Shown here: piece after piece, positions 1 through 57,698 of the stretch
Layout: the number at the start of each line of letters is the position of its first letter
Numbering within the stretch: position 1 is the stretch's first letter
Assembly (NCBI GenBank): GCA_937936355.1
Contig: CALDDM010000028.1
Span: 1 to 57,698 of the forward strand
From: Minisyncoccota bacterium
GTDB lineage: Bacteria > Patescibacteriota > Minisyncoccia > Moranbacterales > GCA-2747515
DNA length: 57,698 nt
Direction: 5' to 3'
Position numbers and translations under genes: made by a program
The notes under the pieces: model-generated
What the model was told of the DNA's origin: nothing
Databases searched by the model: none
What the model saw: the letters and a program-made list of their open reading frames with translations, nothing else

Positions 1-1
1 G

Positions 2-166
2 CGCGCGCATGCATGGCAAGCGTATGGTGACGATAATAATGGATACCCAGAAATGCATAGTGAGCTAGCTTTTGAAGTTGATGTTAGTGCGCTGACGCTT
101 TTTGAGCACACTGTTATTGAGGGTAAGAAGGAATTCTCACCACTGGAGATCTTTGAGCTTTCATAG
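2..166 (+). CDS. 3' end of an unidentified ORF truncated by the window start (…EFSPLEIFELS*)
   Basis: Open frame from position 2 to TAG at 164-166 (54 codons, my own translation). No recognisable family; not L33 or EF-Tu, which often precede secE. Confidence 0.25.
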   Translation, partial: RAHAWQAYGDDNNGYPEMHSELAFEVDVSALTLFEHTVIEGKKEFSPLEIFELS

Positions 167-332
167 GTTGAGAGGTTTTTCGCCTTATGTGCAAGCGGTT
201 TCTATGGAAGATGCTCATTGTGTGATTTGTCGTTTTGCTGTTACTTGACTTGTTTGTCGTGCTATAGTAGACTCAGTATAGATAAAAGAATACCATCAAA
301 AAGCCGGAAGGCTTTTTAAAAAACCCAAAATT

Positions 333-767
333 ATGAAAAAGTTGATCGACTATTTCCGTGAGTCGTATGCGGAATTGCGAAGCGTTACGTGGCCTACTCG
401 ACTGCAGACGATCCATTACACAGTGCTTGTGGTGATTATATCGTTGCTTGTTGCAGCATTTCTCGGTATTCTAGATTATTTCTTTGGCCAAGGCTTGCAA
501 AAATACCTCGGTACGGGACAGGATGTACCACAAGCACAGCAGATTGAGGTTGGTGAGGATGGCGTTATTCAGGGTGATGTCGATGGAGATGGTAATGATG
601 TGGTGGGTGACGATGTCATTGATGCTGGCGACATTACAATTGAAGCGCTACCAGAAGAGGATGTGACTGATGTTTTGCAGGATTCTTCGCCAGAGGACGT
701 GACACCAGAAGCGCCTCTTCAGGATGTATCTACTGATGTGGCGCCTGATCTGCAACCAACACCGTAA
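333..767 (+). CDS. secE: Preprotein translocase subunit SecE with long acidic C-terminal extension
   Basis: N-terminal 'YFRESYAELRSVTWPTR' followed by one TM helix (res ~27-50). Sits directly upstream of nusG-rplK-rplA. Residues ~60-144 are D/E/V/G/P-rich low complexity. Confidence 0.85.
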   Translation: MKKLIDYFRESYAELRSVTWPTRLQTIHYTVLVVIISLLVAAFLGILDYFFGQGLQKYLGTGQDVPQAQQIEVGEDGVIQGDVDGDGNDVVGDDVIDAGDITIEALPEEDVTDVLQDSSPEDVTPEAPLQDVSTDVAPDLQPTP

Positions 768-875
768 AAGCGCGACAGTGACACAAGTGGGCAAGCTCGG
801 GTAATATTGAGCAAACACGCGGAAGGATCTAAATGTCGTAAAATCTCATAAAATCTAATCGATAAAAAGCAACGC

Positions 876-1421
876 ATGGCTAAGCAATCACAACATCATG
901 GAAAAGCCTGGTATGTTCTCCACACATATTCAGGATATGAGGATAATGTCGCACGGAATCTGCGTCAACGTATTGACTCTATGGATATGCATGACTTCAT
1001 CTTTGATGTCATCATACCGACAGAGAAGAAAATTAAGATCAAGGCCGGAAAGCGAGTGACCATTGAGGAGAAGATCTACCCTGGATATGTTTTGGTAGAG
1101 ATGGTTGTAACTGACGCATCGTGGTATGTTGTTCGTAACACGCCAAATGTGACAGGTTTTATCGGGCTTGGTACAACGCCTACGCCTGTTGATCCTGCTG
1201 AAATTCTTGCGCTTAAGAAGCGCATGGGTCAAGAGGAGCCAAAATACCGCATCGATGTTGCAAAGGGTGAGCAAGTCAAGATTGTAGATGGACCGTTTAA
1301 AGATTTCGATGGTGCAGTGGAGGACGTCGATGAGGCACGTGGTAAGATCAAGGTTCTTGTACTCGTGTTTGGTCGTGAGACACCAGTAGAGCTGGACTTT
1401 ATCCAAATCAAGAAACTGTAA
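876..1421 (+). CDS. nusG: Transcription termination/antitermination factor NusG
   Basis: 'WYVLHTYSGYEDNV…' NGN domain plus C-terminal KOW ('GEQVKIVDGPFKDFDGAVEDVD'); conserved secE-nusG-rplK synteny. Confidence 0.95.
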   Translation: MAKQSQHHGKAWYVLHTYSGYEDNVARNLRQRIDSMDMHDFIFDVIIPTEKKIKIKAGKRVTIEEKIYPGYVLVEMVVTDASWYVVRNTPNVTGFIGLGTTPTPVDPAEILALKKRMGQEEPKYRIDVAKGEQVKIVDGPFKDFDGAVEDVDEARGKIKVLVLVFGRETPVELDFIQIKKL

Positions 1422-1483
1422 TTTTTCCAGATTATTAAGAGCAAGACACACTACCATTACCTATATTCACTATTCTAAACACT

Positions 1484-1909
1484 ATGGCTGACAAAAAAGT
1501 ATCTACAGTAATTAAATTGCAAATCCAAGGTGGACAAGCGAACCCGGCACCACCTGTTGGCCCAGCTTTGGGACAACACGGTATCAACATCCAAGATTTC
1601 TGTACGCAGTTCAATGCCGCAACAGAGGATAAGCGAGGCAGTGTTGTGCCTGTAGAGATTTCTGTGTACGAGGACCGTTCTTTTGACTTTATCATGAAAA
1701 CACCTCCTGCGGCGGAGCTCTTGAAGAAGGCTGCTGGCGTTAAGAAGGGTGCTGGTAATCCTCTTTTAGATAAAGTGGGTAAGGTAACCAAGGCGCAAGT
1801 GCAGGAGATTGCTGAGACGAAAATGCAGGATCTTAATGCTGCTGATGTGGATGCTGCGATGAAGATTGTCGAGGGGACTGCTCGCTCCATGGGTATCACA
1901 GTGGAGTAA
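1484..1909 (+). CDS. rplK: 50S ribosomal protein L11
   Basis: '[31 protein letters not shown]' is the canonical L11 signature. Confidence 0.97.
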
Positions 1910-2056
1910 GTTCTGTTGGTACATCTTCTGTTACTAATCAGATGATACTTAAAACTGAATTATTTCAGCTAGTACAGGATGTAACTGCCTGAGCGGAGAA
2001 TATTTTAATTACATAATTGTGGGAGGCCTTATGGTCGTTTGCACCACAAAAATACT

Positions 2057-2734
2057 ATGAAAAAAGGAAAGAATTATCGTGCAACATGCGAAACGCGTGA
2101 CAAGGAAAAGACATATGATATCGCTGAAGCGATGACATTTGTTAAGACTGGTGCAAAGGCAAAGTTTGATGAATCAGTGGAGGTGCACGTCAAGCTAGCG
2201 ATTGATCCAAAGCGAGGTGACCAAGCAATTCGTGGTACTGTAAGTTTGCCACATGGAACAGGTAAGGCGACGAGAATTGCCGTGATTACTGACACGAAAG
2301 CTGAGGATGCAAAGGCTGCTGGTGCTGATATTATTGGCGCGCAAGATCTTGTCGATGATATCAAGGCGGGGAAAATTCCAGATGTGGATGTGATCGTTGC
2401 AACTCCAGAGATGATGCCAAAGCTGGCTGCAGCTGCGAAGGTCTTGGGACCACGAGGGCTTATGCCAAGTCCAAAGACAGAGACGGTGACACCAGATGTA
2501 ACGCGAATCGTTGGTGAGCTTAAGCAGGGTAAAGAGAATATCAAAAATGACAAAGGTGGCATTGTACACCAGGTCATTGGTAAAACGTCATTTGATGAGG
2601 ATAAGCTTGTAGAAAATTACATAGCATTTATTACTGCGATTAGGGATTTGAAGACTGATGCACATAAGAGTGCGCTTATTGCAAGTGTGACAACGTGTTC
2701 TACGATGGGACCAAGTGTCAAGGTGAAGGCGTAA
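2057..2734 (+). CDS. rplA: 50S ribosomal protein L1
   Basis: 'MKKGKNYR…DESVEVHVKLAIDPKRGDQAIRGTVSLPHGTGK' is typical L1. The ORF-track start (TTG 2039) is probably too early; ATG 2057 matches L1 N-termini. Confidence 0.95.
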   Translation: MKKGKNYRATCETRDKEKTYDIAEAMTFVKTGAKAKFDESVEVHVKLAIDPKRGDQAIRGTVSLPHGTGKATRIAVITDTKAEDAKAAGADIIGAQDLVDDIKAGKIPDVDVIVATPEMMPKLAAAAKVLGPRGLMPSPKTETVTPDVTRIVGELKQGKENIKNDKGGIVHQVIGKTSFDEDKLVENYIAFITAIRDLKTDAHKSALIASVTTCSTMGPSVKVKA

Positions 2735-2807
2735 GGATACGCAGCGTAAAAAACTACTCAACTGTTCGGGAGTTCAGTGAGTATTTTTTTGATTGTCAGG
2801 ATTCCTT

Positions 2808-2836
2808 TTGCTACAATATACACTGTATTCTATATA
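2808..2836 (+). promoter_or_regulatory. Candidate sigma70 promoter (TTGCTA-17-TATATA) for the kinase/dcd unit
   Basis: -35 TTGCTA 2808-2813, 17-nt spacer, -10 TATATA 2831-2836; about 20 nt upstream of ATG 2858. Confidence 0.35.
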
Positions 2837-2857
2837 ATATTTATTCAAAGACTATTT

Positions 2858-3427
2858 ATGGCAGGAGAAGAAAAGATCGTGATTGGTCTTGTTGGTGAGA
2901 CCGGATCAGGAAAAGATACTGTTGCAAATCATCTCAAGAAGCGGCACCGCGTTAACCTCTTTCGTTTTAGCTACCCCTTGAAACAAGCGCTGGGTCTTTT
3001 CTTTGATCATCCTGCAAAAGACGATCAAGCATGGCTTTTTGATCAGTTTCAAAAACGCTTTGGCGAAGATATTTTGCATCGTGGTTTGCGACGGAGGATA
3101 GAGCGTGCCGATGACAAAATTATCTGTATTAATGGTGTGCGCATGCCACAAGATGAGGCTCTTGTGCGATCATATCCCAATAGTGTGGTTATTTATGTGA
3201 CGGCTGAACGAGAGTTGCGATGGCAGAGAAGTTTTTCGCGGGGCGAAAAGTCTGATGACAAGCAGACACTTGAGGCATTCACAGCTTTTGAGGAGGGTAC
3301 AGAGACAGAGCGCGCAGTTCCCGAGATCGGTGCGCGGGCAGATTATAAGATAGAAAACACAGAGGGCCTTGACCAACTTCTTGCAAAAGTTGATGATGTT
3401 ATGGAGCAAGTGATAGCAAAGTCGTAA
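2858..3427 (+). CDS. P-loop nucleotide (dNMP?) kinase-like protein, paralog of 5622-6203
   Basis: Walker A 'GLVGETGSGKDT'. Collinear similarity to the 5622 ORF (FGEDI/FGEDV, INGVRMPQDEA/VDGLRRMQEIDA, RGEKSDDKQTLEAF/RGENVGDAQKTLEEF, ARADYKIEN/SRADHIIAN). Start moved to ATG 2858; the upstream 27 codons are hydrophobic junk over the promoter. Confidence 0.6.
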   Translation: MAGEEKIVIGLVGETGSGKDTVANHLKKRHRVNLFRFSYPLKQALGLFFDHPAKDDQAWLFDQFQKRFGEDILHRGLRRRIERADDKIICINGVRMPQDEALVRSYPNSVVIYVTAERELRWQRSFSRGEKSDDKQTLEAFTAFEEGTETERAVPEIGARADYKIENTEGLDQLLAKVDDVMEQVIAKS

Positions 3428-3447
3428 CATATTAAGATAGCTGACCT

Positions 3448-4011
3448 ATGATACTTTCTGATAGGGACATTATCGCAGCAGTTAAAGAAAAAAAAATTTC
3501 TATTAAACCTTTTGATAAGACTACGGTGCAGCCAGCGAGTGTGGACATACATCTGGATCGTCAGTTTATGACCTTTGACACCAGTGCAAACTTTGTTATC
3601 GATACGCGCAAGCCAGTGGAGAATCTCATGAAGAAGATTAGAATTTCAGGCGATGAGCCTTTTGTGCTTCATCCAGGTGAGTTTGCGCTTGGTCTGATTC
3701 TAGAAGAAACTGGTGTGGATGCAGAGCATGTTGGGAGGCTTGAGGGGAAAAGTTCGCTTGGGCGATTGGGTTTGATTATACACACAACAGCAGGATACCT
3801 TGATCCTGGTAATCGACTCAAAATGACGTTGGAGCTTTATAATGCTGGCAAATTGCCGATTAAGCTTTATTATAAAATGCCAATTGGTCAAATGGCTTTT
3901 GAGCGTATGTCGAGTCCGTGTGATCGTCCATATGGATCGAAAGGTCTTGGTAGTAAGTATTATGGCGACAAAGCTGTGCAGGCCTCCAAAATGCATAAAA
4001 ATAAATTTTAG
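3448..4011 (+). CDS. dcd: dCTP deaminase
   Basis: 'MILSDRDI…ISIKPFD…VQPASVDIHLD' and 'GRLEGKSSLGRLGL' are dCTP deaminase/dUTPase-superfamily motifs. Confidence 0.9.
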   Translation: MILSDRDIIAAVKEKKISIKPFDKTTVQPASVDIHLDRQFMTFDTSANFVIDTRKPVENLMKKIRISGDEPFVLHPGEFALGLILEETGVDAEHVGRLEGKSSLGRLGLIIHTTAGYLDPGNRLKMTLELYNAGKLPIKLYYKMPIGQMAFERMSSPCDRPYGSKGLGSKYYGDKAVQASKMHKNKF

Positions 4012-4022
4012 TTAAATCTGAT

Positions 4023-4050
4023 TTGACAATTCTACGACACCGACTATACT
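4023..4050 (+). promoter_or_regulatory. Candidate promoter TTGACA-16-TATACT upstream of thyA
   Basis: Perfect -35 TTGACA at 4023-4028, 16-nt spacer, -10 TATACT at 4045-4050. GAGGAA Shine-Dalgarno at 4088-4093 precedes ATG 4100. Confidence 0.55.
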
Positions 4051-4099
4051 CCAAGGGTACACTTCGTACTTGTCGAGTACTTTAAACGAGGAATGGAAA

Positions 4100-5035
4100 A
4101 TGCAACAGTATTTAGATTTGATTAGGCGGATTAAAAGTGAAGGTACGCATAAGGGTGATCGGACTGGTACTGGCACGCAAAGCATCTTTGGTCATATGAT
4201 GCGCTTTGACCTTAACAAAGGATTTCCATTGGTTACAACCAAAAAAACCAATCCGAAGTCAATTATTCATGAGCTTCTGTGGCTAGTGAGCGGATCTACA
4301 AACATCAGATATCTTGTCGAAAATAACGTCGGGATCTGGAATGCGTGGCCTCTGAGGCGCTATGTAACAGAGACGACGAATGACTTAGATGGTTTAACCC
4401 CTGGATCAGAAGCTTACAAAGCTGCAATTTATAAGTACGAGAAATATTTCTTGAGCCAAATTGTTTCAGATGATGCATTCTCTGCAAAGTGGGGTGAGTT
4501 GGGTCCGGTATATGGAAAGCAGTGGAGGTCTTGGGAGTGCCCAAATGGTGAAAGGATCGATCAACTGCAAAAAGCAATTGACGAGATTCAAGACAATCCG
4601 ACATCGCGACGCATCATTGTGACTGCTTGGAATCCTGCTGATGTGGAAGAGATGGCGAAAGCTGGTCTTCCTCCATGTCATCTTGAATTTCAGTTTGGTG
4701 TTGCTGACGGTAGATTGTCATGCTCAATGCTTCAGAGAAGTGCGGATGTGTTCCTTGGTGTGCCCTTTAATATTGCAAGTTATGCGTCACTGACGATGAT
4801 GGTCGCGCAGGTGTGCAATCTTAAGCTTGGAGACTTTGTCCATTTTCTTGTGGATGCGCATATTTATGCAAATCATCAAGAGCAAACAGACTTGCAGCTG
4901 ACAAGGGAGCCGCATAAATTGCCGGTGATGCGGATTAACCCAGATGTGTTTCACATCGACCATTTTACTTTTGATGACTTTACTTTGGAGGGGTACGAGG
5001 CGCATCCGCACATCATTGGGGATGTTGCAATTTAG
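4100..5035 (+). CDS. thyA: Thymidylate synthase ThyA (long form with ~45-aa insert)
   Basis: '[11 protein letters not shown]…[12 protein letters not shown]…FPLVTTKK…IIHELLWL', catalytic 'LPPCH', C-terminal 'IGDVAI'. Insert after 'GIWNAW' resembles the long Lactobacillus casei-type ThyA. Start set at ATG 4100, matching ThyA N-termini. Confidence 0.95.
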
Positions 5036-5042
5036 GTTAGCG

Positions 5043-5080
5043 ATCTCGACTTGCTGTATGCGGGTCGAGATGTTTTTTTA
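5043..5080 (+). terminator. Hairpin plus U-tract between thyA and folA (terminator/attenuator candidate)
   Basis: ATCTCGAC (5043-5050) pairs with GTCGAGAT (5064-5071), followed by T7 (5073-5079). Overlaps a TATAAT at 5079-5084. Confidence 0.45.
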
Positions 5081-5097
5081 TAATAACCGTGGATAAT

Positions 5098-5619
5098 ATG
5101 AAAATAATATTGATTGCTGCGGTTGGTCAGCGCAGAGAGATTGGAAAGGCTGATGAGATGATATGGTCTGTGCCTAGTCATGACGAGCGAATTGATACTA
5201 TGACAGCAGGGCATCCAGTAATTATGGGGCGCAGAATGTGTGAATCTTCGTGCGACCTTAGGGATCGACTAACCACCCAGACGTGCATTGTGTTAACTCA
5301 TCGTAAGCTGCATGGGCAAAAAGTTCATGAAAGTCTTTATAGTGCAGAGAGTGTGCAAGAGGCTCTCAGTATTGCGCGGCAATCTGAGGGTGGTGAGGAG
5401 TGTTTTGTGTTGGGCGGAGCAGAAATCTATAGGCAATTTCTTCCATTTTGCAGTGTGTTAGAATTGACAGAGGTAGAGTTGGTGGATCCACATGCTGATA
5501 CAAAATTTCCACGATGGGAGAGAGGTGATTTTCGAGAAGTTTTGCGGGAGAGCTATGAGGAGGATTCTCTGCGGTATCACCGCGTTCGTTATGAAAAAAA
5601 AGATACTATTTACGTATAG
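5098..5619 (+). CDS. folA: Dihydrofolate reductase
   Basis: 'MKIILIAAVGQRREIG…MIW…HPVIMGRR…VLGGAEIY' is the DHFR pattern; adjacent to thyA. Confidence 0.85.
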   Translation: MKIILIAAVGQRREIGKADEMIWSVPSHDERIDTMTAGHPVIMGRRMCESSCDLRDRLTTQTCIVLTHRKLHGQKVHESLYSAESVQEALSIARQSEGGEECFVLGGAEIYRQFLPFCSVLELTEVELVDPHADTKFPRWERGDFREVLRESYEEDSLRYHRVRYEKKDTIYV

Positions 5620-5621
5620 AT

Positions 5622-6203
5622 ATGGACTACAACAAAATGATCATCATTGTCGCTGGTGAGATGGCGTCTGGTAAGGGCTCTGTCGGTCGTTATATTGCAG
5701 AAAAGTACAAGGCAAAAAATATTCGTAGTTCTGAAGTCTTTCGGCGAGCACTTGACGCAATCCGCATAGAGCAGTCTCGCGAGTCTGTGTCTGAGATGTC
5801 GCGTGTGATGCGTGAGGGGTTTGGTGAGGATGTTGCAGCAAAGGCTATCTTGTATGATTTGGTAGAGGATAATCACACACTTTTTGTTGTAGATGGCTTG
5901 CGGCGTATGCAGGAAATTGATGCCTTGAAAAAAAGTGATTATCAAACGATTTGTATCTATCTAACAGTTGATCTAGAAACCAGATATAAAAGAATGGTTG
6001 AGCGTGGTGAAAATGTTGGTGATGCGCAAAAAACGCTCGAAGAATTTAAGGAGAATCATGATCTTAACGCAGAGAGTACTGTGCGTGATGTGCAGTCACG
6101 AGCAGATCATATCATTGCTAATAACGGCACACTTGAAGATTTATATGCGCAAATTGATGTGATTTGTGATGATCTTGGCATGGTATATACTGAGTCACTT
6201 TAG
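5622..6203 (+). CDS. P-loop nucleotide (dNMP?) kinase-like protein, paralog of 2858-3427
   Basis: Walker A 'GEMASGKGS'; paralogy described for 2858-3427. Starts 2 nt after the folA stop. Confidence 0.6.
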   Translation: MDYNKMIIIVAGEMASGKGSVGRYIAEKYKAKNIRSSEVFRRALDAIRIEQSRESVSEMSRVMREGFGEDVAAKAILYDLVEDNHTLFVVDGLRRMQEIDALKKSDYQTICIYLTVDLETRYKRMVERGENVGDAQKTLEEFKENHDLNAESTVRDVQSRADHIIANNGTLEDLYAQIDVICDDLGMVYTESL

Positions 6204-6314
6204 TCAATTACTTTTGCCTGTGTTTTGTAAGATTCAGCGAATCTATGGTTGACGACTGGGTTTTTGGGTGATAGGGTGGAATCAACTTTTCAAAAGAATC
6301 GAAGGGAGTACTTT

Positions 6315-6923
6315 ATGACAAAAATAATTAGCGGCAAGATCATCGCTCTTTATGGCATCAATGGCATTGGTAAAACTGTGCAATCAGAAAGATTGGTGGA
6401 ATATCTCAGGAATGATGGTAAGGCTGCCCAGCGTATTAAATACCCCATCTATGATCAGGAGCCTGAGGGACCATTCTTAAATCAATATCTTCGTGATGAG
6501 GATTTTAGGGCAGTGAATCAGCTTAGCACGTATGCATTGCAGTATGAATTTGCAATGAATCGTAGAAGGTATCAGCACACGCTCCAAAGTCGACGTGATC
6601 AGGGTGAATGGCTTGTCCTTGAAGATTACGTTGGTACTGGTATTGCCTGGGGTTTAACGTGGGGCGGAGAACGGCATTATCTTGAGGAGATTAATGGTGA
6701 TCTATTGAAGCCGGACTTGGAGATCCTTATGGATGGTGACCAATTCACATCTGCGATTGAAAAGGGTCATCGCAATGAGGATGATGGGGAGAGAGTGAGA
6801 ATTTGCCGTAGTTTTTTGCAGTTACTTGCCTTTGAAAAGGATTGGATTGTTGTTGACGCAAGGCAATCCAGGGATGAGGTTGCTGCTGCTATATCACAGG
6901 CTGTTGAATTGAAATTTGCCTAA
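6315..6923 (+). CDS. tmk: Thymidylate kinase-like protein
   Basis: 'IIALYGINGIGKTVQSERLVEYL' P-loop and Tmk-like layout ('YEFAMNRR', 'EDYVGTGIAWG' in place of DRY). AAGGGAG Shine-Dalgarno 7 nt upstream of ATG 6315. Confidence 0.65.
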   Translation: MTKIISGKIIALYGINGIGKTVQSERLVEYLRNDGKAAQRIKYPIYDQEPEGPFLNQYLRDEDFRAVNQLSTYALQYEFAMNRRRYQHTLQSRRDQGEWLVLEDYVGTGIAWGLTWGGERHYLEEINGDLLKPDLEILMDGDQFTSAIEKGHRNEDDGERVRICRSFLQLLAFEKDWIVVDARQSRDEVAAAISQAVELKFA

Positions 6924-6932
6924 GTATGAGTA

Positions 6933-6975
6933 AAAATACGTGTAGACAGGAAGTCTGCGCGTATTTTATTTTTTG
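6933..6975 (+). terminator. Rho-independent terminator after tmk
   Basis: 13-15 bp stem AAAATACGTGTAGAC/GTCTGCGCGTATTTT (two G-U pairs), AGGAA loop, then a TTATTTTTT tract. Confidence 0.7.
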
Positions 6976-6984
6976 TGGTATGAT
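6976..6984 (+). promoter_or_regulatory. Extended -10 element TGGTATGAT upstream of dut
   Basis: TGnTATGAT at 6976-6984. Exactly 6 nt downstream is ATG 6991, which opens a 12-codon mini-ORF; dut starts at 7049/7055. Confidence 0.4.
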
Positions 6985-7048
6985 GTGTCATGTTTGATAA
7001 GGATAAGTGCTATAAAGGCCTCCTTTGATGTAAATGCATCTTTAAGCT

Positions 7049-7477
7049 ATGTATATGAAATTAAGAATAAAAAAACTTGAGGAACAAGCTAAGTTGCCAG
7101 AGCGAGCGCATCTATCAGATGCTGGATTTGATCTTTTTGCTGGTATGGCTTATAACGTGCGACCAGGTGACCGAGTTCAGGTCTCTACTAAGATTGCGCT
7201 AGAAATTCCTAAGGGGTATGTTGGGCTTATTTGGGATAAAAGTGGCTTGTCGCAATCAAAAGGACTTAAGACGCTGGGGGGCGTGGTGGATAGCGGATAC
7301 CGTGGTGAGGTCATGATAGGCATAATTAATTTGAGTGATCGTGCATATACTATCGAGCGTGGAGATAAGGTTGCACAAATGCTGATTCAGAAGTATGAGG
7401 CACCAGATATAGTTGAGGTGCAAGAGCTTGCGGATGCGGATCGTGGGGACGGTGCATTTGGTAGTACGGGCAAGTAA
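7049..7477 (+). CDS. dut: dUTP diphosphatase (dUTPase)
   Basis: 'LSDAGFDLFA', 'GVVDSGYRGEV', 'RGDGAFGSTG' are dUTPase motifs 1-5. The start may be ATG 7055. Confidence 0.9.
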   Translation: MYMKLRIKKLEEQAKLPERAHLSDAGFDLFAGMAYNVRPGDRVQVSTKIALEIPKGYVGLIWDKSGLSQSKGLKTLGGVVDSGYRGEVMIGIINLSDRAYTIERGDKVAQMLIQKYEAPDIVEVQELADADRGDGAFGSTGK

Positions 7478-7533
7478 AATAGGCCTGAGTAATTCTGTTA
7501 TAATAAGAAAATAATATTGATTGTGAGAATTCT

Positions 7534-9015
7534 ATGGCGCAGTATAACGTGACAATTGGGATGGAGATACATGTGGAGCTTAAGACGCAGAGCAAGATGT
7601 TTAGTGGTGCTCCAAATGGATTGGGAGAAGAAGACGTGTCAAATATATCAATTGATCCAGTAGTTACAGCGCAACCAGGTGCATTGGTCGTGCCAAATAA
7701 ACAAGCGATCGCATTTGTGCAGATGGCTGGTCTCGCACTTGATTGCGAAATCGCTACAAAGAGTAAGTTTGATCGTAAGCATTATTTTTATCCCGATCTA
7801 CCGAAGGGATATCAGATTTCACAGTTTGACGAACCCCTCTGTGGTCCCGGGCATATCATGCTGGATGTGGGTGGACAGCAAAAACGTATAGGAATTACTC
7901 GTATACATATGGAGGAAGATACTGGCAAGAATGCACATGTCGGTGGCTCAACATATGTTGATCTTAATCGCGCTGGTGTGCCACTTATGGAGCTTGTGAG
8001 TGAGCCTGATATAAAAACTGGGGAAGAAGCGCGCGCTTTTTGTCAGAAGTTGCAGCAGATTTTTCGATATATAGGCATCTCTGATGCAGATATTGAAAAA
8101 GGTCAAATGCGCTGTGAGGTAAACCTTTCCCTCTATAAGGACGGTGATGATCCGCTGAGTGGAACTAAGGTTGAGGTAAAGAATATTGGTTCTTTCCGGA
8201 GTGTGCAGCGAGCCGCGCAGTACGAGATAGCACGACAAACAGAGATTTTAGAAGAAAATGGTCAGATCGTACAAGAAACGCGAGGTTGGGATGATTCTGC
8301 AGGTAAAACAATCTCACAGCGATCCAAGGAGAATGCTGATGACTATCGGTATTTTCCTGAGCCCGATATTCCACCGATGACTTTTGATGAGGAATATATT
8401 GAGTCACTACGACGGGCGCTGCCAGAGTTACCATCTCAAAAATATGATCGTTTTGAACGAGAATATGGTGTGCGTACAGAGAATCTTGATGTTATCACTG
8501 CGACGAAAGATTTTGCGGATTATTTTGAGAATGTCGTTAGTGAGATTCGCGAAAAAATCCAAAGTAAAGAAGCGGGTGCAGATGAAAAAAAGCTTGTTCA
8601 GCTTGCAGCAAATTATCTTGTTAGTGAAGTGCAGAAACATTTGATTGAAAGTGATGATGACATCTCAGAGATAAAAATTACTCCCGAAAATTATGCAGAA
8701 CTTATTGCAATGGCGGGTGATGGAACGATTAATTCAAGCGCAGCTCAGACGGTGTTAGCTGAGATGTTTATCTCAGGTGGTGACCCAAGTCACATTGTGC
8801 AAGAGAAAAATCTTGTGCAGGAGAGTGATGAGGGAGTCTTGCATGACGTGATTGAAAAAATTCTTGCAGAAAATCCAGATTCTGTTGCAGACTTTAAAGC
8901 GGGTAAGGAGAATGCACTAAAATTTTTCATGGGGCAAATTATGAAAGAGACAAAGGGTAAGGCAAACCCATCGCTTGCAATGCGTCTTTTGCGCGAGACA
9001 CTATCTGAAAATTGA
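7534..9015 (+). CDS. gatB: Asp/Glu-tRNA(Asn/Gln) amidotransferase subunit B
   Basis: 'IGMEIHVELKTQSKMF', 'FDRKHYFYPDLPKGYQISQ', C-terminal YqeY-like tail. gatA and gatC are not adjacent. Confidence 0.95.
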   Translation: MAQYNVTIGMEIHVELKTQSKMFSGAPNGLGEEDVSNISIDPVVTAQPGALVVPNKQAIAFVQMAGLALDCEIATKSKFDRKHYFYPDLPKGYQISQFDEPLCGPGHIMLDVGGQQKRIGITRIHMEEDTGKNAHVGGSTYVDLNRAGVPLMELVSEPDIKTGEEARAFCQKLQQIFRYIGISDADIEKGQMRCEVNLSLYKDGDDPLSGTKVEVKNIGSFRSVQRAAQYEIARQTEILEENGQIVQETRGWDDSAGKTISQRSKENADDYRYFPEPDIPPMTFDEEYIESLRRALPELPSQKYDRFEREYGVRTENLDVITATKDFADYFENVVSEIREKIQSKEAGADEKKLVQLAANYLVSEVQKHLIESDDDISEIKITPENYAELIAMAGDGTINSSAAQTVLAEMFISGGDPSHIVQEKNLVQESDEGVLHDVIEKILAENPDSVADFKAGKENALKFFMGQIMKETKGKANPSLAMRLLRETLSEN

Positions 9016-9029
9016 TTTGTCAAAATTAA

Positions 9030-9038
9030 TGGTATAAT
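9030..9038 (+). promoter_or_regulatory. Extended -10 element TGGTATAAT upstream of first pilin
   Basis: TGnTATAAT at 9030-9038, 28 nt upstream of ATG 9067. Confidence 0.4.
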
Positions 9039-9066
9039 TAGGTAGAAATTATACGATTAGTTAGAT

Positions 9067-9591
9067 ATGCTCCCAAAAAATAAAAAGGCATTTACAATTG
9101 TTGAATTGCTACTTGTGATAGCGATTATCTCACTCCTGGCAAGTATTGCGTTGGTGCGTCTAGATGTTGCTCGCAAAAATGCACAGGAAGCAGCGTATGT
9201 CACATTTGGATCGCAAATGAAAAAGTTGATCGATTTTGCTATATCTGACGGTGCCTTTGAAGGTATCTCGCCAACGAGCTGGGGGTGTTTAGGCAATTAT
9301 AGTGATACAAGTTCTGGTGGGAGCGGTCTCACATGTCACCCAACACCAGCTCTGAGTAATCAGATTAGCCTTGATACAATATTAGCTCGTTATAATGACA
9401 GGGAGCTTCCTCAGGGTGTGCAAACACCACACATGCCTGCGGGCATTATGTACAGGTTGACCAACACACGGCAAATAGAAATTATCGTATACACAGGCAA
9501 TGGTCATACTGACATGTGTAGTAAGGAAATGGGGTTTGATCAAGTTTCTTTTGTTGGATTAGACTACTGTCGCTTAATACTCAATCAGTAA
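9067..9591 (+). CDS. Type IV pilin-like protein (cassette 1)
   Basis: Class III signal 'MLPKNKKA|FTIVELLLVIAIISLLASIAL' with E5; four Cys (WGCLG…C, DMC…C) as in the other three pilins. Confidence 0.85.
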   Translation: MLPKNKKAFTIVELLLVIAIISLLASIALVRLDVARKNAQEAAYVTFGSQMKKLIDFAISDGAFEGISPTSWGCLGNYSDTSSGGSGLTCHPTPALSNQISLDTILARYNDRELPQGVQTPHMPAGIMYRLTNTRQIEIIVYTGNGHTDMCSKEMGFDQVSFVGLDYCRLILNQ

Positions 9592-9595
9592 ATTA

Positions 9596-9787
9596 ATGTC
9601 CTATCTCCATAAAATACAATCAGCTATGCTTGAGAGGCATGGCATACATTTAGAGCATAAAACTATATATCAGGTAGGTGCGATATTTTTTTTGTTTTTG
9701 ATGTTGATAGCATTTCAGCTATTTAAGCCTATTCCTGCCGAATATCAATATGATGGTTCTGTTGATCCTGTTGCTAATAGTCTTTAG
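9596..9787 (+). CDS. Small single-pass membrane protein paired with pilin (cassette 1)
   Basis: 63 aa, starts 4 nt after the pilin stop. 'KIQSAMLERHGIHL' head, TM 'VGAIFFLFLMLIAFQLF', short tail. Family of four in this window. Confidence 0.55.
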   Translation: MSYLHKIQSAMLERHGIHLEHKTIYQVGAIFFLFLMLIAFQLFKPIPAEYQYDGSVDPVANSL

Positions 9788-9869
9788 GTACGTATAGGCA
9801 TGAACTGTGGATAAATAACTTTCCTGTTTAACTTGATTACTGCTAGACTAAAAGAGAATAAAAAATGTT

Positions 9870-10400
9870 ATGCATATAGTTGTTAAGAGGTTTAAAGGAG
9901 GCTTTACGCTTATTGAGCTTTTGATTGTTATTGCGATTATAGGAATTTTAGCTAGCATTACTTTGGTGAGTCTCAATCAAGCGCGAGATAAGGCGAAGAA
10001 GTCAGCGTACATCGCTGAGGTTCGCTCTTTGGTTGGGGCTGTTGAGGTTGCCATAGCAGACGGTGCGTTTGAGGGCGTACCAACAACGAGTCCGTATTGG
10101 GGCTGTCTAGGTCAGGCTCCGTGCTGGACAGGACAATCAAGCAAGACAGAGATTGATGCTGCTATTTCATCTGTGGCAGGTAGCTTACCACCAGCACCTC
10201 TTTCGCCTGCCAGAGATACGCATGGAACTTTGATACGTGTTTCACAAGCTGGTGCAACGCCTTGGGTTCGCATTTTTGTTTATGTTGGAGCAGGCAATCA
10301 AGATATGTGTAATCAATTTGGCCTAAAAAATGAGGTAAACTCTAATCCAATAGCACATAGCTCTGGCCACTCATGTGATGGCTTGTTTAGACTAAGATAA
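9870..10400 (+). CDS. Type IV pilin-like protein (cassette 2)
   Basis: 'KGG|FTLIELLIVIAIIGILASITLVSLNQARDKA'; four conserved Cys. Confidence 0.88.
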   Translation: MHIVVKRFKGGFTLIELLIVIAIIGILASITLVSLNQARDKAKKSAYIAEVRSLVGAVEVAIADGAFEGVPTTSPYWGCLGQAPCWTGQSSKTEIDAAISSVAGSLPPAPLSPARDTHGTLIRVSQAGATPWVRIFVYVGAGNQDMCNQFGLKNEVNSNPIAHSSGHSCDGLFRLR

Positions 10401-10404
10401 GAAT

Positions 10405-10596
10405 ATGTTTTCAGTATTCCACATTCAAAAAATTCTCAATGAGAAATATAATATAAGTGTATCAAAAGGAATTATAAAATCTACTCTGGGATTGTTTCTA
10501 GCACTATTTATTCTTGTCTTGCTTGTGTCATGTACGGACGAAACGCTCCAAAAGTCGGACCCTAGCGTTGTCATTGATCCACCAATCGATTTATAA
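10405..10596 (+). CDS. Small single-pass membrane protein paired with pilin (cassette 2)
   Basis: 63 aa, 4 nt after the pilin stop. 'HIQKILNEKYNISV' head plus TM 'LGLFLALFILVLLV'. Confidence 0.55.
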   Translation: MFSVFHIQKILNEKYNISVSKGIIKSTLGLFLALFILVLLVSCTDETLQKSDPSVVIDPPIDL

Positions 10597-10643
10597 AGGG
10601 ATGATATTGAATTTTCGTTTGATTGAACAAATAAATTATTGAA

Positions 10644-11171
10644 ATGTTGTCTATGGGAAATAAAATAACAAAGGGCTTCACACTTATTGAGCTTCTTATT
10701 GTTATAGCGATTATTGGTATTCTTGCGAGTATTACCCTAGTTAGCCTTAATCAGGCGAGAGATAAGGCGCAGAGATCTGCTTATATCTCTACAATCAGTA
10801 GTTTGGTGCGTGGAACGCAGGTTGCGGTAAATGATGGTGCTTTTGATAGTTTGCCAACTACTGGATGGTCGTGTTTGGGGGACTATGCGGCCAGTGGGAA
10901 AAATTGTTGGGGCTCTACCTATAGCAATAACCCTACAGTAGATGCAGCAATTACGACTGTCGCATCGTTACCGCCTGGCGTCACGTCTCCAGCAAATGAT
11001 AATTATGGGGCACTGCTTCGTGTTGTGGCAGGTAGCTATGTTCGCTTCCTTGTATATGTAGGGCCTGGTAATCAAGATTTATGTGGTCAGTTTGGTTTGT
11101 TTAACAATGTTAATACGCAGCCACTATTGAGAAATGCAAATGCTTGTCAAGGATACATATCGCTTCAGTAG
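10644..11171 (+). CDS. Type IV pilin-like protein (cassette 3)
   Basis: 'ITKG|FTLIELLIVIAIIGILASITLVSLNQARDKA'. The 32-aa mature N-terminus is identical to cassette 2 but has ~16 synonymous DNA differences. Confidence 0.88.
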   Translation: MLSMGNKITKGFTLIELLIVIAIIGILASITLVSLNQARDKAQRSAYISTISSLVRGTQVAVNDGAFDSLPTTGWSCLGDYAASGKNCWGSTYSNNPTVDAAITTVASLPPGVTSPANDNYGALLRVVAGSYVRFLVYVGPGNQDLCGQFGLFNNVNTQPLLRNANACQGYISLQ

Positions 11172-11217
11172 GCTATAATAAAATGATGTCGGTGCTTTCA
11201 TTTAAATATAACATGCT

Positions 11218-11397
11218 ATGATTGCAAAACTACAAAGAGCTCTTTCTGAAAAATATAACCTTACGATCCCCCTCAAGACGCTAAAACTTATGTTGATGTT
11301 GGTATTGGGCATTTTTGTTTTAATAATCTTCTTGCCAATTGTGAGCAGTGGAGGGACTGTGAAGAACCAAGAAACTAATGTCCCTGTTCCTGAATAG
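11218..11397 (+). CDS. Small single-pass membrane protein paired with pilin (cassette 3); absent from the ORF track (59 aa)
   Basis: My own translation: MIAKLQRALSEKYNLTIPLKTLKLMLMLVLGIFVLIIFLPIVSSGGTVKNQETNVPVPE*. Same head motif and TM as the other three. Confidence 0.5.
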   Translation: MIAKLQRALSEKYNLTIPLKTLKLMLMLVLGIFVLIIFLPIVSSGGTVKNQETNVPVPE

Positions 11398-11569
11398 ATT
11401 TTTGCCGATGATTGTTATGTATTTGTGATCTCAAGTGAAGTACATTCTTAGATTTAGGATTTTATCTAAATGATCTAGATTTTTGATTGTTGCTGTGGGT
11501 CAGATTGCTCATTTGTTTGTTGTAACGTTAGTGATCAGGGTGGGGTAGATTTATATATAATAAAAGAAT

Positions 11570-12109
11570 ATGAATAATGTTTTTGTAAAAGGATTTACCT
11601 TGATTGAACTTTTAATTGTTATAGCTATTATAGGCATTCTTGCAAGTATCACTTTGGTGAGTTTAAATGAAGCTCGTGTTAAGTCAAAAAATGCTGCGTA
11701 TACATCATATGTGGCAAGTGTTACAGGTCTTGTTGAAGCTACAATTGCAGGAGGAGGTTTTGAAATCTTGCCTGCTTCACCAAGGCATGGTTGTTTGGGT
11801 GACTATGGTGGAAGGTCATGTTATGGGACAGGTACGTGGAATGCCAATGATCTAAATGTTTCAGATGGACTCAATGAAAGAATGCGACAATTTGGGGACA
11901 TACCAGAGGGTCAAAATTCACCTCATAATCAAGATCTTGGTGTTGGGATTTATTATGTCAATAGTCAGAGGTCTGTTAGGGTGTATGCATTTGGTGCTGG
12001 TGAAAATTCGGCGGAAAGAAATGTCAATTGCCAAGGTTATGGGTGGGCGAATGTTGTTAACCATTCTTCAACGAATTGTTATACAAGTATACCAATCGAC
12101 ACCAACTAA
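11570..12109 (+). CDS. Type IV pilin-like protein (cassette 4)
   Basis: 'VFVKG|FTLIELLIVIAIIGILASITLVSLNEAR'; four Cys (HGCLGDYGGRSC, NC…NC). Confidence 0.88.
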   Translation: MNNVFVKGFTLIELLIVIAIIGILASITLVSLNEARVKSKNAAYTSYVASVTGLVEATIAGGGFEILPASPRHGCLGDYGGRSCYGTGTWNANDLNVSDGLNERMRQFGDIPEGQNSPHNQDLGVGIYYVNSQRSVRVYAFGAGENSAERNVNCQGYGWANVVNHSSTNCYTSIPIDTN

Positions 12110-12160
12110 GTGCTTTCTGACGTGAAAGTTGAATTTAAACAATAATGTAGACTTAATGTT

Positions 12161-12361
12161 ATGACTGATATAATTTTGAAAATTCAAAAAGCCTTATCAA
12201 GTCGCTATGGTGTCAATCTTGATAAAAAAAGTATTAAGCTGGTTTTGATGCTACTAATGCTCACTTTGATTTTTGTATTATTGCTTATTGCATCAAATCC
12301 ATTTGCAGAAAATACGACATCTGATTTTGGTCAAGACCCTGTAATAGAGGTAGGTGAATAA
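12161..12361 (+). CDS. Small single-pass membrane protein paired with pilin (cassette 4)
   Basis: 66 aa; 'KIQKALSSRYGVNL' head plus TM 'LVLMLLMLTLIFVLLLIA'. Confidence 0.55.
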   Translation: MTDIILKIQKALSSRYGVNLDKKSIKLVLMLLMLTLIFVLLLIASNPFAENTTSDFGQDPVIEVGE

Positions 12362-12386
12362 ATAAATCCTTTGACATCATTTGTTC

Positions 12387-12920
12387 ATGAATATTCATCA
12401 TATTGACAGAGAGAATTACGAACGTGCAACGATGTGGAGTCGTCATGCTGATTCGCGAGCCAGTATAATCCTTGCTTTTAATGCAGCTCTTGTCGCCCTT
12501 CTTGTGACGGAAAATCCTTACACACATAAGTTTTCAGAAGTTTTGCATGGACATGAGTATGCATCATGGGATGGGGCTGTTGCGTGGGGTGTGATTCTAT
12601 TTGCACTTTTCCTCTTGCTTTTTATTGCATCAAGTATCAGTGCGTTTCTTGTGTTGATGCATGATGCACGTAAGACGAGGTGCGAACATAATACAGTTTT
12701 TTCATGGATGAATATCACCGACATCTCACGAGAGGAGTATCGTCGCAAACTTTTTGGAGTGAATGATGTGCAAACAACACATGCCTGGGAGGATCAGACG
12801 TATATGGCAGCGCAGCTTGCTCGTACGAAGATGCGATGGTTGGCACGTGCGTGGATTACTCTCGCAGGAAGTATCTTGTTTAGCGTCTCTTTCGTTGTTT
12901 TAACGATCTTTTTTGTGTAA
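12387..12920 (+). CDS. Three-TM membrane protein; N-terminal region reminiscent of the DUF5706/Pycsar-effector-type TM domain (tentative)
   Basis: '…WSRHADSRASIILAFNAALVALLV' followed by two further TM helices; resemblance judged from memory of the family profile only. The ORF track starts at TTG 12381; ATG is at 12387. Confidence 0.45.
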   Translation: MNIHHIDRENYERATMWSRHADSRASIILAFNAALVALLVTENPYTHKFSEVLHGHEYASWDGAVAWGVILFALFLLLFIASSISAFLVLMHDARKTRCEHNTVFSWMNITDISREEYRRKLFGVNDVQTTHAWEDQTYMAAQLARTKMRWLARAWITLAGSILFSVSFVVLTIFFV

Positions 12921-13001
12921 CTTTCTAAGTTGTGCTAGTAAGTTACCTAATTTATTTAGTGTCATGTGTTTTTAGGTATCTTTCTCGTATTTTAGTCTTC
13001 T

Positions 13002-13673
13002 TTAAAAAAGAGTGAGAAATCTTTTGTGATTCTGTGATGTGGGGAGATTTGGTATTTCTTTGGGTGCATTAATTTTCTCTAAACGCAAAAAATAGTAGAT
13101 ATTTGCAACAACTTCTCGAAAGAAATAATAGGGCTCTTTTGGGTAGCGTCCAAAATGATATGTGGCTGCATGTAGATCAAAGTGATCAAGTCCAATTTGG
13201 TGTGCGATGAGTTTAATACGACCTAAGTGAAAATCATTTGAAACGAGAACGTAGGACTCTTTAGAGTCTCGCAGGCTGAGGTTGGTGAGTGTGGCAATTG
13301 TGTTGTTGCCGTCATAATCGTAGACAAGGACAGATTCTGGTATGCCTTGATCTAGAAGTACTTTTTTCATCACATCAACTTCGTGAGATCCATATGTGCT
13401 TGCTCCGCCAGAGAGCACAAGGCACGAGATACGTTCTTGTGTGAAGAGGTTTGCAGCGCTCAGGGTGCGATCTGCGAGTGCGTGTGATGGTATATCTCCC
13501 CGCCAGACAGCAGCGCCAAAGATGACGCCGCATGTGCGTTTTGTGTCAGCGCTTGAGAAGTAATGCCATAAGACATGACTGGAGCTGAGTAGACCGATGC
13601 AGAGTATGATAAAAAAAAGCGCAACTAATATGCGGATGATCTGCCACAACCCTTTTTTGCTTTTGGTAAACAT
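13002..13673 (-). CDS. SanA/YdcF (DUF218) family envelope protein
   Basis: N-terminal TM, 'FGAAVW…PSHALADR', 'LVLSGG…HEV', 'VLVSNDFHLGR' are the DUF218 pattern. Confidence 0.75.
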   Translation of the reverse strand: MFTKSKKGLWQIIRILVALFFIILCIGLLSSSHVLWHYFSSADTKRTCGVIFGAAVWRGDIPSHALADRTLSAANLFTQERISCLVLSGGASTYGSHEVDVMKKVLLDQGIPESVLVYDYDGNNTIATLTNLSLRDSKESYVLVSNDFHLGRIKLIAHQIGLDHFDLHAATYHFGRYPKEPYYFFREVVANIYYFLRLEKINAPKEIPNLPTSQNHKRFLTLF

Positions 13674-13740
13674 TGTGAGGTTATAGTAGCATATTACCGC
13701 GATTTATCTAGGTTGGGCGATGTGTTACCATTTTTTACTG

Positions 13741-13749
13741 TGGTATGAT
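13741..13749 (+). promoter_or_regulatory. Extended -10 TGGTATGAT exactly 6 nt upstream of ATG 13756 (leaderless candidate)
   Basis: TGnTATGAT 13741-13749, N6 (ATGCAT), ATG 13756. Confidence 0.45.
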
Positions 13750-13755
13750 ATGCAT

Positions 13756-15432
13756 ATGAAAAAAATATGGCTGATCCTTATTTTGATTGTCGCTGTAGTC
13801 TGCATGACTATTGTTTGTGTTTTTTTGTATTATTCTACGCAAAAAGGCTCTCTTGAGGGCGCGATTGGTGAGCGACTTTTGTCGTATGCTCAAAGTAATA
13901 TAGATGTTGTCGCTCCAGATAGCAGTATGCAACCTGGTGCAAAGAAAATTCTTGAATTAATGCAGGGTGTATTGGTAATGGATGGTGTTGAGCGATCGTA
14001 CCTAATACTTTTGCAAAATAGTATGGAATTGCGACCTGGTGGTGGATTTGTTGGTCAGTATGCAACTGTGGATATCAAGAATGGTGAGGTGTTGCGGTGG
14101 GATATAGGGGATGCAAATCACCTTGATCGTGATATTGCTTCAGATATTGCGGCGCCATATCCTCTTGCAAAGTGGCTTGGTATTAGTAAGATGAAGTTTC
14201 GTGATAGTAGCTGGTCACCAGATTTTCCAACAAATGCGCGACTCGCGATAGATCTTTTTAATAAAGGATCCCAAAAGAAGACATTTAGTGGTGTGATTGC
14301 TGTTAATGCCACTGTATTGGAAAGTGTGCTTGATGTCACAGGGCCAGTTACTGTTTCTGGATATGAGGGTCATGGACAGTTTACTTCTCAAAATGCTCTC
14401 ACTCAGCTTTTGGACGTTGTTGAAAAGCCATTTTTACTTGCTGAGAAGCGTGCAGCGTGCGTGAAACGTGAAAAAGAGACAGGTATAGAGGCGGTTTGTA
14501 ATACGGATCTGGAGACAGGTGAAAAGATCAAGAAGGTAACACATGCTGATAGGGAGAATCGTAAAAATATCCTCCCAGCTTTTGCAGAGGCACTTATTCA
14601 GAGTATCGTTGGAGACCAATCACTTTCAATTGTTCAACGGTTCAATCGTATTCGGGATTTTTTGCCTAAGGTTGTCCGCATAACTCTTGAGGGATTGGGA
14701 AATCGTGATATTCAAATATGGTTTCCAACCCCGTCATATCAGAGCATCATAGAGCAAGAAAACTGGAGTGGGATTTTTGATAATGAATGGTCAGATGATT
14801 ACTTATCAGTTGTCGATGCAAATATTGGCGCTCTGAAGTCAGATTACTACATAGAACGAGCATTGGAGTACACTGTGGATTTTACAGGTACATCAGCTGA
14901 GATAAATGATGTTGCTGCTGGAAGGATGGTGCGTTATGTGACGCCCCGCGTGCAGTCGCAGGTCCTTGGACAGACATATGTTGCTGATGGTCCTTTGGCG
15001 ACTATGCGTATGCGTTATACTCACTCAGCAACAGTAGCTAATTATCGCACGAGTGACTATCATAGCTACACACGTATGTTTGTGCCACGCGACTCGCAGT
15101 GGCAAGTGAGGGAGTGGTTTGGTGTTCCTGATATAGATGAAGAAGAGGGAGACACATATGGTACTAGGCGTGTTTTTGGTTATAAGTTTGATGTCTTTAT
15201 TGGAGATACGTTGCCAACAATGTTGCAATATGTTCTTCCAAATCATATCACTCAAGAGGGCTATATGTTAAAAATTCAAAAGCAATCAGGTGTAAGAGAG
15301 ATGCCAGTCACTGTCAAAATTATTCTCGCTGATGGCAGTGTCGTGCAGGAGGATTTTGTTTTAGTGCGTGATGTCATCGTTCATTTGAAAGATGATGGTG
15401 CCAATGCACGTTTGGATGTTCAATTTAAATAA
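13756..15432 (+). CDS. DUF4012 domain membrane-anchored protein
   Basis: Signal anchor 'MKKIWLILILIVAVVCMTIV'. 'LLQNSMELRPGGGFVGQYATVDIKNGEV' is the hallmark DUF4012 motif. Start moved from 13720 to 13756. Confidence 0.7.
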   Translation: MKKIWLILILIVAVVCMTIVCVFLYYSTQKGSLEGAIGERLLSYAQSNIDVVAPDSSMQPGAKKILELMQGVLVMDGVERSYLILLQNSMELRPGGGFVGQYATVDIKNGEVLRWDIGDANHLDRDIASDIAAPYPLAKWLGISKMKFRDSSWSPDFPTNARLAIDLFNKGSQKKTFSGVIAVNATVLESVLDVTGPVTVSGYEGHGQFTSQNALTQLLDVVEKPFLLAEKRAACVKREKETGIEAVCNTDLETGEKIKKVTHADRENRKNILPAFAEALIQSIVGDQSLSIVQRFNRIRDFLPKVVRITLEGLGNRDIQIWFPTPSYQSIIEQENWSGIFDNEWSDDYLSVVDANIGALKSDYYIERALEYTVDFTGTSAEINDVAAGRMVRYVTPRVQSQVLGQTYVADGPLATMRMRYTHSATVANYRTSDYHSYTRMFVPRDSQWQVREWFGVPDIDEEEGDTYGTRRVFGYKFDVFIGDTLPTMLQYVLPNHITQEGYMLKIQKQSGVREMPVTVKIILADGSVVQEDFVLVRDVIVHLKDDGANARLDVQFK

Positions 15433-15440
15433 CGTATTGC

Positions 15441-17735
15441 ATGACGCAGATTCTCTCAAAAATTGGAAAAGTTGTAAGTCTGATCCGTCGAGAAGGTTTT
15501 GTCAGTGCGTTTCGTCGTGTCATTACTTTTGTTGCGGGTTCATTGCATAGGGTGGGCTCAGGTCAGATTCTTTATATCAATGGAGGTTTGGGTGATAACG
15601 CCCTTTATCGCGGTAGGCATATTGTGGAGGAATTACAACAAAGAGGGTTTGTTGCGGAGGCAACAATTCAAGATAACCCTTTCCTTCGTCGTTATATTAA
15701 TCGTTTTGACGTATTTGTTTTGCACCGCGTTGTGTGTTCGGGTCATATGCTGCGGTTTATTGCAGCAGCAAAAGAAGCTGGGAAAGTAGTAGTCTTTGAG
15801 ACTGATGACCTTGTTTTTGATGGTAATTTGATGAGCTCAACATCCGCATATGCAAATATGAATGCATTTGAGCGTACACAGTATGAGGGTGGTTTGAGTA
15901 GTTGTGTTGTTGAGGATCCCTATGTCGAGTATGCAACGACAACGACAGAGCCGTTGGCAAGGCATTTGCGAGCCAAGGGCAAGGAGGTTTTTGTTGTGCC
16001 AAATAAAATCTCACAAAGTTTTGTAGAAATTGCAAAGAGTGCTCGTGAATATGTTGCTCAAGAGAGCTGCTCTGATGATATATTTCGCATCGGTTACTTT
16101 AGTGGTAGTGCTTCCCATGATCGTGACTTTATGGTTATTACTGATGTTTTATTGGATATACTTGAGAAGTATAAGTTTGTTGAACTTTTTTTGGCGGGTC
16201 CACTTGATTTGGATAATCGATTTGATGTGTATAATGATCGTGTTGTTCGCGCTCCTTATGTGACGCGCGAAGAGCATTTTGTAAATGTTGCTCGTTGTAA
16301 TGTCAATGTTGCTCCACTTGAGATTGGCGATGCTTATTGTGAGGCAAAAAGTGAGATTAAATATTATGAGGCAGGTGTCGTTGGTGTTCCAACCATCGCA
16401 AGTGCAACTGAAGTGTTTACTAGTGCAATAGATGGTAAGGATGTGGGCTTTGTCGCAAAGGATGCTCAAGAATGGCGAAATGCTTTGGAGGAGTTCATTA
16501 ATAATCCGGATCTTGTGAAAAAAATGGGTGAGAGAGCGAAGCAGGATGTTTTGGAGAATCATACGACTTTTTCACAGCAAGTGCCTGAAAGTAATGAGCA
16601 GTTTTATGATTTCCTTAGGGAATCCATCGATGGGAGTTTTGATCGATATACCAGCTCTATTTTGCGCAGTGTGGATGTTGATACTGCTGTAGTTATTGTT
16701 AACTGGAATGGTCGCGATTATCTCAGGACGTGTCTTGAGAGCCTCCGTAATCAAAGTGATCAAAGCTTTCACGTTATTGTTGTTGACAATGGATCTGATG
16801 ATGGCTCATTGAATATGCTTCGCGAAGAGTATAGTGATGTTTCATGGATTGCATTGTCAAAAAATATGGGCTTTGCCCATCCAACAAACTGTGGGATTAG
16901 GATGGCTCTCAAGGAAAAGACGATAAAAAATGTTATTACGCTCAATAATGATGCCTCATGTGACCAGGAGTATATAGCTGTTATGCGTGAAGCTGCACAG
17001 CAGGCATCTTGCAATGAAATGTCTATAGGTGCACTTCAGCCAAAGGTTTTGAATTATTATCACAAGGATTGTATTGATACAACGGGTATGGTAACAAGCT
17101 TTGATTTGAGTGCACTCAATAGGGGCAAGGATGAGGTTGATGTGGGACAATATGACAACTTACGAGACATTTTTGGTCCAAGTGCGAGCGCTGCTTTGTA
17201 TACACGTAAGAGCTTGGAAGACACCATGTTGCCTTATGCGGGGTATTTTGATCGATCTTATTTTGCGTATTATGAGGACGTTGATCTTGCGTGGCGTTTA
17301 TGTAGTGCAGGATATGATGTTCAGTTTGTGCCTGATGCTAAGGTCTATCATGTGCACAGTGCAACTGGTGGGAATAATTCATCGTTTAAGGCCTATCATA
17401 TCCACCGTAATCATTTCTACAATGTTATAAAAAATGCACCATGGTTTTATTTGCCCGCCCTTGCATTTTTTTTGCCTATTCGCTATGTGCTCGTTACAAT
17501 TAGTTTGTTTGGTGGCAAAGGTCCAGCAGCACGTCTTGATGAAACTGCTAAGGAGGCGAAAACGGAGGGTGCTTTTTCAATTGTCGTGCGTTCGTGGTGT
17601 GATGTATTCTATCACTTGCCACACTTATTATCGAAAAGGCGTTGCATTATGCACAAGCGAAAACGTTCACATTTGGCATTTTTTAAGATGATAAGAGATC
17701 ACTACATTACGCTTAAGCAATTTATTTTTCGTTAA
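15441..17735 (+). CDS. Bifunctional glycosyltransferase: N-terminal GT-B (GT4-like, EX7E) fused to C-terminal GT-A (GT2, rhamnosyltransferase-like) with C-terminal TM segments
   Basis: 'EAKSEIKYYEAG' EX7E motif around res 300-310. GT2 'VVIVNWNGRDYL…VVDNGSDDGS', 'LNNDAS', 'YEDVDLAWR'. Hydrophobic tail 'WFYLPALAFFLPIRYVLVTISLF'. Confidence 0.8.
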   Translation: MTQILSKIGKVVSLIRREGFVSAFRRVITFVAGSLHRVGSGQILYINGGLGDNALYRGRHIVEELQQRGFVAEATIQDNPFLRRYINRFDVFVLHRVVCSGHMLRFIAAAKEAGKVVVFETDDLVFDGNLMSSTSAYANMNAFERTQYEGGLSSCVVEDPYVEYATTTTEPLARHLRAKGKEVFVVPNKISQSFVEIAKSAREYVAQESCSDDIFRIGYFSGSASHDRDFMVITDVLLDILEKYKFVELFLAGPLDLDNRFDVYNDRVVRAPYVTREEHFVNVARCNVNVAPLEIGDAYCEAKSEIKYYEAGVVGVPTIASATEVFTSAIDGKDVGFVAKDAQEWRNALEEFINNPDLVKKMGERAKQDVLENHTTFSQQVPESNEQFYDFLRESIDGSFDRYTSSILRSVDVDTAVVIVNWNGRDYLRTCLESLRNQSDQSFHVIVVDNGSDDGSLNMLREEYSDVSWIALSKNMGFAHPTNCGIRMALKEKTIKNVITLNNDASCDQEYIAVMREAAQQASCNEMSIGALQPKVLNYYHKDCIDTTGMVTSFDLSALNRGKDEVDVGQYDNLRDIFGPSASAALYTRKSLEDTMLPYAGYFDRSYFAYYEDVDLAWRLCSAGYDVQFVPDAKVYHVHSATGGNNSSFKAYHIHRNHFYNVIKNAPWFYLPALAFFLPIRYVLVTISLFGGKGPAARLDETAKEAKTEGAFSIVVRSWCDVFYHLPHLLSKRRCIMHKRKRSHLAFFKMIRDHYITLKQFIFR

Positions 17736-17740
17736 AATTG

Positions 17741-18454
17741 ATGGAGAAGAAAAACGAATACAGAATATGTGACATGATGATCTCTCCGTCAAATCGCGAT
17801 GATGTGCGTGATGTGTTTATTGATGGAATGTATGGCTTTCAACAGGTTGTGACACTTAATCCTGAAATAGTATTGAAGGCTTGCGCTGATTTGTCGTATC
17901 GTACAGTTTTGGAGAATGCAGACGTACAGGTTATTGATGGTTTTGGGTTATATGCATTTCTTTATGCGCATGGCTCAAGGGTAAGGCGTTGTACTGGCGT
18001 TGATCTTCTTGAGGATCTCTTGTATAGTGCAAATACATTAAAGTTGCGACTGGCATATGTGATACCTGCTAACGCGCTGAGTCAAAAAAAAGATATCAGT
18101 ACATTTATGCAAGATGTCTATCCTGATGTGATGTATGATGTTTATGTTGGTAAGGGCGTGGAGACGCACGATGCCCTTACGTCGCTCAAGCCACATGTAA
18201 TTGTTGTAAGTTTGGGTGCGCCAGACCAAGATGTGTTTCTTGCTCGATATAAGATGGGTGCAAAACATGATTGTATTGGTATTGGTGTGGGCGGGGCTGT
18301 CGATTTTTTAACCGGAATGATTCCGCGAGCTCCTCAGTGGATGCAAAAGTGTGGACTTGAATGGTTTTATCGTTTATGTCGTGAGCCACGGCGTATGAGG
18401 CGGATTTTTAATGCGCTCATTGTCTTTCCCTGTAAGTACTTGCGTCATTTATAA
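17741..18454 (+). CDS. WecB/TagA/CpsF family glycosyltransferase
   Basis: 'VVSLGAPDQDVFL', 'GIGVGGAVDFLTGMIPRAPQWMQKCGLEWFYRLCREPRR' is the family signature. Confidence 0.8.
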   Translation: MEKKNEYRICDMMISPSNRDDVRDVFIDGMYGFQQVVTLNPEIVLKACADLSYRTVLENADVQVIDGFGLYAFLYAHGSRVRRCTGVDLLEDLLYSANTLKLRLAYVIPANALSQKKDISTFMQDVYPDVMYDVYVGKGVETHDALTSLKPHVIVVSLGAPDQDVFLARYKMGAKHDCIGIGVGGAVDFLTGMIPRAPQWMQKCGLEWFYRLCREPRRMRRIFNALIVFPCKYLRHL

Positions 18455-18465
18455 TAAGTTTTAGA

Positions 18466-18714
18466 ATGCCTATGATACAAAAAGCACTTCATCATAATCA
18501 AGTTTTTACATATGATGATTGTGAGTCTGATATCGCTCTTGTTGTTGACTATATAAAAAGTATGGATGCAAAGTCGTATAAGATTCTGCGAAATCATAAA
18601 GCTAAAGGGGATCCTGAGAAGCTCACATTGGATGGTGGAGACACATTTTATGCTGGGACGATAAATGCCTCAATGCGTGTGAGTTATGACGAGGGTATAT
18701 TTACTAATCAATAA
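18466..18714 (+). CDS. Hypothetical protein (82 aa)
   Basis: ORF only; tight spacing in the operon (11 nt after the tagA-like stop). Confidence 0.4.
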   Translation: MPMIQKALHHNQVFTYDDCESDIALVVDYIKSMDAKSYKILRNHKAKGDPEKLTLDGGDTFYAGTINASMRVSYDEGIFTNQ

Positions 18715-18744
18715 GCCATTACAATACGAAAGCATTTATAGGGT

Positions 18745-20268
18745 ATGAAAAATACTGATACTGACAAATCTGTGCGTGTGCGTATGGCGCCATCTCCAAC
18801 AGGAATGATGCATATTGGTACTTTGCGTACAGTGTTATATGACTATCTTTTTGCTAAGCAGAATGGAGGCTCTTTGGTGCTGCGCGTTGAGGATACAGAC
18901 CAGTCGCGAGAAGTAGATGGTGCTGTTGAAAATCTTTTAACAATGCTTTCATGGGCTGGTTTGGAGCCTGACGAAGGGCCGCGTTTCGATGAGGGAGGAA
19001 AAATAGTTGAGATTGGCACGTATGGACCATATACGCAGTCTCAGAGATTGGATATTTACCGTGACCACATCCAGAAACTGATCGACTCTGATCATGCTTA
19101 CTATTGTTTCTGTAGTGCAGAGCGCTTAGATGAGATGCGTACTGTGCAACAAAAAATGAAACAGCCTCCAATGTATGATCGTACATGTACTCAGCTTACG
19201 GGTGCAGAGGTGCAAGCGCGCATAAGTGCTGGTGAAAAACATGTCGTGCGGATGCGCGTCCCTCGAGGTCGTGAGGTCGTGGTTGATGATGTTGTACGTG
19301 GACGTGTGAGTTTTAGCACTGATACTGTTGACGATCAAGTAATTATGAAATCTGATGGATTTCCTACTTATCACCTTGCCGTTGTTGTCGATGATCATCT
19401 TATGCGTATTTCGCATATTCTGCGTGGTGAGGAGTGGCTGCCAAGTACTCCGAAGCATATTATTCTCTATGACATGTTTGGTTGGGAAATTCCTGTCTTT
19501 GCTCATCTACCACTTCTTTTGGGTCCAGATGGTAAGAAAAAGCTTTCTAAGCGTGATGGAGACGTTTCTGTGGAAGATTTCATTAGGCAGGGCTACTTGC
19601 GTGAAGCTATCATAAATTTTGTGGCATTTCTTGGGTGGAATCCAGGGGGTGGGCAGACCCAAGAGATTTATAGTATTGGAGAGATGCAAGAAATTTTCCG
19701 TCTTGAAAAAGTGCATAAGTCTGGTGCAATTCTTGACCGTGTTAAGCTAGGTAAGATTAATGCGCGGTATATCAAATCTCTTTCCCTCGATGAGCTTTAT
19801 GATGTGGGTGTAGAATTTTTTGATGCTAATGTTAGTGAGTTGTATCCTGAGTGGTCTAAGGATTGGACTGATAGTCAGCGACAGGAAGTGACAAAACGGA
19901 TTATGCTCATCGAACAGGATCGACTTGAAAGACTTTCAGATTTTGCGAAGGAAACCCCATTTTTCTTTCAAGAGAACATCGATGTCTCATCAGGTCTCTT
20001 GCAATGGAAAGATAACTCACGGGAACAAACGCAAGAGGTCTTGAAACGCGCTCATGCGCTGCTGGCATCTGTTGATGATGAAAGCTGGACAAGAGCAAAT
20101 CTACAGGAATTATTGATGCAGGCTGCTGGTGAAGATCGTGGTAGTTTTTTGTGGCCTTTGCGCGCCGCTCTGACAGGACAAAAGAAATCCCCAAGTCCAA
20201 TGGATTGTGCATGGGTTCTTGGCAAAGAAGAAGTGATCAAACGTCTCGAGAATGCGAGTAATCTGTAA
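18745..20268 (+). CDS. gltX: Glutamyl-tRNA synthetase
   Basis: 'RMAPSPTGMMHIGTLRT' (HIGH), 'LRVEDTDQSR', 'KLSKRDG' (KMSKS). Confidence 0.95.
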   Translation: MKNTDTDKSVRVRMAPSPTGMMHIGTLRTVLYDYLFAKQNGGSLVLRVEDTDQSREVDGAVENLLTMLSWAGLEPDEGPRFDEGGKIVEIGTYGPYTQSQRLDIYRDHIQKLIDSDHAYYCFCSAERLDEMRTVQQKMKQPPMYDRTCTQLTGAEVQARISAGEKHVVRMRVPRGREVVVDDVVRGRVSFSTDTVDDQVIMKSDGFPTYHLAVVVDDHLMRISHILRGEEWLPSTPKHIILYDMFGWEIPVFAHLPLLLGPDGKKKLSKRDGDVSVEDFIRQGYLREAIINFVAFLGWNPGGGQTQEIYSIGEMQEIFRLEKVHKSGAILDRVKLGKINARYIKSLSLDELYDVGVEFFDANVSELYPEWSKDWTDSQRQEVTKRIMLIEQDRLERLSDFAKETPFFFQENIDVSSGLLQWKDNSREQTQEVLKRAHALLASVDDESWTRANLQELLMQAAGEDRGSFLWPLRAALTGQKKSPSPMDCAWVLGKEEVIKRLENASNL

Positions 20269-20279
20269 GTCATTATCTC

Positions 20280-20789
20280 ATGGGTGAACATAATGTATAT
20301 GAAGGAAGGTATATAACGGTTACTGAGGAGACGATTGATTATCATACATACGAGCGTATGTATTTACGTCCTGGTATTGTGGTTTTGCCAGTCAATCAAC
20401 GGAAAATCTTACTCATACTAGAGGACCGCGTCCATGAGGTAGAGCCTCGTTGGAAACTTGTCAGTGGTTGGATGGATAAAGATGGTCTGGATGATCTTGA
20501 GATTGCGCAAGAGGAGTTGGCTGAGGAGGTTGGTATGGCGAGTGATCAATGGGAGAAGTTGCCTTTTTGTGGACGCTCTCGTAATACGCTCAATGTACCT
20601 ATTGCATATTTTGCTGCGCATAACCCTTATCATCTCTCAAATCCGCCGCAAAATCCAGATAATGATGTTGTTCTTGAACGGAAATGGGTTGATTTTGCAA
20701 TGTATAACAATCTCTTGGATGATGGTGCTGTGATGTGGGATCGCGATGCGCTCTATGCTTTAAAGTTTTTAGAGTCTATCTCGGAGTAA
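20280..20789 (+). CDS. NUDIX hydrolase
   Basis: Nudix-box-like 'SGWMDKDGLDDLEIAQEELAEEVG'. Confidence 0.75.
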   Translation: MGEHNVYEGRYITVTEETIDYHTYERMYLRPGIVVLPVNQRKILLILEDRVHEVEPRWKLVSGWMDKDGLDDLEIAQEELAEEVGMASDQWEKLPFCGRSRNTLNVPIAYFAAHNPYHLSNPPQNPDNDVVLERKWVDFAMYNNLLDDGAVMWDRDALYALKFLESISE

Positions 20790-20886
20790 AGGTCTTATAG
20801 GTGTGAGGATTAAGCTGCTTCTTGTTGAGATAGTGACCATTGACGAGTAATGGTTTTTTTGATAGAATTGACTGTTGTCATAATTT

Positions 20887-22419
20887 ATGTCCTCAGGGAT
20901 ACATGTCTCAGATCTGATGAAGTCAATTTCTCAATGGCCAATGGCTGTGAAAAACCTATTGCTTACCCTCTGTGCTTTTGTAATAGGTGTGATCGTTGCG
21001 ATCATGCTGTTTTCGTTTTTCCCGGTATCTGGAGTTCAAAGTGACGCAATTATCCTTGCTCCTGAGGAACTTCAGGGCGATCTATTTGTTTTGGAGACAT
21101 CTCCGTTGATGATTGTGGAGGGTGCAATTACTGCAAATGAGGATTTTATGAAGGAATACATGCACAGGGTCGAGATGCGTGATCGATCAACATTGTTCTC
21201 TATTGCATCGTTTGGCAAGGTGACTGGGGGTGAACTCGTGCAGGAGAATCGACGTGTATTGCAAAGTCTATTTATTGAGCTTGGATCTTTTTATGGGCAG
21301 AGAGTTTTTTCAGATCGATTTGCCGGTATGGCATTTCGCAGTGTTGGCGATGTGTATCGTGTGATTGCATGGGATCGGGTGATGCTGATTGCGCTTATCA
21401 GTAGTGTTGTTGGGGGTCTTGCGCAGTTGCTGTTGCAAAATGTATTGCGCCTTGGTCAACGAGAAGGTGATGTGCATTCAACTGAGAATGCCTCAAAAGA
21501 CTTAAGATGGAAATCTGATATTCGTGATCGTGAGATTGACGTCGTTAAAGAGACTCATGTGCCAGAATCGTTATCTCGTGAAGCGCATGAAGATCGTGCT
21601 ACAGATCCACACGAGAGGCTTGCGCCGCTATCCCGGCTTTTGGAGGGCCATAAAGATCTTGAAGAGACTGATGGTATATATGAGGAAATGCATGAGGGAT
21701 GGACACATGATCATTGGGAAGAAATGGGTGATGTATCTGATGAGGGTCAGCCTACACAAAATCATGATATAGATGTGCATGATGGTGAAAAATCTGCCCA
21801 AACAATCACATCGCTTTCTGCAATCTTGCCGACGCTTGAGCCTGGGGAGAATGAGATGATTGTAAAAGAGGGTGGTGATACTGTGGAGCTGGAAGCGGCT
21901 TTGGCGAGCGACGTTACTAATGTGGTAGATGAGCAACCACAGAGCACTCGAGAAGATATGCAAGATGTGCATGGCGATAATCCGCGTGTATCAGCACTTC
22001 TTGCTAATCTCCCAAAAGATAAGAAGATGGATACGCAGGCGAGTCTTACCAAAACTTCTCATGCAACTCGTAGTGCGCCAGGAAATTTACCAATTGTGGA
22101 TCCTGCGCTTCTCGATGCATTTGGAGTTGAAAATTCGATTCGTGAAGAGTCAGATTTTGTAAGTAAAAGTGTTGTTGATGATCTTCGAGGAAGCGCAGAG
22201 GCTTTTGATATGGAGTCTCGCGTAACTGACAATCGAAGCAGTATGCCAAAGCATGTTGATTTTGAGAGTGCGCAATCACAGCAATTAATTGAGTCTGACG
22301 TCCAAAAGGAGGAGGCATCCTCTATTCCATCTGTGCGTGACACCGAGAGAGGTGTCCCTGAGCCAAGTAATGAAGAGCTGAAGGAGCGGTTAAATAAATT
22401 GTTACGAGGTGAGTTGTAG
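20887..22419 (+). CDS. Hypothetical two-TM protein with ~330-aa acidic, probably disordered tail
   Basis: TMs at 'LLLTLCAFVIGVIVAIMLFSFF' and 'VMLIALISSVVGGLAQLLL'; the remainder is E/D/H-rich with no recognisable domain. Confidence 0.6.
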   Translation: MSSGIHVSDLMKSISQWPMAVKNLLLTLCAFVIGVIVAIMLFSFFPVSGVQSDAIILAPEELQGDLFVLETSPLMIVEGAITANEDFMKEYMHRVEMRDRSTLFSIASFGKVTGGELVQENRRVLQSLFIELGSFYGQRVFSDRFAGMAFRSVGDVYRVIAWDRVMLIALISSVVGGLAQLLLQNVLRLGQREGDVHSTENASKDLRWKSDIRDREIDVVKETHVPESLSREAHEDRATDPHERLAPLSRLLEGHKDLEETDGIYEEMHEGWTHDHWEEMGDVSDEGQPTQNHDIDVHDGEKSAQTITSLSAILPTLEPGENEMIVKEGGDTVELEAALASDVTNVVDEQPQSTREDMQDVHGDNPRVSALLANLPKDKKMDTQASLTKTSHATRSAPGNLPIVDPALLDAFGVENSIREESDFVSKSVVDDLRGSAEAFDMESRVTDNRSSMPKHVDFESAQSQQLIESDVQKEEASSIPSVRDTERGVPEPSNEELKERLNKLLRGEL

Positions 22420-22483
22420 TCAATTTTAGGCTGAGTTTTTTTGATCCTGTTTTACAGGATTTTTTAGTTTGTCAGCGGCTTTG

Positions 22484-22492
22484 TGGTAAAAT
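22484..22492 (+). promoter_or_regulatory. Extended -10 TGGTAAAAT exactly 6 nt upstream of rmlC ATG (leaderless candidate)
   Basis: TGnTAAAAT 22484-22492, N6 (AGTTTC), ATG 22499. Confidence 0.45.
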
Positions 22493-22498
22493 AGTTTC

Positions 22499-23068
22499 AT
22501 GAAGGTACAGGATTCAGATATAGATGGCGTAAAGATTATTACCCCAAAACTCTATGGTGATGAGAGAGGCTTTTTTGTCGAGAGTTATGGTGTAAAGCGA
22601 TATATGGAGCTGTCTGGTATTGGTGATGGCTTTGTACAGGACAACGTCTCATCTTCTGTAAAGGGCGTATTACGTGGTCTGCATTTTCAATCTAGTCCAC
22701 ACGCTCAAGGTAAGCTGGTAAGTGTGTTGAGTGGGAGGGTCTTTGATGTTGCTGTTGATTTGCGACAAGGATCACAGACGTATGGACATCATGTCTCTGT
22801 GGAATTGTCGGCACCACAAAGAGAGTCTGACGGGGAATGGCTTTGGCAGCAGTTTTGGATTCCGCCGGGATTTGCGCATGGCTTTCTTGCGTTGGAGGAT
22901 CATACAATTTTTACGTATAAGTGTACGCAAGGATATGCGCCAGATTCGGATGGTGGGATATGGTGGAACGATCCAGAGATTGCAATACAGTGGCCGGAGA
23001 TCGGGTGTGATAAAATAATTTCGGAAAAAGATGCAGCGCTCCCATACTTAAAAGATTTAAAGCTGTAA
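22499..23068 (+). CDS. rfbC: dTDP-4-dehydrorhamnose 3,5-epimerase
   Basis: 'GDERGFF.E…QDN.S.S…GVLRGLHFQ…KLV.V..G.VFDVAVDLR' is the RmlC cupin signature. Confidence 0.95.
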   Translation: MKVQDSDIDGVKIITPKLYGDERGFFVESYGVKRYMELSGIGDGFVQDNVSSSVKGVLRGLHFQSSPHAQGKLVSVLSGRVFDVAVDLRQGSQTYGHHVSVELSAPQRESDGEWLWQQFWIPPGFAHGFLALEDHTIFTYKCTQGYAPDSDGGIWWNDPEIAIQWPEIGCDKIISEKDAALPYLKDLKL

Positions 23069-23080
23069 TACTATAGAAAT

Positions 23081-24097
23081 ATGAAAATTCTTGTAACGGG
23101 AGGATCGGGATTTATTGGAGCGAATTTCATTCATTTTATTCTTGAGAAGTATCCAGATTATCAGATTGTTAATCTAGATAAATTAACCTACTCAGGAAAC
23201 AGTGCCAACACAGATCAGTGGAGTAATGACGAGAGATATACGTTTATTCATGGTGATATTTGTGATGCTTCTGTAGTCCAAGGTGCTATGAACGATGTGG
23301 ATTTAGTTGTTCATTTTGCCGCAGAGAGTCACGTGGATAGAAGCGTTTTGAGTGCGCGTGAGTTTGTTGTGACGAATGTCGTCGGGACACAAGTGCTTCT
23401 TGACGCAGCTAGGGGTGCTGGTATAAAGCGATTTCATCATATATCAACGGATGAGGTCTTTGGTGAGCTTGAGGCTGGTGAGGAGCCATTTACTGAGGAA
23501 ACGTCGTATGATCCCCGAAGTCCTTATAGCGCCTCAAAAGCTGCATCAGATCATCTTGTTCGTGCGTATCATCACACGCATGGCCTGCCAATAACAATTA
23601 GCAACTGTACAAATAATTATGGGCCATACCATTTTCCTGAGAAATTGATACCTCTTACAATTACTAATCTTATGGAGGGCAAGAAGGCGACGGTGTACGG
23701 GAAGGGTGAGCAGGTTCGAGATTGGCTTCATGTGAGTGATCATTGCAAAGCAATTGATTTGATTCTACATGAGGGCGATGATGGCGAAACGTATGGTGTC
23801 GGCGGTGATAACCAACCAACAAATAAACAGATAGTACAGCAAATCATAGATTTACTTGGTATGGATGAAGATGGAAGTATTGAATATGTAGGTGATAGAC
23901 CTGGCCACGACTTTCGCTATGATATAGATTACACAAAGATCACACAGGCACTTGGCTGGAAACCAGAGATGACACTAGACACTGGGTTGGCGCACACTGT
24001 TCAATGGTACAAGGAGAATGAAGACTGGTGGAAACCACTTCGTAATCGAGACTATGATGAATATATGAAGCTTCATATGAAAGATAAGGGTAAGTGA
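23081..24097 (+). CDS. rfbB: dTDP-glucose 4,6-dehydratase
   Basis: 'ILVTGGSGFIGANF', 'HFAAESHVDRS', 'YSASKAASDHLVRAY' (YxxxK). Confidence 0.95.
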   Translation: MKILVTGGSGFIGANFIHFILEKYPDYQIVNLDKLTYSGNSANTDQWSNDERYTFIHGDICDASVVQGAMNDVDLVVHFAAESHVDRSVLSAREFVVTNVVGTQVLLDAARGAGIKRFHHISTDEVFGELEAGEEPFTEETSYDPRSPYSASKAASDHLVRAYHHTHGLPITISNCTNNYGPYHFPEKLIPLTITNLMEGKKATVYGKGEQVRDWLHVSDHCKAIDLILHEGDDGETYGVGGDNQPTNKQIVQQIIDLLGMDEDGSIEYVGDRPGHDFRYDIDYTKITQALGWKPEMTLDTGLAHTVQWYKENEDWWKPLRNRDYDEYMKLHMKDKGK

Positions 24098-24191
24098 GTA
24101 CGTGATGATGTGAATGTGTGTTGATAGCCCTGTTAAGGGTTTTATCATATTCTTTAAATAACAAATTGAGTTGAGGTAGTTTTCATTTCTT

Positions 24192-24815
24192 ATGATCAAA
24201 GGAACGGGTAAGCATCACTATTTTTCGTTTTCGAATTTTAATAAAGTCATTCGCACAATGGTTTTTTCGGAGGTGCTTGTTATGAGTGCATTTGGTCTGA
24301 CTGCTCCAATTTTTGCGATCTATATTACGGGAGACATTAAGGGGGCTGATGTCCAGACTGCTGCACTGGCAACAACAATCTATCTCATGACGAGGAGTCT
24401 GGGTCAGGTTCCTATTGGTATGCTTATTGATCGTATGCGTGGCGAAAGAGATGATTTGATCGCGATGATCGTCGGAACACTCCTTTCAGGTTTTGTGCCA
24501 TTGATGTATATGTATGCAGATTTGCCGTGGCATGTTTATGCAATTCAATTTTTTTATGGCTTGTCCGCTGCTATTATTTTTCCCGCATGGATGGCGATTT
24601 TTACGCGGCATATCGATGCTCGACATGAGGGAATGGAGTGGGGTGCTTACCGATCATTTGTTGATCTAGGAACAGCGCTTGCAGCCTTTGCCGGGGGATT
24701 TATAGCGGTCAAATATGGGTTTGACGCTGTTTTTATGATTGTCAGTGCTATGACATTTGCTGCAGCACTTCACTTGCTCAGTTTGCGCGATATTCTTATT
24801 AAGAAAAATAAATGA
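24192..24815 (+). CDS. Six-TM half-size MFS-like membrane protein
   Basis: Six hydrophobic segments; MFS motif-A-like 'GQVPIGMLIDRMRGERD' between TM2 and TM3. Its stop overlaps the rmlD start (ATGA at 24812-24815). The start may be internal (ATG 24258). Confidence 0.6.
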   Translation: MIKGTGKHHYFSFSNFNKVIRTMVFSEVLVMSAFGLTAPIFAIYITGDIKGADVQTAALATTIYLMTRSLGQVPIGMLIDRMRGERDDLIAMIVGTLLSGFVPLMYMYADLPWHVYAIQFFYGLSAAIIFPAWMAIFTRHIDARHEGMEWGAYRSFVDLGTALAAFAGGFIAVKYGFDAVFMIVSAMTFAAALHLLSLRDILIKKNK

Positions 24816-25780
24816 AACAGAAGATCTTGATACTAGGTGCAAAGGGGATGCTCGGTGGTGAATTAGTTCGTATTTTTGAGTGTGACGAAAATTACGAGGT
24901 GATTGCTTGGGATAAAGAGGACATAGACGTTACCGATCACGTGCGCTTGAAGCAAAAAATAGACGGTTTGTGGCCTGATATTATATGTAATGCTATCGCT
25001 TATAACGCAGTGGATGCATGTGAGGATGACTATATTGAGCAAGACAGGGCAATAGCTTTGAATACTACATACCCTGAAACTCTTGCGAAGATTGCAAAAT
25101 CGCTTCAGGCAGTTTGCGTTCACTATTCAACGGATTATGTGTTTGATGGTGAGCGGCCAGTTTATAAGGATGGTGCTTTATCACCATCGTGTTGTGGTGG
25201 TTCTTGTCGTGGTTGTATGTATCGAGGTTCTGAAGATACTATTGAGAATTATGTTTATGTGGAAGATGATTTGCCCAAGCCGCTCTCACGCTATGGGCAA
25301 ACAAAATATGATGGCGAGCAGGCAGTAAGTAAATGTGCTGGTCGATATTATATTATTCGACTCTCAAAGCTCTTTGGTATGCCCGCTGTAAGTGCTGCTG
25401 GTAAAAAAAGTTTCTTTGACGTAATGTTGGAGAAAGGTCAATCTTGTATGGAAAGTGGAGAGTCTATAAGGGTTGTAGATGGTGAGGTGTCAAAATTTAC
25501 ATATGCTCCAGATCTTGCCTTGGAAACGAAGGCGATTATCGAAGATGGGAGTGAGAGTGGTGTCTATCATATTGTAAATGATGGTGCATGTACATGGTTT
25601 GATGCTGTTCTAGAGCTTTACGCTCTTACAGGTATAAATGTGCACATTGAGCCTGTTACGCCAGAGACTTTTCAGCGACCAGCACCAAGGCCTCGTTGCT
25701 CAGTGCTTGGCACCACAAAGAGGGAGACGCTACGCCACTATAAGCAGGCGCTGGCAGAATACTTGGAGCTATCTCGTTAG
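24812..25780 (+). CDS. rfbD: dTDP-4-dehydrorhamnose reductase with Cys-rich insertion
   Basis: 'ILILGAKGMLG', 'HYSTDYVFDG', 'YGQTKYDGE', C-terminal 'RPRCSVL'. Extra 'SPSCCGGSCRGCMYRGSEDTIENYVYVEDD' lies between the STDYVFDG and YGxTK motifs. Confidence 0.85.
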   Translation: MKQKILILGAKGMLGGELVRIFECDENYEVIAWDKEDIDVTDHVRLKQKIDGLWPDIICNAIAYNAVDACEDDYIEQDRAIALNTTYPETLAKIAKSLQAVCVHYSTDYVFDGERPVYKDGALSPSCCGGSCRGCMYRGSEDTIENYVYVEDDLPKPLSRYGQTKYDGEQAVSKCAGRYYIIRLSKLFGMPAVSAAGKKSFFDVMLEKGQSCMESGESIRVVDGEVSKFTYAPDLALETKAIIEDGSESGVYHIVNDGACTWFDAVLELYALTGINVHIEPVTPETFQRPAPRPRCSVLGTTKRETLRHYKQALAEYLELSR

Positions 25781-25805
25781 ATCACTTTTTTCATAAGGGA
25801 GGGTG

Positions 25806-25834
25806 TTGACAGACTAGGGCTATTGCGATACTAT
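25806..25834 (+). promoter_or_regulatory. Near-consensus promoter TTGACA-17-TACTAT for rplJL
   Basis: -35 TTGACA 25806-25811, 17-nt spacer, -10 TACTAT 25829-25834. Confidence 0.6.
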
Positions 25835-25840
25835 TCTCTT

Positions 25841-26000
25841 ACAATCTAAAAGCTCCGTAGAAGTGTAGGCTACATCAAATTTGTATGTTATAAGACCTTA
25901 CTGAGGAATAACCTGTGACACATTTTTTGTGTGTCGGTCGAAATAGTGTTTGTTATTCTGCGTTGCTGCAGGATTTTTATTTGTCTTAAAATTATAGACA
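25841..26000 (+). promoter_or_regulatory. ~160-nt 5' leader of rplJ (candidate L10(L12)n autoregulatory leader)
   Basis: Long untranslated leader between the promoter and ATG 26001, with small hairpins (e.g. GACACA…TGTGTC). The function is assigned by analogy to known L10 leaders; no structural motif was verified. Confidence 0.35.
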
Positions 26001-26516
26001 ATGTTAACGCGTAGTCAAAAAGAAGAAATTGTTCAGAAGCTTACAAATCAACTTGCAGATTCTCCTGCAGCAGTTTTTGCTGACTTTAAGGGGTTGAGCG
26101 CAAATGATATGGTTCAAGCAAAGCGCGATTTGCGTGAAGCTGGTTCGTCATTTCAGGTCATTAAAAAAAGTCTTTTGGCAATTGCATTGAAAAATAATGA
26201 CATTGAACTTGATCCTAAGTCCCTTGATGGTCAGATTGCGGTCGCTGTATCACCGGATGAGGTAACGAGTGCAAAGCTTATTGCAAAAATTGCCAAAGGG
26301 AATGAAGCAGTTAAGATTGTTGGTGGTGTTCTCGAGGGTGAGATTTTGTCGCAAGATGAGGCCGTGGCACTATCAAAGATGCCATCACTCGACGAACTCC
26401 GTGGTCAGTTGATTGGTCTCTTGCAATCACCAGCGCAGGGATTTGTTGGATCGTTGCAGTCGCCGCAGCAAGCATTTGTTGGTGCTATGGAGGCATTTGG
26501 TGGAAAGTCAGAGTAG
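26001..26516 (+). CDS. rplJ: 50S ribosomal protein L10
   Basis: 'KEEIVQKL…ADFKGLSANDM..AKRDLREAG…KVIKKSL' is typical L10; followed by rplL. Confidence 0.9.
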   Translation: MLTRSQKEEIVQKLTNQLADSPAAVFADFKGLSANDMVQAKRDLREAGSSFQVIKKSLLAIALKNNDIELDPKSLDGQIAVAVSPDEVTSAKLIAKIAKGNEAVKIVGGVLEGEILSQDEAVALSKMPSLDELRGQLIGLLQSPAQGFVGSLQSPQQAFVGAMEAFGGKSE

Positions 26517-26559
26517 TAGGAAGATAGTTAGTATAAATTTAGAATTTTAGAAAATAGTT

Positions 26560-26931
26560 ATGGCGGATATCAAAAAACTTGCTGATGAGTTTGTCTCACT
26601 TAGCGTGAAAGAAGTAAATGAACTTGTAACTCTTCTCAAGGAGGAGCACGGTATTGAGCCTGCAGCAGCAGCTGTTGCAGTAGCAGGTCCAGGTGGAGGT
26701 GGTGAGGCAGCTGAAGAAAAGTCTAGCTTTGATGTAGAGTTGACAGCTGCTGGAGACAGTAAGATCAATGTGATCAAGGCTGTGCGGGAGATTTCAGGTC
26801 AGGGCCTTAAGGAGGCAAAAGACATGGTTGATGGTGCTCCAGTGGTACTGAAAGAAGGTGCTTCTAAGGAGGAGGCAGAGGAAATGAAGGGTAAGCTTGA
26901 AGAAGCTGGCGCAACTGTAACACTGAAATAG
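26560..26931 (+). CDS. rplL: 50S ribosomal protein L7/L12
   Basis: N-terminal dimerisation helix, Ala/Gly hinge '[19 protein letters not shown]', C-terminal '[27 protein letters not shown]…[24 protein letters not shown]'. Confidence 0.97.
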
Positions 26932-26964
26932 TCGAACTTTCTTATTTTGAGAGAAGGCTAGATT

Positions 26965-26990
26965 AAAAAGTCCCTGTCCGGGGACTTTTT
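26965..26990 (+). terminator. Rho-independent terminator after rplL
   Basis: AAAAAGTCCC-TGTCCG-GGGACTTTTT hairpin with flanking A and T tracts. Confidence 0.75.
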
Positions 26991-27429
26991 AATATGAGCC
27001 CAAAAAAGGCATTATGTTTTTGTAAAAACGATTTGTGAGACGTTGATTACAAGCTTCCTTTGCAGGTCTTTGGGGCATTTGAGGTGCGTTGCATGATAGT
27101 GTATTTTTGATATAACTGAATACTGTGTTATTTTTCTATAGAACACCACACAAGACAAGGAGAAGTTGGAGAGTTCAGGTGTGATATGTATGGATCTCTA
27201 TAAGTGTTAAAACTTTTATGTACTGCATGTGATATGCACGAAAGTACAAGTGTGATGTTTTCGTTTCGACTGGAGCCTGGCGAGTGCAGAAGAATTGATG
27301 TCAGAGATGCAAATTTCATGATGATAGGCAGAGAGAAATGGCGTATTTTATATTCGATGTTAGGTTTTTTCCTTGATTTTTGTTCTCAATGCGATGCGCT
27401 GTGACTCATTGGTCATAGGGCTTTGCGGT

Positions 27430-27438
27430 TGGTATAAT
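27430..27438 (+). promoter_or_regulatory. Extended -10 TGGTATAAT exactly 6 nt upstream of mutY-like ATG (leaderless candidate)
   Basis: TGnTATAAT 27430-27438, N6 (GTTTTT), ATG 27445. Confidence 0.45.
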
Positions 27439-27444
27439 GTTTTT

Positions 27445-28347
27445 ATGAAGACACTGACGGATAAGCAGCGAGAGGGGGTGCAGAAAACTCTTTTGAAGTG
27501 GTACCGCGAAATGGGACGACATGACTTGCCATGGCGCAAAACATCAAGTCTTTACTGTATAGCGGTGTCAGAGATCATGTTGCAGCAAACAAATGTTCCA
27601 AAGGTTATAGGTAAGTATGCAGATTTTTTAGATAGGTTTCCGACAGTGGAGGTGCTTGCATCTGCTAGGCAATCAGATGTTCTTAAGATGTGGCAGGGCC
27701 TTGGATATAATCGTCGTGCGATAAACCTGTATAAGATGGCGCAGTGCATAGTTGATGATTATGATGGCAAATTTCCAGAATCTATCGATGCACTTGGTGA
27801 TTTACCAGGCATAGGGCCCTATACGCGAGCAGCAATTTTGGCCTTTGGACGCAATGCTGACGTTAGTGCTGTTGATGTTAACATTGATCGGTTTGTAAGG
27901 AGGTTGCATGGTCTGAGAGTTTGGGATAAAAAGTTGTCAGAAAAAATTATTGCTCAGTATGTGCCGCAGGGTAAGTCACGTGATTGGCATGGTGGAGTGA
28001 TGGATTTTGCATCTGTAATTTGTACAAAGCGCAAGCCTAAGTGTTTGCAGTGTCCATTTAATAAGGTATGTAAATCATATCCTGATCCAGATGATTATAC
28101 GGTAATCAAGAAAAGAGAGGTGGGAAGGACAGAGTGTGGAAAGCATATTCCACGGCGAATTTATAGAGGGCGTATTGTCGAGGTCTTACGCAAACAACCA
28201 TATACAGCAAATGAGATTGGGCAACACGTGAAAAAAGACTGGAACGCGCAGCATGATAAGAAATGGCTGGATGATATACTGAAGACTCTCCAAAAAGAGG
28301 AGATGATCATAGAGAATGAAAATAGAAAGCAGTGGCAATTACAATAA
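27445..28347 (+). CDS. mutY: MutY-like adenine DNA glycosylase (HhH-GPD + 4Fe-4S) with non-NUDIX, winged-helix-like C-terminus
   Basis: 'SEIMLQQTNVPKVI.KY..F..RFPTV..LA.A', 'LPGIGPYTRAAIL', 'VDVNIDRF', Cys cluster 'CTKRKPKCLQCPFNKVC'. Start moved to 27445; the N-terminus 'LLKWYREMGRHDLPWR' matches MutY. Confidence 0.85.
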   Translation: MKTLTDKQREGVQKTLLKWYREMGRHDLPWRKTSSLYCIAVSEIMLQQTNVPKVIGKYADFLDRFPTVEVLASARQSDVLKMWQGLGYNRRAINLYKMAQCIVDDYDGKFPESIDALGDLPGIGPYTRAAILAFGRNADVSAVDVNIDRFVRRLHGLRVWDKKLSEKIIAQYVPQGKSRDWHGGVMDFASVICTKRKPKCLQCPFNKVCKSYPDPDDYTVIKKREVGRTECGKHIPRRIYRGRIVEVLRKQPYTANEIGQHVKKDWNAQHDKKWLDDILKTLQKEEMIIENENRKQWQLQ

Positions 28348-28365
28348 AAAAAATAAGGTCTTGCT

Positions 28366-29319
28366 ATGTCGATAAAAAAAGTCATCACGGTCAGTCCGCG
28401 AGGATTTTGTGCTGGTGTGGCACGATCGGTGGATGTTGTGAAGGATTGTTTAGAAGTCTTTGGGGCACCGATCTATGTCAAACATGCAATTGTACACAAC
28501 AAGACGGTTGTAAGTGATTTGGAGAGGCTTGGTGCAATTACAGTAGAGGATGTGGCTGATATACCAGAGGATGCGATAGCAGTGTTTTCTGCTCACGGTT
28601 CGCCTCCGGAGCACTATGAGCAGGCGCGTGCTCGCAATGTGCGTGTTATAGATGCGACATGTCCACTTGTGACAAAGGTTCATATTGAGATTGTTCGCTA
28701 CATTAAGGACGGGTATAAGGTTATTTATATAGGCCATACAGGTCACGTAGAGGGGATTGGTGTGCTTGCAGAAGCGCAGGCGATTGGCGAGGATGTTCCA
28801 CTGGTTGATAATATTGATGATGTTTCAAAGATTGATTATGATCCCGATGAGAAAATTGTAATCCTGACGCAGACCACGCTAAGCGTTGATGAGACGCAGA
28901 AAATCATAGGTGCGATTCTGGAAAAATATCCACAGGCGCAACAGCCAGCTGCTAGTGACATATGCTACGCGACGACAAATCGTCAGGGAGCAATTAAAGC
29001 TCTCGCGAAGAAGGTTGATGTCATTTTTGTTGTAGGTTCTGTAACATCTTCGAATTCCAAGCGACTTGTAGAAGTTGCCCAGCAGGAGGATGTGTCAGCA
29101 TATCTTATAGACGATGTCTCAGAAATTCGTGCAACCAGTTATGAAAGTGTGCAGAGTGTCGGTATTAGCGCTGGCGCTAGCGCACCTGAGTACCGCGTGC
29201 AAGAGATCGTAAAATATTTTGAAGACCTTGGGGCAACGAGCGAAATGTATGACCCGATCGACGAAAATATGCATTTTATAGAACCTCAAGAACTTACACG
29301 GGCAAAGGAAGATTTATAA
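28366..29319 (+). CDS. ispH: 4-hydroxy-3-methylbut-2-enyl diphosphate reductase
   Basis: 'PRGFCAGVARSV', 'IVHN', 'SAHG', 'DATCPLVTKVH', 'VVGS..SSNS.RL' are IspH/LytB motifs. Confidence 0.95.
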   Translation: MSIKKVITVSPRGFCAGVARSVDVVKDCLEVFGAPIYVKHAIVHNKTVVSDLERLGAITVEDVADIPEDAIAVFSAHGSPPEHYEQARARNVRVIDATCPLVTKVHIEIVRYIKDGYKVIYIGHTGHVEGIGVLAEAQAIGEDVPLVDNIDDVSKIDYDPDEKIVILTQTTLSVDETQKIIGAILEKYPQAQQPAASDICYATTNRQGAIKALAKKVDVIFVVGSVTSSNSKRLVEVAQQEDVSAYLIDDVSEIRATSYESVQSVGISAGASAPEYRVQEIVKYFEDLGATSEMYDPIDENMHFIEPQELTRAKEDL

Positions 29320-29344
29320 AATGCCCCTCCGATCAGTTAGATAC

Positions 29345-30304
29345 CTAAAGAAAGCTATTTATAGCCTGCTTGGCTTTGCTTATGTCGTCTACGAAGTGAA
29401 TATTCGCTCCGTCTTTTTGCCATCGCTTGAGCCACGTACTCTGTCTTTTTGCATACTGATAACTCGCATGTGTGAGTTTTTCGTGGAATTCCGTTTGAGA
29501 TATTTCTCCGTGTAAAAGGCGTGTGCACCACAAGTACTCTAGTCCAAATGATTGCAATCGAGACCATGGAACTCTGTGTTTTGTATGTAATTTCTCTACT
29601 TCTGCCAGCATACCTTCATCAAGTCTCTTCTGTAGTCGGCGTGATATGCGTTCATGTAAGACTTTTTTGGAATATGATGGTACGATGATGAGATTTGTAG
29701 CATTGAGGCCGTCATAATCGACAGTATCTTGTGGCGGCACATGTCCGATTTTTTCGATGATTTCAAGAGCTCTTATAAGACGGGGGCGATTATTGAGGGC
29801 ATTGTCTGTTGCAATACTTTGGTATCGGCGCATATCGGCACTCTGCAAGAGTGTAGCAAGCTCTTTGGTTGAAATCTTATTGAGTTGCTTGCGTAGTGTT
29901 GGGTCTGGAGGGACTGCTGGAAGACTTCTGTCTTCGAGAAGGGCCTGTGCCCAAAACATCGTTCCGCCGCAAATGATTGGCAACTTACTTCTGCGTTGCA
30001 TATCATTGTGAATACGACTTGCACGTGCAACAAATTTACCAGCATTGAATGCGGTGTTTGGATGGTGCGTATCAATCATATGATGATCAATTCCATCGAT
30101 AACGTACGGGTAGCGCGTGACAAATGATTGATTAGAGCGCTTCTGGATAGCCCCGGGTTCTTTGCCTGTGCCGATATCCATGTGTCTATAGATCTGACGA
30201 GAATCACAACCAATCACTTCACTATCAAATAATTTTGCTATAGTGATTGCATAGTCAGATTTTCCTGACGAAGTTGGTCCAACAATGTAGAGTGACTTTA
30301 GCAT
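29345..30304 (-). CDS. miaA: tRNA dimethylallyltransferase
   Basis: 'IVGPTSSGKSD.AI', 'IGCDSRQIYRHMDIGTGK', 'HHMID'. Confidence 0.95.
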   Translation of the reverse strand: MLKSLYIVGPTSSGKSDYAITIAKLFDSEVIGCDSRQIYRHMDIGTGKEPGAIQKRSNQSFVTRYPYVIDGIDHHMIDTHHPNTAFNAGKFVARASRIHNDMQRRSKLPIICGGTMFWAQALLEDRSLPAVPPDPTLRKQLNKISTKELATLLQSADMRRYQSIATDNALNNRPRLIRALEIIEKIGHVPPQDTVDYDGLNATNLIIVPSYSKKVLHERISRRLQKRLDEGMLAEVEKLHTKHRVPWSRLQSFGLEYLWCTRLLHGEISQTEFHEKLTHASYQYAKRQSTWLKRWQKDGANIHFVDDISKAKQAINSFL

Positions 30305-30384
30305 TGTGATAAATCAATGGGCTTTGCTAGGGATTTTTTCATTGTTTTTCTTGTGACGGGAATCTTTCTTGTCACAATTATTTT

Positions 30385-32205
30385 TTACTGAGCGTTTTTA
30401 CTCTCCGAATCTGTTGTCTGGGGATTGAGAAGCGACTCTTTTACGCTTGCTATAAATTCGTCAAGAAGTATTTCTCCTGCATCGCCTAGTTCACGTGATC
30501 GTACACCAACGCCCCCAGTTTTCATTTCTTTTTCGCCGACGACAAGCATATACGGGATCTTCGATTTTTGTGCTTGTCTGATTCTCTTGCCGAGCGTCTC
30601 TGGTTCATTGGAGAGTTCTACTCGAAAACCTTCACGTTGTAATTTCTGTCGAACATCTCTGCCATAATCATCTATATCAGAAGTCACTGGAATGATTGTC
30701 ATCTGCACAGGAGAGAGCCACAGCGGAAAGGCGCCAGCAAAATGTTCAATGATCACACTTAAGAAGCGCTCCATAGATCCTGCGATTGCACGGTGGATCA
30801 TGACTGGACGCTTTTTCTCACCGTCTGCGTCGATGTATTCTAGTTCAAAGCGCTCTGGCTGTACGAAGTCAAGTTGGACTGTTGCTAGCTGCCATTCGCG
30901 CCCTAGCGCGTCTTTGAACATGAAGTCAATTTTTGGACCATAAAATGCCGCTTCACCCTCAACCACTTTATGGTCAAGGTTTTGCTGTAGGCAAATATCG
31001 GTGAGTATGGCCTCTGCTTTTTCCCACAGGGCGTCTTTGCCAAGGTATTTTTCTGGCGTTGCATTGTCGCGAACGGAAACGGACACCCAATAATTTCCAT
31101 CGTTAAAGAGATTTAGTGACGTATAAAACTTCCTGATAACATCAACAATATTAAGCACTTCCTGTTCTATGTCGTCTTGCGCACAAAAAACATGACCATC
31201 ATCGATTGATATTGATCGAACACGTGATAGGCCAAGAAGCTCGCCAGCCTGCTCATCTCTGTATTGCATGGTTAATTCCATATAGCGCTGTGGCAAGTCT
31301 CTGTAGCTGCGTGGTTGAGAGTTGTATATCTGGGCATGATGTGGACAGTTCATAGGCTTGAGCACGAATTCTGTTTTAGATTGTCCTTGCACCTTGAAGA
31401 GTTCATCACCAAATTTTTCCCAGTGGCCTGATTTTTCGTAAAGGTCTTTTTTTGTTATGTGTGGGATTACAACTCGCTCGTAGCCATATGCTGATTGCAG
31501 GGTTTGAATTTTTTCAATAATCAATTCCCTGAGGAGGGTGCCTTTGGGTGTCCACAGAGGAAGGCCGGATCCAACAAGGTCAGAGAATGTAAAGAGATCC
31601 AACTCTTTACCAATCTTGCGATGATCACGTTTTTTTGCCTCCTCGATCAGTGTGAGATGATTATCAAGATCATCTTTTGAATCAAATGCAAGTCCATAGA
31701 TGCGTGTAAGCTGATCATTGTTTTCGTCTGCGCGCCAGTAGACACCTGAGAGAGTTGTTAGTTTAAATGACTTGGCGTCTATCTCTTCTGCTGGCTTTTC
31801 GCTATGACCTCCACGACAGAGATCTGTGAAAGAGTTCTTTTCTGATCCTGCGGTGTATAGAGTAATTTCTTCTCCCTTTTCGAGAATGTCATCAATAAGC
31901 TCTAGCTTGTATTTGTTGTCGCCATAAAGCTCCTTGGCTGTGTCTGCTGTAACAGTCTTGCCTGTCATTTCCTTCCACTGCGGGAGCATCTTGCGCATCT
32001 GCTTTTCAATTTTTTTGAGATCTTTTTCGCTTGGTGGCTCTGGAAAGTACATATCATAATAAAATCCTGTATCTGTCGCCGGGCCAATCGTTGGTTTGGC
32101 GTCGGGATATAGGCGTAGTGTTGCCGCAGCGAGGAGGTGTGCGAGTGTGTGACGCTTTTTTTCCAAATCTTCTGGTGATATTTTGTGTTCGCTGTTATTG
32201 GGCAT
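30385..32205 (-). CDS. thrS: Threonyl-tRNA synthetase lacking the N-terminal TGS domain
   Basis: 'HTLAHLLAAA…IGPATDTGFYYD' (editing-domain start), class II motifs, C-terminal anticodon-binding domain. Start moved from 32328 to ATG 32205, because codons 1-41 of the track ORF coincide with the T-box antiterminator/terminator. Confidence 0.93.
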   Translation of the reverse strand: MPNNSEHKISPEDLEKKRHTLAHLLAAATLRLYPDAKPTIGPATDTGFYYDMYFPEPPSEKDLKKIEKQMRKMLPQWKEMTGKTVTADTAKELYGDNKYKLELIDDILEKGEEITLYTAGSEKNSFTDLCRGGHSEKPAEEIDAKSFKLTTLSGVYWRADENNDQLTRIYGLAFDSKDDLDNHLTLIEEAKKRDHRKIGKELDLFTFSDLVGSGLPLWTPKGTLLRELIIEKIQTLQSAYGYERVVIPHITKKDLYEKSGHWEKFGDELFKVQGQSKTEFVLKPMNCPHHAQIYNSQPRSYRDLPQRYMELTMQYRDEQAGELLGLSRVRSISIDDGHVFCAQDDIEQEVLNIVDVIRKFYTSLNLFNDGNYWVSVSVRDNATPEKYLGKDALWEKAEAILTDICLQQNLDHKVVEGEAAFYGPKIDFMFKDALGREWQLATVQLDFVQPERFELEYIDADGEKKRPVMIHRAIAGSMERFLSVIIEHFAGAFPLWLSPVQMTIIPVTSDIDDYGRDVRQKLQREGFRVELSNEPETLGKRIRQAQKSKIPYMLVVGEKEMKTGGVGVRSRELGDAGEILLDEFIASVKESLLNPQTTDSESKNAQ

Positions 32206-32220
32206 ATGTGTATAGTTGAG

Positions 32221-32465
32221 ATAATAAAAAACCTTTCGTCCAAAGAAATAACCTGATAAAAACTTACCAGGCAAATCCTGTGGTAAGTGTGATCGTATTT
32301 CTTGGGACGAAAGGTCTTTTTTTGACATTCCGCGGTTCCACCCATAATTCCTCCTATCTTTTCATGTGATGAGATAGGGGCTCTTTTTGTAATCGTCTTT
32401 AGCTCGTAGAGTACTCTCTTTGTGATAAGAGTAATGCACGCGGTAAGCGCATCAATCAGACATAC
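32221..32465 (-). promoter_or_regulatory. T-box riboswitch leader of thrS (Stem I region, Stem III, antiterminator/terminator)
   Basis: The minus strand at 32349-32330 reads AAUUAUGGGUGGAACCGCGG (T-box consensus AAUUAGGGUGGNACCGCG). Antiterminator: UGGG(32344-41) / 7-nt bulge UGGAACC(32340-34) / GCGGAA(32333-28)…UUUCGU(32312-07) / CCCA(32306-03). Competing terminator: 32321-32305 pairs with 32241-32232, then U6 at 32231-32226. Stem III is CCUAUCU/AGAUAGG (32378-32353); an AGAGAG element lies at 32419-32414. Confidence 0.8.
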
Positions 32466-32467
32466 AA

Positions 32468-32496
32468 ACTATACAATACCTGGGGATTTCAGTAAA
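32468..32496 (-). promoter_or_regulatory. Candidate promoter TTTACT-17-TATAGT for the thrS T-box leader
   Basis: On the minus strand: -35 TTTACT (32496-32491), 17-nt spacer, -10 TATAGT (32473-32468). Confidence 0.5.
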
Positions 32497-32558
32497 TATT
32501 GACATGATTTACATAAAATGATCTGCTGGATTCCAGTGGTGGCGTCTGATTTAGTGGT

Positions 32559-35500
32559 TTATAGCGTAGCACTTTCAATTTCATCAAGTATTTCTTGGGT
32601 TAATTCGACTTTATAAGTCGTTTTCATTTTTGTTCCAGCATGTTCAAGATAGATTGTTGTTGGTCCATCAGTAGCGGTATCGAGTATTTTCTTGAGCACA
32701 TTAATTGTTTCCACACCTTTTTCTTGTGGTAGTGCGATCACGTGCTCTTGGGGTTCTTTTGCATTTTTTGTTTCAGAATGATTTTGATTTTTTAAATCTT
32801 GTGATTCTTTTTTGTATTTGCCATGTGTTTTTTCGACACGTTTTGCATAGTGATTTTCTTCTGGGGTAATTTCTCGCAATGTATTTCCGATAAATTTGAG
32901 TTCACCATCTTTTCCTGTAAATGTTCCTTGGATCACAAGGGGAGTGCCATCAATGAGCATCGCTTTGACTTCTTCGTATGTTCGCGGAAAGATGAGGCAT
33001 TCAATTGACCCAGTTCCATCTTCAAGTGTTACAAAGGCCATATTCTTACCGCTCTTGAGGAGGATCACGGTTGTTGAGATGATGATTCCGCCGATTGTGG
33101 CTGCTTTCTCATCAAGCTCTTCTGCCTGATCTTCGCTAAATGTGCCAAGTTCCGTGCAGATGTTTGCAAAAAATGCTTTGTACTCAGTGGCAGGATGGTC
33201 AGTGACATAGAGACCAAGAAGCGTCTTTTCCCAGTCGAGTCTTTGTGCTTTGGTTGCCGGTGGTGCGTCAACGAGTTTTATTGTGGCGCGGGATAGGTCT
33301 GTGGCGCCAAAGAGAGAATCTTGGTTGCTGCGCGCACTAGCGCTTAAGTCTTTTACGAAAGCGATGATGTGATCCATGCTTGCGATGATTTGTGCGCGTT
33401 CTGCAAATTGATCAAAAGCACCTACTTTTGCTAATGCCTCTATTGATCGTTTATTGAGATCTTTGGAATGAATGCGTGTGCAAAAGTCAGATAGATCTTT
33501 GTAGGGACCGTCTATCTTACGCTGCGCAACAATGTCTTTTGCGACTGTGTGACCGACATTTTTGATTGCGCCAAGGCCGAATCTGATGTGAGGATGCTCT
33601 TTTTTTGCATCATTTTTGTCATAGATCACAGCGAACTCCTCATAGCTTTCATCAACGCTTGGGGGAAGTACATCGATACCCATCTCTCGACACTCAGCAG
33701 CTTCAATTGCGATGCGGTCGGTGTTGCCTTGATCACTTGTCATTAATGCTGCCATGAATTCAGCTGGATAGTGTGCTTTTAGATAGGCGGTCTGATAGCC
33801 GATCAGGCCGTAGCACGCAGCATGGGAGCGATTAAATCCGTATCCTGCAAATGGCTCAATAAAAGCAAAGATCTCATTGGCGATATCTTCTGAGATTTTG
33901 TTTTTTACACAACCCTCTGCAAATTTAATTTTCTGCTCCTGAATGAGATCAATGATCTTTTTCCCCATTGCTTTACGCAAAATGTCGGCCTCACCAAGTG
34001 TGAAGCCAGCAAGGTCTTGCGCAATACGCATAACCTGCTCTTGGTAGACAGCTACGCCATAAGTGTCAGACAGAATATTTTCGAGTCGTGGATCGAGGTA
34101 GGTGACTTCTTTGCGCCCATGCTTGCCATCGATGAAGTCAGGGATCCATTCCATGGGTCCTGGTCTGTATAAGGCAACCATTGCTATCACATCTTCAAGG
34201 TTTGTCGGGCCCAGCTGTTTAAGGTAGCGCTTCATACCACTGGACTCAAGTTGAAAAACACCAGTTGTTTGACCCTTTTGTAGGAGCTCAAAAGCTTTTT
34301 TGTCGTCAAGTGGAATTCGTTCAATGTCAATCTTTTCTCTATGAATCTTCTCGACAATTTTGATTGTATTTTGAATTATTGTTAAGTTTTTGAGTCCGAG
34401 GAAATCAACTTTTAGGAGTCCAATTTTCTCGACTGCGCTAAATTTTGTGCTTGAAGCATATTGTGTCACAAGGGAGTCTTCGCCTTCACTGGCACGTTGC
34501 AGCGCAGTGTACGCAACAACCGGCTTGTCTGTGATTACAACCCCACATGCATGAATGGATGAATGCCTATTCATACCTTCTAATTTCTTGGCGATATCAA
34601 TTAAGTCTTTTGCGTCTAAGTTTTCCTCATAGAGTCTTTTGAAATCAGGCACATCTTTGAGTGCGTCATCAATTGATGAAAACATTGGAATGAGCTTGGA
34701 GATTTTGTCGCAGAAATCATAGGCAAACCCACTTGCACGCCCAGCATCGCGTATGGCAGCCCGTGCAGCCATTGTTCCAAAGGTTATGATTTGTGCGACA
34801 TGATCATTTCCATATTTTTCTCGTACGTATTGTAAAACATCGTCACGCCTGTCATCTGCGAAATCCATATCTACGTCAGGCATTGAAACACGTTCTGGAT
34901 TCAAGAATCGTTCAAAGAGGAGTTTGTATTCTATAGGATCCATGTTGGTAATACCTGTCAAAAAAGAAACAAATGATCCTGCAGCGCTACCGCGTCCTGG
35001 TCCGACAACGATCCCTTGGCGACGTGCCCAGTTGGTGAAGTCTTGTACGATGAGGAAGTATGATGCATACCCTGTTTTTTCGATGATGCCCAATTCATAC
35101 TCCATGCGCTCCTTTTGGATTTCTGACATTTCTACAGTGCCAAAATGCCTCTCAAAGCCAACGTGGCATAACTTGAGAAGCTCGTCATCTGCCGTTGAAT
35201 TTTCTGGGAGAGGGTAATATGGCAACTTTGTATTACCCATTTCAATGATGAAATTGCAACGATCTGCAATTTTTTCAGTATTACTAATTGCCTCTGGATG
35301 ATCTTTGAAGGCTTCCATCATCATGTGGGATGACTTGAAGGAGAGATCGAGATGTTTTTTATTTGGTCGATCACCCTCGTCAACTTTGCGGTTCATACCT
35401 ATACATAAAAGAACATCATGAATTTCACGATCCTCTTGGTTGGTGTAGTACACGTCACCTGCAGCAACTAGTGGTATGCCGGTTTCTTGCGCTATAGCTA

Positions 35501-36089
35501 TGATGCCTGTGTTGATTTTATCTTGCTCGGGATAATTGGGGTTGTGGCATAATTCGAGAAAGAAGTTTGCATTGCCAGACTCGTCAACGCCAAAAATATC
35601 TCTATAAAGAAGGGCTTTTTTTGTTGCGCCCTCGGTGTCTCCTTGTGAGACGAGCGTGGCGATTTCGCTTGTGCTATTGCCAGATAGGGCGATGATGCCT
35701 TTGGCATATGTACGAAGAATTTCGTAGTCGGCACGTGGGTCTGGATGCGTTGTTCCTATCTGTGCTGCTGTGACAATCTCTAGGAGGTTGTGATATCCTA
35801 TGTCGCCAGTAGCTAGGAGGACAATCTGATATGTATTTCCACTGCCAGTTGTTGCTGACGACGCTTGTGCACCTAGGGGAGCTATTTGGACTTCTGCGCC
35901 AATAATTGGCTTGATGCCGACCTCCTTGGCTTTCACAGTAAAATCAACGAGACCGTAGACGGCATTGATATCTGTAAGCGCCAGTGCGCTCATCCCGTCT
36001 TTTTTGGCTGCATCTAAAAGATCATCGACCTTTGCAAGGCCCTGTAGCAGTGAAAAATCAGAGTGTGTATGAAGGTGAACAAATGACAT
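32559..36089 (-). CDS. dnaE: DNA polymerase III alpha subunit
   Basis: 'FVHLHTHSDFSLLQG' PHP domain, 'GRGSAAGS', 'PD.D.DF' palm, OB fold; 1176 aa. Confidence 0.97.
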   Translation of the reverse strand: MSFVHLHTHSDFSLLQGLAKVDDLLDAAKKDGMSALALTDINAVYGLVDFTVKAKEVGIKPIIGAEVQIAPLGAQASSATTGSGNTYQIVLLATGDIGYHNLLEIVTAAQIGTTHPDPRADYEILRTYAKGIIALSGNSTSEIATLVSQGDTEGATKKALLYRDIFGVDESGNANFFLELCHNPNYPEQDKINTGIIAIAQETGIPLVAAGDVYYTNQEDREIHDVLLCIGMNRKVDEGDRPNKKHLDLSFKSSHMMMEAFKDHPEAISNTEKIADRCNFIIEMGNTKLPYYPLPENSTADDELLKLCHVGFERHFGTVEMSEIQKERMEYELGIIEKTGYASYFLIVQDFTNWARRQGIVVGPGRGSAAGSFVSFLTGITNMDPIEYKLLFERFLNPERVSMPDVDMDFADDRRDDVLQYVREKYGNDHVAQIITFGTMAARAAIRDAGRASGFAYDFCDKISKLIPMFSSIDDALKDVPDFKRLYEENLDAKDLIDIAKKLEGMNRHSSIHACGVVITDKPVVAYTALQRASEGEDSLVTQYASSTKFSAVEKIGLLKVDFLGLKNLTIIQNTIKIVEKIHREKIDIERIPLDDKKAFELLQKGQTTGVFQLESSGMKRYLKQLGPTNLEDVIAMVALYRPGPMEWIPDFIDGKHGRKEVTYLDPRLENILSDTYGVAVYQEQVMRIAQDLAGFTLGEADILRKAMGKKIIDLIQEQKIKFAEGCVKNKISEDIANEIFAFIEPFAGYGFNRSHAACYGLIGYQTAYLKAHYPAEFMAALMTSDQGNTDRIAIEAAECREMGIDVLPPSVDESYEEFAVIYDKNDAKKEHPHIRFGLGAIKNVGHTVAKDIVAQRKIDGPYKDLSDFCTRIHSKDLNKRSIEALAKVGAFDQFAERAQIIASMDHIIAFVKDLSASARSNQDSLFGATDLSRATIKLVDAPPATKAQRLDWEKTLLGLYVTDHPATEYKAFFANICTELGTFSEDQAEELDEKAATIGGIIISTTVILLKSGKNMAFVTLEDGTGSIECLIFPRTYEEVKAMLIDGTPLVIQGTFTGKDGELKFIGNTLREITPEENHYAKRVEKTHGKYKKESQDLKNQNHSETKNAKEPQEHVIALPQEKGVETINVLKKILDTATDGPTTIYLEHAGTKMKTTYKVELTQEILDEIESATL

Positions 36090-36277
36090 GGAGGTATATA
36101 AATAGTGAGTCAGAAAACAAAAAAGACGACATTAAAAAATGTCCCCCGCATGGATTGAAATTCGTGTATTCATAATGTTGTAGCAACATGCCGAAGTGTG
36201 ATTGCTCAGTCACTGTGGCCATGATGATTTACCGCTTCATTATACAAGATGGTTATTAGCTTGCGCAACAACTTTCT

Positions 36278-37801
36278 CTATGTCTTTGTGATCCGATACC
36301 CGTTCGCTGCGTCCTTAATCGTATAACCAGCTTCAGCAATTTCATCACGCAGCTTGTCAGACTCTTGAAAGTCTTTCCTGTCCCGAGCTTTAACTCTCAT
36401 TTCTGCTAAGTCTATAATTTTCTGAGGAATAATATTTAGCTCCTTTTTCAGTTCAATCCCTAAAACATTTATTACTGATTGATCAAAGAAATTAATTATC
36501 TCTTGAAAATTATCTATATACCCTAGAGCGGAGGCTTTCACATGGCCATGTGTGGAATTGATCTCCTTTGATTTAAGTGCAAGTCCTGAATTGACATTGT
36601 GTATGATGCTGTGAATAGATTCAAGCGCTGAGGGTGTATTAAGATCATCAGACATTGATGAGTTGAAGCTTTCTTTCTCAGACGAGAAGTCATATTTGTA
36701 TGGGTCAACGTCATCATATGGCCAGAATTTTTCATTTTTGACCTTCTTCTCCTTGGACAGGAGTAAATTTTGATAGAACTCCTCAATCTTATGGACAGTT
36801 GATTTAGCTTGAATAAGGCTGTCCCATGTGAAATTCATTTGGGACCTGTAATGGGATTGCAAGTACGTCATGCGTAAGTCCATAGGAGAGAAGCCTTCTT
36901 CTTTCACATCTTCGATTGTCAGGAGTGTACCTTTTGATTTGCTCATTTTTTTGCCCTCGATCATCATGTGGCGCGTGTGTAGCCAATAGTTCGCAAATGG
37001 TTTGTCTGTTGCACCCTCAGACTGCGCGATCTCTGCTTCGTGATGCGGGAAGATGTGGTCCTCGCCGCCGGTATGTATATCAATTGTTGTATCAAGTTCT
37101 TCTGTAGCCATCGCAGAGCACTCAATATGCCATCCTGGATAGCCGGCGCCCCATGGGCTATTCCATTGCATAAGGTGTTCTTTGGGGGCTTGAAGCCACA
37201 GCGCAAAATCCCATTGATTGCGCTTGTCGGCATGGGGCTCTTCTAGCCTTGCGCCTGTTTGGAGGTTTGTGAGCGTGTTGCCGGAGAGCTTCCCATAGTC
37301 TGCGAAAGACTCTACGTCAAAGAACACATTGCCGTTTGATGCGTATGCGTGACCCTTGGCAATTAAATTTTCGATCATTGCAATCATCTTGTCGATGTAC
37401 TGCGTTGCTCGCGGGTACCGCATCGGCTCAGATAGATTTAATTCTTCACTTTTTTCGAAGTGATAGTTTGTGTAGTACTTTGCTATGTCCTGTGGAGTTT
37501 TATTCTCTGCTTTGGCTTTTTTGATCATCTTATCTTCGCCGGTGTCTCCTTGATTGAGATCATCCTCGGTCAAATGACCAACGTCTGTAATGTTTTGGAT
37601 GTACTTCACCTCATAAGGATTTGGACCATGCGTAAGATAACGATAGAGAACGTCTGCTGTCATAAATGACTTGTAGTTACCTATATGCTGGTAACCATAG
37701 ACAGTTGGGCCACATGTGTACATCGTGACTTTGCCTGGATGGATTGGCGTGAAATCCTCCTTTTCCTTTGTGAGTGTGTTGTAGAGTTTCAGTTGTGACA
37801 T
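36278..37801 (-). CDS. cysS: Cysteinyl-tRNA synthetase
   Basis: 'MYTCGPTVYGYQHIGN' (HIGH-type), 'GWHIECSAM', 'KMSKSKG'. Confidence 0.95.
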   Translation of the reverse strand: MSQLKLYNTLTKEKEDFTPIHPGKVTMYTCGPTVYGYQHIGNYKSFMTADVLYRYLTHGPNPYEVKYIQNITDVGHLTEDDLNQGDTGEDKMIKKAKAENKTPQDIAKYYTNYHFEKSEELNLSEPMRYPRATQYIDKMIAMIENLIAKGHAYASNGNVFFDVESFADYGKLSGNTLTNLQTGARLEEPHADKRNQWDFALWLQAPKEHLMQWNSPWGAGYPGWHIECSAMATEELDTTIDIHTGGEDHIFPHHEAEIAQSEGATDKPFANYWLHTRHMMIEGKKMSKSKGTLLTIEDVKEEGFSPMDLRMTYLQSHYRSQMNFTWDSLIQAKSTVHKIEEFYQNLLLSKEKKVKNEKFWPYDDVDPYKYDFSSEKESFNSSMSDDLNTPSALESIHSIIHNVNSGLALKSKEINSTHGHVKASALGYIDNFQEIINFFDQSVINVLGIELKKELNIIPQKIIDLAEMRVKARDRKDFQESDKLRDEIAEAGYTIKDAANGYRITKT

Positions 37802-37818
37802 ACAGGAATAGTGAATTG

Positions 37819-38727
37819 TTAGAGGAGTTTGGTGATTTTGAAAATGATGTAGGTTGTCAATGAGAGGAAGAACATAACAGCGAGATGGATGATAAACCCA
37901 TGTGGGTGTTTGGAAAGTGGCGTAACCACATTAATTCCGAGGATATTAGCATAGAGTGTCATAGGTATGAAGATCACGGTAAAAAGTGTGATGAAATTCA
38001 TTTTGGAGTTGATCTTCTGACTTAGCAGTGTGTTGTTGGTTTCTTCTAGGGAGGAGATTGTTTCTTTGGAGCTTTCGAGCATATTCCAGAGGCGGATGTT
38101 TGTGCCGATCAAATCATGGAAATATGGTTTGATGTCCGGTGCGACGATATTGCCTGGTTGTGTTGTTATGGATTCGAGTATGGCACGTTGCGGCATCATT
38201 GTTCTGCGAAAATTAAGTACATCACGTTTTGCGATACTTATCTCTTTGACCATCTGCTTTTCATTGCCGCTAAAAATACCATCTTCGATCATGTCTATGT
38301 TGCGCGCAATGTGGTCTAGGCGCGGAAAGCATGATTCAATGAGGATTTGCAAAATCTCGTAGAGGAGGTGGGAGGGTGTTTTGTTCATGTAGTGTCGCTT
38401 CACTCCATCGCCGCCGATTAGTTTTTCCATGAACTGCGTGATCTGGTAGATTTGGTTTTTGTGACCAGTGATAATGTGTGTGTTCGTAAGGATGATATCT
38501 ATTTCGCCAGCATACGTTGTGCGTTTGGTAGAGTCAAAGAGTGGGATGTGAAGTGTGAGGTAAAGACAGTTTGAGTACCTCGTTGCACGGGGACGATATG
38601 TTGGTGTTGCAAATTCTTCCACAGCTAACGGATGAATATCAAAATTTTCACGCAAGTACGTGATGTCTTCCTCTGTCGGGTTTTCAATATCTACCCACGT
38701 TAAGTTGCGGTATGAGACTTCCTGCAT
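37819..38727 (-). CDS. CorA-superfamily divalent cation channel with GIN (not GMN) signature
   Basis: CorA fold length (302 aa), two C-terminal TMs. 'PMTLYANILGINV' stands where CorA has YGMNF. Confidence 0.8.
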   Translation of the reverse strand: MQEVSYRNLTWVDIENPTEEDITYLRENFDIHPLAVEEFATPTYRPRATRYSNCLYLTLHIPLFDSTKRTTYAGEIDIILTNTHIITGHKNQIYQITQFMEKLIGGDGVKRHYMNKTPSHLLYEILQILIESCFPRLDHIARNIDMIEDGIFSGNEKQMVKEISIAKRDVLNFRRTMMPQRAILESITTQPGNIVAPDIKPYFHDLIGTNIRLWNMLESSKETISSLEETNNTLLSQKINSKMNFITLFTVIFIPMTLYANILGINVVTPLSKHPHGFIIHLAVMFFLSLTTYIIFKITKLL

Positions 38728-38845
38728 GAACTATGTATCTGGCTATTTATAACTCTATTTTAACAGTAAAAAGAATGATTGAGTACTTGACTTATGGATG
38801 AATTATGACAATATAAGTTCACACAAGGCAAGGAGTACGTTACAA

Positions 38846-39244
38846 ATGAAAAATTTACACATTGTTTTTTCTGTTGCACTTTTATCAGTCACTCTGAGTG
38901 GGTGCGCCAATCAGGGCGGTGTGCCAACCGCGCATCGGTGGAGTTTTGTGCATGAGACCGATCAAAGTCTGGTTTATGGATCAGCTTTTGTAAAAAGCCG
39001 TTTTGTTTGTATTGATAAGGCAACAAAGCGACGGAGAGCTGATACAATGATTGATATTTTTCGTGCAGGTGCTAAGGAGTATTATAAGTTCGTTGGGATC
39101 TCGTATAATGGCGCAAGACAGCTTGTGCTTACCGAGATATTTTCTCGATATGAGGATGCGCAAAAGTTGCAGAAAGAGTTCTTTGAGTATGTAAACTGTC
39201 AACGCGATAAGTCAGTGAGGATAGAGGGGGATATGTTTATCTGA
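38846..39244 (+). CDS. Putative lipoprotein
   Basis: 'MKNLHIVFSVALLSVTLSGC' has the lipobox L-S-G-C. AAGGAG Shine-Dalgarno at 38830-38835. Start moved from 38798. Confidence 0.55.
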   Translation: MKNLHIVFSVALLSVTLSGCANQGGVPTAHRWSFVHETDQSLVYGSAFVKSRFVCIDKATKRRRADTMIDIFRAGAKEYYKFVGISYNGARQLVLTEIFSRYEDAQKLQKEFFEYVNCQRDKSVRIEGDMFI

Positions 39245-39327
39245 GTGACATTAACTGAGGAGTTGGTGGTGGTATAAAAGAGCGTAGATCATCTGATTTG
39301 CGCTTGTTTTTTTTGATAATAACGATG

Positions 39328-40092
39328 CTAGCTTTTGATCCTGTAACCGGTACGGAATATCCATGCGATCAGCATGCCGCAGGCAAAAGTAAAGAGTGCA
39401 ATCATAGTAAAGCTAACGATGGGATCAACATCAGAAATGCCGAAAAAGCTCCATCGTAAGCCACTGATCATGTAAACAATGGGGTTGATCAAGGAAATCT
39501 TTTGCCAAAAACTAGGGAGCATATCGATCGAGTAGAAAATTCCACCAAGGAATGAAAGTGGTGTAATGATGAGTGTTGGGAACAAAGCGAGTTTCTCAAA
39601 GCTGTCTGCCCATATGCCGATGATGAGTCCAAATAAGCTAAAGGAGATTGCAGTGAGTACGCTGAAGACGATTGCAAGAATGGGATGTGCAACTGTTGCG
39701 TCTCGTGTAAAAAAGATAGACACGCAATAAATGATCGCACCTATTATGAGGGCGCGTGATGCAGCTGCCAACGTGTGGCCTGCGATGATTTCAAAGTGTG
39801 ATAGTGGTGCACTAAGGAATTCGTATTTTGTTCCAATGAATTTTGGGAAGTAGATCCCACTACTTGCTGCAGATAACGCGTTGGTGAGAAGGGCCATCAT
39901 GATGAGGCCTGGTACGATGTAGAGTTCGTAACTCACGCCACTGAGCTCAGGTATTGCACGTCCAACTGCACTACCAAAGACGATGAAGTAGAGTGCTGTG
40001 GTTAAAACGGGTGAGATCAGTGTCTGGCCCGGTACACGAAATGTGCGCGCCATTTCCTTCTTGTAAATTGTTGTGAGGCCAATAAGGTTCAT
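39328..40092 (-). CDS. ABC-2 type transporter permease
   Basis: Six hydrophobic segments, 254 aa, immediately downstream of the ATPase gene (4-nt gap). Confidence 0.8.
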   Translation of the reverse strand: MNLIGLTTIYKKEMARTFRVPGQTLISPVLTTALYFIVFGSAVGRAIPELSGVSYELYIVPGLIMMALLTNALSAASSGIYFPKFIGTKYEFLSAPLSHFEIIAGHTLAAASRALIIGAIIYCVSIFFTRDATVAHPILAIVFSVLTAISFSLFGLIIGIWADSFEKLALFPTLIITPLSFLGGIFYSIDMLPSFWQKISLINPIVYMISGLRWSFFGISDVDPIVSFTMIALFTFACGMLIAWIFRTGYRIKS

Positions 40093-40095
40093 ATT

Positions 40096-41031
40096 CTATT
40101 TTTGCGTTGAATTGTCATGTGTTAAGTCGACGAAGATTTCCTCTAGCGAGGTTTCTTGGGTGCTGATGTCGTGAACTGAGATGTTTGCGGCCTTGAGTTT
40201 ACTTAAGAGTTCTGTGATGCCAGTTTTGCCACCAGTCTTGTAAGTATATGTGAGTGTCCGCCCGTTATCGCTGAGGACGAGCTTATCAGATGTGATTGAG
40301 GGGGGTATTGTGTCGCATGCATGCTCTAATCCGATGATCAGCTTTTTGGACCCAAGCTTACTCATGAGTACTGACTTTTCCTCGACGATTTTAATCTCAC
40401 CATCTTGTATGATGCCAATACGATCTGCCATGTCTTGCGCTTCTTCTATGTAGTGCGTTGTGAGGATAATCGTTGTACCGCGACTCTTAAGTGTGGCAAC
40501 TAGTTCCCACATGCTGTGACGAAGCTCAACATCAACACCAGCAGTCGGTTCATCGAGAAACAGGATTTTTGGTTCATTCATGAGAGCTTTGCCGATGAGG
40601 ACGCGACGTTTCATGCCTCCTGAGAGTTCTTGTACTTTATTATCTTTTTTATCCCAGAGTGAGAGGTCTTCGAGTGTTTTTTTGAGCAATGCGTTACTGT
40701 GCTGTTTGCCGTAAAGGCCGCGTGCAATTGTGAGTGTTTGTGTTACTGTAAGAAATGGATCAAGATATAGCTCTTGGGGTACAAGTCCGATTACACTACG
40801 TGCTTTTCTGTATTGTATTATATGATCGTGTCCGTCAACTGTGACCGTCCCGCTTGACGCATTAACGAGTCCACAGATTATGCCAATAAGTGTTGTTTTG
40901 CCTGCACCATTTGGTCCTAGAAGTGCAAAAATCTCACCATCATGAATTGAGAGAGAAACTTTTTTCAGGGCTTCAAAGTCATTTTTGTAAACCTTGTCAA
41001 TGTCTTTAATTTCTAGAATATTTTTTGACAT
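40096..41031 (-). CDS. ABC transporter ATP-binding protein (ABC-2/DrrA-like)
   Basis: Walker A 'GPNGAGKTT', signature 'LSGGMKRR', Walker B 'ILFLDEPT'. Confidence 0.9.
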   Translation of the reverse strand: MSKNILEIKDIDKVYKNDFEALKKVSLSIHDGEIFALLGPNGAGKTTLIGIICGLVNASSGTVTVDGHDHIIQYRKARSVIGLVPQELYLDPFLTVTQTLTIARGLYGKQHSNALLKKTLEDLSLWDKKDNKVQELSGGMKRRVLIGKALMNEPKILFLDEPTAGVDVELRHSMWELVATLKSRGTTIILTTHYIEEAQDMADRIGIIQDGEIKIVEEKSVLMSKLGSKKLIIGLEHACDTIPPSITSDKLVLSDNGRTLTYTYKTGGKTGITELLSKLKAANISVHDISTQETSLEEIFVDLTHDNSTQK

Positions 41032-41122
41032 GTATTTGGATAAGTTTCAGTTTCAACACATTGTACCATGTATCTATATCTTATGTAGTATAGTAGAAGG
41101 ATAATGCTTGAGATAAGTGTAA

Positions 41123-41434
41123 ATGATTACACATAGAAAATCAGAAAAGTCATTTCGAGATCGCGTCTATGGTGTTGTTGCTGCAATACCGCGTGGCAAG
41201 GTGATGAGTTATGGTGAGGTTGCTCGCAGAGCAGGTAGTCCGCGCGCTGCGCGCGCTGTAGGGAGTCTTATGAATAGTGATGAGGATTTTCATGATTTGC
41301 CATGTCATCGCGTCATTTTGGGTAGTCGCCATGTGGGCGTTTATTCTGGTGGCCCAGAGGTAAAGGCAAGGCTTCTCATGGAGGAGGGCGTTATCGTTGA
41401 GGGCCTTAAAGTTCTCGAAGAGCAGATGATGTGA
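41123..41434 (+). CDS. ogt: Methylated-DNA-protein-cysteine methyltransferase, single-domain (MGMT C-terminal domain only)
   Basis: 'IPRGKVMSYGEVA…RAVG…LPCHRVI' with the active-site PCHRV; 103 aa. Confidence 0.85.
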   Translation: MITHRKSEKSFRDRVYGVVAAIPRGKVMSYGEVARRAGSPRAARAVGSLMNSDEDFHDLPCHRVILGSRHVGVYSGGPEVKARLLMEEGVIVEGLKVLEEQMM

Positions 41435-41511
41435 TATTTTGTATTTTTGTTGCGTATCCATAGAGTTTTTTGATGCTTTTGTCGGCTAGCTTTTGCAATT
41501 ATTGTAAACAC

Positions 41512-41540
41512 TAGACAAGATATTAAAGTTGCTCTATACT
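41512..41540 (+). promoter_or_regulatory. Candidate promoter TAGACA-17-TATACT for the tRNA pair
   Basis: -35 TAGACA 41512-41517, 17-nt spacer, -10 TATACT 41535-41540; the first tRNA starts at 41588. Confidence 0.5.
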
Positions 41541-41587
41541 TATTCTTACATGTTCTGTACATGTCTTTTAATGAAGAGCATTATTTA

Positions 41588-41663
41588 GGGCCAGTAGCTC
41601 ATCTGGTAGAGCACCTCATTTGCACTGAGGAGGTAGCGGGTTCAAGTCCTGTCTGGTCCACCA
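41588..41663 (+). tRNA. tRNA-Ala (anticodon UGC), CCA encoded
   Basis: Hand-folded cloverleaf: acceptor GGGCCAG/CTGGTCC with G3:U70, anticodon loop TTTGCAC, T-loop TTCAAGT, 3' ACCA. Confidence 0.95.
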
Positions 41664-41738
41664 CTTCTATCCCGTGAGACGGGTTTTTACATTTATTCTT
41701 GTGATAAATGTAGAGAAAAGTGATCACAATATATGAAT

Positions 41739-41812
41739 GGGCGTGTAGCTCAGTTGGTTAGAGCGCGTCACTGATAATGACGAGGTCCCAAGTTCAAATC
41801 TTGGCATGCCCA
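41739..41812 (+). tRNA. tRNA-Ile (anticodon GAU), CCA not encoded
   Basis: Hand-folded cloverleaf: acceptor GGGCGTG/CATGCCC, anticodon loop CTGATAA, T-loop TTCAAAT, discriminator A followed by CAG. Confidence 0.95.
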
Positions 41813-41970
41813 CAGTAGAAAAGACTCCTTTCGTCGGGTGTTCTTTTTTTATATACACTATCTAGGATTAGTTGGGCTTTGTTTTTTTGAGTGTTGATTG
41901 TGCGTGAAATTTTTTACATTCTGTGTTTTCAGTGCTAGGATTGTGTGTTATCCGCAATGAGACTGCCTTT

Positions 41971-43461
41971 ATGTCTTTGCATCGTGCACAAGTATTGTTT
42001 TGGGGCTCGCTTGGTTTCGTGATTGGTGTGACGTCTGTTTTTGTTCTGGAGCCACGTCGTACAATATGGACGTGTGTCGCTCTTTCCTTTGTTTGTGTGG
42101 GTATTGTAGGATATTGTATCCAGCGCAGAAAGTCGGTTGTGAACTGCGCGCGATTGGATGATGTGCGTTATTGGTGTACTGCCATACTTTTGTCGGCAGT
42201 ATTTGTCGTTGTAGGGGTATTGCATTGTGATCACACGTTGCACCAACATGATCATTATGGACTCGCCGGTGAGAGTGTGACATTGCATGGTGAAGTTGCG
42301 CGGCAACCCATACGGAGTGAAAAGTTTCTTAATTTTGAAGTGCAAGAGCATGGTAGTGATCTGCGCGTTCTTGTGCGTGGTGCAAAATATGCAGGATTTT
42401 CGCTTGGAGATGAGCTTGGTATTACGTGTGTGCTGAAGGCACCGGAAGTGTTTAATGGATTTAACTATCCGCGTTATCTACAGATGCGTGGCGTGCATTA
42501 TCTGTGTGATGATGCGGAGGTTACCTTAATCTCTCCTGGAACAGGCTTTCTTGCTCGGATCGCTCGTTTTCGTACAATGATTGAGGCGGATTTAAATACG
42601 CTCATTCGATCACCAGAATCTGGTCTTGCAAGCGGGTTGCTTTTTGGGGGTGATGATCGTCTATCGCAGAAGCTACAAGATGCTTTTTCTCGGACAGGGA
42701 TGAGTCATATCGTTGCTGTTAGTGGTTACAATGTGAGCGTTATCATTATGGTAATTACAGTTGTGGGGATCTATTTGGGTCTCTGGCGTCGGCAGGCATC
42801 GATTCTCTCCATTATTGCGATTGTTCTTTTTGTTGCGATGATTGGCTTTCCATCGTCAGGTGTTCGTGCTGCTGTGATGGGCATGATTGTATTGTGTGCT
42901 CTTATCTATGGTCGTGCTGTCCATGCATTTGGTGTCGTCATCTTTGCGGCAGCGCTTATGCTTGTTTGGAATCCATTGCAGATCGCGTATGATGTAGGAT
43001 TTCAACTTTCTTTTGGTGCTGTGTTGGGTATCATGGCTTTTGTGCCTGTGCTCGAGCATTTTGTGCAAAACTATAGAAAGATACCGTTTATAGTAGAGAT
43101 TCTCTTTGTTACGATAAGTGCGCAGTTATTTGTGTTGCCGATTATTGTGTATCATTTTATGACGTTTTCAAGTGTCTCGTTGCTTACGAATCTTTTTGTC
43201 TTGCCAATTCTTCCATTCACAATGTTCTTTGTTTTTGTGACAGCGGTGATGTCGCAGATATGGTTTCCAATAGCATTTTTCTTTGCGTTGATCTCCCAGG
43301 TGCTTTTGGCATATGAGATTGCAGTTATTACATATTTTGCAGAGCGCTCATGGAGCTCTGTGGAAATCACAGAATTTTCATGGGTATTGGCCGTGCTGTA
43401 CTACAGTTTCCTTGTGGGCATCACCGCATTCTTTAACCATAAGGGTCTCTATAGGAAGTAG
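41971..43461 (+). CDS. comEC: ComEC/Rec2 DNA-uptake channel, membrane (DUF4131 + Competence) part only
   Basis: 'ASGLLFGGDDRLSQKLQDAFSRTGMSHIVAVSGYNVS' competence-domain motif; more than 8 TMs. No MBL domain in this ORF. Start set at ATG 41971. Confidence 0.85.
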   Translation: MSLHRAQVLFWGSLGFVIGVTSVFVLEPRRTIWTCVALSFVCVGIVGYCIQRRKSVVNCARLDDVRYWCTAILLSAVFVVVGVLHCDHTLHQHDHYGLAGESVTLHGEVARQPIRSEKFLNFEVQEHGSDLRVLVRGAKYAGFSLGDELGITCVLKAPEVFNGFNYPRYLQMRGVHYLCDDAEVTLISPGTGFLARIARFRTMIEADLNTLIRSPESGLASGLLFGGDDRLSQKLQDAFSRTGMSHIVAVSGYNVSVIIMVITVVGIYLGLWRRQASILSIIAIVLFVAMIGFPSSGVRAAVMGMIVLCALIYGRAVHAFGVVIFAAALMLVWNPLQIAYDVGFQLSFGAVLGIMAFVPVLEHFVQNYRKIPFIVEILFVTISAQLFVLPIIVYHFMTFSSVSLLTNLFVLPILPFTMFFVFVTAVMSQIWFPIAFFFALISQVLLAYEIAVITYFAERSWSSVEITEFSWVLAVLYYSFLVGITAFFNHKGLYRK

Positions 43462-43484
43462 GTAGGCCATTAAACATTTGTTCT

Positions 43485-44336
43485 ATGAGGAAGAATATTT
43501 TACTTACGATACTATTTCTCAGTTTTTGTGTGAGTACTTTGTGCGCTCTCACACTCTATGAGCTTAATCGGTTTGCGCCTGTACAGGTTGCGTTTCTTGA
43601 TGTTGGGCAAGGTGACGCTATACTCATCACAGAAGGGTCATATCAAATCCTCATTGATGGCGGTCCGGATGGTCGTGTTCTGCTTGAGGAAATTGGTCGT
43701 TACATGCCTTTGTGGGATCGTACAGTGGAATTGGTGATTGCAACGCATCCTGATAGTGATCATATCGATGGTCTTGTTGATTTGGTTCAAAATTATAATG
43801 TTGAGCAGTTTTGGGGTATTGATTTGAGAAGGCAAACAAATGTATTTGCTGCACTTGAGAGAAATTTACGTAATCGCGAAGTTCTTGTTCAATATCCAGA
43901 GCGAGGTTGGCATGTTTTGCTTCCATCCGGCGCGAAGTTGGAAATTATCTACCCATTTGTTGCAGGTGATGTGGTTGGTTTTGCAGATGAGCCAAATAAT
44001 GCAAGTATTGCGGCGATATTTACAACTGCTGATGAGAAGTTTTTTCTTGGTGGAGACTTGCATAGTGCGGTGGAGGATTTGTTGCCAATTGATCGTTCAG
44101 TAACAGTTTTGAAATCGAGTCACCATGGGTCTGGCACGTCAACATCGCAATATTTCCTGAACCGCACAATGCCACGAGATGTCATTATTAGTGCTGGTAA
44201 GGATAATCGATACAATCACCCCAAAGATGAAGTGCTCGATCGTATTCGTCGATCTGTTAAGAATGTCTACCGCACAGATCATCAGGGAAGTATTGTATAT
44301 CGATGCTTGGATTTCTGTACCGTTAGTCATGACTAG
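43485..44336 (+). CDS. ComEC-type metallo-beta-lactamase domain protein encoded as a separate gene with its own signal anchor
   Basis: 'FLDVGQGDAILI', 'IATHPDSDHIDGL', 'LKSSHHGS', 'YNHP' are the ComEC C-terminal MBL motifs. N-terminal TM 'ILLTILFLSFCVSTLCALTLY'. Confidence 0.85.
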   Translation: MRKNILLTILFLSFCVSTLCALTLYELNRFAPVQVAFLDVGQGDAILITEGSYQILIDGGPDGRVLLEEIGRYMPLWDRTVELVIATHPDSDHIDGLVDLVQNYNVEQFWGIDLRRQTNVFAALERNLRNREVLVQYPERGWHVLLPSGAKLEIIYPFVAGDVVGFADEPNNASIAAIFTTADEKFFLGGDLHSAVEDLLPIDRSVTVLKSSHHGSGTSTSQYFLNRTMPRDVIISAGKDNRYNHPKDEVLDRIRRSVKNVYRTDHQGSIVYRCLDFCTVSHD

Positions 44337-44526
44337 CTCGTAATTATAGTCTGACGGAGTTATGATCGCTGTAGAGACCTTGCAATAAATCTTATCTAAT
44401 AACAAACAGCAAATGTGTACGTTTTTTGAATTTGAATCGCACGGTTTTATCCACACTTTTCTAAAAAATTACTCAAACGAGCGTGCTACACTACAATTAC
44501 TTATAATCATACTACCTCTATAAGAT

Positions 44527-46842
44527 ATGGCCACAAAAAAAACAAAAAAACAACCTCTTCATAACCTCTTGGCGGCATTCTCCCTCCTCTCTGTTGTTGT
44601 GGGAGTTTTTTTTGCAGTTCAAAAAAATGTCTGGCCTCCATCTCTTACGTTGTCTGACGCCGCTCCTGCTAGTTGTGGTGTAGACCGGATCCAATCCTTA
44701 CTTGCAAGTCCTGATCGCATGGGATTTGGTCGTAATACAACTGGTGGTGCAAAAGCAAATAGTTTTGCTGTAGTAACGACAGTAGCGGATGATGGCCCCG
44801 GTTCCTTGCGAAAAATTGTGAAAGATTATCAGAATGACAATTCACGAGACGCGCTGTGGATTACATTTGATGATAGTCTTCGTGGCAAGACGATTACTTT
44901 GCAATCTTCAATTAACTTTAACAAGGCCAATGTAACGATTGATGGTCGTGGAAATGACGGTAAGATGAATGATATTGTGATTTCACCTGCACAAACACCG
45001 AAGCCATTTGCGATGCTTCTCTTTTGGGCTGGCAATGCAATAATTCACGGTATTACACTTGATGGAAAAGGTGTACACTCTGTAGCGATGATGCTCAGGC
45101 GAGGTGATAACTACTGGCATGATCACGTTACTGTGAAGAATGTTAAAACTGATGATGCGCTATCGATTGGTCAGTGTGAGCGAACGGATTCTGCAAACCG
45201 CATCACGATATCAAATTATCATCCGCATAATACCTCAAAGGGACTTCTCGCAGGTGGCGGCGGTAGCTCGTTGAAGGACTCGTTTTGTAATACGATTTAC
45301 GGCACACTGATTAAAAGCAATATGAATGCAGATGATAGAAATCCACGAGTTGCAACAAATAATATTTGGCATCTTATTAATAATTATTCCCATGGATTTC
45401 GTTTTGGTGGGACTGATGCATTGGATTCAGGTCAAGTTCTTTCTGAGGGAAATGTGATCTCTAACGCCAATACGAAGTCTGACAGTAATTCTGGTTTTCG
45501 TGGCACAGAGCTCAGTCACCCGACTGGACATATCTACACAACAAATAACAAGAATGTCTACATGGGAAAGGTTAATGCCGGTCCTTCTGGATCAATCAAC
45601 CCGAGCAATCCTCTGTTTCCAAAGATTACCTATCCTTACACTGTGATGCCTGTTTCTCAGGTTGTTGATTATGTTACAAAGAACGCTGGCGCAGAAAATG
45701 CTAGTGGAAGCCTGCAGTACTGTAGTGGTACTTCAACACCTGTCTGTGGCAATAGTAAGCAAGAGTCCGGAGAGCAGTGTGATGATGGCAATACTAAAAA
45801 TGGTGACGGTTGTAGTGCACAGTGTACGATAGAGACAGTGACACCAACACCTGTGTGTGGTAATGCCGTGCAAGAATCAGGCGAGCAATGTGATGACGGC
45901 AACACCAAAAATGGTGATGGTTGTAGTAATGTATGTGAAAGAGAAGGTGCTGGAGGCTCTTCTCATTCCGTACCGACTATTGGAGTAGTTGATGTCTCAG
46001 GTACTAGTGCAGTTCTTCGCTATAGTGCAAATGGTAATCCTGAACGCATTCGCGTCACAGCCGGTACGGGGCTCAAGACCAATCCTGAAACAGGTACGCA
46101 AGTCTCAATTGGGGATCTCTTTGACACAGGAAAGGTTGCTATGGGAGCGATTTCCTCACCGCAGACGATCTCAGGTATTCCGAGGCAAGGGGATACATAT
46201 TTTACAGTTGCAACAGAAAAAAATGGCAAAAGTCTTCAAACAACTTACACGTACAATAGTGTGCAAGTGCATACTGTGCCTGATGTCTCTGCGGGAAATG
46301 TAAGTAATGGTGAAGTTTTTGTTGCATATACACCAAATGGTAATCCTGAACGCATTCGCGTCACAGCCGGTACGGGGCTCAAGACCAATCCTGAAACAGG
46401 TACGCAAGTCTCAACTGGGGATCTCTTTGATACGCAGAAAGTTGGCATAGGAGCACTTGCATCACCAGTTAGGATAACAGGACTGCCAAATCAAGGTATT
46501 GTACATATTACAGTTGCAACTGAGAAGAGTGGGAAGAGTCTTCAAACAACAAAAACAATTGCAATTGTCCAAGCAGTAAACTATGACGGTGTCATTAACA
46601 TATCAAAACTCAAATCTGATGGGGGATTTGCCTATAGTACGAACCAAAGATTCGACTTTAATAAAAATATTCAGATCTTTGAGGATGGCAAGGCGCTTGG
46701 TCCTTCTGGTGCGCGAAGGGATCGCATAGGGTCAAAGGGTTTAGGTCGCTATCTCTTTAAAAATGGTGTGCTTATATTCAGTGCATCTGACAACTCTGAC
46801 CCGCGAACGAATGGACGCCTGTATACTTTTAATTGGAGATAA
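44527..46842 (+). CDS. Secreted multidomain protein: pectate-lyase-like beta-helix, 2 Cys-rich (DUF4215/myxo-type) repeats, 2 tandem ~102-aa domains, C-terminal domain
   Basis: Signal anchor '[18 protein letters not shown]'. 'GFGRNTTGG…[14 protein letters not shown]…KTITLQSSI…NVTIDGRG' resembles PL1 pectate lyases. '[27 protein letters not shown]' occurs twice. Confidence 0.55.
45745..45825 (+). repeat. Cys-rich repeat copy A ([27 protein letters not shown])
   Basis: 27-aa unit. Its protein core is identical to copy B, but the DNA differs at many synonymous sites. Confidence 0.8.
45856..45936 (+). repeat. Cys-rich repeat copy B ([27 protein letters not shown])
   Basis: 111 nt downstream of copy A, in frame. 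Confidence 0.8.
45964..46269 (+). repeat. Tandem 306-bp (102-aa) domain duplication, unit 1
   Basis: Contains 46028-46124, which matches 46334-46430 at 96 of 97 nt. Confidence 0.85.
46270..46575 (+). repeat. Tandem 306-bp (102-aa) domain duplication, unit 2
   Basis: See unit 1. The flanks are diverged at both DNA and protein level. Confidence 0.85.
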
Positions 46843-47055
46843 TTGATTGATTTTTGATTGAATATTTTGGCGCATCAAATTCTATAGATGTTTCATTTTT
46901 TATGCCATAGAAAAAATGACTAAAGTTCATTAAGTTGAAAGATTTTTTGCTGTGACTGGTTTTTTTGTATGAAATTTACAATAATGTAGACTTTGGTCTA
47001 TGATTTTATGTAGAAAATGTTTTACTTTGTCTGTCGGTTGGGGTACTGTAACTTT

Positions 47056-48297
47056 ATGAAATTACATATCATTCCAAGAAGATCTCTTTTTTTCTTTGCT
47101 ATTATTTTTTTAATTTCTCTTCTCGTCTTGCCTTTTTTGTTTTTCCTGAAGCATTATTATGCGGAGACTGTGGTAAAGAATTGTGGACTTGGCTGCGATG
47201 CCACTGACTTGGCATCGGGTTTATTTCAGATTTCTGACATGACGTATCGAGGTGCATTTCGTGTCTCGGATGCTTCGTATTCTGGCGGTGCTCTTGCTTA
47301 TAACAAAGATCATCACTCTTTGTATATTGCAGGTCATGCACAGGGTAGTAGTGTTGGCGAAATTGCTATTCCAGACTTAAAGAAAGATGTTCCTGTTTCG
47401 CAGTTGAGCGATGCTCCTGTTGTCAGTAGCTTCAGAGAGCTTCGACCACAGAGACCATATGAGACTATAAATGGTATGCTCTATAAAGATGGTCAACTTA
47501 TTGTGCATACAGAAATTTGGTATGATGCTGGTGGTTCAAATGTGGATACGACTCTTGTCCTGCGAGATACGGAGAATTTTGAAGCGTCAAGGGTTGATGG
47601 GTATTTTCAGTTTGAGGGTAGTGCACATGCTGCAGGGTATATTTCTCCTGTGCCTTCTGCCTGGCAATCACGCATTGGAAGTGCGTACATTGCAGGATGG
47701 TCTAGTGTTCGATCTATTGTCAGTCGGTATAGTGTGGGTCCTTCCCTTTTCTCTTTTGATGTTAATGATCTTTTGCATGTGTCCGAAGGCCCTGACAAGA
47801 TTGATACTGTCGCGCATATGAATTTTCCGTATAGTGTGCAGTGGATCCATCCTGACGGGTATAACTCTGACTCGCCAGGCTCTGCGCCTGGGCTGTGGAA
47901 TTCTTTGGCGAAGGGCGTGTATGGTTTAATTATCCCTGATACTAATACATTTGCCGTCTTTGGTTCTTCTGGTGGTATTAGTAGTGGCATTGGGTACAAG
48001 ATTACGCAGACAGATGGTACTCTTTGTGGTGGTTCGTGCTCTTATGATTCTGCCGATAACTATAATTACTATTGGCTTTTTGATCTCGATGAGATTGTTG
48101 CTGCTGAAGATCCTTGGGATCCTCAACCGTATGACTATGGAATGCTTTCTGTGCCGTATGATGGTAATGGGTTGCATCGTATTGTCGGCGCTACTTATGA
48201 TCAAGAGGGTCGCGATCTCTACTTTACTTTAGCTGGAGCTGGGCAAGTAGGGCGGTATGATTATGTTCCGGCTATAGTCGTTTATTCTTTTGAATGA
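47056..48297 (+). CDS. Hypothetical secreted/membrane-anchored protein
   Basis: N-terminal anchor 'SLFFFAIIFLISLLVLPFLFFL'; no recognisable domain. Start moved from 47017 to ATG 47056. Confidence 0.5.
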   Translation: MKLHIIPRRSLFFFAIIFLISLLVLPFLFFLKHYYAETVVKNCGLGCDATDLASGLFQISDMTYRGAFRVSDASYSGGALAYNKDHHSLYIAGHAQGSSVGEIAIPDLKKDVPVSQLSDAPVVSSFRELRPQRPYETINGMLYKDGQLIVHTEIWYDAGGSNVDTTLVLRDTENFEASRVDGYFQFEGSAHAAGYISPVPSAWQSRIGSAYIAGWSSVRSIVSRYSVGPSLFSFDVNDLLHVSEGPDKIDTVAHMNFPYSVQWIHPDGYNSDSPGSAPGLWNSLAKGVYGLIIPDTNTFAVFGSSGGISSGIGYKITQTDGTLCGGSCSYDSADNYNYYWLFDLDEIVAAEDPWDPQPYDYGMLSVPYDGNGLHRIVGATYDQEGRDLYFTLAGAGQVGRYDYVPAIVVYSFE

Positions 48298-48343
48298 TTG
48301 CGTGGATGGGGCCTCTTTATCCATGTATGATATTTGTTGATAT

Positions 48344-48375
48344 AAAAAAATCTCCCTTGATGGGAGATTTTTTTA
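48344..48375. terminator. Bidirectional rho-independent terminator shared by the 47056 ORF (+) and ssrA (-)
   Basis: AAAAAAATCTCCC-TTGAT-GGGAGATTTTTTT; the A/T tracts on both sides let it work in both orientations. Confidence 0.75.
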
Positions 48376-48377
48376 TG

Positions 48378-48796
48378 TGGAGCTGATGGGAATTGCACCC
48401 ATGTCCAAATTTGTAGCATCAAATGTACTCTACATATGTAGATTCGTCTTTACGCAATGTGCAAACATCGCGGATTCAGTCCGCACCAGAAGACGATCAG
48501 AAAGCGTGTGAACCTAAATGTGATGATTGAACATATACTTGCACATTAATCGGTATATGCGAACCTCAGGTTTTTGACACCAGATCTCGCCCTATGAGGC
48601 GTCAGGTGAGCTGATGGCTTACGCGGTTTTAGGCGTAAGACGGTGCAAAAGATGGGCTGAAAGCTTTCGCTACAGCATCTTTTACTTTTGTAGTAAGAGT
48701 TGCACTTATACAAGGTGAATACACGGTTTACGTGTCCAGTATTCATGCACGATATGCATACATTTAAGTAACAAACTGTCGAAGCTAGACAGCCCC
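48378..48796 (-). ncRNA. ssrA: tmRNA (ssrA), ~419 nt
   Basis: Minus strand 5' GGGGCUGUCUAGCUUCGAC… and 3' …GGACAUGGGUGCAAUUCCCAUCAGCUCCA. The acceptor GGGGCUG/CAGCUCC has G3:U70, with a T-arm-like 3' domain. Lies directly downstream of smpB. Candidate tag ORF 48703-48629: GCA… = ATLTTKVKDAVAKAFSPSFAPSYA*. Confidence 0.85.
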
Positions 48797-48854
48797 GATC
48801 TATACCTGCAGTGGTACAGGTCGGGAACGTGTAGCCCATTACTTCTCTTTACCT

Positions 48855-49304
48855 CTATTTTCGTATGCGTAGTGCTCTTTTTACTTTTCGGTCTGATTCT
48901 CTCTTTGCGATCGATGCTCTTTTGTCATGTTTTTTCTTGCCTTTTCCGACTGCGAATTCGAGCTTGATATTGCGTCCCTTAGTATATATCCGAGTGGGAA
49001 CGAGTGTCAATCCTTCTGCTTGTCTCTTGCCGATGATGGATTTGATCTCAGATTTTTTGAGGAGGAGTTTTCGTGAACGTGTTGGCTCATAAACTGTATT
49101 GCGATTTGCATGCGTATAGAGTGGTATCAGGGCATTTGTGAGGTATACTTCATTTCCGCGGATGGCTACAAAGGCCCCTTTGAGGGAAATGTGCCCTGTC
49201 TTGATAGACTTTACTTCATGACCTAGCAATGAAATACCAGCCTCATATTTTTGTAGGAGGTCGTAATCGTAATTTGCTCGTTTGTTTGTTGCGTACGTTG
49301 CCAT
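48855..49304 (-). CDS. smpB: SsrA-binding protein SmpB
   Basis: 'NKRANYDY…YEAGI.L.G.EVKS', 'LLLKKSEI', basic C-terminal tail. Confidence 0.95.
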   Translation of the reverse strand: MATYATNKRANYDYDLLQKYEAGISLLGHEVKSIKTGHISLKGAFVAIRGNEVYLTNALIPLYTHANRNTVYEPTRSRKLLLKKSEIKSIIGKRQAEGLTLVPTRIYTKGRNIKLEFAVGKGKKKHDKRASIAKRESDRKVKRALRIRK

Positions 49305-49379
49305 GTGTCTTATTGTAGCATTATCGGAGATATAAATAAGTTACTTATGATACAATAGAATATATAAAAAGAAAAGAAC

Positions 49380-50456
49380 ATGCATAGTCGACTCTTCCTC
49401 ATCGTTGCCTTTTTTTTAAGTCTGTTTTTTTGTTGTGCAGAGAATGTTTTTGCTGATTCCGCTGAGTCAGCTCGTGGGTGGATGTGGGGTGGCACGGAGG
49501 AAGTGACTGGTGGCACTAGTGAAGATACTACTGGATTGGGATGGATCAGTCTCAATAGCTCAAATTGTGATGCTGACAATGATGGGCAAAGTGATGGTGC
49601 GACAGGATGTCCCGCACTTGGTGAGACTGTTGCGGACTATGGTGTTTTTGTTCCTGAGTCTGATGGTGATGTCATTGGTTATGCGTGGAGTGAGAATGTC
49701 GGATGGATTAGTTTTCAACCAACTGATCTCGTTGGATGTCCACAAGCTCCATGTAGCGCTTATCGACTCGACGATGAAATTTACGGATGGGCACGAATTG
49801 TCTCGATCCGTAGCGCTCTTGGTCAGAGCAATGCCGGGGGTTATGAAGGGTGGATTAAGTTACATTCTGAGAGCGGTGATCCTGTAACGTATGGCTTAAG
49901 TATCGATGCGTTAGGTGCGCCCAATACGATTGATGGATACGCATGGAGTGATGAATTTGGGTGGATCCGCGCTGTTAATGTAACTGTAGAGACGAGTGAG
50001 TCGCTCATTGTTTGCCCAAATGCCTCTACAATAACAATTGGTGGCATATTACAATTACGCGCATATTATCGACCTGGAGGTCGTATCCTGAGTTGTGGGG
50101 AGGTGCTTGTGAGTGACCTTGATGTAACGGGAAGTTCGACATGGTCATCAAATGATGTTGCAATTACAACAGTTGACGCTTCTACTGGTATTGTCACTGG
50201 TGTCAGTACCGGTGGACCAGCTGTTATTACGGCTTCTTATCTTGCTGATAGTGCAATTGCGCTTGTGAGTGTTAATGCTATTAGCACTGCGTGTGGTGAT
50301 GGTGTGATCGGTGCGGGAGAGTCATGTGATCAAGGGGCGGCAAGCAATGGTTCATGTGTGACGGGTGTGCCATATGACCATGATAGTGATGCTAGTACAT
50401 TAGATGTTACATGCGGTAGCTCATGTCAAATCAATGTTTGTCAGTGTGTTATATAG
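49380..50456 (+). CDS. Secreted GW-repeat protein with Big_2-like Ig domain and Cys-rich C-terminus
   Basis: Signal peptide 'LFLIVAFFLSLFFCCAENVFA'. Repeats 'GLGWISL', 'GYAWSENVGWISF', 'GYEGWIKL', 'GYAWSDEFGWIRA'. 'SSTWSSNDVAITTVDASTGIVTGVSTGGPAVITASY' is Big_2-like. C-terminal 'CGDGVIGAGESCDQG…'. Confidence 0.55.
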   Translation: MHSRLFLIVAFFLSLFFCCAENVFADSAESARGWMWGGTEEVTGGTSEDTTGLGWISLNSSNCDADNDGQSDGATGCPALGETVADYGVFVPESDGDVIGYAWSENVGWISFQPTDLVGCPQAPCSAYRLDDEIYGWARIVSIRSALGQSNAGGYEGWIKLHSESGDPVTYGLSIDALGAPNTIDGYAWSDEFGWIRAVNVTVETSESLIVCPNASTITIGGILQLRAYYRPGGRILSCGEVLVSDLDVTGSSTWSSNDVAITTVDASTGIVTGVSTGGPAVITASYLADSAIALVSVNAISTACGDGVIGAGESCDQGAASNGSCVTGVPYDHDSDASTLDVTCGSSCQINVCQCVI

Positions 50457-50755
50457 TAGTCTAAAGTTCTGCTAGAGATATACCTCGTTGGGGTGAGTGT
50501 TTTGAACGTTCTCTCAGTCATTGTTATAGATTCTTTTTTGTCTGTTGCGATGTACTTTTGTCTGTTATTCTACTTCACTACTTAGTAGTGAGATTTTTCC
50601 GACTTATACACATGGAGTTGGGGAGAAAGTCGGTATAAGTAGTGTATAATATAGTCAATGAGGTGATGTGCGTTTATGCTTGGGGGATAAACGTATGTTT
50701 GATTTTAGAGATTGCAATCACTTTTTTCAGGTTTTCTTCCAAAAAAAATATTCAC

Positions 50756-53700
50756 ATGGATTTTCCCCGCAAAACAAAAAAAATACATTTTATCGTAATT
50801 GCAGTTTTTCTTGCGGCTTCTTTTGGTGGTTGGGAATCAGCGCATACTTTTGTGGAACCGTCTAGTACGCCGCCTAATGGCAATGTAGGTGCTCCAGTGA
50901 CGATACAGTCACCTGGACAGACGAAAGCAGGTTCTCTTACTGTAAATACTGACGGTGTTGCTTCGGAGGGACTGGTTGTTGATAAGGGTGAGTTTGAAGT
51001 GCGTGATGGAGAATCAAGTTTTTCTAATGGTACATATAGTGACCCTGATAGCGGTAATTCTTATGATGCAAAATTTGGTGGCTCTAACCGTGGTGTTGCT
51101 GTTCGGGGTACAAGTGTTTTCTTGGGTCCGGTAGGCATTGTCGATACGACTCCTGACGGCACGCTTAGTCTAGATGTTGACGGTGAAATTGGTGCGCAGA
51201 GCTATTGTGATGAAGATGGATCTAATTGTTATACTGTGCTAGAGCTTCTAAATGGGGGTGCAGGTAGTATTGATAGTCTCTCAGATGGTGTGAGTGATGA
51301 GACGACTAATGTCTTTCTTGGGACTGGCGCAGGCGCTGGAGATACCACAGCAGCATATAATAATACAAGTCTAGGTATCGATGCGCTGAATGCTAATGCA
51401 TCGGGTAGCTCAAATACTGCCCTTGGATTTCGCTCACTTTATCGGAATACGTCTGGCTCTAATTCTGTCGCAATTGGTTACAATGCACTTCGGGAAAATC
51501 TAACAGTGAGTAGTAGCACAGCTGTTGGTGCTAGTGCACTGCGCTCCAATACAACAGGCTATGGTAACGTTGCTGTAGGGTTTGCCTCGCTATACAAGAC
51601 AACGTCAGGCGGTGGCAATACAAGTGTTGGCACAGCGTCTCTCTATGAAAATCTCTCTGGCGCAAGTAATACCGCGGTTGGTGGTAATACATTGCGAGAT
51701 AATGTTACTGGTAATCGCAATGTCGCCGTTGGTGAAAATGCACTTCGACTGGTAACGCAGGGGAGTGATAATGCTACGCTTGGCTATCGTGCTGGCTACA
51801 ATGTAACAACATCCAATAATAACACGTTTATCGGTGCGTATGCTGGTGATGATGTAACGTCGGGTGCTCGCAACATCTCTATCGGATATGGGAGTGAAGT
51901 GGCGAATCCTACAGCAAGTGATCAGCTTTCCATTGGTAATTTTATCTACGGAACCGGTTTGAATGGTTATGATACTGCTATCTCGCCTGGACGGATCGGT
52001 CTGGGCACCAAGACTCCTGAGCAACAGTTAGATGTGTCGGCTCCCGGGTACGCAGGACTTCGTGTAGGTACTTCGTCAAATAGTGGTAACAATGCTTTTA
52101 TAGAGATTGAAGGTGCTCGCACAACAAGCACTACGGAGAATATTTCATCTGTGCGATTTAACAATAATGATGCCGGTGCCGACTATGAGGGTGCGCGTAT
52201 TGCAATTCGTAACTCGGATGCTGTGAGTGGTACTGCTAACACAGATTTGGTTGTTTCAACAAACAACAATACTGGACCCCAACAGGCGATGCTCATTGAC
52301 GATCAAGGAAATGTGGCGATTGGTCCTACGGCTGATCCCCAGGCAAAGCTTGATGTGATTGGCGATATCGTTTCTCGTAATGGTGGCAATGAGATTGTGC
52401 GGATTAATAATACAGATGATTTCACAGCGGAGCCAGATATTCAGATTTTTACAGATGGTGGTGTTGCTGCTGAAGGTGACTTGAATTTGAATATTGATTC
52501 GGACAGTGATGAAGTTGATCGTGCGCTCAAGATCAATAGTAATGGTAATAATGCCTCAGCTACAGAACTTGCACGCTTTAACGAAGATGGAACGGTGGGT
52601 ATAGGTGATGCGACTCCGGATGGTACGCTTAAGTTGGATGTGGAGGGGCAAATAGGTGCGACCGAATATTGTGACGAGAACGGAGCGAATTGTGTCCCAG
52701 CAGGAAGTACGGCTGCGACGAACTTTCTTGCTCTCACAGACACGCCAGCAACATCCACTGCAGGTTCTATATATTTTGGTGACGGCACGAATGTGGCAGA
52801 AGACAATGCGAATCTTTTTTGGGATGATGTGAATAATAGGTTGGGTATAGGAAAAAGCGCGCCAGGGGTAACGCTTGATATCGATGGAACGACTGCGATT
52901 GCCGGCGGAGACTTTAATTACTTTTTTGCTAATACGGGAGCTGGTAGTGTTCAAATCCCTTACCGTATGAAAGCAAACGATGGCGTAGGTAATTTTCATG
53001 TCTACATCAACACAAATGGTGGTGCTTCTCCAATATATGATTCTAATGGCTTTGCATATCATGAAGTTTACAATCCTGCCGATGGCCAGTATCGCGTTCA
53101 GACTGCCGTTAGCGGTACGCAGGGTACACCTTTAACCTGGCAAGATGCTTTTACTGTTGCGGGTAATGCTACGGTTGGTGTAGGTGACACCACACCCGAT
53201 GGATCTCTCAAGTTAGATGTGCAGGGACAAGTAGGTGCTACTGAGTATTGTGATGAGAATGGTGCAAATTGTACGCCTGCAGGCAGTCTCAGTGGTTCCG
53301 ATACATTCCTGGGCCTCACAGATACGCCAGCAACATCCACCGCAGGGTCGATTTATTTTGGTGACGGGTTAAATGTGGCAGAGGATAATGCAAATCTTTT
53401 CTATGATGACACGAATAATCGTTTGGGTCTTGGAACGACGTTGCCTGAGGCGCGCTTACAACTAGGTGATGGTGCTGCGCAAGCAAACAATTATATAGCC
53501 TTTGGTAAGCGACTTGCAGCATCTCAAGTTAATCTGCCCTTCATTGGACAGGACTCTGTCGATGGTGTGGAAAATGGTATAGGTATTGGTGCAAGCTCCT
53601 CTAATGGAGGTGTCAATTTCTATGCAGGAAGTGCGACAGCTTTTAATCCGGCTAATTTACGTATGCGTATTGATCCAGATGGCGATGTGGGCATTGGAGA

Positions 53701-56700
53701 CGTCACTCCAAATACCGGACTCAAGCTTGATGTTGAGGGTCGTGTCGGTGCGACAGAGTATTGTGATGAGAATGGCGCAAATTGTGTGCTTGCGACCAAT
53801 CTTGGTGCTGATGGTGACGCGTGGGGTGTAGATGGTGAGGATCAAGCATCAGACGTTGAGCGTGCCGGTTTTGTCGGTATTGGAGCACAAGCTACTGGGG
53901 GTGCGTCCAATAGTGTTTTAAATCTTGATCATCATTTTGCACTTGATGCTACGACGAGACAAGTTTATTCAAATACTACTGCTACATCACCGCCTTTGAC
54001 TGCTGACAGAACCACATATGGTGCTCAATATAATATTCTCAACAATAAGACGGAGTCAGGTACAAATGATTCGGATGCAAATGCTGTTTATGGTTTTGTA
54101 GAGACAAATGGAACGAATACTTTTCGCACGAATCGTGGTGTCAGTGGTGTCAGCTATAACAATTCTACAGCTGCAACAGGGTTAGGAATTCCTATTGGTG
54201 TGCAAGGAAATGCTCGTCAACTTGCAAACTCAGGTAATATCGGAAATGTGTATGGTGTGTATGGAACGGCTGCTGGTGATACGACAGCTGGGACAACAAG
54301 TTCTGTGTCAAATCTGTATAGCGTATACGGATTTGCTACGCCATATCGATCGTCTGCATCTAATGTCCGAGGTGTTTATGGTCTTGCGCAGACATCCAAT
54401 ACTTATGAAGGGGATATCGATAATGCTTATGGTGTTGTGGGAACTGTTCGTGTTGATAGTGATGATGGTGGTGATATCACGACTGGATTTGGGGGATACT
54501 TTTCGACTAATCGTCGTTCGACTGCAAATCTGATGGGTACAGCTTATGGGGTCTACTCTAATGTAGATGATGCGACGACAGCATATGGCGCAGTGCTTCT
54601 TGCCAATGATGCTGATGCGACGACAAATGTGGCGCTACAGCTTGATGGTGCGCTTGCTTCAGGGTCAAACTATGGCATTTTGGGTCAGCGCGGTGATTGG
54701 GTATTGGATGAGGATGGTGATGGCAATGTCGCTGGCACAGGTCCTGGAGGCGATTTAGTTTTGGGTGAGGGACAAGATTTCCGCCTGTGGCATGATGGGG
54801 TTAATTCCTATATGCGTAATGAGGTAGGTGATCTTTATATTACAGATAATGGTGCTGATAATGTCTTACTCTCAACGAATGGTGGTGATGTCGGTATTGG
54901 TGACACTACGCCTGACGCTACGCTCAAACTGGATGTGGAAGGGCAGATTGGAGCGACGGAGTATTGTGATGAGAACGGATTAAATTGTATACCAGCAGGG
55001 ACTCTTGGTGGTGCTACAACCTTCCTTGGTCTTACGGATACGCCAGCAACATCCACCGCAGGGTCGATTTATTTTGGAGATGGTGTCAATGTTTCAGAGA
55101 ATAATGCTAGTCTTTTTTGGGATAATGTCAATAATCGATTAGGTCTGGGCACAGCCACTCCGGAGCGAGATCTTGACATTGCTGGACTCACACCATTTCT
55201 TCGACTCACAAGTACAGATACTGGAAACCATGTTTTAGACGATGAGTTTAGCGGTATTGAGTTCTACACTGAGGATCCTGATCACCCTAACCAGCCAGGT
55301 GTTTCAGGCTATATTAAGTCAGTGCATACGCGCGCGGGTGCATCGCACGCATATGCAGATGCAGGTCTTACATTTGGAACGCAAAATTCATCGGGAGCAG
55401 CGCAGGAACGTCTGCGAATTACACATGATGGTAAAGTGGGTATTGGTGACACTACACCAAATAGTTCACTTTTGTTGGATGTTGAGGGTCGTGTCGGTGC
55501 GACAGAGTATTGTGATCAAAATGGTGCAAACTGTCGTGTGGTTACTGATCTCTCTCAGGTTCAAGTAATAAACGATCTGGGTGATGCAAAGACAAATGGT
55601 AATAGTGTATTTCTTGGTGATAATGCCGGTAACCTTGATGATGGTGCTAATCAAAACACTGCTGTTGGTGCTGCAGCTATGGATGCGGTTGTGTCTGGTC
55701 TTTATAATTCTGCTTTTGGTTATGGTGCCCTCACGACCGCTACTGGTAACTCCAATACTGCAGTAGGTCGATTGGCGCTCCGCTATACAACAACTGGTAC
55801 AAACAACTCGGCTTTGGGTCGTGATGCTCTGGAACAAAACACGACTGGTGGCTCTAATTCCGCACTTGGCATGCAAGCGCTACATAGTAATACAGAAGGA
55901 TCAAGTAATGTGGGTATAGGACGCAACTCTATGTTTGCAAATACCACGGGTATACAGAACGTTGGTGTTGGTGCTTATGTGTTGGATGCTAATGTTACTG
56001 GATTTAATAATACAGCTGTAGGCTATGCTGCGCTTGGTGCATCAACTGGTACTGGGAATGTAGGCATTGGTCAGGGTACTGGTGATCAGTTGACCGCAGG
56101 TAATTACAATGTTGCGATTGGGTATCGATCGCAGGTAGCTAGTTCAACGGGAAGTAACCAGCTAAGTATAGGAAATATTATCTATGGCACGGCGATTGAT
56201 GGTACGGGAACAAGTATTTCTACAGGAAATGTCGGTATTGGCATAAAGTCTCCATCGGCTAAGCTCGATGTTGCAGGCACTTCAACTAATGCAACAGCTC
56301 TACGACTACGCGCAGGTGATGTTGCTAGTCAGAGCGATTCGAGTCAGATTGTCATGGCTTTTAATGCCTCAGAAAATTACTCTCATGCCATTAAGACGCG
56401 ACATAATGCTTCAGCAGTTGAAAATAATGCGATTGATCTTTTTGTATGGGATCAAGGAGTTGATGCAGCAGCAACCGTTGGCACGAAGAAGGTTGCAACC
56501 TTTGACGCGCGACATGATGGAGCGGTAGGAATTGGCACGGATCAACCAGTGACAAACTTGGACGTAGATGGTGGCGTTGCATTTGCTACGAGGACAATCG
56601 CTGCTGCAACAACGATCACGACAGGTGACAATATGATCTTGTGTAATGCTGGTAATGTTAATCGTACTTTGACTCTTCCAACTGCAGCGTCTGCTCCGGG

Positions 56701-56860
56701 CTTTGAGGTCACGGTAAAGAAGATCAATACGACAGCGGGTAATTGTATTATCGATGGTAGTGGCGCTGAACTTATCGATGGTGCTGCTACACTTACGATC
56801 TCTGATAGTTACGATGCGTATACTGTGATGTCGGATGGCACGAGCTGGTGGGTTAAATAA
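50756..56860 (+). CDS. Giant (~2030 aa) membrane-anchored fibre/adhesin-like repeat protein
   Basis: Anchor 'IHFIVIAVFLAASFGGW'. Two YadA-head/tail-fibre-like blocks ('NTALG…NTAVG…'), six 33-aa CX6C modules, many '(V/L)GIGxxxPxxxLDVxG' motifs, and a C-terminal ~90-aa domain ending 'SDGTSWWVK'. Start moved from 50642 to ATG 50756. Confidence 0.8.
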   Translation: MDFPRKTKKIHFIVIAVFLAASFGGWESAHTFVEPSSTPPNGNVGAPVTIQSPGQTKAGSLTVNTDGVASEGLVVDKGEFEVRDGESSFSNGTYSDPDSGNSYDAKFGGSNRGVAVRGTSVFLGPVGIVDTTPDGTLSLDVDGEIGAQSYCDEDGSNCYTVLELLNGGAGSIDSLSDGVSDETTNVFLGTGAGAGDTTAAYNNTSLGIDALNANASGSSNTALGFRSLYRNTSGSNSVAIGYNALRENLTVSSSTAVGASALRSNTTGYGNVAVGFASLYKTTSGGGNTSVGTASLYENLSGASNTAVGGNTLRDNVTGNRNVAVGENALRLVTQGSDNATLGYRAGYNVTTSNNNTFIGAYAGDDVTSGARNISIGYGSEVANPTASDQLSIGNFIYGTGLNGYDTAISPGRIGLGTKTPEQQLDVSAPGYAGLRVGTSSNSGNNAFIEIEGARTTSTTENISSVRFNNNDAGADYEGARIAIRNSDAVSGTANTDLVVSTNNNTGPQQAMLIDDQGNVAIGPTADPQAKLDVIGDIVSRNGGNEIVRINNTDDFTAEPDIQIFTDGGVAAEGDLNLNIDSDSDEVDRALKINSNGNNASATELARFNEDGTVGIGDATPDGTLKLDVEGQIGATEYCDENGANCVPAGSTAATNFLALTDTPATSTAGSIYFGDGTNVAEDNANLFWDDVNNRLGIGKSAPGVTLDIDGTTAIAGGDFNYFFANTGAGSVQIPYRMKANDGVGNFHVYINTNGGASPIYDSNGFAYHEVYNPADGQYRVQTAVSGTQGTPLTWQDAFTVAGNATVGVGDTTPDGSLKLDVQGQVGATEYCDENGANCTPAGSLSGSDTFLGLTDTPATSTAGSIYFGDGLNVAEDNANLFYDDTNNRLGLGTTLPEARLQLGDGAAQANNYIAFGKRLAASQVNLPFIGQDSVDGVENGIGIGASSSNGGVNFYAGSATAFNPANLRMRIDPDGDVGIGDVTPNTGLKLDVEGRVGATEYCDENGANCVLATNLGADGDAWGVDGEDQASDVERAGFVGIGAQATGGASNSVLNLDHHFALDATTRQVYSNTTATSPPLTADRTTYGAQYNILNNKTESGTNDSDANAVYGFVETNGTNTFRTNRGVSGVSYNNSTAATGLGIPIGVQGNARQLANSGNIGNVYGVYGTAAGDTTAGTTSSVSNLYSVYGFATPYRSSASNVRGVYGLAQTSNTYEGDIDNAYGVVGTVRVDSDDGGDITTGFGGYFSTNRRSTANLMGTAYGVYSNVDDATTAYGAVLLANDADATTNVALQLDGALASGSNYGILGQRGDWVLDEDGDGNVAGTGPGGDLVLGEGQDFRLWHDGVNSYMRNEVGDLYITDNGADNVLLSTNGGDVGIGDTTPDATLKLDVEGQIGATEYCDENGLNCIPAGTLGGATTFLGLTDTPATSTAGSIYFGDGVNVSENNASLFWDNVNNRLGLGTATPERDLDIAGLTPFLRLTSTDTGNHVLDDEFSGIEFYTEDPDHPNQPGVSGYIKSVHTRAGASHAYADAGLTFGTQNSSGAAQERLRITHDGKVGIGDTTPNSSLLLDVEGRVGATEYCDQNGANCRVVTDLSQVQVINDLGDAKTNGNSVFLGDNAGNLDDGANQNTAVGAAAMDAVVSGLYNSAFGYGALTTATGNSNTAVGRLALRYTTTGTNNSALGRDALEQNTTGGSNSALGMQALHSNTEGSSNVGIGRNSMFANTTGIQNVGVGAYVLDANVTGFNNTAVGYAALGASTGTGNVGIGQGTGDQLTAGNYNVAIGYRSQVASSTGSNQLSIGNIIYGTAIDGTGTSISTGNVGIGIKSPSAKLDVAGTSTNATALRLRAGDVASQSDSSQIVMAFNASENYSHAIKTRHNASAVENNAIDLFVWDQGVDAAATVGTKKVATFDARHDGAVGIGTDQPVTNLDVDGGVAFATRTIAAATTITTGDNMILCNAGNVNRTLTLPTAASAPGFEVTVKKINTTAGNCIIDGSGAELIDGAATLTISDSYDAYTVMSDGTSWWVK
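51131..51229 (+). repeat. 33-aa CX6C module, copy 1 (VGIVDTTPDGTLSLDVDGEIGAQSYCDEDGSNC)
   Basis: Most divergent copy. Confidence 0.8.
51272..52039 (+). repeat. YadA-head/tail-fibre-like block, copy 1
   Basis: 'DSLSDGVSDETTNVFLG…(NTxxG/ALxxN repeats)…DQLSIGNFIYGTGL…IGLGTKTPEQQLDVS'; collinear with 55568-56278. Confidence 0.7.
52595..52693 (+). repeat. 33-aa CX6C module, copy 2 (VGIGDATPDGTLKLDVEGQIGATEYCDENGANC)
   Basis: Followed by the 'FLALTDTPATSTAGSIYFGDG…NNRLGIG' extension. Confidence 0.9.
53174..53272 (+). repeat. 33-aa CX6C module, copy 3 (VGVGDTTPDGSLKLDVQGQVGATEYCDENGANC)
   Basis: Followed by the 'FLGLTDTPATSTAGSIYFGDG…' extension. 53321-53361 is identical to 55037-55077 (41 nt). 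Confidence 0.9.
53687..53785 (+). repeat. 33-aa CX6C module, copy 4 (VGIGDVTPNTGLKLDVEGRVGATEYCDENGANC)
   Basis: No TDTP extension. Confidence 0.9.
54890..54988 (+). repeat. 33-aa CX6C module, copy 5 (VGIGDTTPDATLKLDVEGQIGATEYCDENGLNC)
   Basis: Followed by the 'FLGLTDTPATSTAGSIYFGDG…' extension. Confidence 0.9.
55436..55534 (+). repeat. 33-aa CX6C module, copy 6 (VGIGDTTPNSSLLLDVEGRVGATEYCDQNGANC)
   Basis: Immediately precedes the second YadA-like block. Confidence 0.9.
55568..56278 (+). repeat. YadA-head/tail-fibre-like block, copy 2
   Basis: 'INDLGDAKTNGNSVFLG…NQLSIGNIIYGTAI…VGIGIKSPSAKLDVAG'. Confidence 0.7.
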
Positions 56861-56882
56861 GTTTGTACCCTCGGATATATAC

Positions 56883-57698
56883 ATGAAAACAAGCAATCAC
56901 AAAAGAAGAATTACGCGAGCTCTGTGGGTATGTGCTAGCTTTTTCGTTTTTGTGCCGTCTGCGACGTATGTCTCATCGACATATATCGTCGAAGACCCTA
57001 ATGACCATACTTTGGATGGTGTGACGACAAATGGTAATACTACAACCAATGATATTGGCACGGGATCTTTTACGATTGGTGCGACAGAGAAACTTCTTTT
57101 CTCTAATTACACTTCTACAAATGATCATATACAGCTTTGGTGGGCTGGCGCTGCTGCGGGTTACGGCATTGGTGTTGAAGGCGGCACTGTATACAATCGC
57201 GCTGCTGGTCAACATCGGTGGTACATTGCTGAGATTGCAAGTGGTGGTACGACGGAGAATATGGAGCTTGATGTTGATAGTCTTAATTTTAATAATAAGG
57301 AAGCGATTCGGTATAGCGATGCGTGGCTTAGATTCAATCAGGCATCAGGATTTGCAAATGGTACGCACACTCCTTTGCTTTTGCGTGCTGACGGTGGATT
57401 CCAAGTAGATGGGAAGCAAGTTATTGATTCTTCTGGTGCGGTCCATGAGGCACACTATCCAAATGCCACACGCTACGGATACTTTGCAGCACATAATGGA
57501 TCAGCTGCTCGCGGCATGTACCTTGGCTGGGGCAATGGTGCTAGTACTGTTGATCTCAATCTCGATGCGGCAAGTATTCTCAATATAACTGGTGGTGATG
57601 TCGGTATCGGAGATTCAACACCGGACGGATCATTGGTATTGGATGTGGAAGGCCAAGTTGGTGCGACAGAGTACTGTGATGAGAATGGTGCGAATTGT
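56883..57698 (+). CDS. Second fibre-like protein, 5' part only (runs off the window end); not in the ORF track
   Basis: My own translation: ATG 56883, 272 codons without a stop to the last base. Signal anchor 'ALWVCASFFVFVPSATYV'. Ends in a seventh CX6C module. Confidence 0.75.
   Translation, partial: MKTSNHKRRITRALWVCASFFVFVPSATYVSSTYIVEDPNDHTLDGVTTNGNTTTNDIGTGSFTIGATEKLLFSNYTSTNDHIQLWWAGAAAGYGIGVEGGTVYNRAAGQHRWYIAEIASGGTTENMELDVDSLNFNNKEAIRYSDAWLRFNQASGFANGTHTPLLLRADGGFQVDGKQVIDSSGAVHEAHYPNATRYGYFAAHNGSAARGMYLGWGNGASTVDLNLDAASILNITGGDVGIGDSTPDGSLVLDVEGQVGATEYCDENGANC
57600..57698 (+). repeat. 33-aa CX6C module, copy 7 (VGIGDSTPDGSLVLDVEGQVGATEYCDENGANC)
   Basis: The window terminates exactly on the final Cys codon of the module. 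Confidence 0.9.

Follow-up and report, generated by a model that had tools for sequence, protein, structure and literature searches.

Organization of the locus

The window, meaning the whole 57,698-nucleotide stretch of DNA that was analysed, comes from an ultrasmall CPR bacterium of the Moranbacteria type and carries four consecutive two-gene cassettes on the + strand, each consisting of a type IV pilin gene followed by a gene for a small membrane protein, here called the partner (Table 1). All eight ORFs of the first-pass annotation were found, with 4–51 nt between each pilin and its partner. The four pilins are the sole ORFs in the window that carry a prepilin motif, and no pilus-machinery genes were found in the window by Pfam scans of ambiguous ORFs and by reading the other translations, as had been noted earlier.

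Table 1. Pilin and partner genes of the four-cassette array, with positions counted from the first nucleotide of the window.
Feature	Coordinates	Strand	Length	Characteristics
Pilin 1	9067..9591	+	174 aa	Cys 74/90/151/168; PF07963 29.2 bits; TIGR02532 match
Partner 1	9596..9787	+	63 aa	4 nt past pilin 1 stop; tail motif EYQYD..DPVANS
Pilin 2	9870..10400	+	176 aa	Cys 79/85/147/169; PF07963 and TIGR02532 match
Partner 2	10405..10596	+	63 aa	4 nt past pilin 2 stop; lipobox-like LLVSC at Cys43
Pilin 3	10644..11171	+	175 aa	Cys 77/88/147/168; PF07963 match
Partner 3	11218..11397	+	59 aa	46 nt past pilin 3 stop; 62.8 bits vs family HMM
Pilin 4	11570..12109	+	179 aa	Cys 75/84/154/170; PF07963 match
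Partner 4	12161..12361	+	66 aa	51 nt past pilin 4 stop; orthologue P0006 in L082

The class III signal with Glu5 that had been assigned to the pilins holds for all four, each of which scores above the gathering cut-off of the Pfam N_methyl family (PF07963; 29–35 bits versus 21.2); pilins 1 and 2, the array members covered by the NCBIfam scan, also pass TIGR02532 (25–35 bits versus 16.3). Their prepilin motifs (A|FTIVE and G|FTLIE) contain Glu5 and are followed by a hydrophobic helix. Each pilin contains exactly four Cys at positions that match across the array, as originally proposed, and in the subfamily-wide alignment one Cys is invariant and each of the remaining three reaches at least 90% conservation. 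An AlphaFold2 model of pilin 2 (pLDDT 87.6) predicts a helix at residues 14–63 followed by an alpha/beta head; as modelled, the array pilins fit the lollipop fold, which disulfides usually stabilise, with a long N-terminal helix, an alpha/beta head, and four conserved Cys. Solved pilins resemble this model weakly, the best being the ETEC type IVb pilin 9iuf (E 0.029, TM 0.42).

The partners share a common layout, comprising an amphipathic, mostly basic head of about 22 residues, one transmembrane (TM) helix, and a mostly acidic tail of about 20 residues. Across the family they are 59–73 aa long, with 21–27 residues before an uncharged hydrophobic stretch of 17–25 residues and a tail of 11–28 residues; among eight members scored for net charge, no head is acidic and most tails are. 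The four array partners each contain a single strong hydrophobic segment, in line with the TM helix attributed to them at first reading, and the AlphaFold2 model of partner 4 predicts a helix at residues 2–16, a turn, a TM helix at 22–45, and a disordered tail. The shared head motif described in the first-pass annotation is real, but it is looser than it was written: the heads of partners 1–4 read KIQSAMLERHGI, HIQKILNEKYNI, KLQRALSEKYNL, and KIQKALSSRYGV, and family-wide the motif is phi-x-K-[IV]-Q-x-x-[LI]-x-x-[KR]-[YFH]-[GN]-phi-x-phi. Only this head motif is common to the whole family. Within orthologous groups the TM segment is less conserved than either the head or the tail, and the tails have group-specific motifs, such as that listed for partner 1 and VPDE(I/V)RN(M/L). 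The TM segment of several members ends in small residues (IAS|N, IAA|T, VSS|G, LTS|N, VNS|R). The N-terminus is probably inside and the C-terminus outside, which would place the head in the cytoplasm. Because the partners have no prepilin cleavage motif and no Glu5, they cannot polymerise as pilins.

The partners constitute a new small-protein family

The partner ORFs are real genes under purifying selection. Locus L166, the closest relative of the window and an independent assembly with 78% DNA identity to the array, contains orthologues of partner 1 (dN/dS 0.111; 14/6/30 differences at codon positions 1/2/3) and partner 2 (65% amino acid identity, dN/dS 0.142; differences 16/9/30), and for partner pairs more distant than these pN is far under pS. 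Further orthologues of partner 1 occur in L167 and L081 (P0005), while that of partner 4, P0006, is followed by the same PycTM and DUF218 genes as partner 4 is in the window. Partner 3 matches the 17-member family HMM with 62.8 bits and an E value of 1.4e-17, itself being among the sequences from which that HMM was built. The database protein P0004 is partner 1 called from Met11 (53 aa); however, the additional N-terminal residues are conserved in the orthologues, in favour of a 63-aa protein starting at 9596.

The family has 18 members, drawn from no fewer than 11 metagenomic samples or MAGs; wherever a record names the organism, it is Moranbacteria-like. When 1.84 billion representative proteins were searched exhaustively with HMMER, the only matches were the window's four partners and three others, and the first HMM missed half of the family. 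Searches from the small protein led to L081, L082, L083, and L164/L165, all pilin-adjacent, while the contexts of related pilins added partners in L166 (two), L167 (two), L169/L170, L171, L172, L173, and L174. The 17-member HMM retrieves all of these at E ≤ 1e-16, and no further ORF in about 175 loci scores better than E = 0.1. No match was found in Pfam, NCBIfam, PHROGs, PADLOC, or PDB sequences, in line with the first-pass annotation, which knew of no described partner of this type. We also considered kinship with PycTM, the Pycsar effector encoded by a neighbouring gene, and rejected it: one of 13 members gave a weak match (E 0.0011, 17.8 bits), and hhalign of the family against the neighbouring PycTM protein gave a probability of 0.4%.

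Linkage to pilin genes

Nearly every partner gene lies beside a pilin gene, and the two are passed on together. Seventeen of the 18 sit 3–76 nt downstream of a pilin gene, with a gap of 3–22 nt in 11 of 15 pairs; the lone exception (L174, 4694–4891) has no pilin directly upstream. The members fall into five unrelated neighbourhoods, namely gatB/PycTM, HPF/acetyl-CoA synthetase-like, RNase III/SMC, beside an integrase, and the end of a pilM-pilN-pilO operon (L011/L165), and the only constant neighbour across them is the pilin gene. A partner accompanies about 15 of 19 pilins of the four-cysteine subfamily versus one of about 130 other pilin-like ORFs; the subfamily pilins without one are in L001, L168 (two), and L174 (one). 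The distance matrices of pilins and partners are correlated (Mantel r = 0.82, p = 2e-4). The association is far beyond chance: other genomes contain the unit of pilin and small ORF as well, and there too it shows a coding signature. None of the three outcomes named at first reading as counting against a pilin partner, namely absence of conservation beside pilins, absence of a coding signature, or membership in a known family, was found.

No terminator-like sites were found on the + strand between 8800 and 13100, and the gaps between pilin and partner fold weakly (−6 to −8 kcal/mol). The short gaps and the missing + strand terminator make coupled expression of pilin and partner plausible.

Origin of the array

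L166 carries the first two cassettes and the beginning of the third in unchanged order, which bears out the earlier view that these are old copies rather than an assembly artefact. Pilin 1 is 92%, 74%, and 68% identical to its orthologues in L166, L167, and L081, respectively, with a dN/dS of 0.022 against the first; pilin 2 is 83% identical to its L166 orthologue (dN/dS 0.072); the N-terminal 60 codons of pilin 3 are present there at 95% amino acid identity; and the C-terminus of a pilin 4 orthologue lies at the start of L082. Within a clade sharing 74–88% GatB identity, cassette copy number goes from one to at least two to four. Only one cassette is present in a syntenic relative, which makes the array of four a tandem expansion specific to this lineage.

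Pilins 2 and 3 are 56% identical and share an identical run of 32 residues from Gly −1, within which 16 codons (19 nt) differ synonymously, as had been estimated. Partners 2 and 3 are only 22% identical although their pilins are so much closer, so that their divergence is not simple co-divergence; overall, partners diverge 2–5 times faster than pilins. In the model proposed below, one ancestral cassette was tandemly duplicated and its copies then diverged rapidly, which would provide the CPR cell with a set of alternative pilins and a helper for each.

Possible roles of the partner

Because the family occurs almost only right after pilin genes, the partner is probably a dedicated pilin helper, and the absence of a prepilin motif indicates that it is not a pilus subunit. 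We propose, with about even confidence, that the two genes of a cassette specify a type IV pilin and, made together with it, a dedicated bitopic accessory or escort protein. In this model, the partner would insert beside the unassembled pilin in the cytoplasmic membrane, in an orientation shared with it; the short external tail might recognise the head of the cognate pilin; and the shared basic head would serve a generic function at the cytoplasmic face, such as docking on the assembly platform or, alternatively, keeping the prepilin assembly-competent. The result would be that this pilin is loaded efficiently, or selectively, into the pilus. Both a physical interaction between partner and pilin and an accessory or adaptor role are inferred. 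Recognition of head by tail is offered as a proposal only, since the globular domains of partnered pilins differ widely; arguing against such a code, partners also follow the L083 and L011 pilins, which are about 20% identical to those of the window in the head. The contact surface could instead be the nearly invariant N-terminal helix of the pilin. Also unfavourable to the model are the low identity of partners 2 and 3, the four subfamily pilins that lack a partner, the L174 partner with no pilin directly upstream, and the narrowness of the family.

A different possibility is that the partner is the precursor of an exported peptide, in which the hydrophobic segment is a cleavable signal (of lipoprotein type in cassette 2) and the acidic, proline-containing tail of about 20 residues is the product, which could be released or lipid-anchored and could decorate, cap, or signal alongside the pilus. 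Precursors commonly combine a conserved leader with a variable product, and rap-phr cassettes encode short pro-peptides with signal peptides beside their partner genes. The conservation of tail motifs inside orthologous groups, the small residues that end the TM segment in several members, and the lipobox-like LLVSC kept in partner 2 and its L166 orthologue are all compatible with this reading. However, Sec signals have a short n-region, an h-region of 7–15 residues, and a lipobox or AXA cleavage site; the n-region of 21–27 residues and the h-region of 17–25 residues seen here both exceed the usual size in cleaved signals and are characteristic of signal anchors. In addition, the lipobox occurs in only two of 17 members, and family-wide conservation is best in the cytoplasmic head, an element that is dispensable for a simple Sec signal. 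No processing or export genes lie nearby, and the strict adjacency to pilins would be left unexplained; we regard a peptide precursor as improbable. Equally doubtful, in our estimation, is a negative regulator or gatekeeper that sequesters its pilin in the membrane, or signals how much pilin the membrane contains, such that only one of several pilins is polymerised at a time, which would amount to pilin switching without DNA rearrangement. The linkage evidence for it is identical to that behind the helper model, the rise in copy number from one to at least two to four fits a repertoire that needs selection, and regulation of larger membrane proteins is a frequent role of small single-pass membrane proteins. 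Nevertheless, gaps of 4 nt predict roughly equimolar synthesis, which suits an escort better than a switch, and no sensor kinase or regulator is consistently found near the cassettes.

A structural role, as a co-displayed subunit or a membrane anchor in the pilus or its base, is suggested by the pair that closes the pilM-pilN-pilO operon of L011/L165 and by a topology like that of bitopic PilN/PilO-type components, but we consider it very improbable. The missing cleavage motif and Glu5 speak against a subunit, profile-profile comparison with the L165 PilN and PilO-like proteins gives probabilities below 1%, and a core component should be neither duplicated per pilin nor faster-evolving than the pilin, nor should it be missing from most CPR pilus loci. 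Finally, the ORFs are short, lack SD motifs, and outpace the pilins in divergence, as might be expected of non-functional frames hitch-hiking with a copied pilin gene. SD motifs, however, are scarce genome-wide (two of 33 genes), dN/dS is 0.10–0.19 with substitutions biased to the third position, and frame, length, and architecture are maintained in at least 11 genomes and five neighbourhoods; dN/dS and family conservation effectively refute this explanation, to which we assign a negligible likelihood.

Host attachment, movement, and DNA uptake in CPR/Patescibacteria are believed to rely centrally on type IV pili (PMC11623550, PMC10633639). CPR pilins are hyper-variable. The cassettes bear on how particular pilins are chosen and handled, and a partner of about 60 residues, with its conserved, probably cytoplasmic head and cassette-specific, probably external tail, offers a minimal, tractable system for pilin escort or selection in the membrane. 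A stronger version of the accessory model, which we advance tentatively and think rather unlikely, is that the partners are the first pilin-specific single-pass adaptors, each with a tail for its own pilin and a platform-docking head, such that the cassettes select which of several fast-evolving pilins is loaded. If so, an ultrasmall episymbiont could alter the surface of its pili, or their specificity in host binding or DNA uptake, while its DNA is not rearranged. If the partner is only a lineage-specific stabiliser, it would be a modest addition, a narrow-range small-protein family. Because the family is narrow, its function is dispensable for most CPR pili. Small ORFs beside CPR surface-protein genes merit systematic attention, since annotation misses many of them (unnamed or with a mis-called start).

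Comparison with known systems

Like PilN and PilO (GspL/GspM-type), the partner appears to have a short cytoplasmic N-terminal segment, one TM helix, and the remainder outside. The INLLP motif of PilN is an N-terminal cytoplasmic docking site that binds PilM; the partner head motif differs from it, and PilN and PilO are about 190–230 aa, have a folded external domain, and are present in one copy per machine. Kinship with them was rejected on the basis of hhalign probabilities of 0.2% against PilN and 0.1% against the PilO-like protein of L165 and of the absence of a Pfam match (PilN, PF05137). The Flp/Fap pilins of the Tad (type IVc) systems resemble the partners in their size range (about 50–80 aa), single hydrophobic helix, and occurrence in pilus loci. 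In Flp prepilins, a G/XXXXEY processing motif starts the hydrophobic helix, whereas about 22 polar residues precede that of the partner. As this motif is absent in 17 of 17 aligned members and there is no Pfam Flp match, we also rejected an identity as Flp/Tad pilins.

The array recalls the multiple pilin loci of Saccharibacteria (PMC11623550), ultrasmall episymbionts in which several fast-diverging pilins with near-identical N-terminal helices are likewise encoded apart from the core machinery genes; a term search of the main text of that paper turned up no reference to any small partner ORF downstream.

The closest parallel in concept is provided by the pilin accessory proteins of Pseudomonadota, TfpY, TfpX, TfpZ, and FimB, found in Pseudomonas aeruginosa group III–V cassettes and, as FimB, in Dichelobacter nodosus (PMC11841053). 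The TfpY-like genes directly follow pilin genes, and their products bind pilins and promote assembly but are absent from the fibre, by a mechanism still not established (PMC11841053). The partner gene, too, comes immediately after a pilin gene, and its product is a membrane protein whose N-terminus is short and probably cytoplasmic and which is not itself a pilin; in both cases a more variable external part is proposed as the source of pilin specificity. TfpY-like proteins, however, are 170–245 aa long and carry three TM helices at the N-terminus and a beta-rich globular domain in the periplasm, and a Rho-independent terminator separates the pilin and accessory genes (PMC11841053). In contrast, the partner is 59–73 aa with a single hydrophobic segment and a tail modelled as disordered, no terminator was found between its gene and the pilin gene in the array, gaps are often 3–12 nt, and the family occurs in Moranbacteria-type CPR. 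Based on these described differences in size, TM number, and globular domain, the partner is not a member of the TfpY/FimB family; the cassettes are likely analogous in concept to those of TfpY and FimB and architecturally unrelated to them.

Array Layout and Pilins

The array alternates four type IV pilin genes with four genes for ~60-aa single-pass membrane proteins, here called partners; a pilin gene and the partner gene downstream of it form a cassette. ORF calls exactly reproduced the eight-ORF layout proposed in the first-pass annotation, with all eight on the + strand. The pilins have 174-179 residues and partners 1-4 have 63, 63, 59, and 66, with pilin-to-partner gaps of 4, 4, 46, and 51 nt, respectively. 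All four pilins exceed the Pfam N_methyl gathering cut-off, and the two scanned against NCBIfam (pilins 1 and 2) also pass TIGR02532. The processing site is A|FTIVE in pilin 1 and G|FTLIE in pilins 2-4, with Glu5 in all, and each pilin has four Cys at matching positions. Modelled with confidence by AlphaFold2 from 30 sequences of this four-Cys subfamily (pLDDT 87.6), pilin 2 has the classic pilin shape, a helix at residues 14-63 followed by an alpha/beta head. A fold search with it matched solved pilins weakly (top match, the ETEC type IVb pilin, E 0.029) and gave no information on the partner. Pilins 2 and 3 share a run of 32 identical residues in which 16 codons differ synonymously, exactly as had been described. 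Promoter-like sites in the array region are mildly above the shuffled expectation (22 versus 14 +/- 3.5).

Features of the window and of comparison loci from other MAGs or metagenome assemblies
Sequence	Feature	Position	Strand	Details
Window	gatB	7534-9015		upstream of array
Window	Array	9067-12361	+	eight ORFs
Window	Pilin 1	9067-9591	+	
Window	Partner 1	9596-9787	+	
Window	Pilin 2	9870-10400	+	
Window	Partner 2	10405-10596	+	lipobox-like LLVSC at Cys43
Window	Pilin 3	10644-11171	+	
Window	Partner 3	11218-11397	+	
Window	Pilin 4	11570-12109	+	
Window	Partner 4	12161-12361	+	
Window	PycTM-domain gene (Pycsar effector-type membrane protein)	12381-12920	+	Pfam 28.1 bits; PADLOC PDLC02364 E 1e-19
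Window	DUF218 gene		-	downstream of array
Window	ComEC DNA-uptake channel	41923-43461	+	Competence PF03772 + DUF4131
Window	ComEC metallo-beta-lactamase domain	43485-44336	+	separate ORF downstream of ComEC ORF
Window	Predicted secreted protein, 771 aa	44527-46842	+	DUF4215 Cys-rich repeats; internal ~95-aa duplication
Window	2072-aa ORF	50642-56860	+	Cys motif copies at nt 52604, 53183, 54899, 55445
L083	Tyrosine recombinase/integrase-like gene	1-747	-	adjoins pilin-partner pair
L166	Partner 2 orthologue	2432-2623		lipobox-like LLVSC
L168	Second small-protein family	4125-4298, 4314-4514		
L174	Partner	4694-4891		
L174	Pilin	5001-5546		
L174	Second small-protein family	5799-6038		

Coding Status of the Partners

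Judged by their substitution pattern, the small ORFs are genes. The closest relative found, L166 (a Logan assembly of SRR25757609), is 78% identical to the window in DNA and 88% in GatB, and likewise runs from gatB through cassettes 1 and 2 into the start of pilin 3. Between the two, dN/dS on orthologues, a check suggested at first pass, is 0.111 for partner 1 (68% aa identity; codon-position differences 14/6/30) and 0.142 for partner 2 (65%; 16/9/30), compared with 0.054 for gatB, 0.022 for pilin 1, and 0.072 for pilin 2. These ratios and the codon-position pattern indicate that the partners are under purifying selection while changing 2-5x faster than their own pilins. In more distant pairs synonymous sites are saturated (dS undefined), yet pN is well below pS. 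The missing Shine-Dalgarno motif at the partners is uninformative because such motifs precede just 2 of the 33 window genes. Partner 1 is called in the protein database (P0004) from Met11, as 53 aa; orthologues keep the ten residues further upstream, which favours the 63-aa start. The possibility that the small ORFs are non-functional is effectively refuted.

A Small Family Tied to Pilins

Run exhaustively with HMMER against 1.84 billion representative proteins, a four-sequence profile matched just three outside the window. A word-indexed search with the same profile returned nothing beyond the window's own proteins, and one with an eight-sequence profile added a fourth outside protein (P0008). 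All four of these database proteins are encoded directly after a pilin gene. Most other members were missed by the initial HMM and were reached through the genomic contexts of related pilins.

Partner genes in comparison loci
Locus	Gene order or partners
L081	gatB end, 174-aa pilin, 64-aa partner
L082	C-terminus of pilin 4 orthologue, partner, PycTM, DUF218 (last two as in window)
L083	integrase, 189-aa pilin, 68-aa partner
L011/L164/L165	pilM, pilN, pilO-like, 125-aa ORF, 163-aa pilin, 62-65-aa partner, class I aminoacyl-tRNA synthetase
L166	two partners
L167	two partners, one copy truncated
L169/L170	one partner, 72 aa
L171, L172, L173	one partner each, 70-73 aa; neighbourhoods completely different
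L174	two partners

The family totals 18 members from at least 11 samples or MAGs. A 17-member HMM recovers all members at E <= 1e-16 and the truncated L167 copy at 2e-5, and none of the other ORFs of the ~175 loci scored better than E = 0.1. No stretch of the whole partner family or of the whole pilin-head alignment is conserved enough to serve as a search pattern, and pattern-based locus searches by subgroup gave no contigs or genomes beyond those already found. The obligate adjacency raised as a question at first pass is borne out for 17 of the 18 members, which lie directly 3' of a pilin gene and start 3-76 nt past its stop; the exception, in L174, follows a 67-aa hydrolase fragment and itself lies 110 nt upstream of a pilin, as if a cassette had been broken or rearranged. 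A partner accompanies ~15 of 19 pilins of the four-Cys subfamily (those lacking one are in L001, L168 [two], and L174). Outside the subfamily, 80 pilin loci supply ~130 further pilin-like ORFs, of which only that of L011 has one. Cassettes occupy five genomic contexts, one of them a pilMNO operon, and the pilin gene is the sole constant neighbour. Distances among partners strongly track those among their pilins (Mantel r = 0.82, p = 2e-4), indicating that cassettes are inherited as units.

The integrase-like neighbour in L083 hints at possible mobility of some cassettes. In L168 and L174, pilins of the four-Cys subfamily adjoin a second kind of small membrane protein, unrelated to the partners, in which an N-terminal TM helix precedes CCD...Y.EYLWWERK..L..LFG; an NCBIfam scan of the L174 member gave no match.

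Evolution of the Array

Among relatives, L169/L170, whose GatB is 80% identical to that encoded in the window, share synteny with it from the ribosomal protein L11 gene to gltX. They carry one cassette at the array position, against at least two in L167, at least three in L166, and four in the window. The array is accordingly a product of tandem expansion in a shallow clade. The cassettes have evolved much faster than the genes around them: in the window-L169 comparison, identity is 80% for GatB and 81% for PycTM, versus 25-34% for pilin heads and 18-28% for partners. One comparison is discordant, pilins 2 and 3 being 56% identical and partners 2 and 3 only 22%.

Anatomy and Possible Roles of the Partner

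The sole family-wide element in the alignment lies at residues ~5-25 and reads phi-x-K-[IV]-Q-x-x-[LI]-x-x-[KR]-[YFH]-[GN]-phi-x-phi-...-K/R-x-phi, with the Gln present in 12 of 13 aligned members. In an AlphaFold2 model (8 sequences, pLDDT 71), the [YF]-[GN] motif forms a turn between a helix at residues 2-16 and the TM helix at 22-45, and the tail is disordered. None of the eight scored heads is net acidic, and the tails are mostly net acidic and contain proline; by the positive-inside rule, the predicted topology is N-in/C-out, the orientation of an unassembled pilin. Within orthologous groups, head (46-76%) and tail (33-63%) identity is at or above that of the TM segment (18-58%), and tails carry group-specific motifs: EYQYD..DPVANS (group 1), NPF.EN (group 4), and VPDE(I/V)RN(M/L) (the L171-L173 group). 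This pattern suggests that the head acts generically and the tail in a cassette-specific way. The lipobox-like LLVSC is confined to partner 2 and its L166 orthologue, which might be lipid-modified or cleaved.

The constancy of the pilin neighbour across five contexts, the tight spacing, and the co-inheritance support a function on or with the cognate pilin. We favour a role as a membrane escort or assembly adaptor for that pilin, TfpY-like in concept, a reading that we consider about as likely to be right as wrong. The partners' coding status and their linkage to pilins are established; that they act on the pilin, and whether they would help or restrain it, we infer. A partner acting as a negative gatekeeper that governs pilin choice strikes us as improbable. 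Tail conservation and, for cassette 2 only, the lipobox speak for a precursor of an exported peptide or lipopeptide, but the long head and a hydrophobic segment of anchor length make this unlikely. A structural component of the machine or pilus would be a very improbable identity for the partner.

As to known families, the first-pass annotation had recognized none, and the partner has no match in Pfam, NCBIfam, PHROGs, PADLOC, or PDB sequences; phage and defence libraries and the PDB sequence search returned only noise-level or spurious TM matches. Lacking a processing motif, it is neither a pilin nor an Flp pilin. Kinship to PilN/PilO is ruled out by hhalign, and kinship to the neighbouring PycTM protein by hhalign and library scans.

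Genomic Surroundings

The host is, partly by GatB similarity, a Moranbacteria-type CPR bacterium: its GatB is 61-66% identical to those of Candidatus Moraniibacteriota MAGs. Among GTDB species representatives, the nearest (61-66% GatB identity) lack pilins beside gatB and are therefore not usable as synteny comparators. Public records assign five MAGs (L001, L011, L084, L088, L176) to Bdellovibrionales, Pseudobdellovibrionaceae, or Micavibrio; they carry Moranbacteria-like loci, with GatB 61-66% identical to the window's and CPR-type pilins, and the assignments are probably taxonomic mislabels.

The PycTM gene has no adjoining cyclase gene. Relatives keep it at this locus (L082, 89% aa identity; L169/L170, 81%); it precedes the cassette in L169/L170 and follows the array in the window. 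The window has no pilin-like ORFs besides the four, and Pfam scans and reading of translations agreed with the earlier statement that pilus machinery genes are absent from it. A competence component, ComEC, is encoded in the same window. The 2072-aa ORF has no Pfam match; a 30-residue Cys motif (GDTTPDGTLKLDVEGQIGATEYCDENGANC) occurs in it at least four times, and it probably encodes a giant protein of the cell surface. Where genes lie on the + strand, GC skew is strongly positive (0.16-0.29); it drops to ~0-0.08 across 30-38 kb, where they lie on the - strand.

Comparison with Known Pilin-Accessory Cassettes

The searchable literature yielded no account of a ~60-aa pilin partner; pilin-accessory cassettes are already known, in Pseudomonadota. 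There, a TfpY/FimB protein is 170-245 aa long and combines three TM helices with a folded periplasmic domain, and a terminator precedes its gene (PMC11841053). This family description sets the partner apart in size, TM count, domain, and terminator: it is far smaller, has a single TM helix, and no terminator was found on the + strand of the array region. The partner range is narrow and its function putative. The partners form a different family, of much smaller proteins than the Pseudomonadota accessory proteins, and occur in CPR bacteria, as dedicated, one-per-pilin partners in a lineage whose lifestyle centres on pili.

What the first reader, a model, noticed from the sequence alone, without database searches (positions are those of the whole stretch)
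50756..57698. Giant fibre-like surface proteins built around a recurring 33-aa CX6C module
There are seven copies of a 99-nt module, consensus VGIGD(T/A/S/V)TP(D/N)xxLxLDV(E/D/Q)G(Q/E/R)(I/V)GA(T/Q)(E/S)YCD(E/Q)(N/D)G(A/S/L)NC. Six lie in the ~2030-aa ORF (51131, 52595, 53174, 53687, 54890, 55436) and one in the following ORF (57600). Modules 2, 3 and 5 are extended by a conserved ~45-aa segment 'FLxLTDTPATSTAGSIYFGDGxNVxExNAxLFWDxxNNRLGxG', and 53321-53361 equals 55037-55077 over 41 nt. Shorter, degenerate '(V/L)GIGxxxPxxxLDVxG' motifs occur roughly a dozen more times. Two ~240-aa YadA-head/tail-fibre-like blocks (51272-52039 and 55568-56278) bracket the protein. The architecture suggests a long, probably oligomeric fibre in which each CX6C module caps or initiates a structural segment. 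In an episymbiotic CPR cell, that would be a plausible host-attachment organelle. From memory, the VGIG…LDVxG motif recalls phage tail-fibre-like proteins. I cannot assign the invariant 'GATEYCDENGANC' loop to any family.
Basis: partly seen in the sequence, partly recalled or inferred. Interest (0 to 1): 0.7.

Follow-up and report, generated by a model that had tools for sequence, protein, structure and literature searches.

The report
Cysteine-stapled joints in a bacterial surface fibre
A 2034-residue protein of a probable ultra-small (CPR/Paceibacteria) bacterium is a phage-tail-fibre-like surface fibre of a known kind, and its recurring 33-residue module is an undescribed two-cysteine variant of that kind's segment-capping motif, marking the points where fibre segments and tips are exchanged.

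Summary
Seven 99-nt modules sit exactly where stated, against 0 expected by chance. Half of the codons that encode the same residue differ synonymously, so the copies are old and kept by selection on the protein, not an assembly artefact.

ORF1 (50756-56860) is a chromosomal, N-terminally anchored, non-S74 member of the tail-fibre-like beta-helical fibre superfamily. The best-studied members are the Bdellovibrio MAT fibres. A profile of the stalk units hits Bd2133, Bd1334 and Bd3182 (E 3e-25 to 3.5e-13), and Foldseek ranks the same structures first.

The module's first half (VGIGDxTPDGxL) corresponds to the published MAT/S74 capping loop. Its conserved core, LxLDVxGx[IV]GAxxYCDxxGxNC, has no hit for ORF1/ORF2 in Pfam, NCBIfam or PDB sequences. 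It is nevertheless widespread: 853 protein clusters at E<=1e-10, up to 11 copies per protein. Named loci are mostly Patescibacteria; named proteins are all "hypothetical".

AlphaFold places the two cysteines at the base of a short hairpin, followed by a low-confidence linker. What follows the module differs between proteins. Four contigs of one metagenome are about 100% identical through the module, then unrelated.

Best reading: a disulfide-stapled terminator/joint between rigid fibre segments, and a tip-swapping boundary. The disulfide, the trimer and host binding are inferred.

The parts
50756..56860 (+). ORF1: 2034-aa fibre protein, a non-S74 member of the tail-fibre-like / MAT-type superfamily
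   Evidence: ORF and translation. 1285 homologs, mostly giant 'tail fiber domain-containing' proteins. Profile and fold matches to Bdellovibrio MAT fibres. No Pfam or NCBIfam hit.
50756..50830 (+). N-terminal signal peptide or membrane anchor (MDFPRKTKKIHFIVIAVFLAASFGG)
   Evidence: Read directly from the sequence: basic residues followed by a hydrophobic stretch. Whether it is cleaved was not tested.
50831..51130 (+). Conserved N-terminal domain with the motif (V/T)EPxxxPPxGNxxAPxxxxxxxQxKxGxL
   Evidence: 61-74% identical to the N-termini of P0006, P0142 and P0156. The same motif heads small module-bearing proteins.
51131..51229 (+). CX6C module 1 (most divergent copy: VGIVD...SYCDEDGSNC)
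51272..52039 (+). 17-residue-period repeat block A (GxxNTAxGxxALxxNTT)
   Evidence: Self-similarity. PHROGs virion structural / tail spike families, E 1e-37 to 3e-50. AF2 places one strand every 17 residues. Matches viral fibre models. No significant PDB match.
51995..52042 (+). Generic cap motif without cysteines (IGLGTKTPEQQLDVSA). Further copies at 52841-52888, 53423-53470, 55139-55186, 56231-56278 and 56525-56572.
   Evidence: Regex scan. The same motif aligns to the capping loops of 8ond, 8oml and 8ojn and to the published consensus.
52595..52693 (+). CX6C module 2
   Evidence: The AF2 block means for model residues 161-210, which contain module 2 (175-207), are 79-91.
52694..52903 (+). 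TDTP extension after module 2, ending in a generic cap motif
   Evidence: phrog_5906 matches this extension type in 3 stretches (best 1434-1477, the copy after module 5; whole-protein E 2e-10).
53174..53272 (+). CX6C module 3
53273..53485 (+). TDTP extension after module 3. Contains the 41-nt stretch identical to 55037-55077.
53687..53785 (+). CX6C module 4
53786..54889 (+). Central 368-aa segment with YGVYG-type repeats, between modules 4 and 5
   Evidence: Only 6 domain hits in 5 of the 270 collected relatives, and none in the four closest relatives. Fold not determined.
54890..54988 (+). CX6C module 5
54989..55195 (+). TDTP extension after module 5
55436..55534 (+). CX6C module 6
55568..56278 (+). 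17-residue-period repeat block B
56579..56860 (+). C-terminal 93-aa domain with 2 Cys: candidate distal tip
   Evidence: Only two relatives in the collected set, P0085 and P0154. No family hit. A binding role is inferred from its position only.
56883..57698 (+). ORF2 (partial, 272 aa seen): a second fibre gene with its own N-terminal anchor, a 'tail fibre distal subunit'-like domain and module 7
   Evidence: phrog_11011, E 3e-6. The same domain is fused inside the fibres P0006 (67%) and L006 (58%) between two modules.
57600..57698 (+). CX6C module 7, cut by the window end

Best explanation
ORF1, and the partial ORF2, encode cell-surface fibres of a probable Paceibacteria (CPR) bacterium. They belong to the tail-fibre-like beta-helical fibre superfamily, exemplified by the Bdellovibrio 'mosaic adhesive trimer' (MAT) proteins and by phage S74-type fibres. 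ORF1 is of the non-S74 type.

The fibre is a chain of rigid beta-rich segments. Each 33-aa module has three parts:
- the family's capping loop (VGIGDxTPDGxL);
- the last strand of a segment (LxLDVxG);
- a short hairpin (x[IV]GAxxY-C-DxxGxN-C) whose two invariant cysteines sit at its base and most likely form an intrachain disulfide.

The module therefore terminates and locks one rigid segment. It hands over, through a short Gly/Ala/Pro linker, to whatever comes next: another stalk unit, a 17-residue repeat block, or a tip domain. Because it is a self-contained end-piece, it also serves as the boundary at which segments and tips are exchanged between fibre genes.

**Shown:** family membership of the stalk units, the module's conservation pattern, its junction position and the tip swapping.

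**Inferred:** trimeric state, the disulfide, surface display and binding to a host cell.
For: **Family membership**
- A profile of stalk units plus module hits the PDB sequences of Bd2133 (E 3e-25), Bd1334 (5e-14), Bd3182 (3.5e-13) and Bd2439 (1e-6). The alignment runs through ERMRIxxxGNVGIGTxxPxxxLxVxG.
- Foldseek of the AF2 model ranks the same four fibres first, E 4e-6 to 7e-4, probability 1.0.
- The published capping-loop consensus V-G-G/N-pi-x-x-P-x-x-x-L and the S74/non-S74 split are in PMC10769870.
- The closest homolog, P0006, ends in Peptidase_S74.

**The module as a conserved unit**
- 318 distinct copies in 129 proteins give the core L-x-L-D-V-x-G-x-[IV]-G-A-x-x-Y-C-D-x-x-G-x-N-C. 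Both Cys and one Gly are 100% conserved, G+4 99%, D+1 96%.
- Wherever the upstream context matches, both Cys are present and the spacing is always 6 (253 of 253).

**Structure**
- AF2 block-mean pLDDT is 79-91 across the blocks containing the module.
- Strands E-Y-C and C-V-P flank the DENGAN loop.
- Confidence drops to 52-58 in the linker that follows.

**Junction role**
- Sequence downstream of 261 modules is heterogeneous.
- Relatives share the N-terminal domain but carry module-delimited segments in different orders. The ORF2 domain lies inside P0006 and P0142 between two modules.
- Four contigs of one metagenome are 97-100% identical in DNA through the module, then fall to 23-33% within about 20 nt.

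**Cellular, not phage**
- tmRNA, SmpB, ComEC, DnaE and aminoacyl-tRNA synthetases lie upstream.
- P0006 lies between rpoBC and ftsK/recA.

**Extracytoplasmic disulfides are plausible here**
- Neighbouring secreted proteins are Cys-rich (DUF4215).
Against: - The AF2 models are monomers of moderate quality (mean pLDDT 67.7 and 65.3). I could not read coordinates, so the S-S distance was not measured.
- Foldseek TM-scores are low (0.2-0.5), even though its probabilities are 1.0.
- The always-paired cysteine count comes from proteins retrieved with a profile that contained both Cys, so it is biased.
- Many CPR bacteria live in anoxic water, where extracellular disulfides are less certain. The cysteine pair could instead bind a metal or cross-link chains.
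- No experiment shows surface display, trimerisation or host binding for any CPR member.
- How the fibre is retained on the cell is unknown. ORF1 ends in a 93-aa domain with no family hit and no S74 domain; C-terminal sorting signals were not specifically searched for.
Confidence: 0.65

Rival explanations
1. The cysteine pairs act between chains or through a metal. In a trimer, the six cysteines at each module would form interchain disulfides, a covalent staple comparable to the cystine knots at collagen junctions. Alternatively, together with the invariant Asp and Asn, they would coordinate a metal ion on the three-fold axis, as His clusters do in T4-type fibres.
For: - Both Cys, D+1 and N+6 are nearly invariant.
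- The family is trimeric and intertwined in solved members.
- About half of module-bearing proteins lack the S74 trimerisation chaperone, so another trimer lock would be useful.
- The collagen and T4 comparisons come from my own knowledge and were not tested.
Against: - The monomer model puts the two Cys of one chain at the base of the same hairpin. That is the usual geometry for an intrachain bond.
- The N-G at loop positions 3-4 is a classic tight-turn sequence.
- The module occurs equally with and without S74 (58 versus 68 proteins), so it does not look like a replacement for it.
Confidence: 0.2
2. The genes are phage or prophage tail-fibre genes carried in the chromosome, so the fibre is a virion part rather than a cellular organelle.
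For: - PHROGs matches to 'virion structural protein', 'tail spike protein' and 'long tail fiber distal subunit'.
- Viral predicted structures match the 17-residue block.
- Two IMG/VR contigs carry looser versions of the module.
- A tmRNA gene lies 2 kb upstream.
Against: - Of the ~35 larger ORFs scanned in the 50 kb upstream, those with family hits were housekeeping, pilin or secreted-protein genes. No integrase, capsid, terminase or tail-tube family appeared.
- Both ORFs begin with a signal/anchor sequence, which tail fibres lack.
- Orthologs sit next to rpoBC, ftsK and recA and are syntenic with a neighbouring secreted-protein gene.
- The exact loop pattern is absent from 2.9 million viral contigs.
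- The module plus extension finds nothing in 50,697 phage genomes.
- The fibre genes lie on the 5' side of the tmRNA gene, not at its 3' end.
Confidence: 0.05
3. It is a trimeric autotransporter adhesin (YadA family), as the 'YadA-head' label implies.
For: - The repeat GxxNTAxGxxALxxNTT resembles YadA head repeats by eye.
- One relative, P0090, scores with Pfam YadA_head.
- JGI names some homologs 'trimeric autotransporter adhesin'.
Against: - ORF1 has no Pfam hit to YadA_head, stalk or anchor at E<=1.
- The C-terminus is a small soluble-looking domain, not a beta-barrel anchor.
- Foldseek of the repeat block finds no YadA structure and nothing below E 0.3 in the PDB.
- Retention is expected at the N-terminus.
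- From general knowledge, Patescibacteria lack the outer membrane that an autotransporter needs.
Confidence: 0.03
4. The repeat organisation is an assembly artefact: paralogous fibre genes collapsed or chimerically joined at the conserved modules.
For: - In another metagenome, contigs break about 125 nt before a shared module, so such modules can confuse assemblers.
- A 41-nt exact repeat exists in the window.
- The window ends inside a module.
Against: - Within the window, module copies are only 63-81% identical in DNA, and half of the conserved codons differ synonymously.
- The longest exact repeat is 41 nt, and no tandem array is present.
- The reading frame is open for 6.1 kb.
- Independent relatives (P0006, P0142, P0125-P0133) have the same multi-module layout.
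Confidence: 0.05

Closest known systems
Bdellovibrio bacteriovorus MAT (mosaic adhesive trimer) fibres, non-S74 subgroup (Bd2133, Bd1334; Caulton et al. 2024, PMC10769870)
   Same: - Signal peptide followed by a conserved N-terminal domain.
- A long stalk of beta-helical units, each closed by the ERMRIxxxGNVGIGTxxPxxxLxVxG capping motif.
- Mosaic, swappable distal domains, and family members both with and without an S74 chaperone.
- Chromosomal genes of a bacterium that lives on other bacteria.
- Sequence profile and fold matches.
   Different: - The solved MAT fragments match through the cysteine-free cap motif only; whether MAT proteins carry a CX6C hairpin was not checked directly.
- ORF1 is about twice as long and is punctuated by six such modules.
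- Its N-terminal domain carries a different motif (PPxGNxxAPxN...QxKxG), and homology to the MAT N-domain was not tested.
- The organism is probably a monoderm CPR bacterium rather than a Gram-negative predator.
- Trimerisation and surface display are unproven here.
Phage tail fibres and tailspikes with a C-terminal Peptidase_S74 intramolecular chaperone (K1F endosialidase, T5 L-shaped fibre pb1)
   Same: - The same stalk architecture and capping loops.
- Most whole-protein homologs, including the nearest one, end in PF13884.
- PHROGs tail-spike and virion families match the 17-residue blocks.
   Different: - ORF1 has no S74 domain.
- It has an N-terminal secretion/anchor signal and a housekeeping gene neighbourhood.
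- The exact loop is absent from the viral collections searched.
Trimeric autotransporter adhesins (YadA, Hia, BadA)
   Same: - Long repetitive fibrous adhesins with short Gly/Asn-rich head-like repeats.
- Some database pipelines give homologs this name.
   Different: - No YadA_head or anchor match.
- No structural match.
- No C-terminal membrane barrel.
Giant-virus and chlorovirus fibre proteins (e.g. Bodo saltans virus 'FhaB-like adhesion protein')
   Same: The 17-residue repeat block superposes on their predicted structures over about 220 residues, at 26-38% identity, rmsd 2.5-5 A, E down to 2e-9.
   Different: - These are predicted models only.
- The match covers the repeat block. Whether these viral proteins carry the CX6C module was not checked.

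Membership tests
MAT / tail-fibre-like beta-helical fibre superfamily (Caulton 2024) | Stalk of beta-helical units closed by the capping-loop motif V-G-G/N-pi-x-x-P-x-x-x-L | tested here: met
   The profile of ORF1 440-720 and relatives hits 8ond (3e-25), 8oml (5e-14), 8ojn (3.5e-13) and 8ol4 (1e-6), aligned through GNVGIGTxxPxxxLxV. Foldseek ranks the same entries first. The window motif has one more residue between G and P than the published consensus.
MAT / tail-fibre-like beta-helical fibre superfamily (Caulton 2024) | Signal peptide followed by a conserved beta-rich N-terminal domain of ~130 aa | tested here: inconclusive
   An N-terminal hydrophobic signal and a ~100-aa domain conserved among relatives (61-74%) are present. 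Homology to the Bdellovibrio N-domain was not tested, because no solved structure or sequence of it was to hand.
MAT / tail-fibre-like beta-helical fibre superfamily (Caulton 2024) | Intertwined homotrimer | not testable with these tools
   Only monomer AlphaFold2 was available.
MAT / tail-fibre-like beta-helical fibre superfamily (Caulton 2024) | Variable C-terminal tip: an S74 chaperone or another domain | tested here: met
   ORF1 ends in a 93-aa non-S74 domain. Relatives carry S74 (P0006) or unrelated tips.
MAT / tail-fibre-like beta-helical fibre superfamily (Caulton 2024) | Displayed on the cell surface and binds the partner or prey cell | not testable with these tools
   Requires proteomics, microscopy or binding assays.
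Peptidase_S74 (PF13884) intramolecular-chaperone fibres | C-terminal S74 domain with the SDxxxK catalytic motif | tested here: not met
   No Pfam hit at E<=1. A local HMM built from P0006's S74 region does not hit ORF1.
Trimeric autotransporter adhesins (YadA family) | YadA_head repeats (PF05658) | tested here: not met
   No Pfam hit for ORF1. No YadA structure appears among the Foldseek matches for the repeat block.
Trimeric autotransporter adhesins (YadA family) | C-terminal YadA_anchor beta-barrel | tested here: not met
   No Pfam hit. The C-terminus is a 93-aa domain ending in ...DGTSWWVK.
Phage tail fibre (virion component) | Encoded within a phage or prophage structural gene cluster | tested here: not met
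   The upstream 50 kb is housekeeping, pilin and secreted-protein genes. The ortholog context is rpoBC / ftsK / recA. Sequence downstream of the window is unknown.
Phage tail fibre (virion component) | Sequence similarity to phage fibre or spike families | tested here: met
   phrog_6002 (3e-50), phrog_23837 (6e-42), phrog_4636 (5e-37), and phrog_11011 for ORF2. These matches cover the 17-residue blocks and the ORF2 domain, not the CX6C core.

The most novel reading that the evidence does not exclude
The CX6C module is a dedicated, portable 'fibre joint' that has not been described. It would be a redox- or metal-locked end-cap that lets CPR and other cell-associated bacteria build host-recognition fibres from interchangeable cassettes, and swap receptor-binding tips immediately after the second cysteine. 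On this reading the module defines the exchange points of a host-range diversification system in episymbionts.
Probability: 0.3. Interest if true: 0.65.

Novelty: new variant of a known kind. Interest (0 to 1): 0.45.

Why it matters
How ultra-small episymbiotic bacteria recognise and hold on to their hosts is largely unknown. So far only type IV pili have experimental support, according to the abstracts returned.

This work shows that a probable Paceibacteria genome encodes MAT-type fibres, the class that Bdellovibrio uses to recognise prey. It also defines a sharply conserved 22-residue core that marks segment ends in hundreds of such proteins.

That core gives three practical handles:
- a sequence signature for finding these fibres, which databases currently call 'hypothetical';
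- rational construct boundaries for structural work and for tip-binding assays;
- a specific, cheap biochemical prediction to test, namely a paired-cysteine lock.

The tip-swapping seen directly after the module suggests where host-range variation is generated. The protein class itself is already known, so this is an incremental advance rather than a new kind of system.

Tried and rejected
**Searches that found nothing**
- Pfam (E<=1), NCBIfam and PDB sequence searches with ORF1 and ORF2 gave no hits.
- The word-indexed homolog search performed poorly on short queries. Module plus extension gave only 4 short proteins and missed even the window's own protein. The module alignment gave none. Both counts are artefacts of the index. 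The exhaustive profile search superseded them.
- tblastn of module plus extension against 50,697 phage genomes found no match.
- Tandem Repeats Finder found no arrays.
- Literature searches found nothing on this module or on MAT-type fibres in Patescibacteria.

**Ideas tested and not supported**
- YadA-head identity of the 17-residue blocks. Foldseek against the PDB gave only generic beta-solenoids at E>0.3.
- That the CX6C hairpin is a cysteine version of the 'xFPDGTxQ' hairpin that ends the Bd2133 helix. That motif follows a cap in only 1 of 1535 cases in my set, so the idea remains speculation.
- That the module replaces the S74 chaperone. It co-occurs with S74 about as often as not.

**Left undone**
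- I considered modelling the C-terminal tip, but only two relatives were available. I used the second structure job on module 1 plus repeat block A instead.


Full report
**1. The observation**

ORF1 runs from an ATG at 50756 to the stop at 56860 and encodes 2034 aa. ORF2 starts at 56883 and is cut by the window end after 272 aa. The repeat finder returns seven in-register 99-nt copies at 51131, 52595, 53174, 53687, 54890, 55436 and 57600.

A degenerate DNA pattern for GAxxYCDxxGxNC matches only these seven places in the whole window, on either strand. None of 100 shuffles gave any match. Twelve of ORF1's 14 cysteines are the six CX6C pairs.

Modules 2, 3 and 5 are each followed by a 64-70-aa extension, TDTPATSTAGSIYFGDG...LFWDxxNNRLGxG. 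The 41-nt identity between 53321 and 55037 is exact.

Copies are 63-81% identical in DNA and 61-91% in protein. On average half of the codons that encode the same residue use a different synonymous codon. The repeats are therefore old, and it is the protein sequence that selection keeps. The longest exact repeat is 41 nt, no tandem array is present, and the frame is open for 6.1 kb. An assembly chimera is unlikely, although only long reads could exclude it.

**2. Genomic setting**

The window is cellular. It carries SecE, NusG, L1, nucleotide-metabolism genes, GatB, GluRS, ThrRS, CysRS, DnaE, ComEC, two tRNAs, and tmRNA with SmpB directly upstream of the fibre genes. None of the roughly 35 ORFs I scanned matched a phage structural or integration family.

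The nearest GTDB locus, L006 (a Candidatus Paceibacterota MAG), has three features in common with the window:
- an ORF1 ortholog, 53% identical over 443 aa;
- a homolog of the window's 358-aa secreted protein immediately upstream of it;
- the ORF2 domain, there fused inside the fibre.

The closest database homolog, P0006, lies between rpoBC and ftsK/recA. These are chromosomal genes of a bacterium that is probably a member of the Paceibacteria.

**3. What the protein is**

A whole-protein search gives 1285 homologs. Most are 1500-3500 aa and end in Peptidase_S74 (PF13884). Where named, they are called 'tail fiber domain-containing protein', in Limnobacter, Patescibacteria, Bacteroidia and others. 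ORF1 itself has no Pfam, NCBIfam or PDB sequence hit.

PHROGs families for virion structural and tail-spike proteins match the two 17-residue-period blocks, E 5e-37 to 3e-50.

I modelled ORF1 440-720 with a 44-sequence alignment (A2). Mean pLDDT was 67.7, with block means of 79-91 across the module. The top six Foldseek hits in the PDB are all Bdellovibrio MAT fibres: Bd1334 (8oml), Bd2133 (8ond) and Bd3182 (8onc), E 4e-6 to 7e-4, probability 1.0. Bd2439 and phage T5/DT57C fibres follow more weakly.

The profile of the same alignment hits the sequences of 8ond (3e-25), 8oml (5e-14), 8ojn (3.5e-13) and 8ol4 (1e-6), and weakly MyRF (0.5). The alignments run through 'ERMRIDxSGNVGIGTxxPxxxLxVxG'.

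Caulton et al. (PMC10769870) describe exactly this element. They report 'capping loops' on the edges of intertwined trimeric beta-helices, with consensus V-G-G/N-pi-x-x-P-x-x-x-L. These loops are shared by S74 and non-S74 fibres and by MyRF. The generic VGIG...LDV motif is therefore already described, and ORF1 is a non-S74 member of this superfamily.

The 17-residue blocks gave a model with one strand every 17 residues and pLDDT 70-84. It has no significant PDB match and no YadA hit. It does superpose on predicted viral fibre proteins, including Bodo saltans virus, chloroviruses and uncultured phages with S74 domains, at E down to 2e-9. 'Tail-fibre-like' holds. 'YadA-head' does not.

**4. What the module is**

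An exhaustive profile search with 19 module copies against 1.84 billion representative proteins found 7408 proteins at E<=1e-3, 853 at <=1e-10 and 56 at <=1e-30. Of the 149 sequences I could inspect, 131 carry the two-cysteine element, with up to 11 copies in one protein. The rest score through many cysteine-free caps.

From 318 distinct copies in 129 proteins, the conserved core is L-x-L-D-V-x-G-x-[IV]-G-A-x-x-Y-C-D-x-x-G-x-N-C. Conservation is as follows:
- both Cys and the Gly at -8: 100%;
- Gly +4: 99%;
- Asp +1: 96%;
- Ala -4: 95%;
- Asn +6: 86%.

The upstream VGIGDxTPDG part is much less conserved. Wherever the upstream strand context is present, both positions are Cys and the spacing is always six (253 of 253). 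This count is biased by how the set was collected.

The exact peptide EYCDENGANC, back-translated, occurs as follows:
- 6 loci among the genomes of 185,579 GTDB species. Four are labelled Patescibacteria (including Paceibacteria and Gracilibacteria), one is an Alphaproteobacteria MAG and one is an unclassified 'bacterium'.
- 9 loci among 241 million metagenome records.
- None among 2.9 million viral contigs.

A looser pattern finds two viral contigs. Members that carry a name are all 'hypothetical protein', from Peregrinibacteria, Parcubacteria and Alphaproteobacteria MAGs. The CX6C core is thus a real, widespread and uncurated element.

**5. How it probably works**

In the model, the strands E-Y-C and C-V-P pair with each other, with DENGAN as the connecting loop. 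Confidence then falls to 52-58 over the next ~30 residues. The two cysteines therefore sit at the base of a short hairpin, the usual geometry for an intrachain disulfide. The near-invariant Gly, commonly preceded by Asn or Asp, fits a tight turn.

After the second Cys, the commonest continuation is a Gly/Ala-rich stretch. Beyond that, the 261 downstream sequences are heterogeneous: stalk units, lead-ins to 17-residue blocks, small Cys-rich C-terminal domains, and the TDTP extension, which occurs only in ORF1 and P0006.

Relatives keep the N-terminal domain, module 1 and block A, but arrange the later module-delimited segments differently:
- The ORF2 domain lies between two modules inside P0006 and P0142.
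- Segments C, D, E, F and the C-terminal domain of ORF1 have no counterpart in those four closest relatives.

The clearest case comes from metagenome Ga0209575. Four contigs are 97-100% identical in DNA for about 165 nt up to and through the module. They then drop to 23-33% identity within about 20 nt of the second Cys, continuing into unrelated 73-110-aa Cys-rich tips. Two of the contigs begin about 125 nt before the motif, as expected if the assembler broke at a shared segment.

I conclude that the module is the end-piece of a rigid segment. It consists of the cap loop, the last strand and a cysteine-locked hairpin, followed by a linker. This makes it the natural boundary for cassette and tip exchange. 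About half of module-bearing proteins also have S74 (58 versus 68), so the module does not stand in for that chaperone.

Neighbouring secreted proteins in the window are Cys-rich. This suggests the organism does make extracytoplasmic disulfides.

The following remain inference: the disulfide itself, as opposed to interchain bonds or a metal site; the trimer; surface display; and host binding.

**6. Comparison and verdict**

The protein is a new member of a known kind, the MAT / S74-type tail-fibre-like fibres. The module is a new variant of that kind's capping junction. The YadA label does not. The module is not peculiar to this locus.

Interest is moderate. The finding gives a searchable signature and testable construct boundaries for candidate host-recognition fibres of CPR bacteria, and it points to where tip diversity is generated.

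Noticed in passing
window 9067-12109 (+): Four tandem ~175-aa ORFs (9067-9591, 9870-10400, 10644-11171, 11570-12109) each carry the type IV pilin N-terminal methylation motif (PF07963). This is a pilin paralog array in the same window as the fibre genes.
   Followed up: no
window 12381-12920 (+): A 179-aa ORF next to the pilin array matches PycTM, the Pycsar effector transmembrane domain, only just above the Pfam cut-off (28.1 versus 27.2 bits).
   Followed up: no
window 49380-50456 (+) and 44527-46842 (+): Two secreted Cys-rich proteins lie upstream of the fibre genes. The 358-aa one has no family hit but has homologs directly upstream of the fibre ortholog in L006, and in L013. The 771-aa one carries two DUF4215 Cys-rich repeats.
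   Followed up: partly
L008 515-970, L009 1-456, L015 1-456, L013 (reverse strand), all from metagenome Ga0209575: The contigs share ~100% DNA identity through the CX6C module, then continue into unrelated small Cys-rich C-terminal domains. L009 and L015 start ~125 nt before the motif. This looks like a polymorphic tip set on a common stalk.
   Followed up: partly
window 50843-50929 (ORF1 aa 30-58); L008 112-891; P0002, P0127, P0134, P0151, P0156, P0171, P0177, P0243: An N-terminal motif directly follows the signal sequence: (A)W(V/T)EPTxxPPxGNxxAPxNxGxxxQxKxG. Giant fibres and 170-260-aa 'mini-fibres' (signal, motif, short stalk, module, tip) both have it. It has no Pfam model.
   Followed up: partly
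P0169, P0183, P0210, P0244 and others; window has none: A sister variant of the module, KLDVAG(I/T)IRA(T/E)(D/Q)ICDETGANCKDISTGW, recurs in other giant proteins. It has Ile/Arg in place of Gly/Tyr, the same CX6C spacing, and a conserved KDISxGW tail.
   Followed up: no
L002 (Alphaproteobacteria MAG OFTM95), P0130 (6785 aa, Alphaproteobacteria MAG), P0090 (contig of 1.68 Mb): Module-bearing giant proteins also occur outside Patescibacteria. The lifestyle of these Alphaproteobacteria is unknown.
   Followed up: no
L017 (IMGVR_UViG_3300008002_000719) and L018 (IMGVR_UViG_3300022707_002252): Two contigs classed as viral encode looser versions of the module (…NYCDANGANC…, …DYCDEAGANC…). In L017 a Cys-rich C-terminal domain follows.
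   Followed up: no
window 48375-49304 (-): The tmRNA gene (tag ATLTTKVKDAVAKAFSPSFAPSYA) lies directly beside smpB on the same strand, 1.4 kb upstream of ORF1.
   Followed up: no
window 53786-54889 (ORF1 aa 1011-1378): A 368-aa segment between modules 4 and 5 has irregular (A/V)YG(V/L)(Y/V)G repeats. It has almost no relatives among the 270 collected proteins. Its fold and role are unknown.
   Followed up: no
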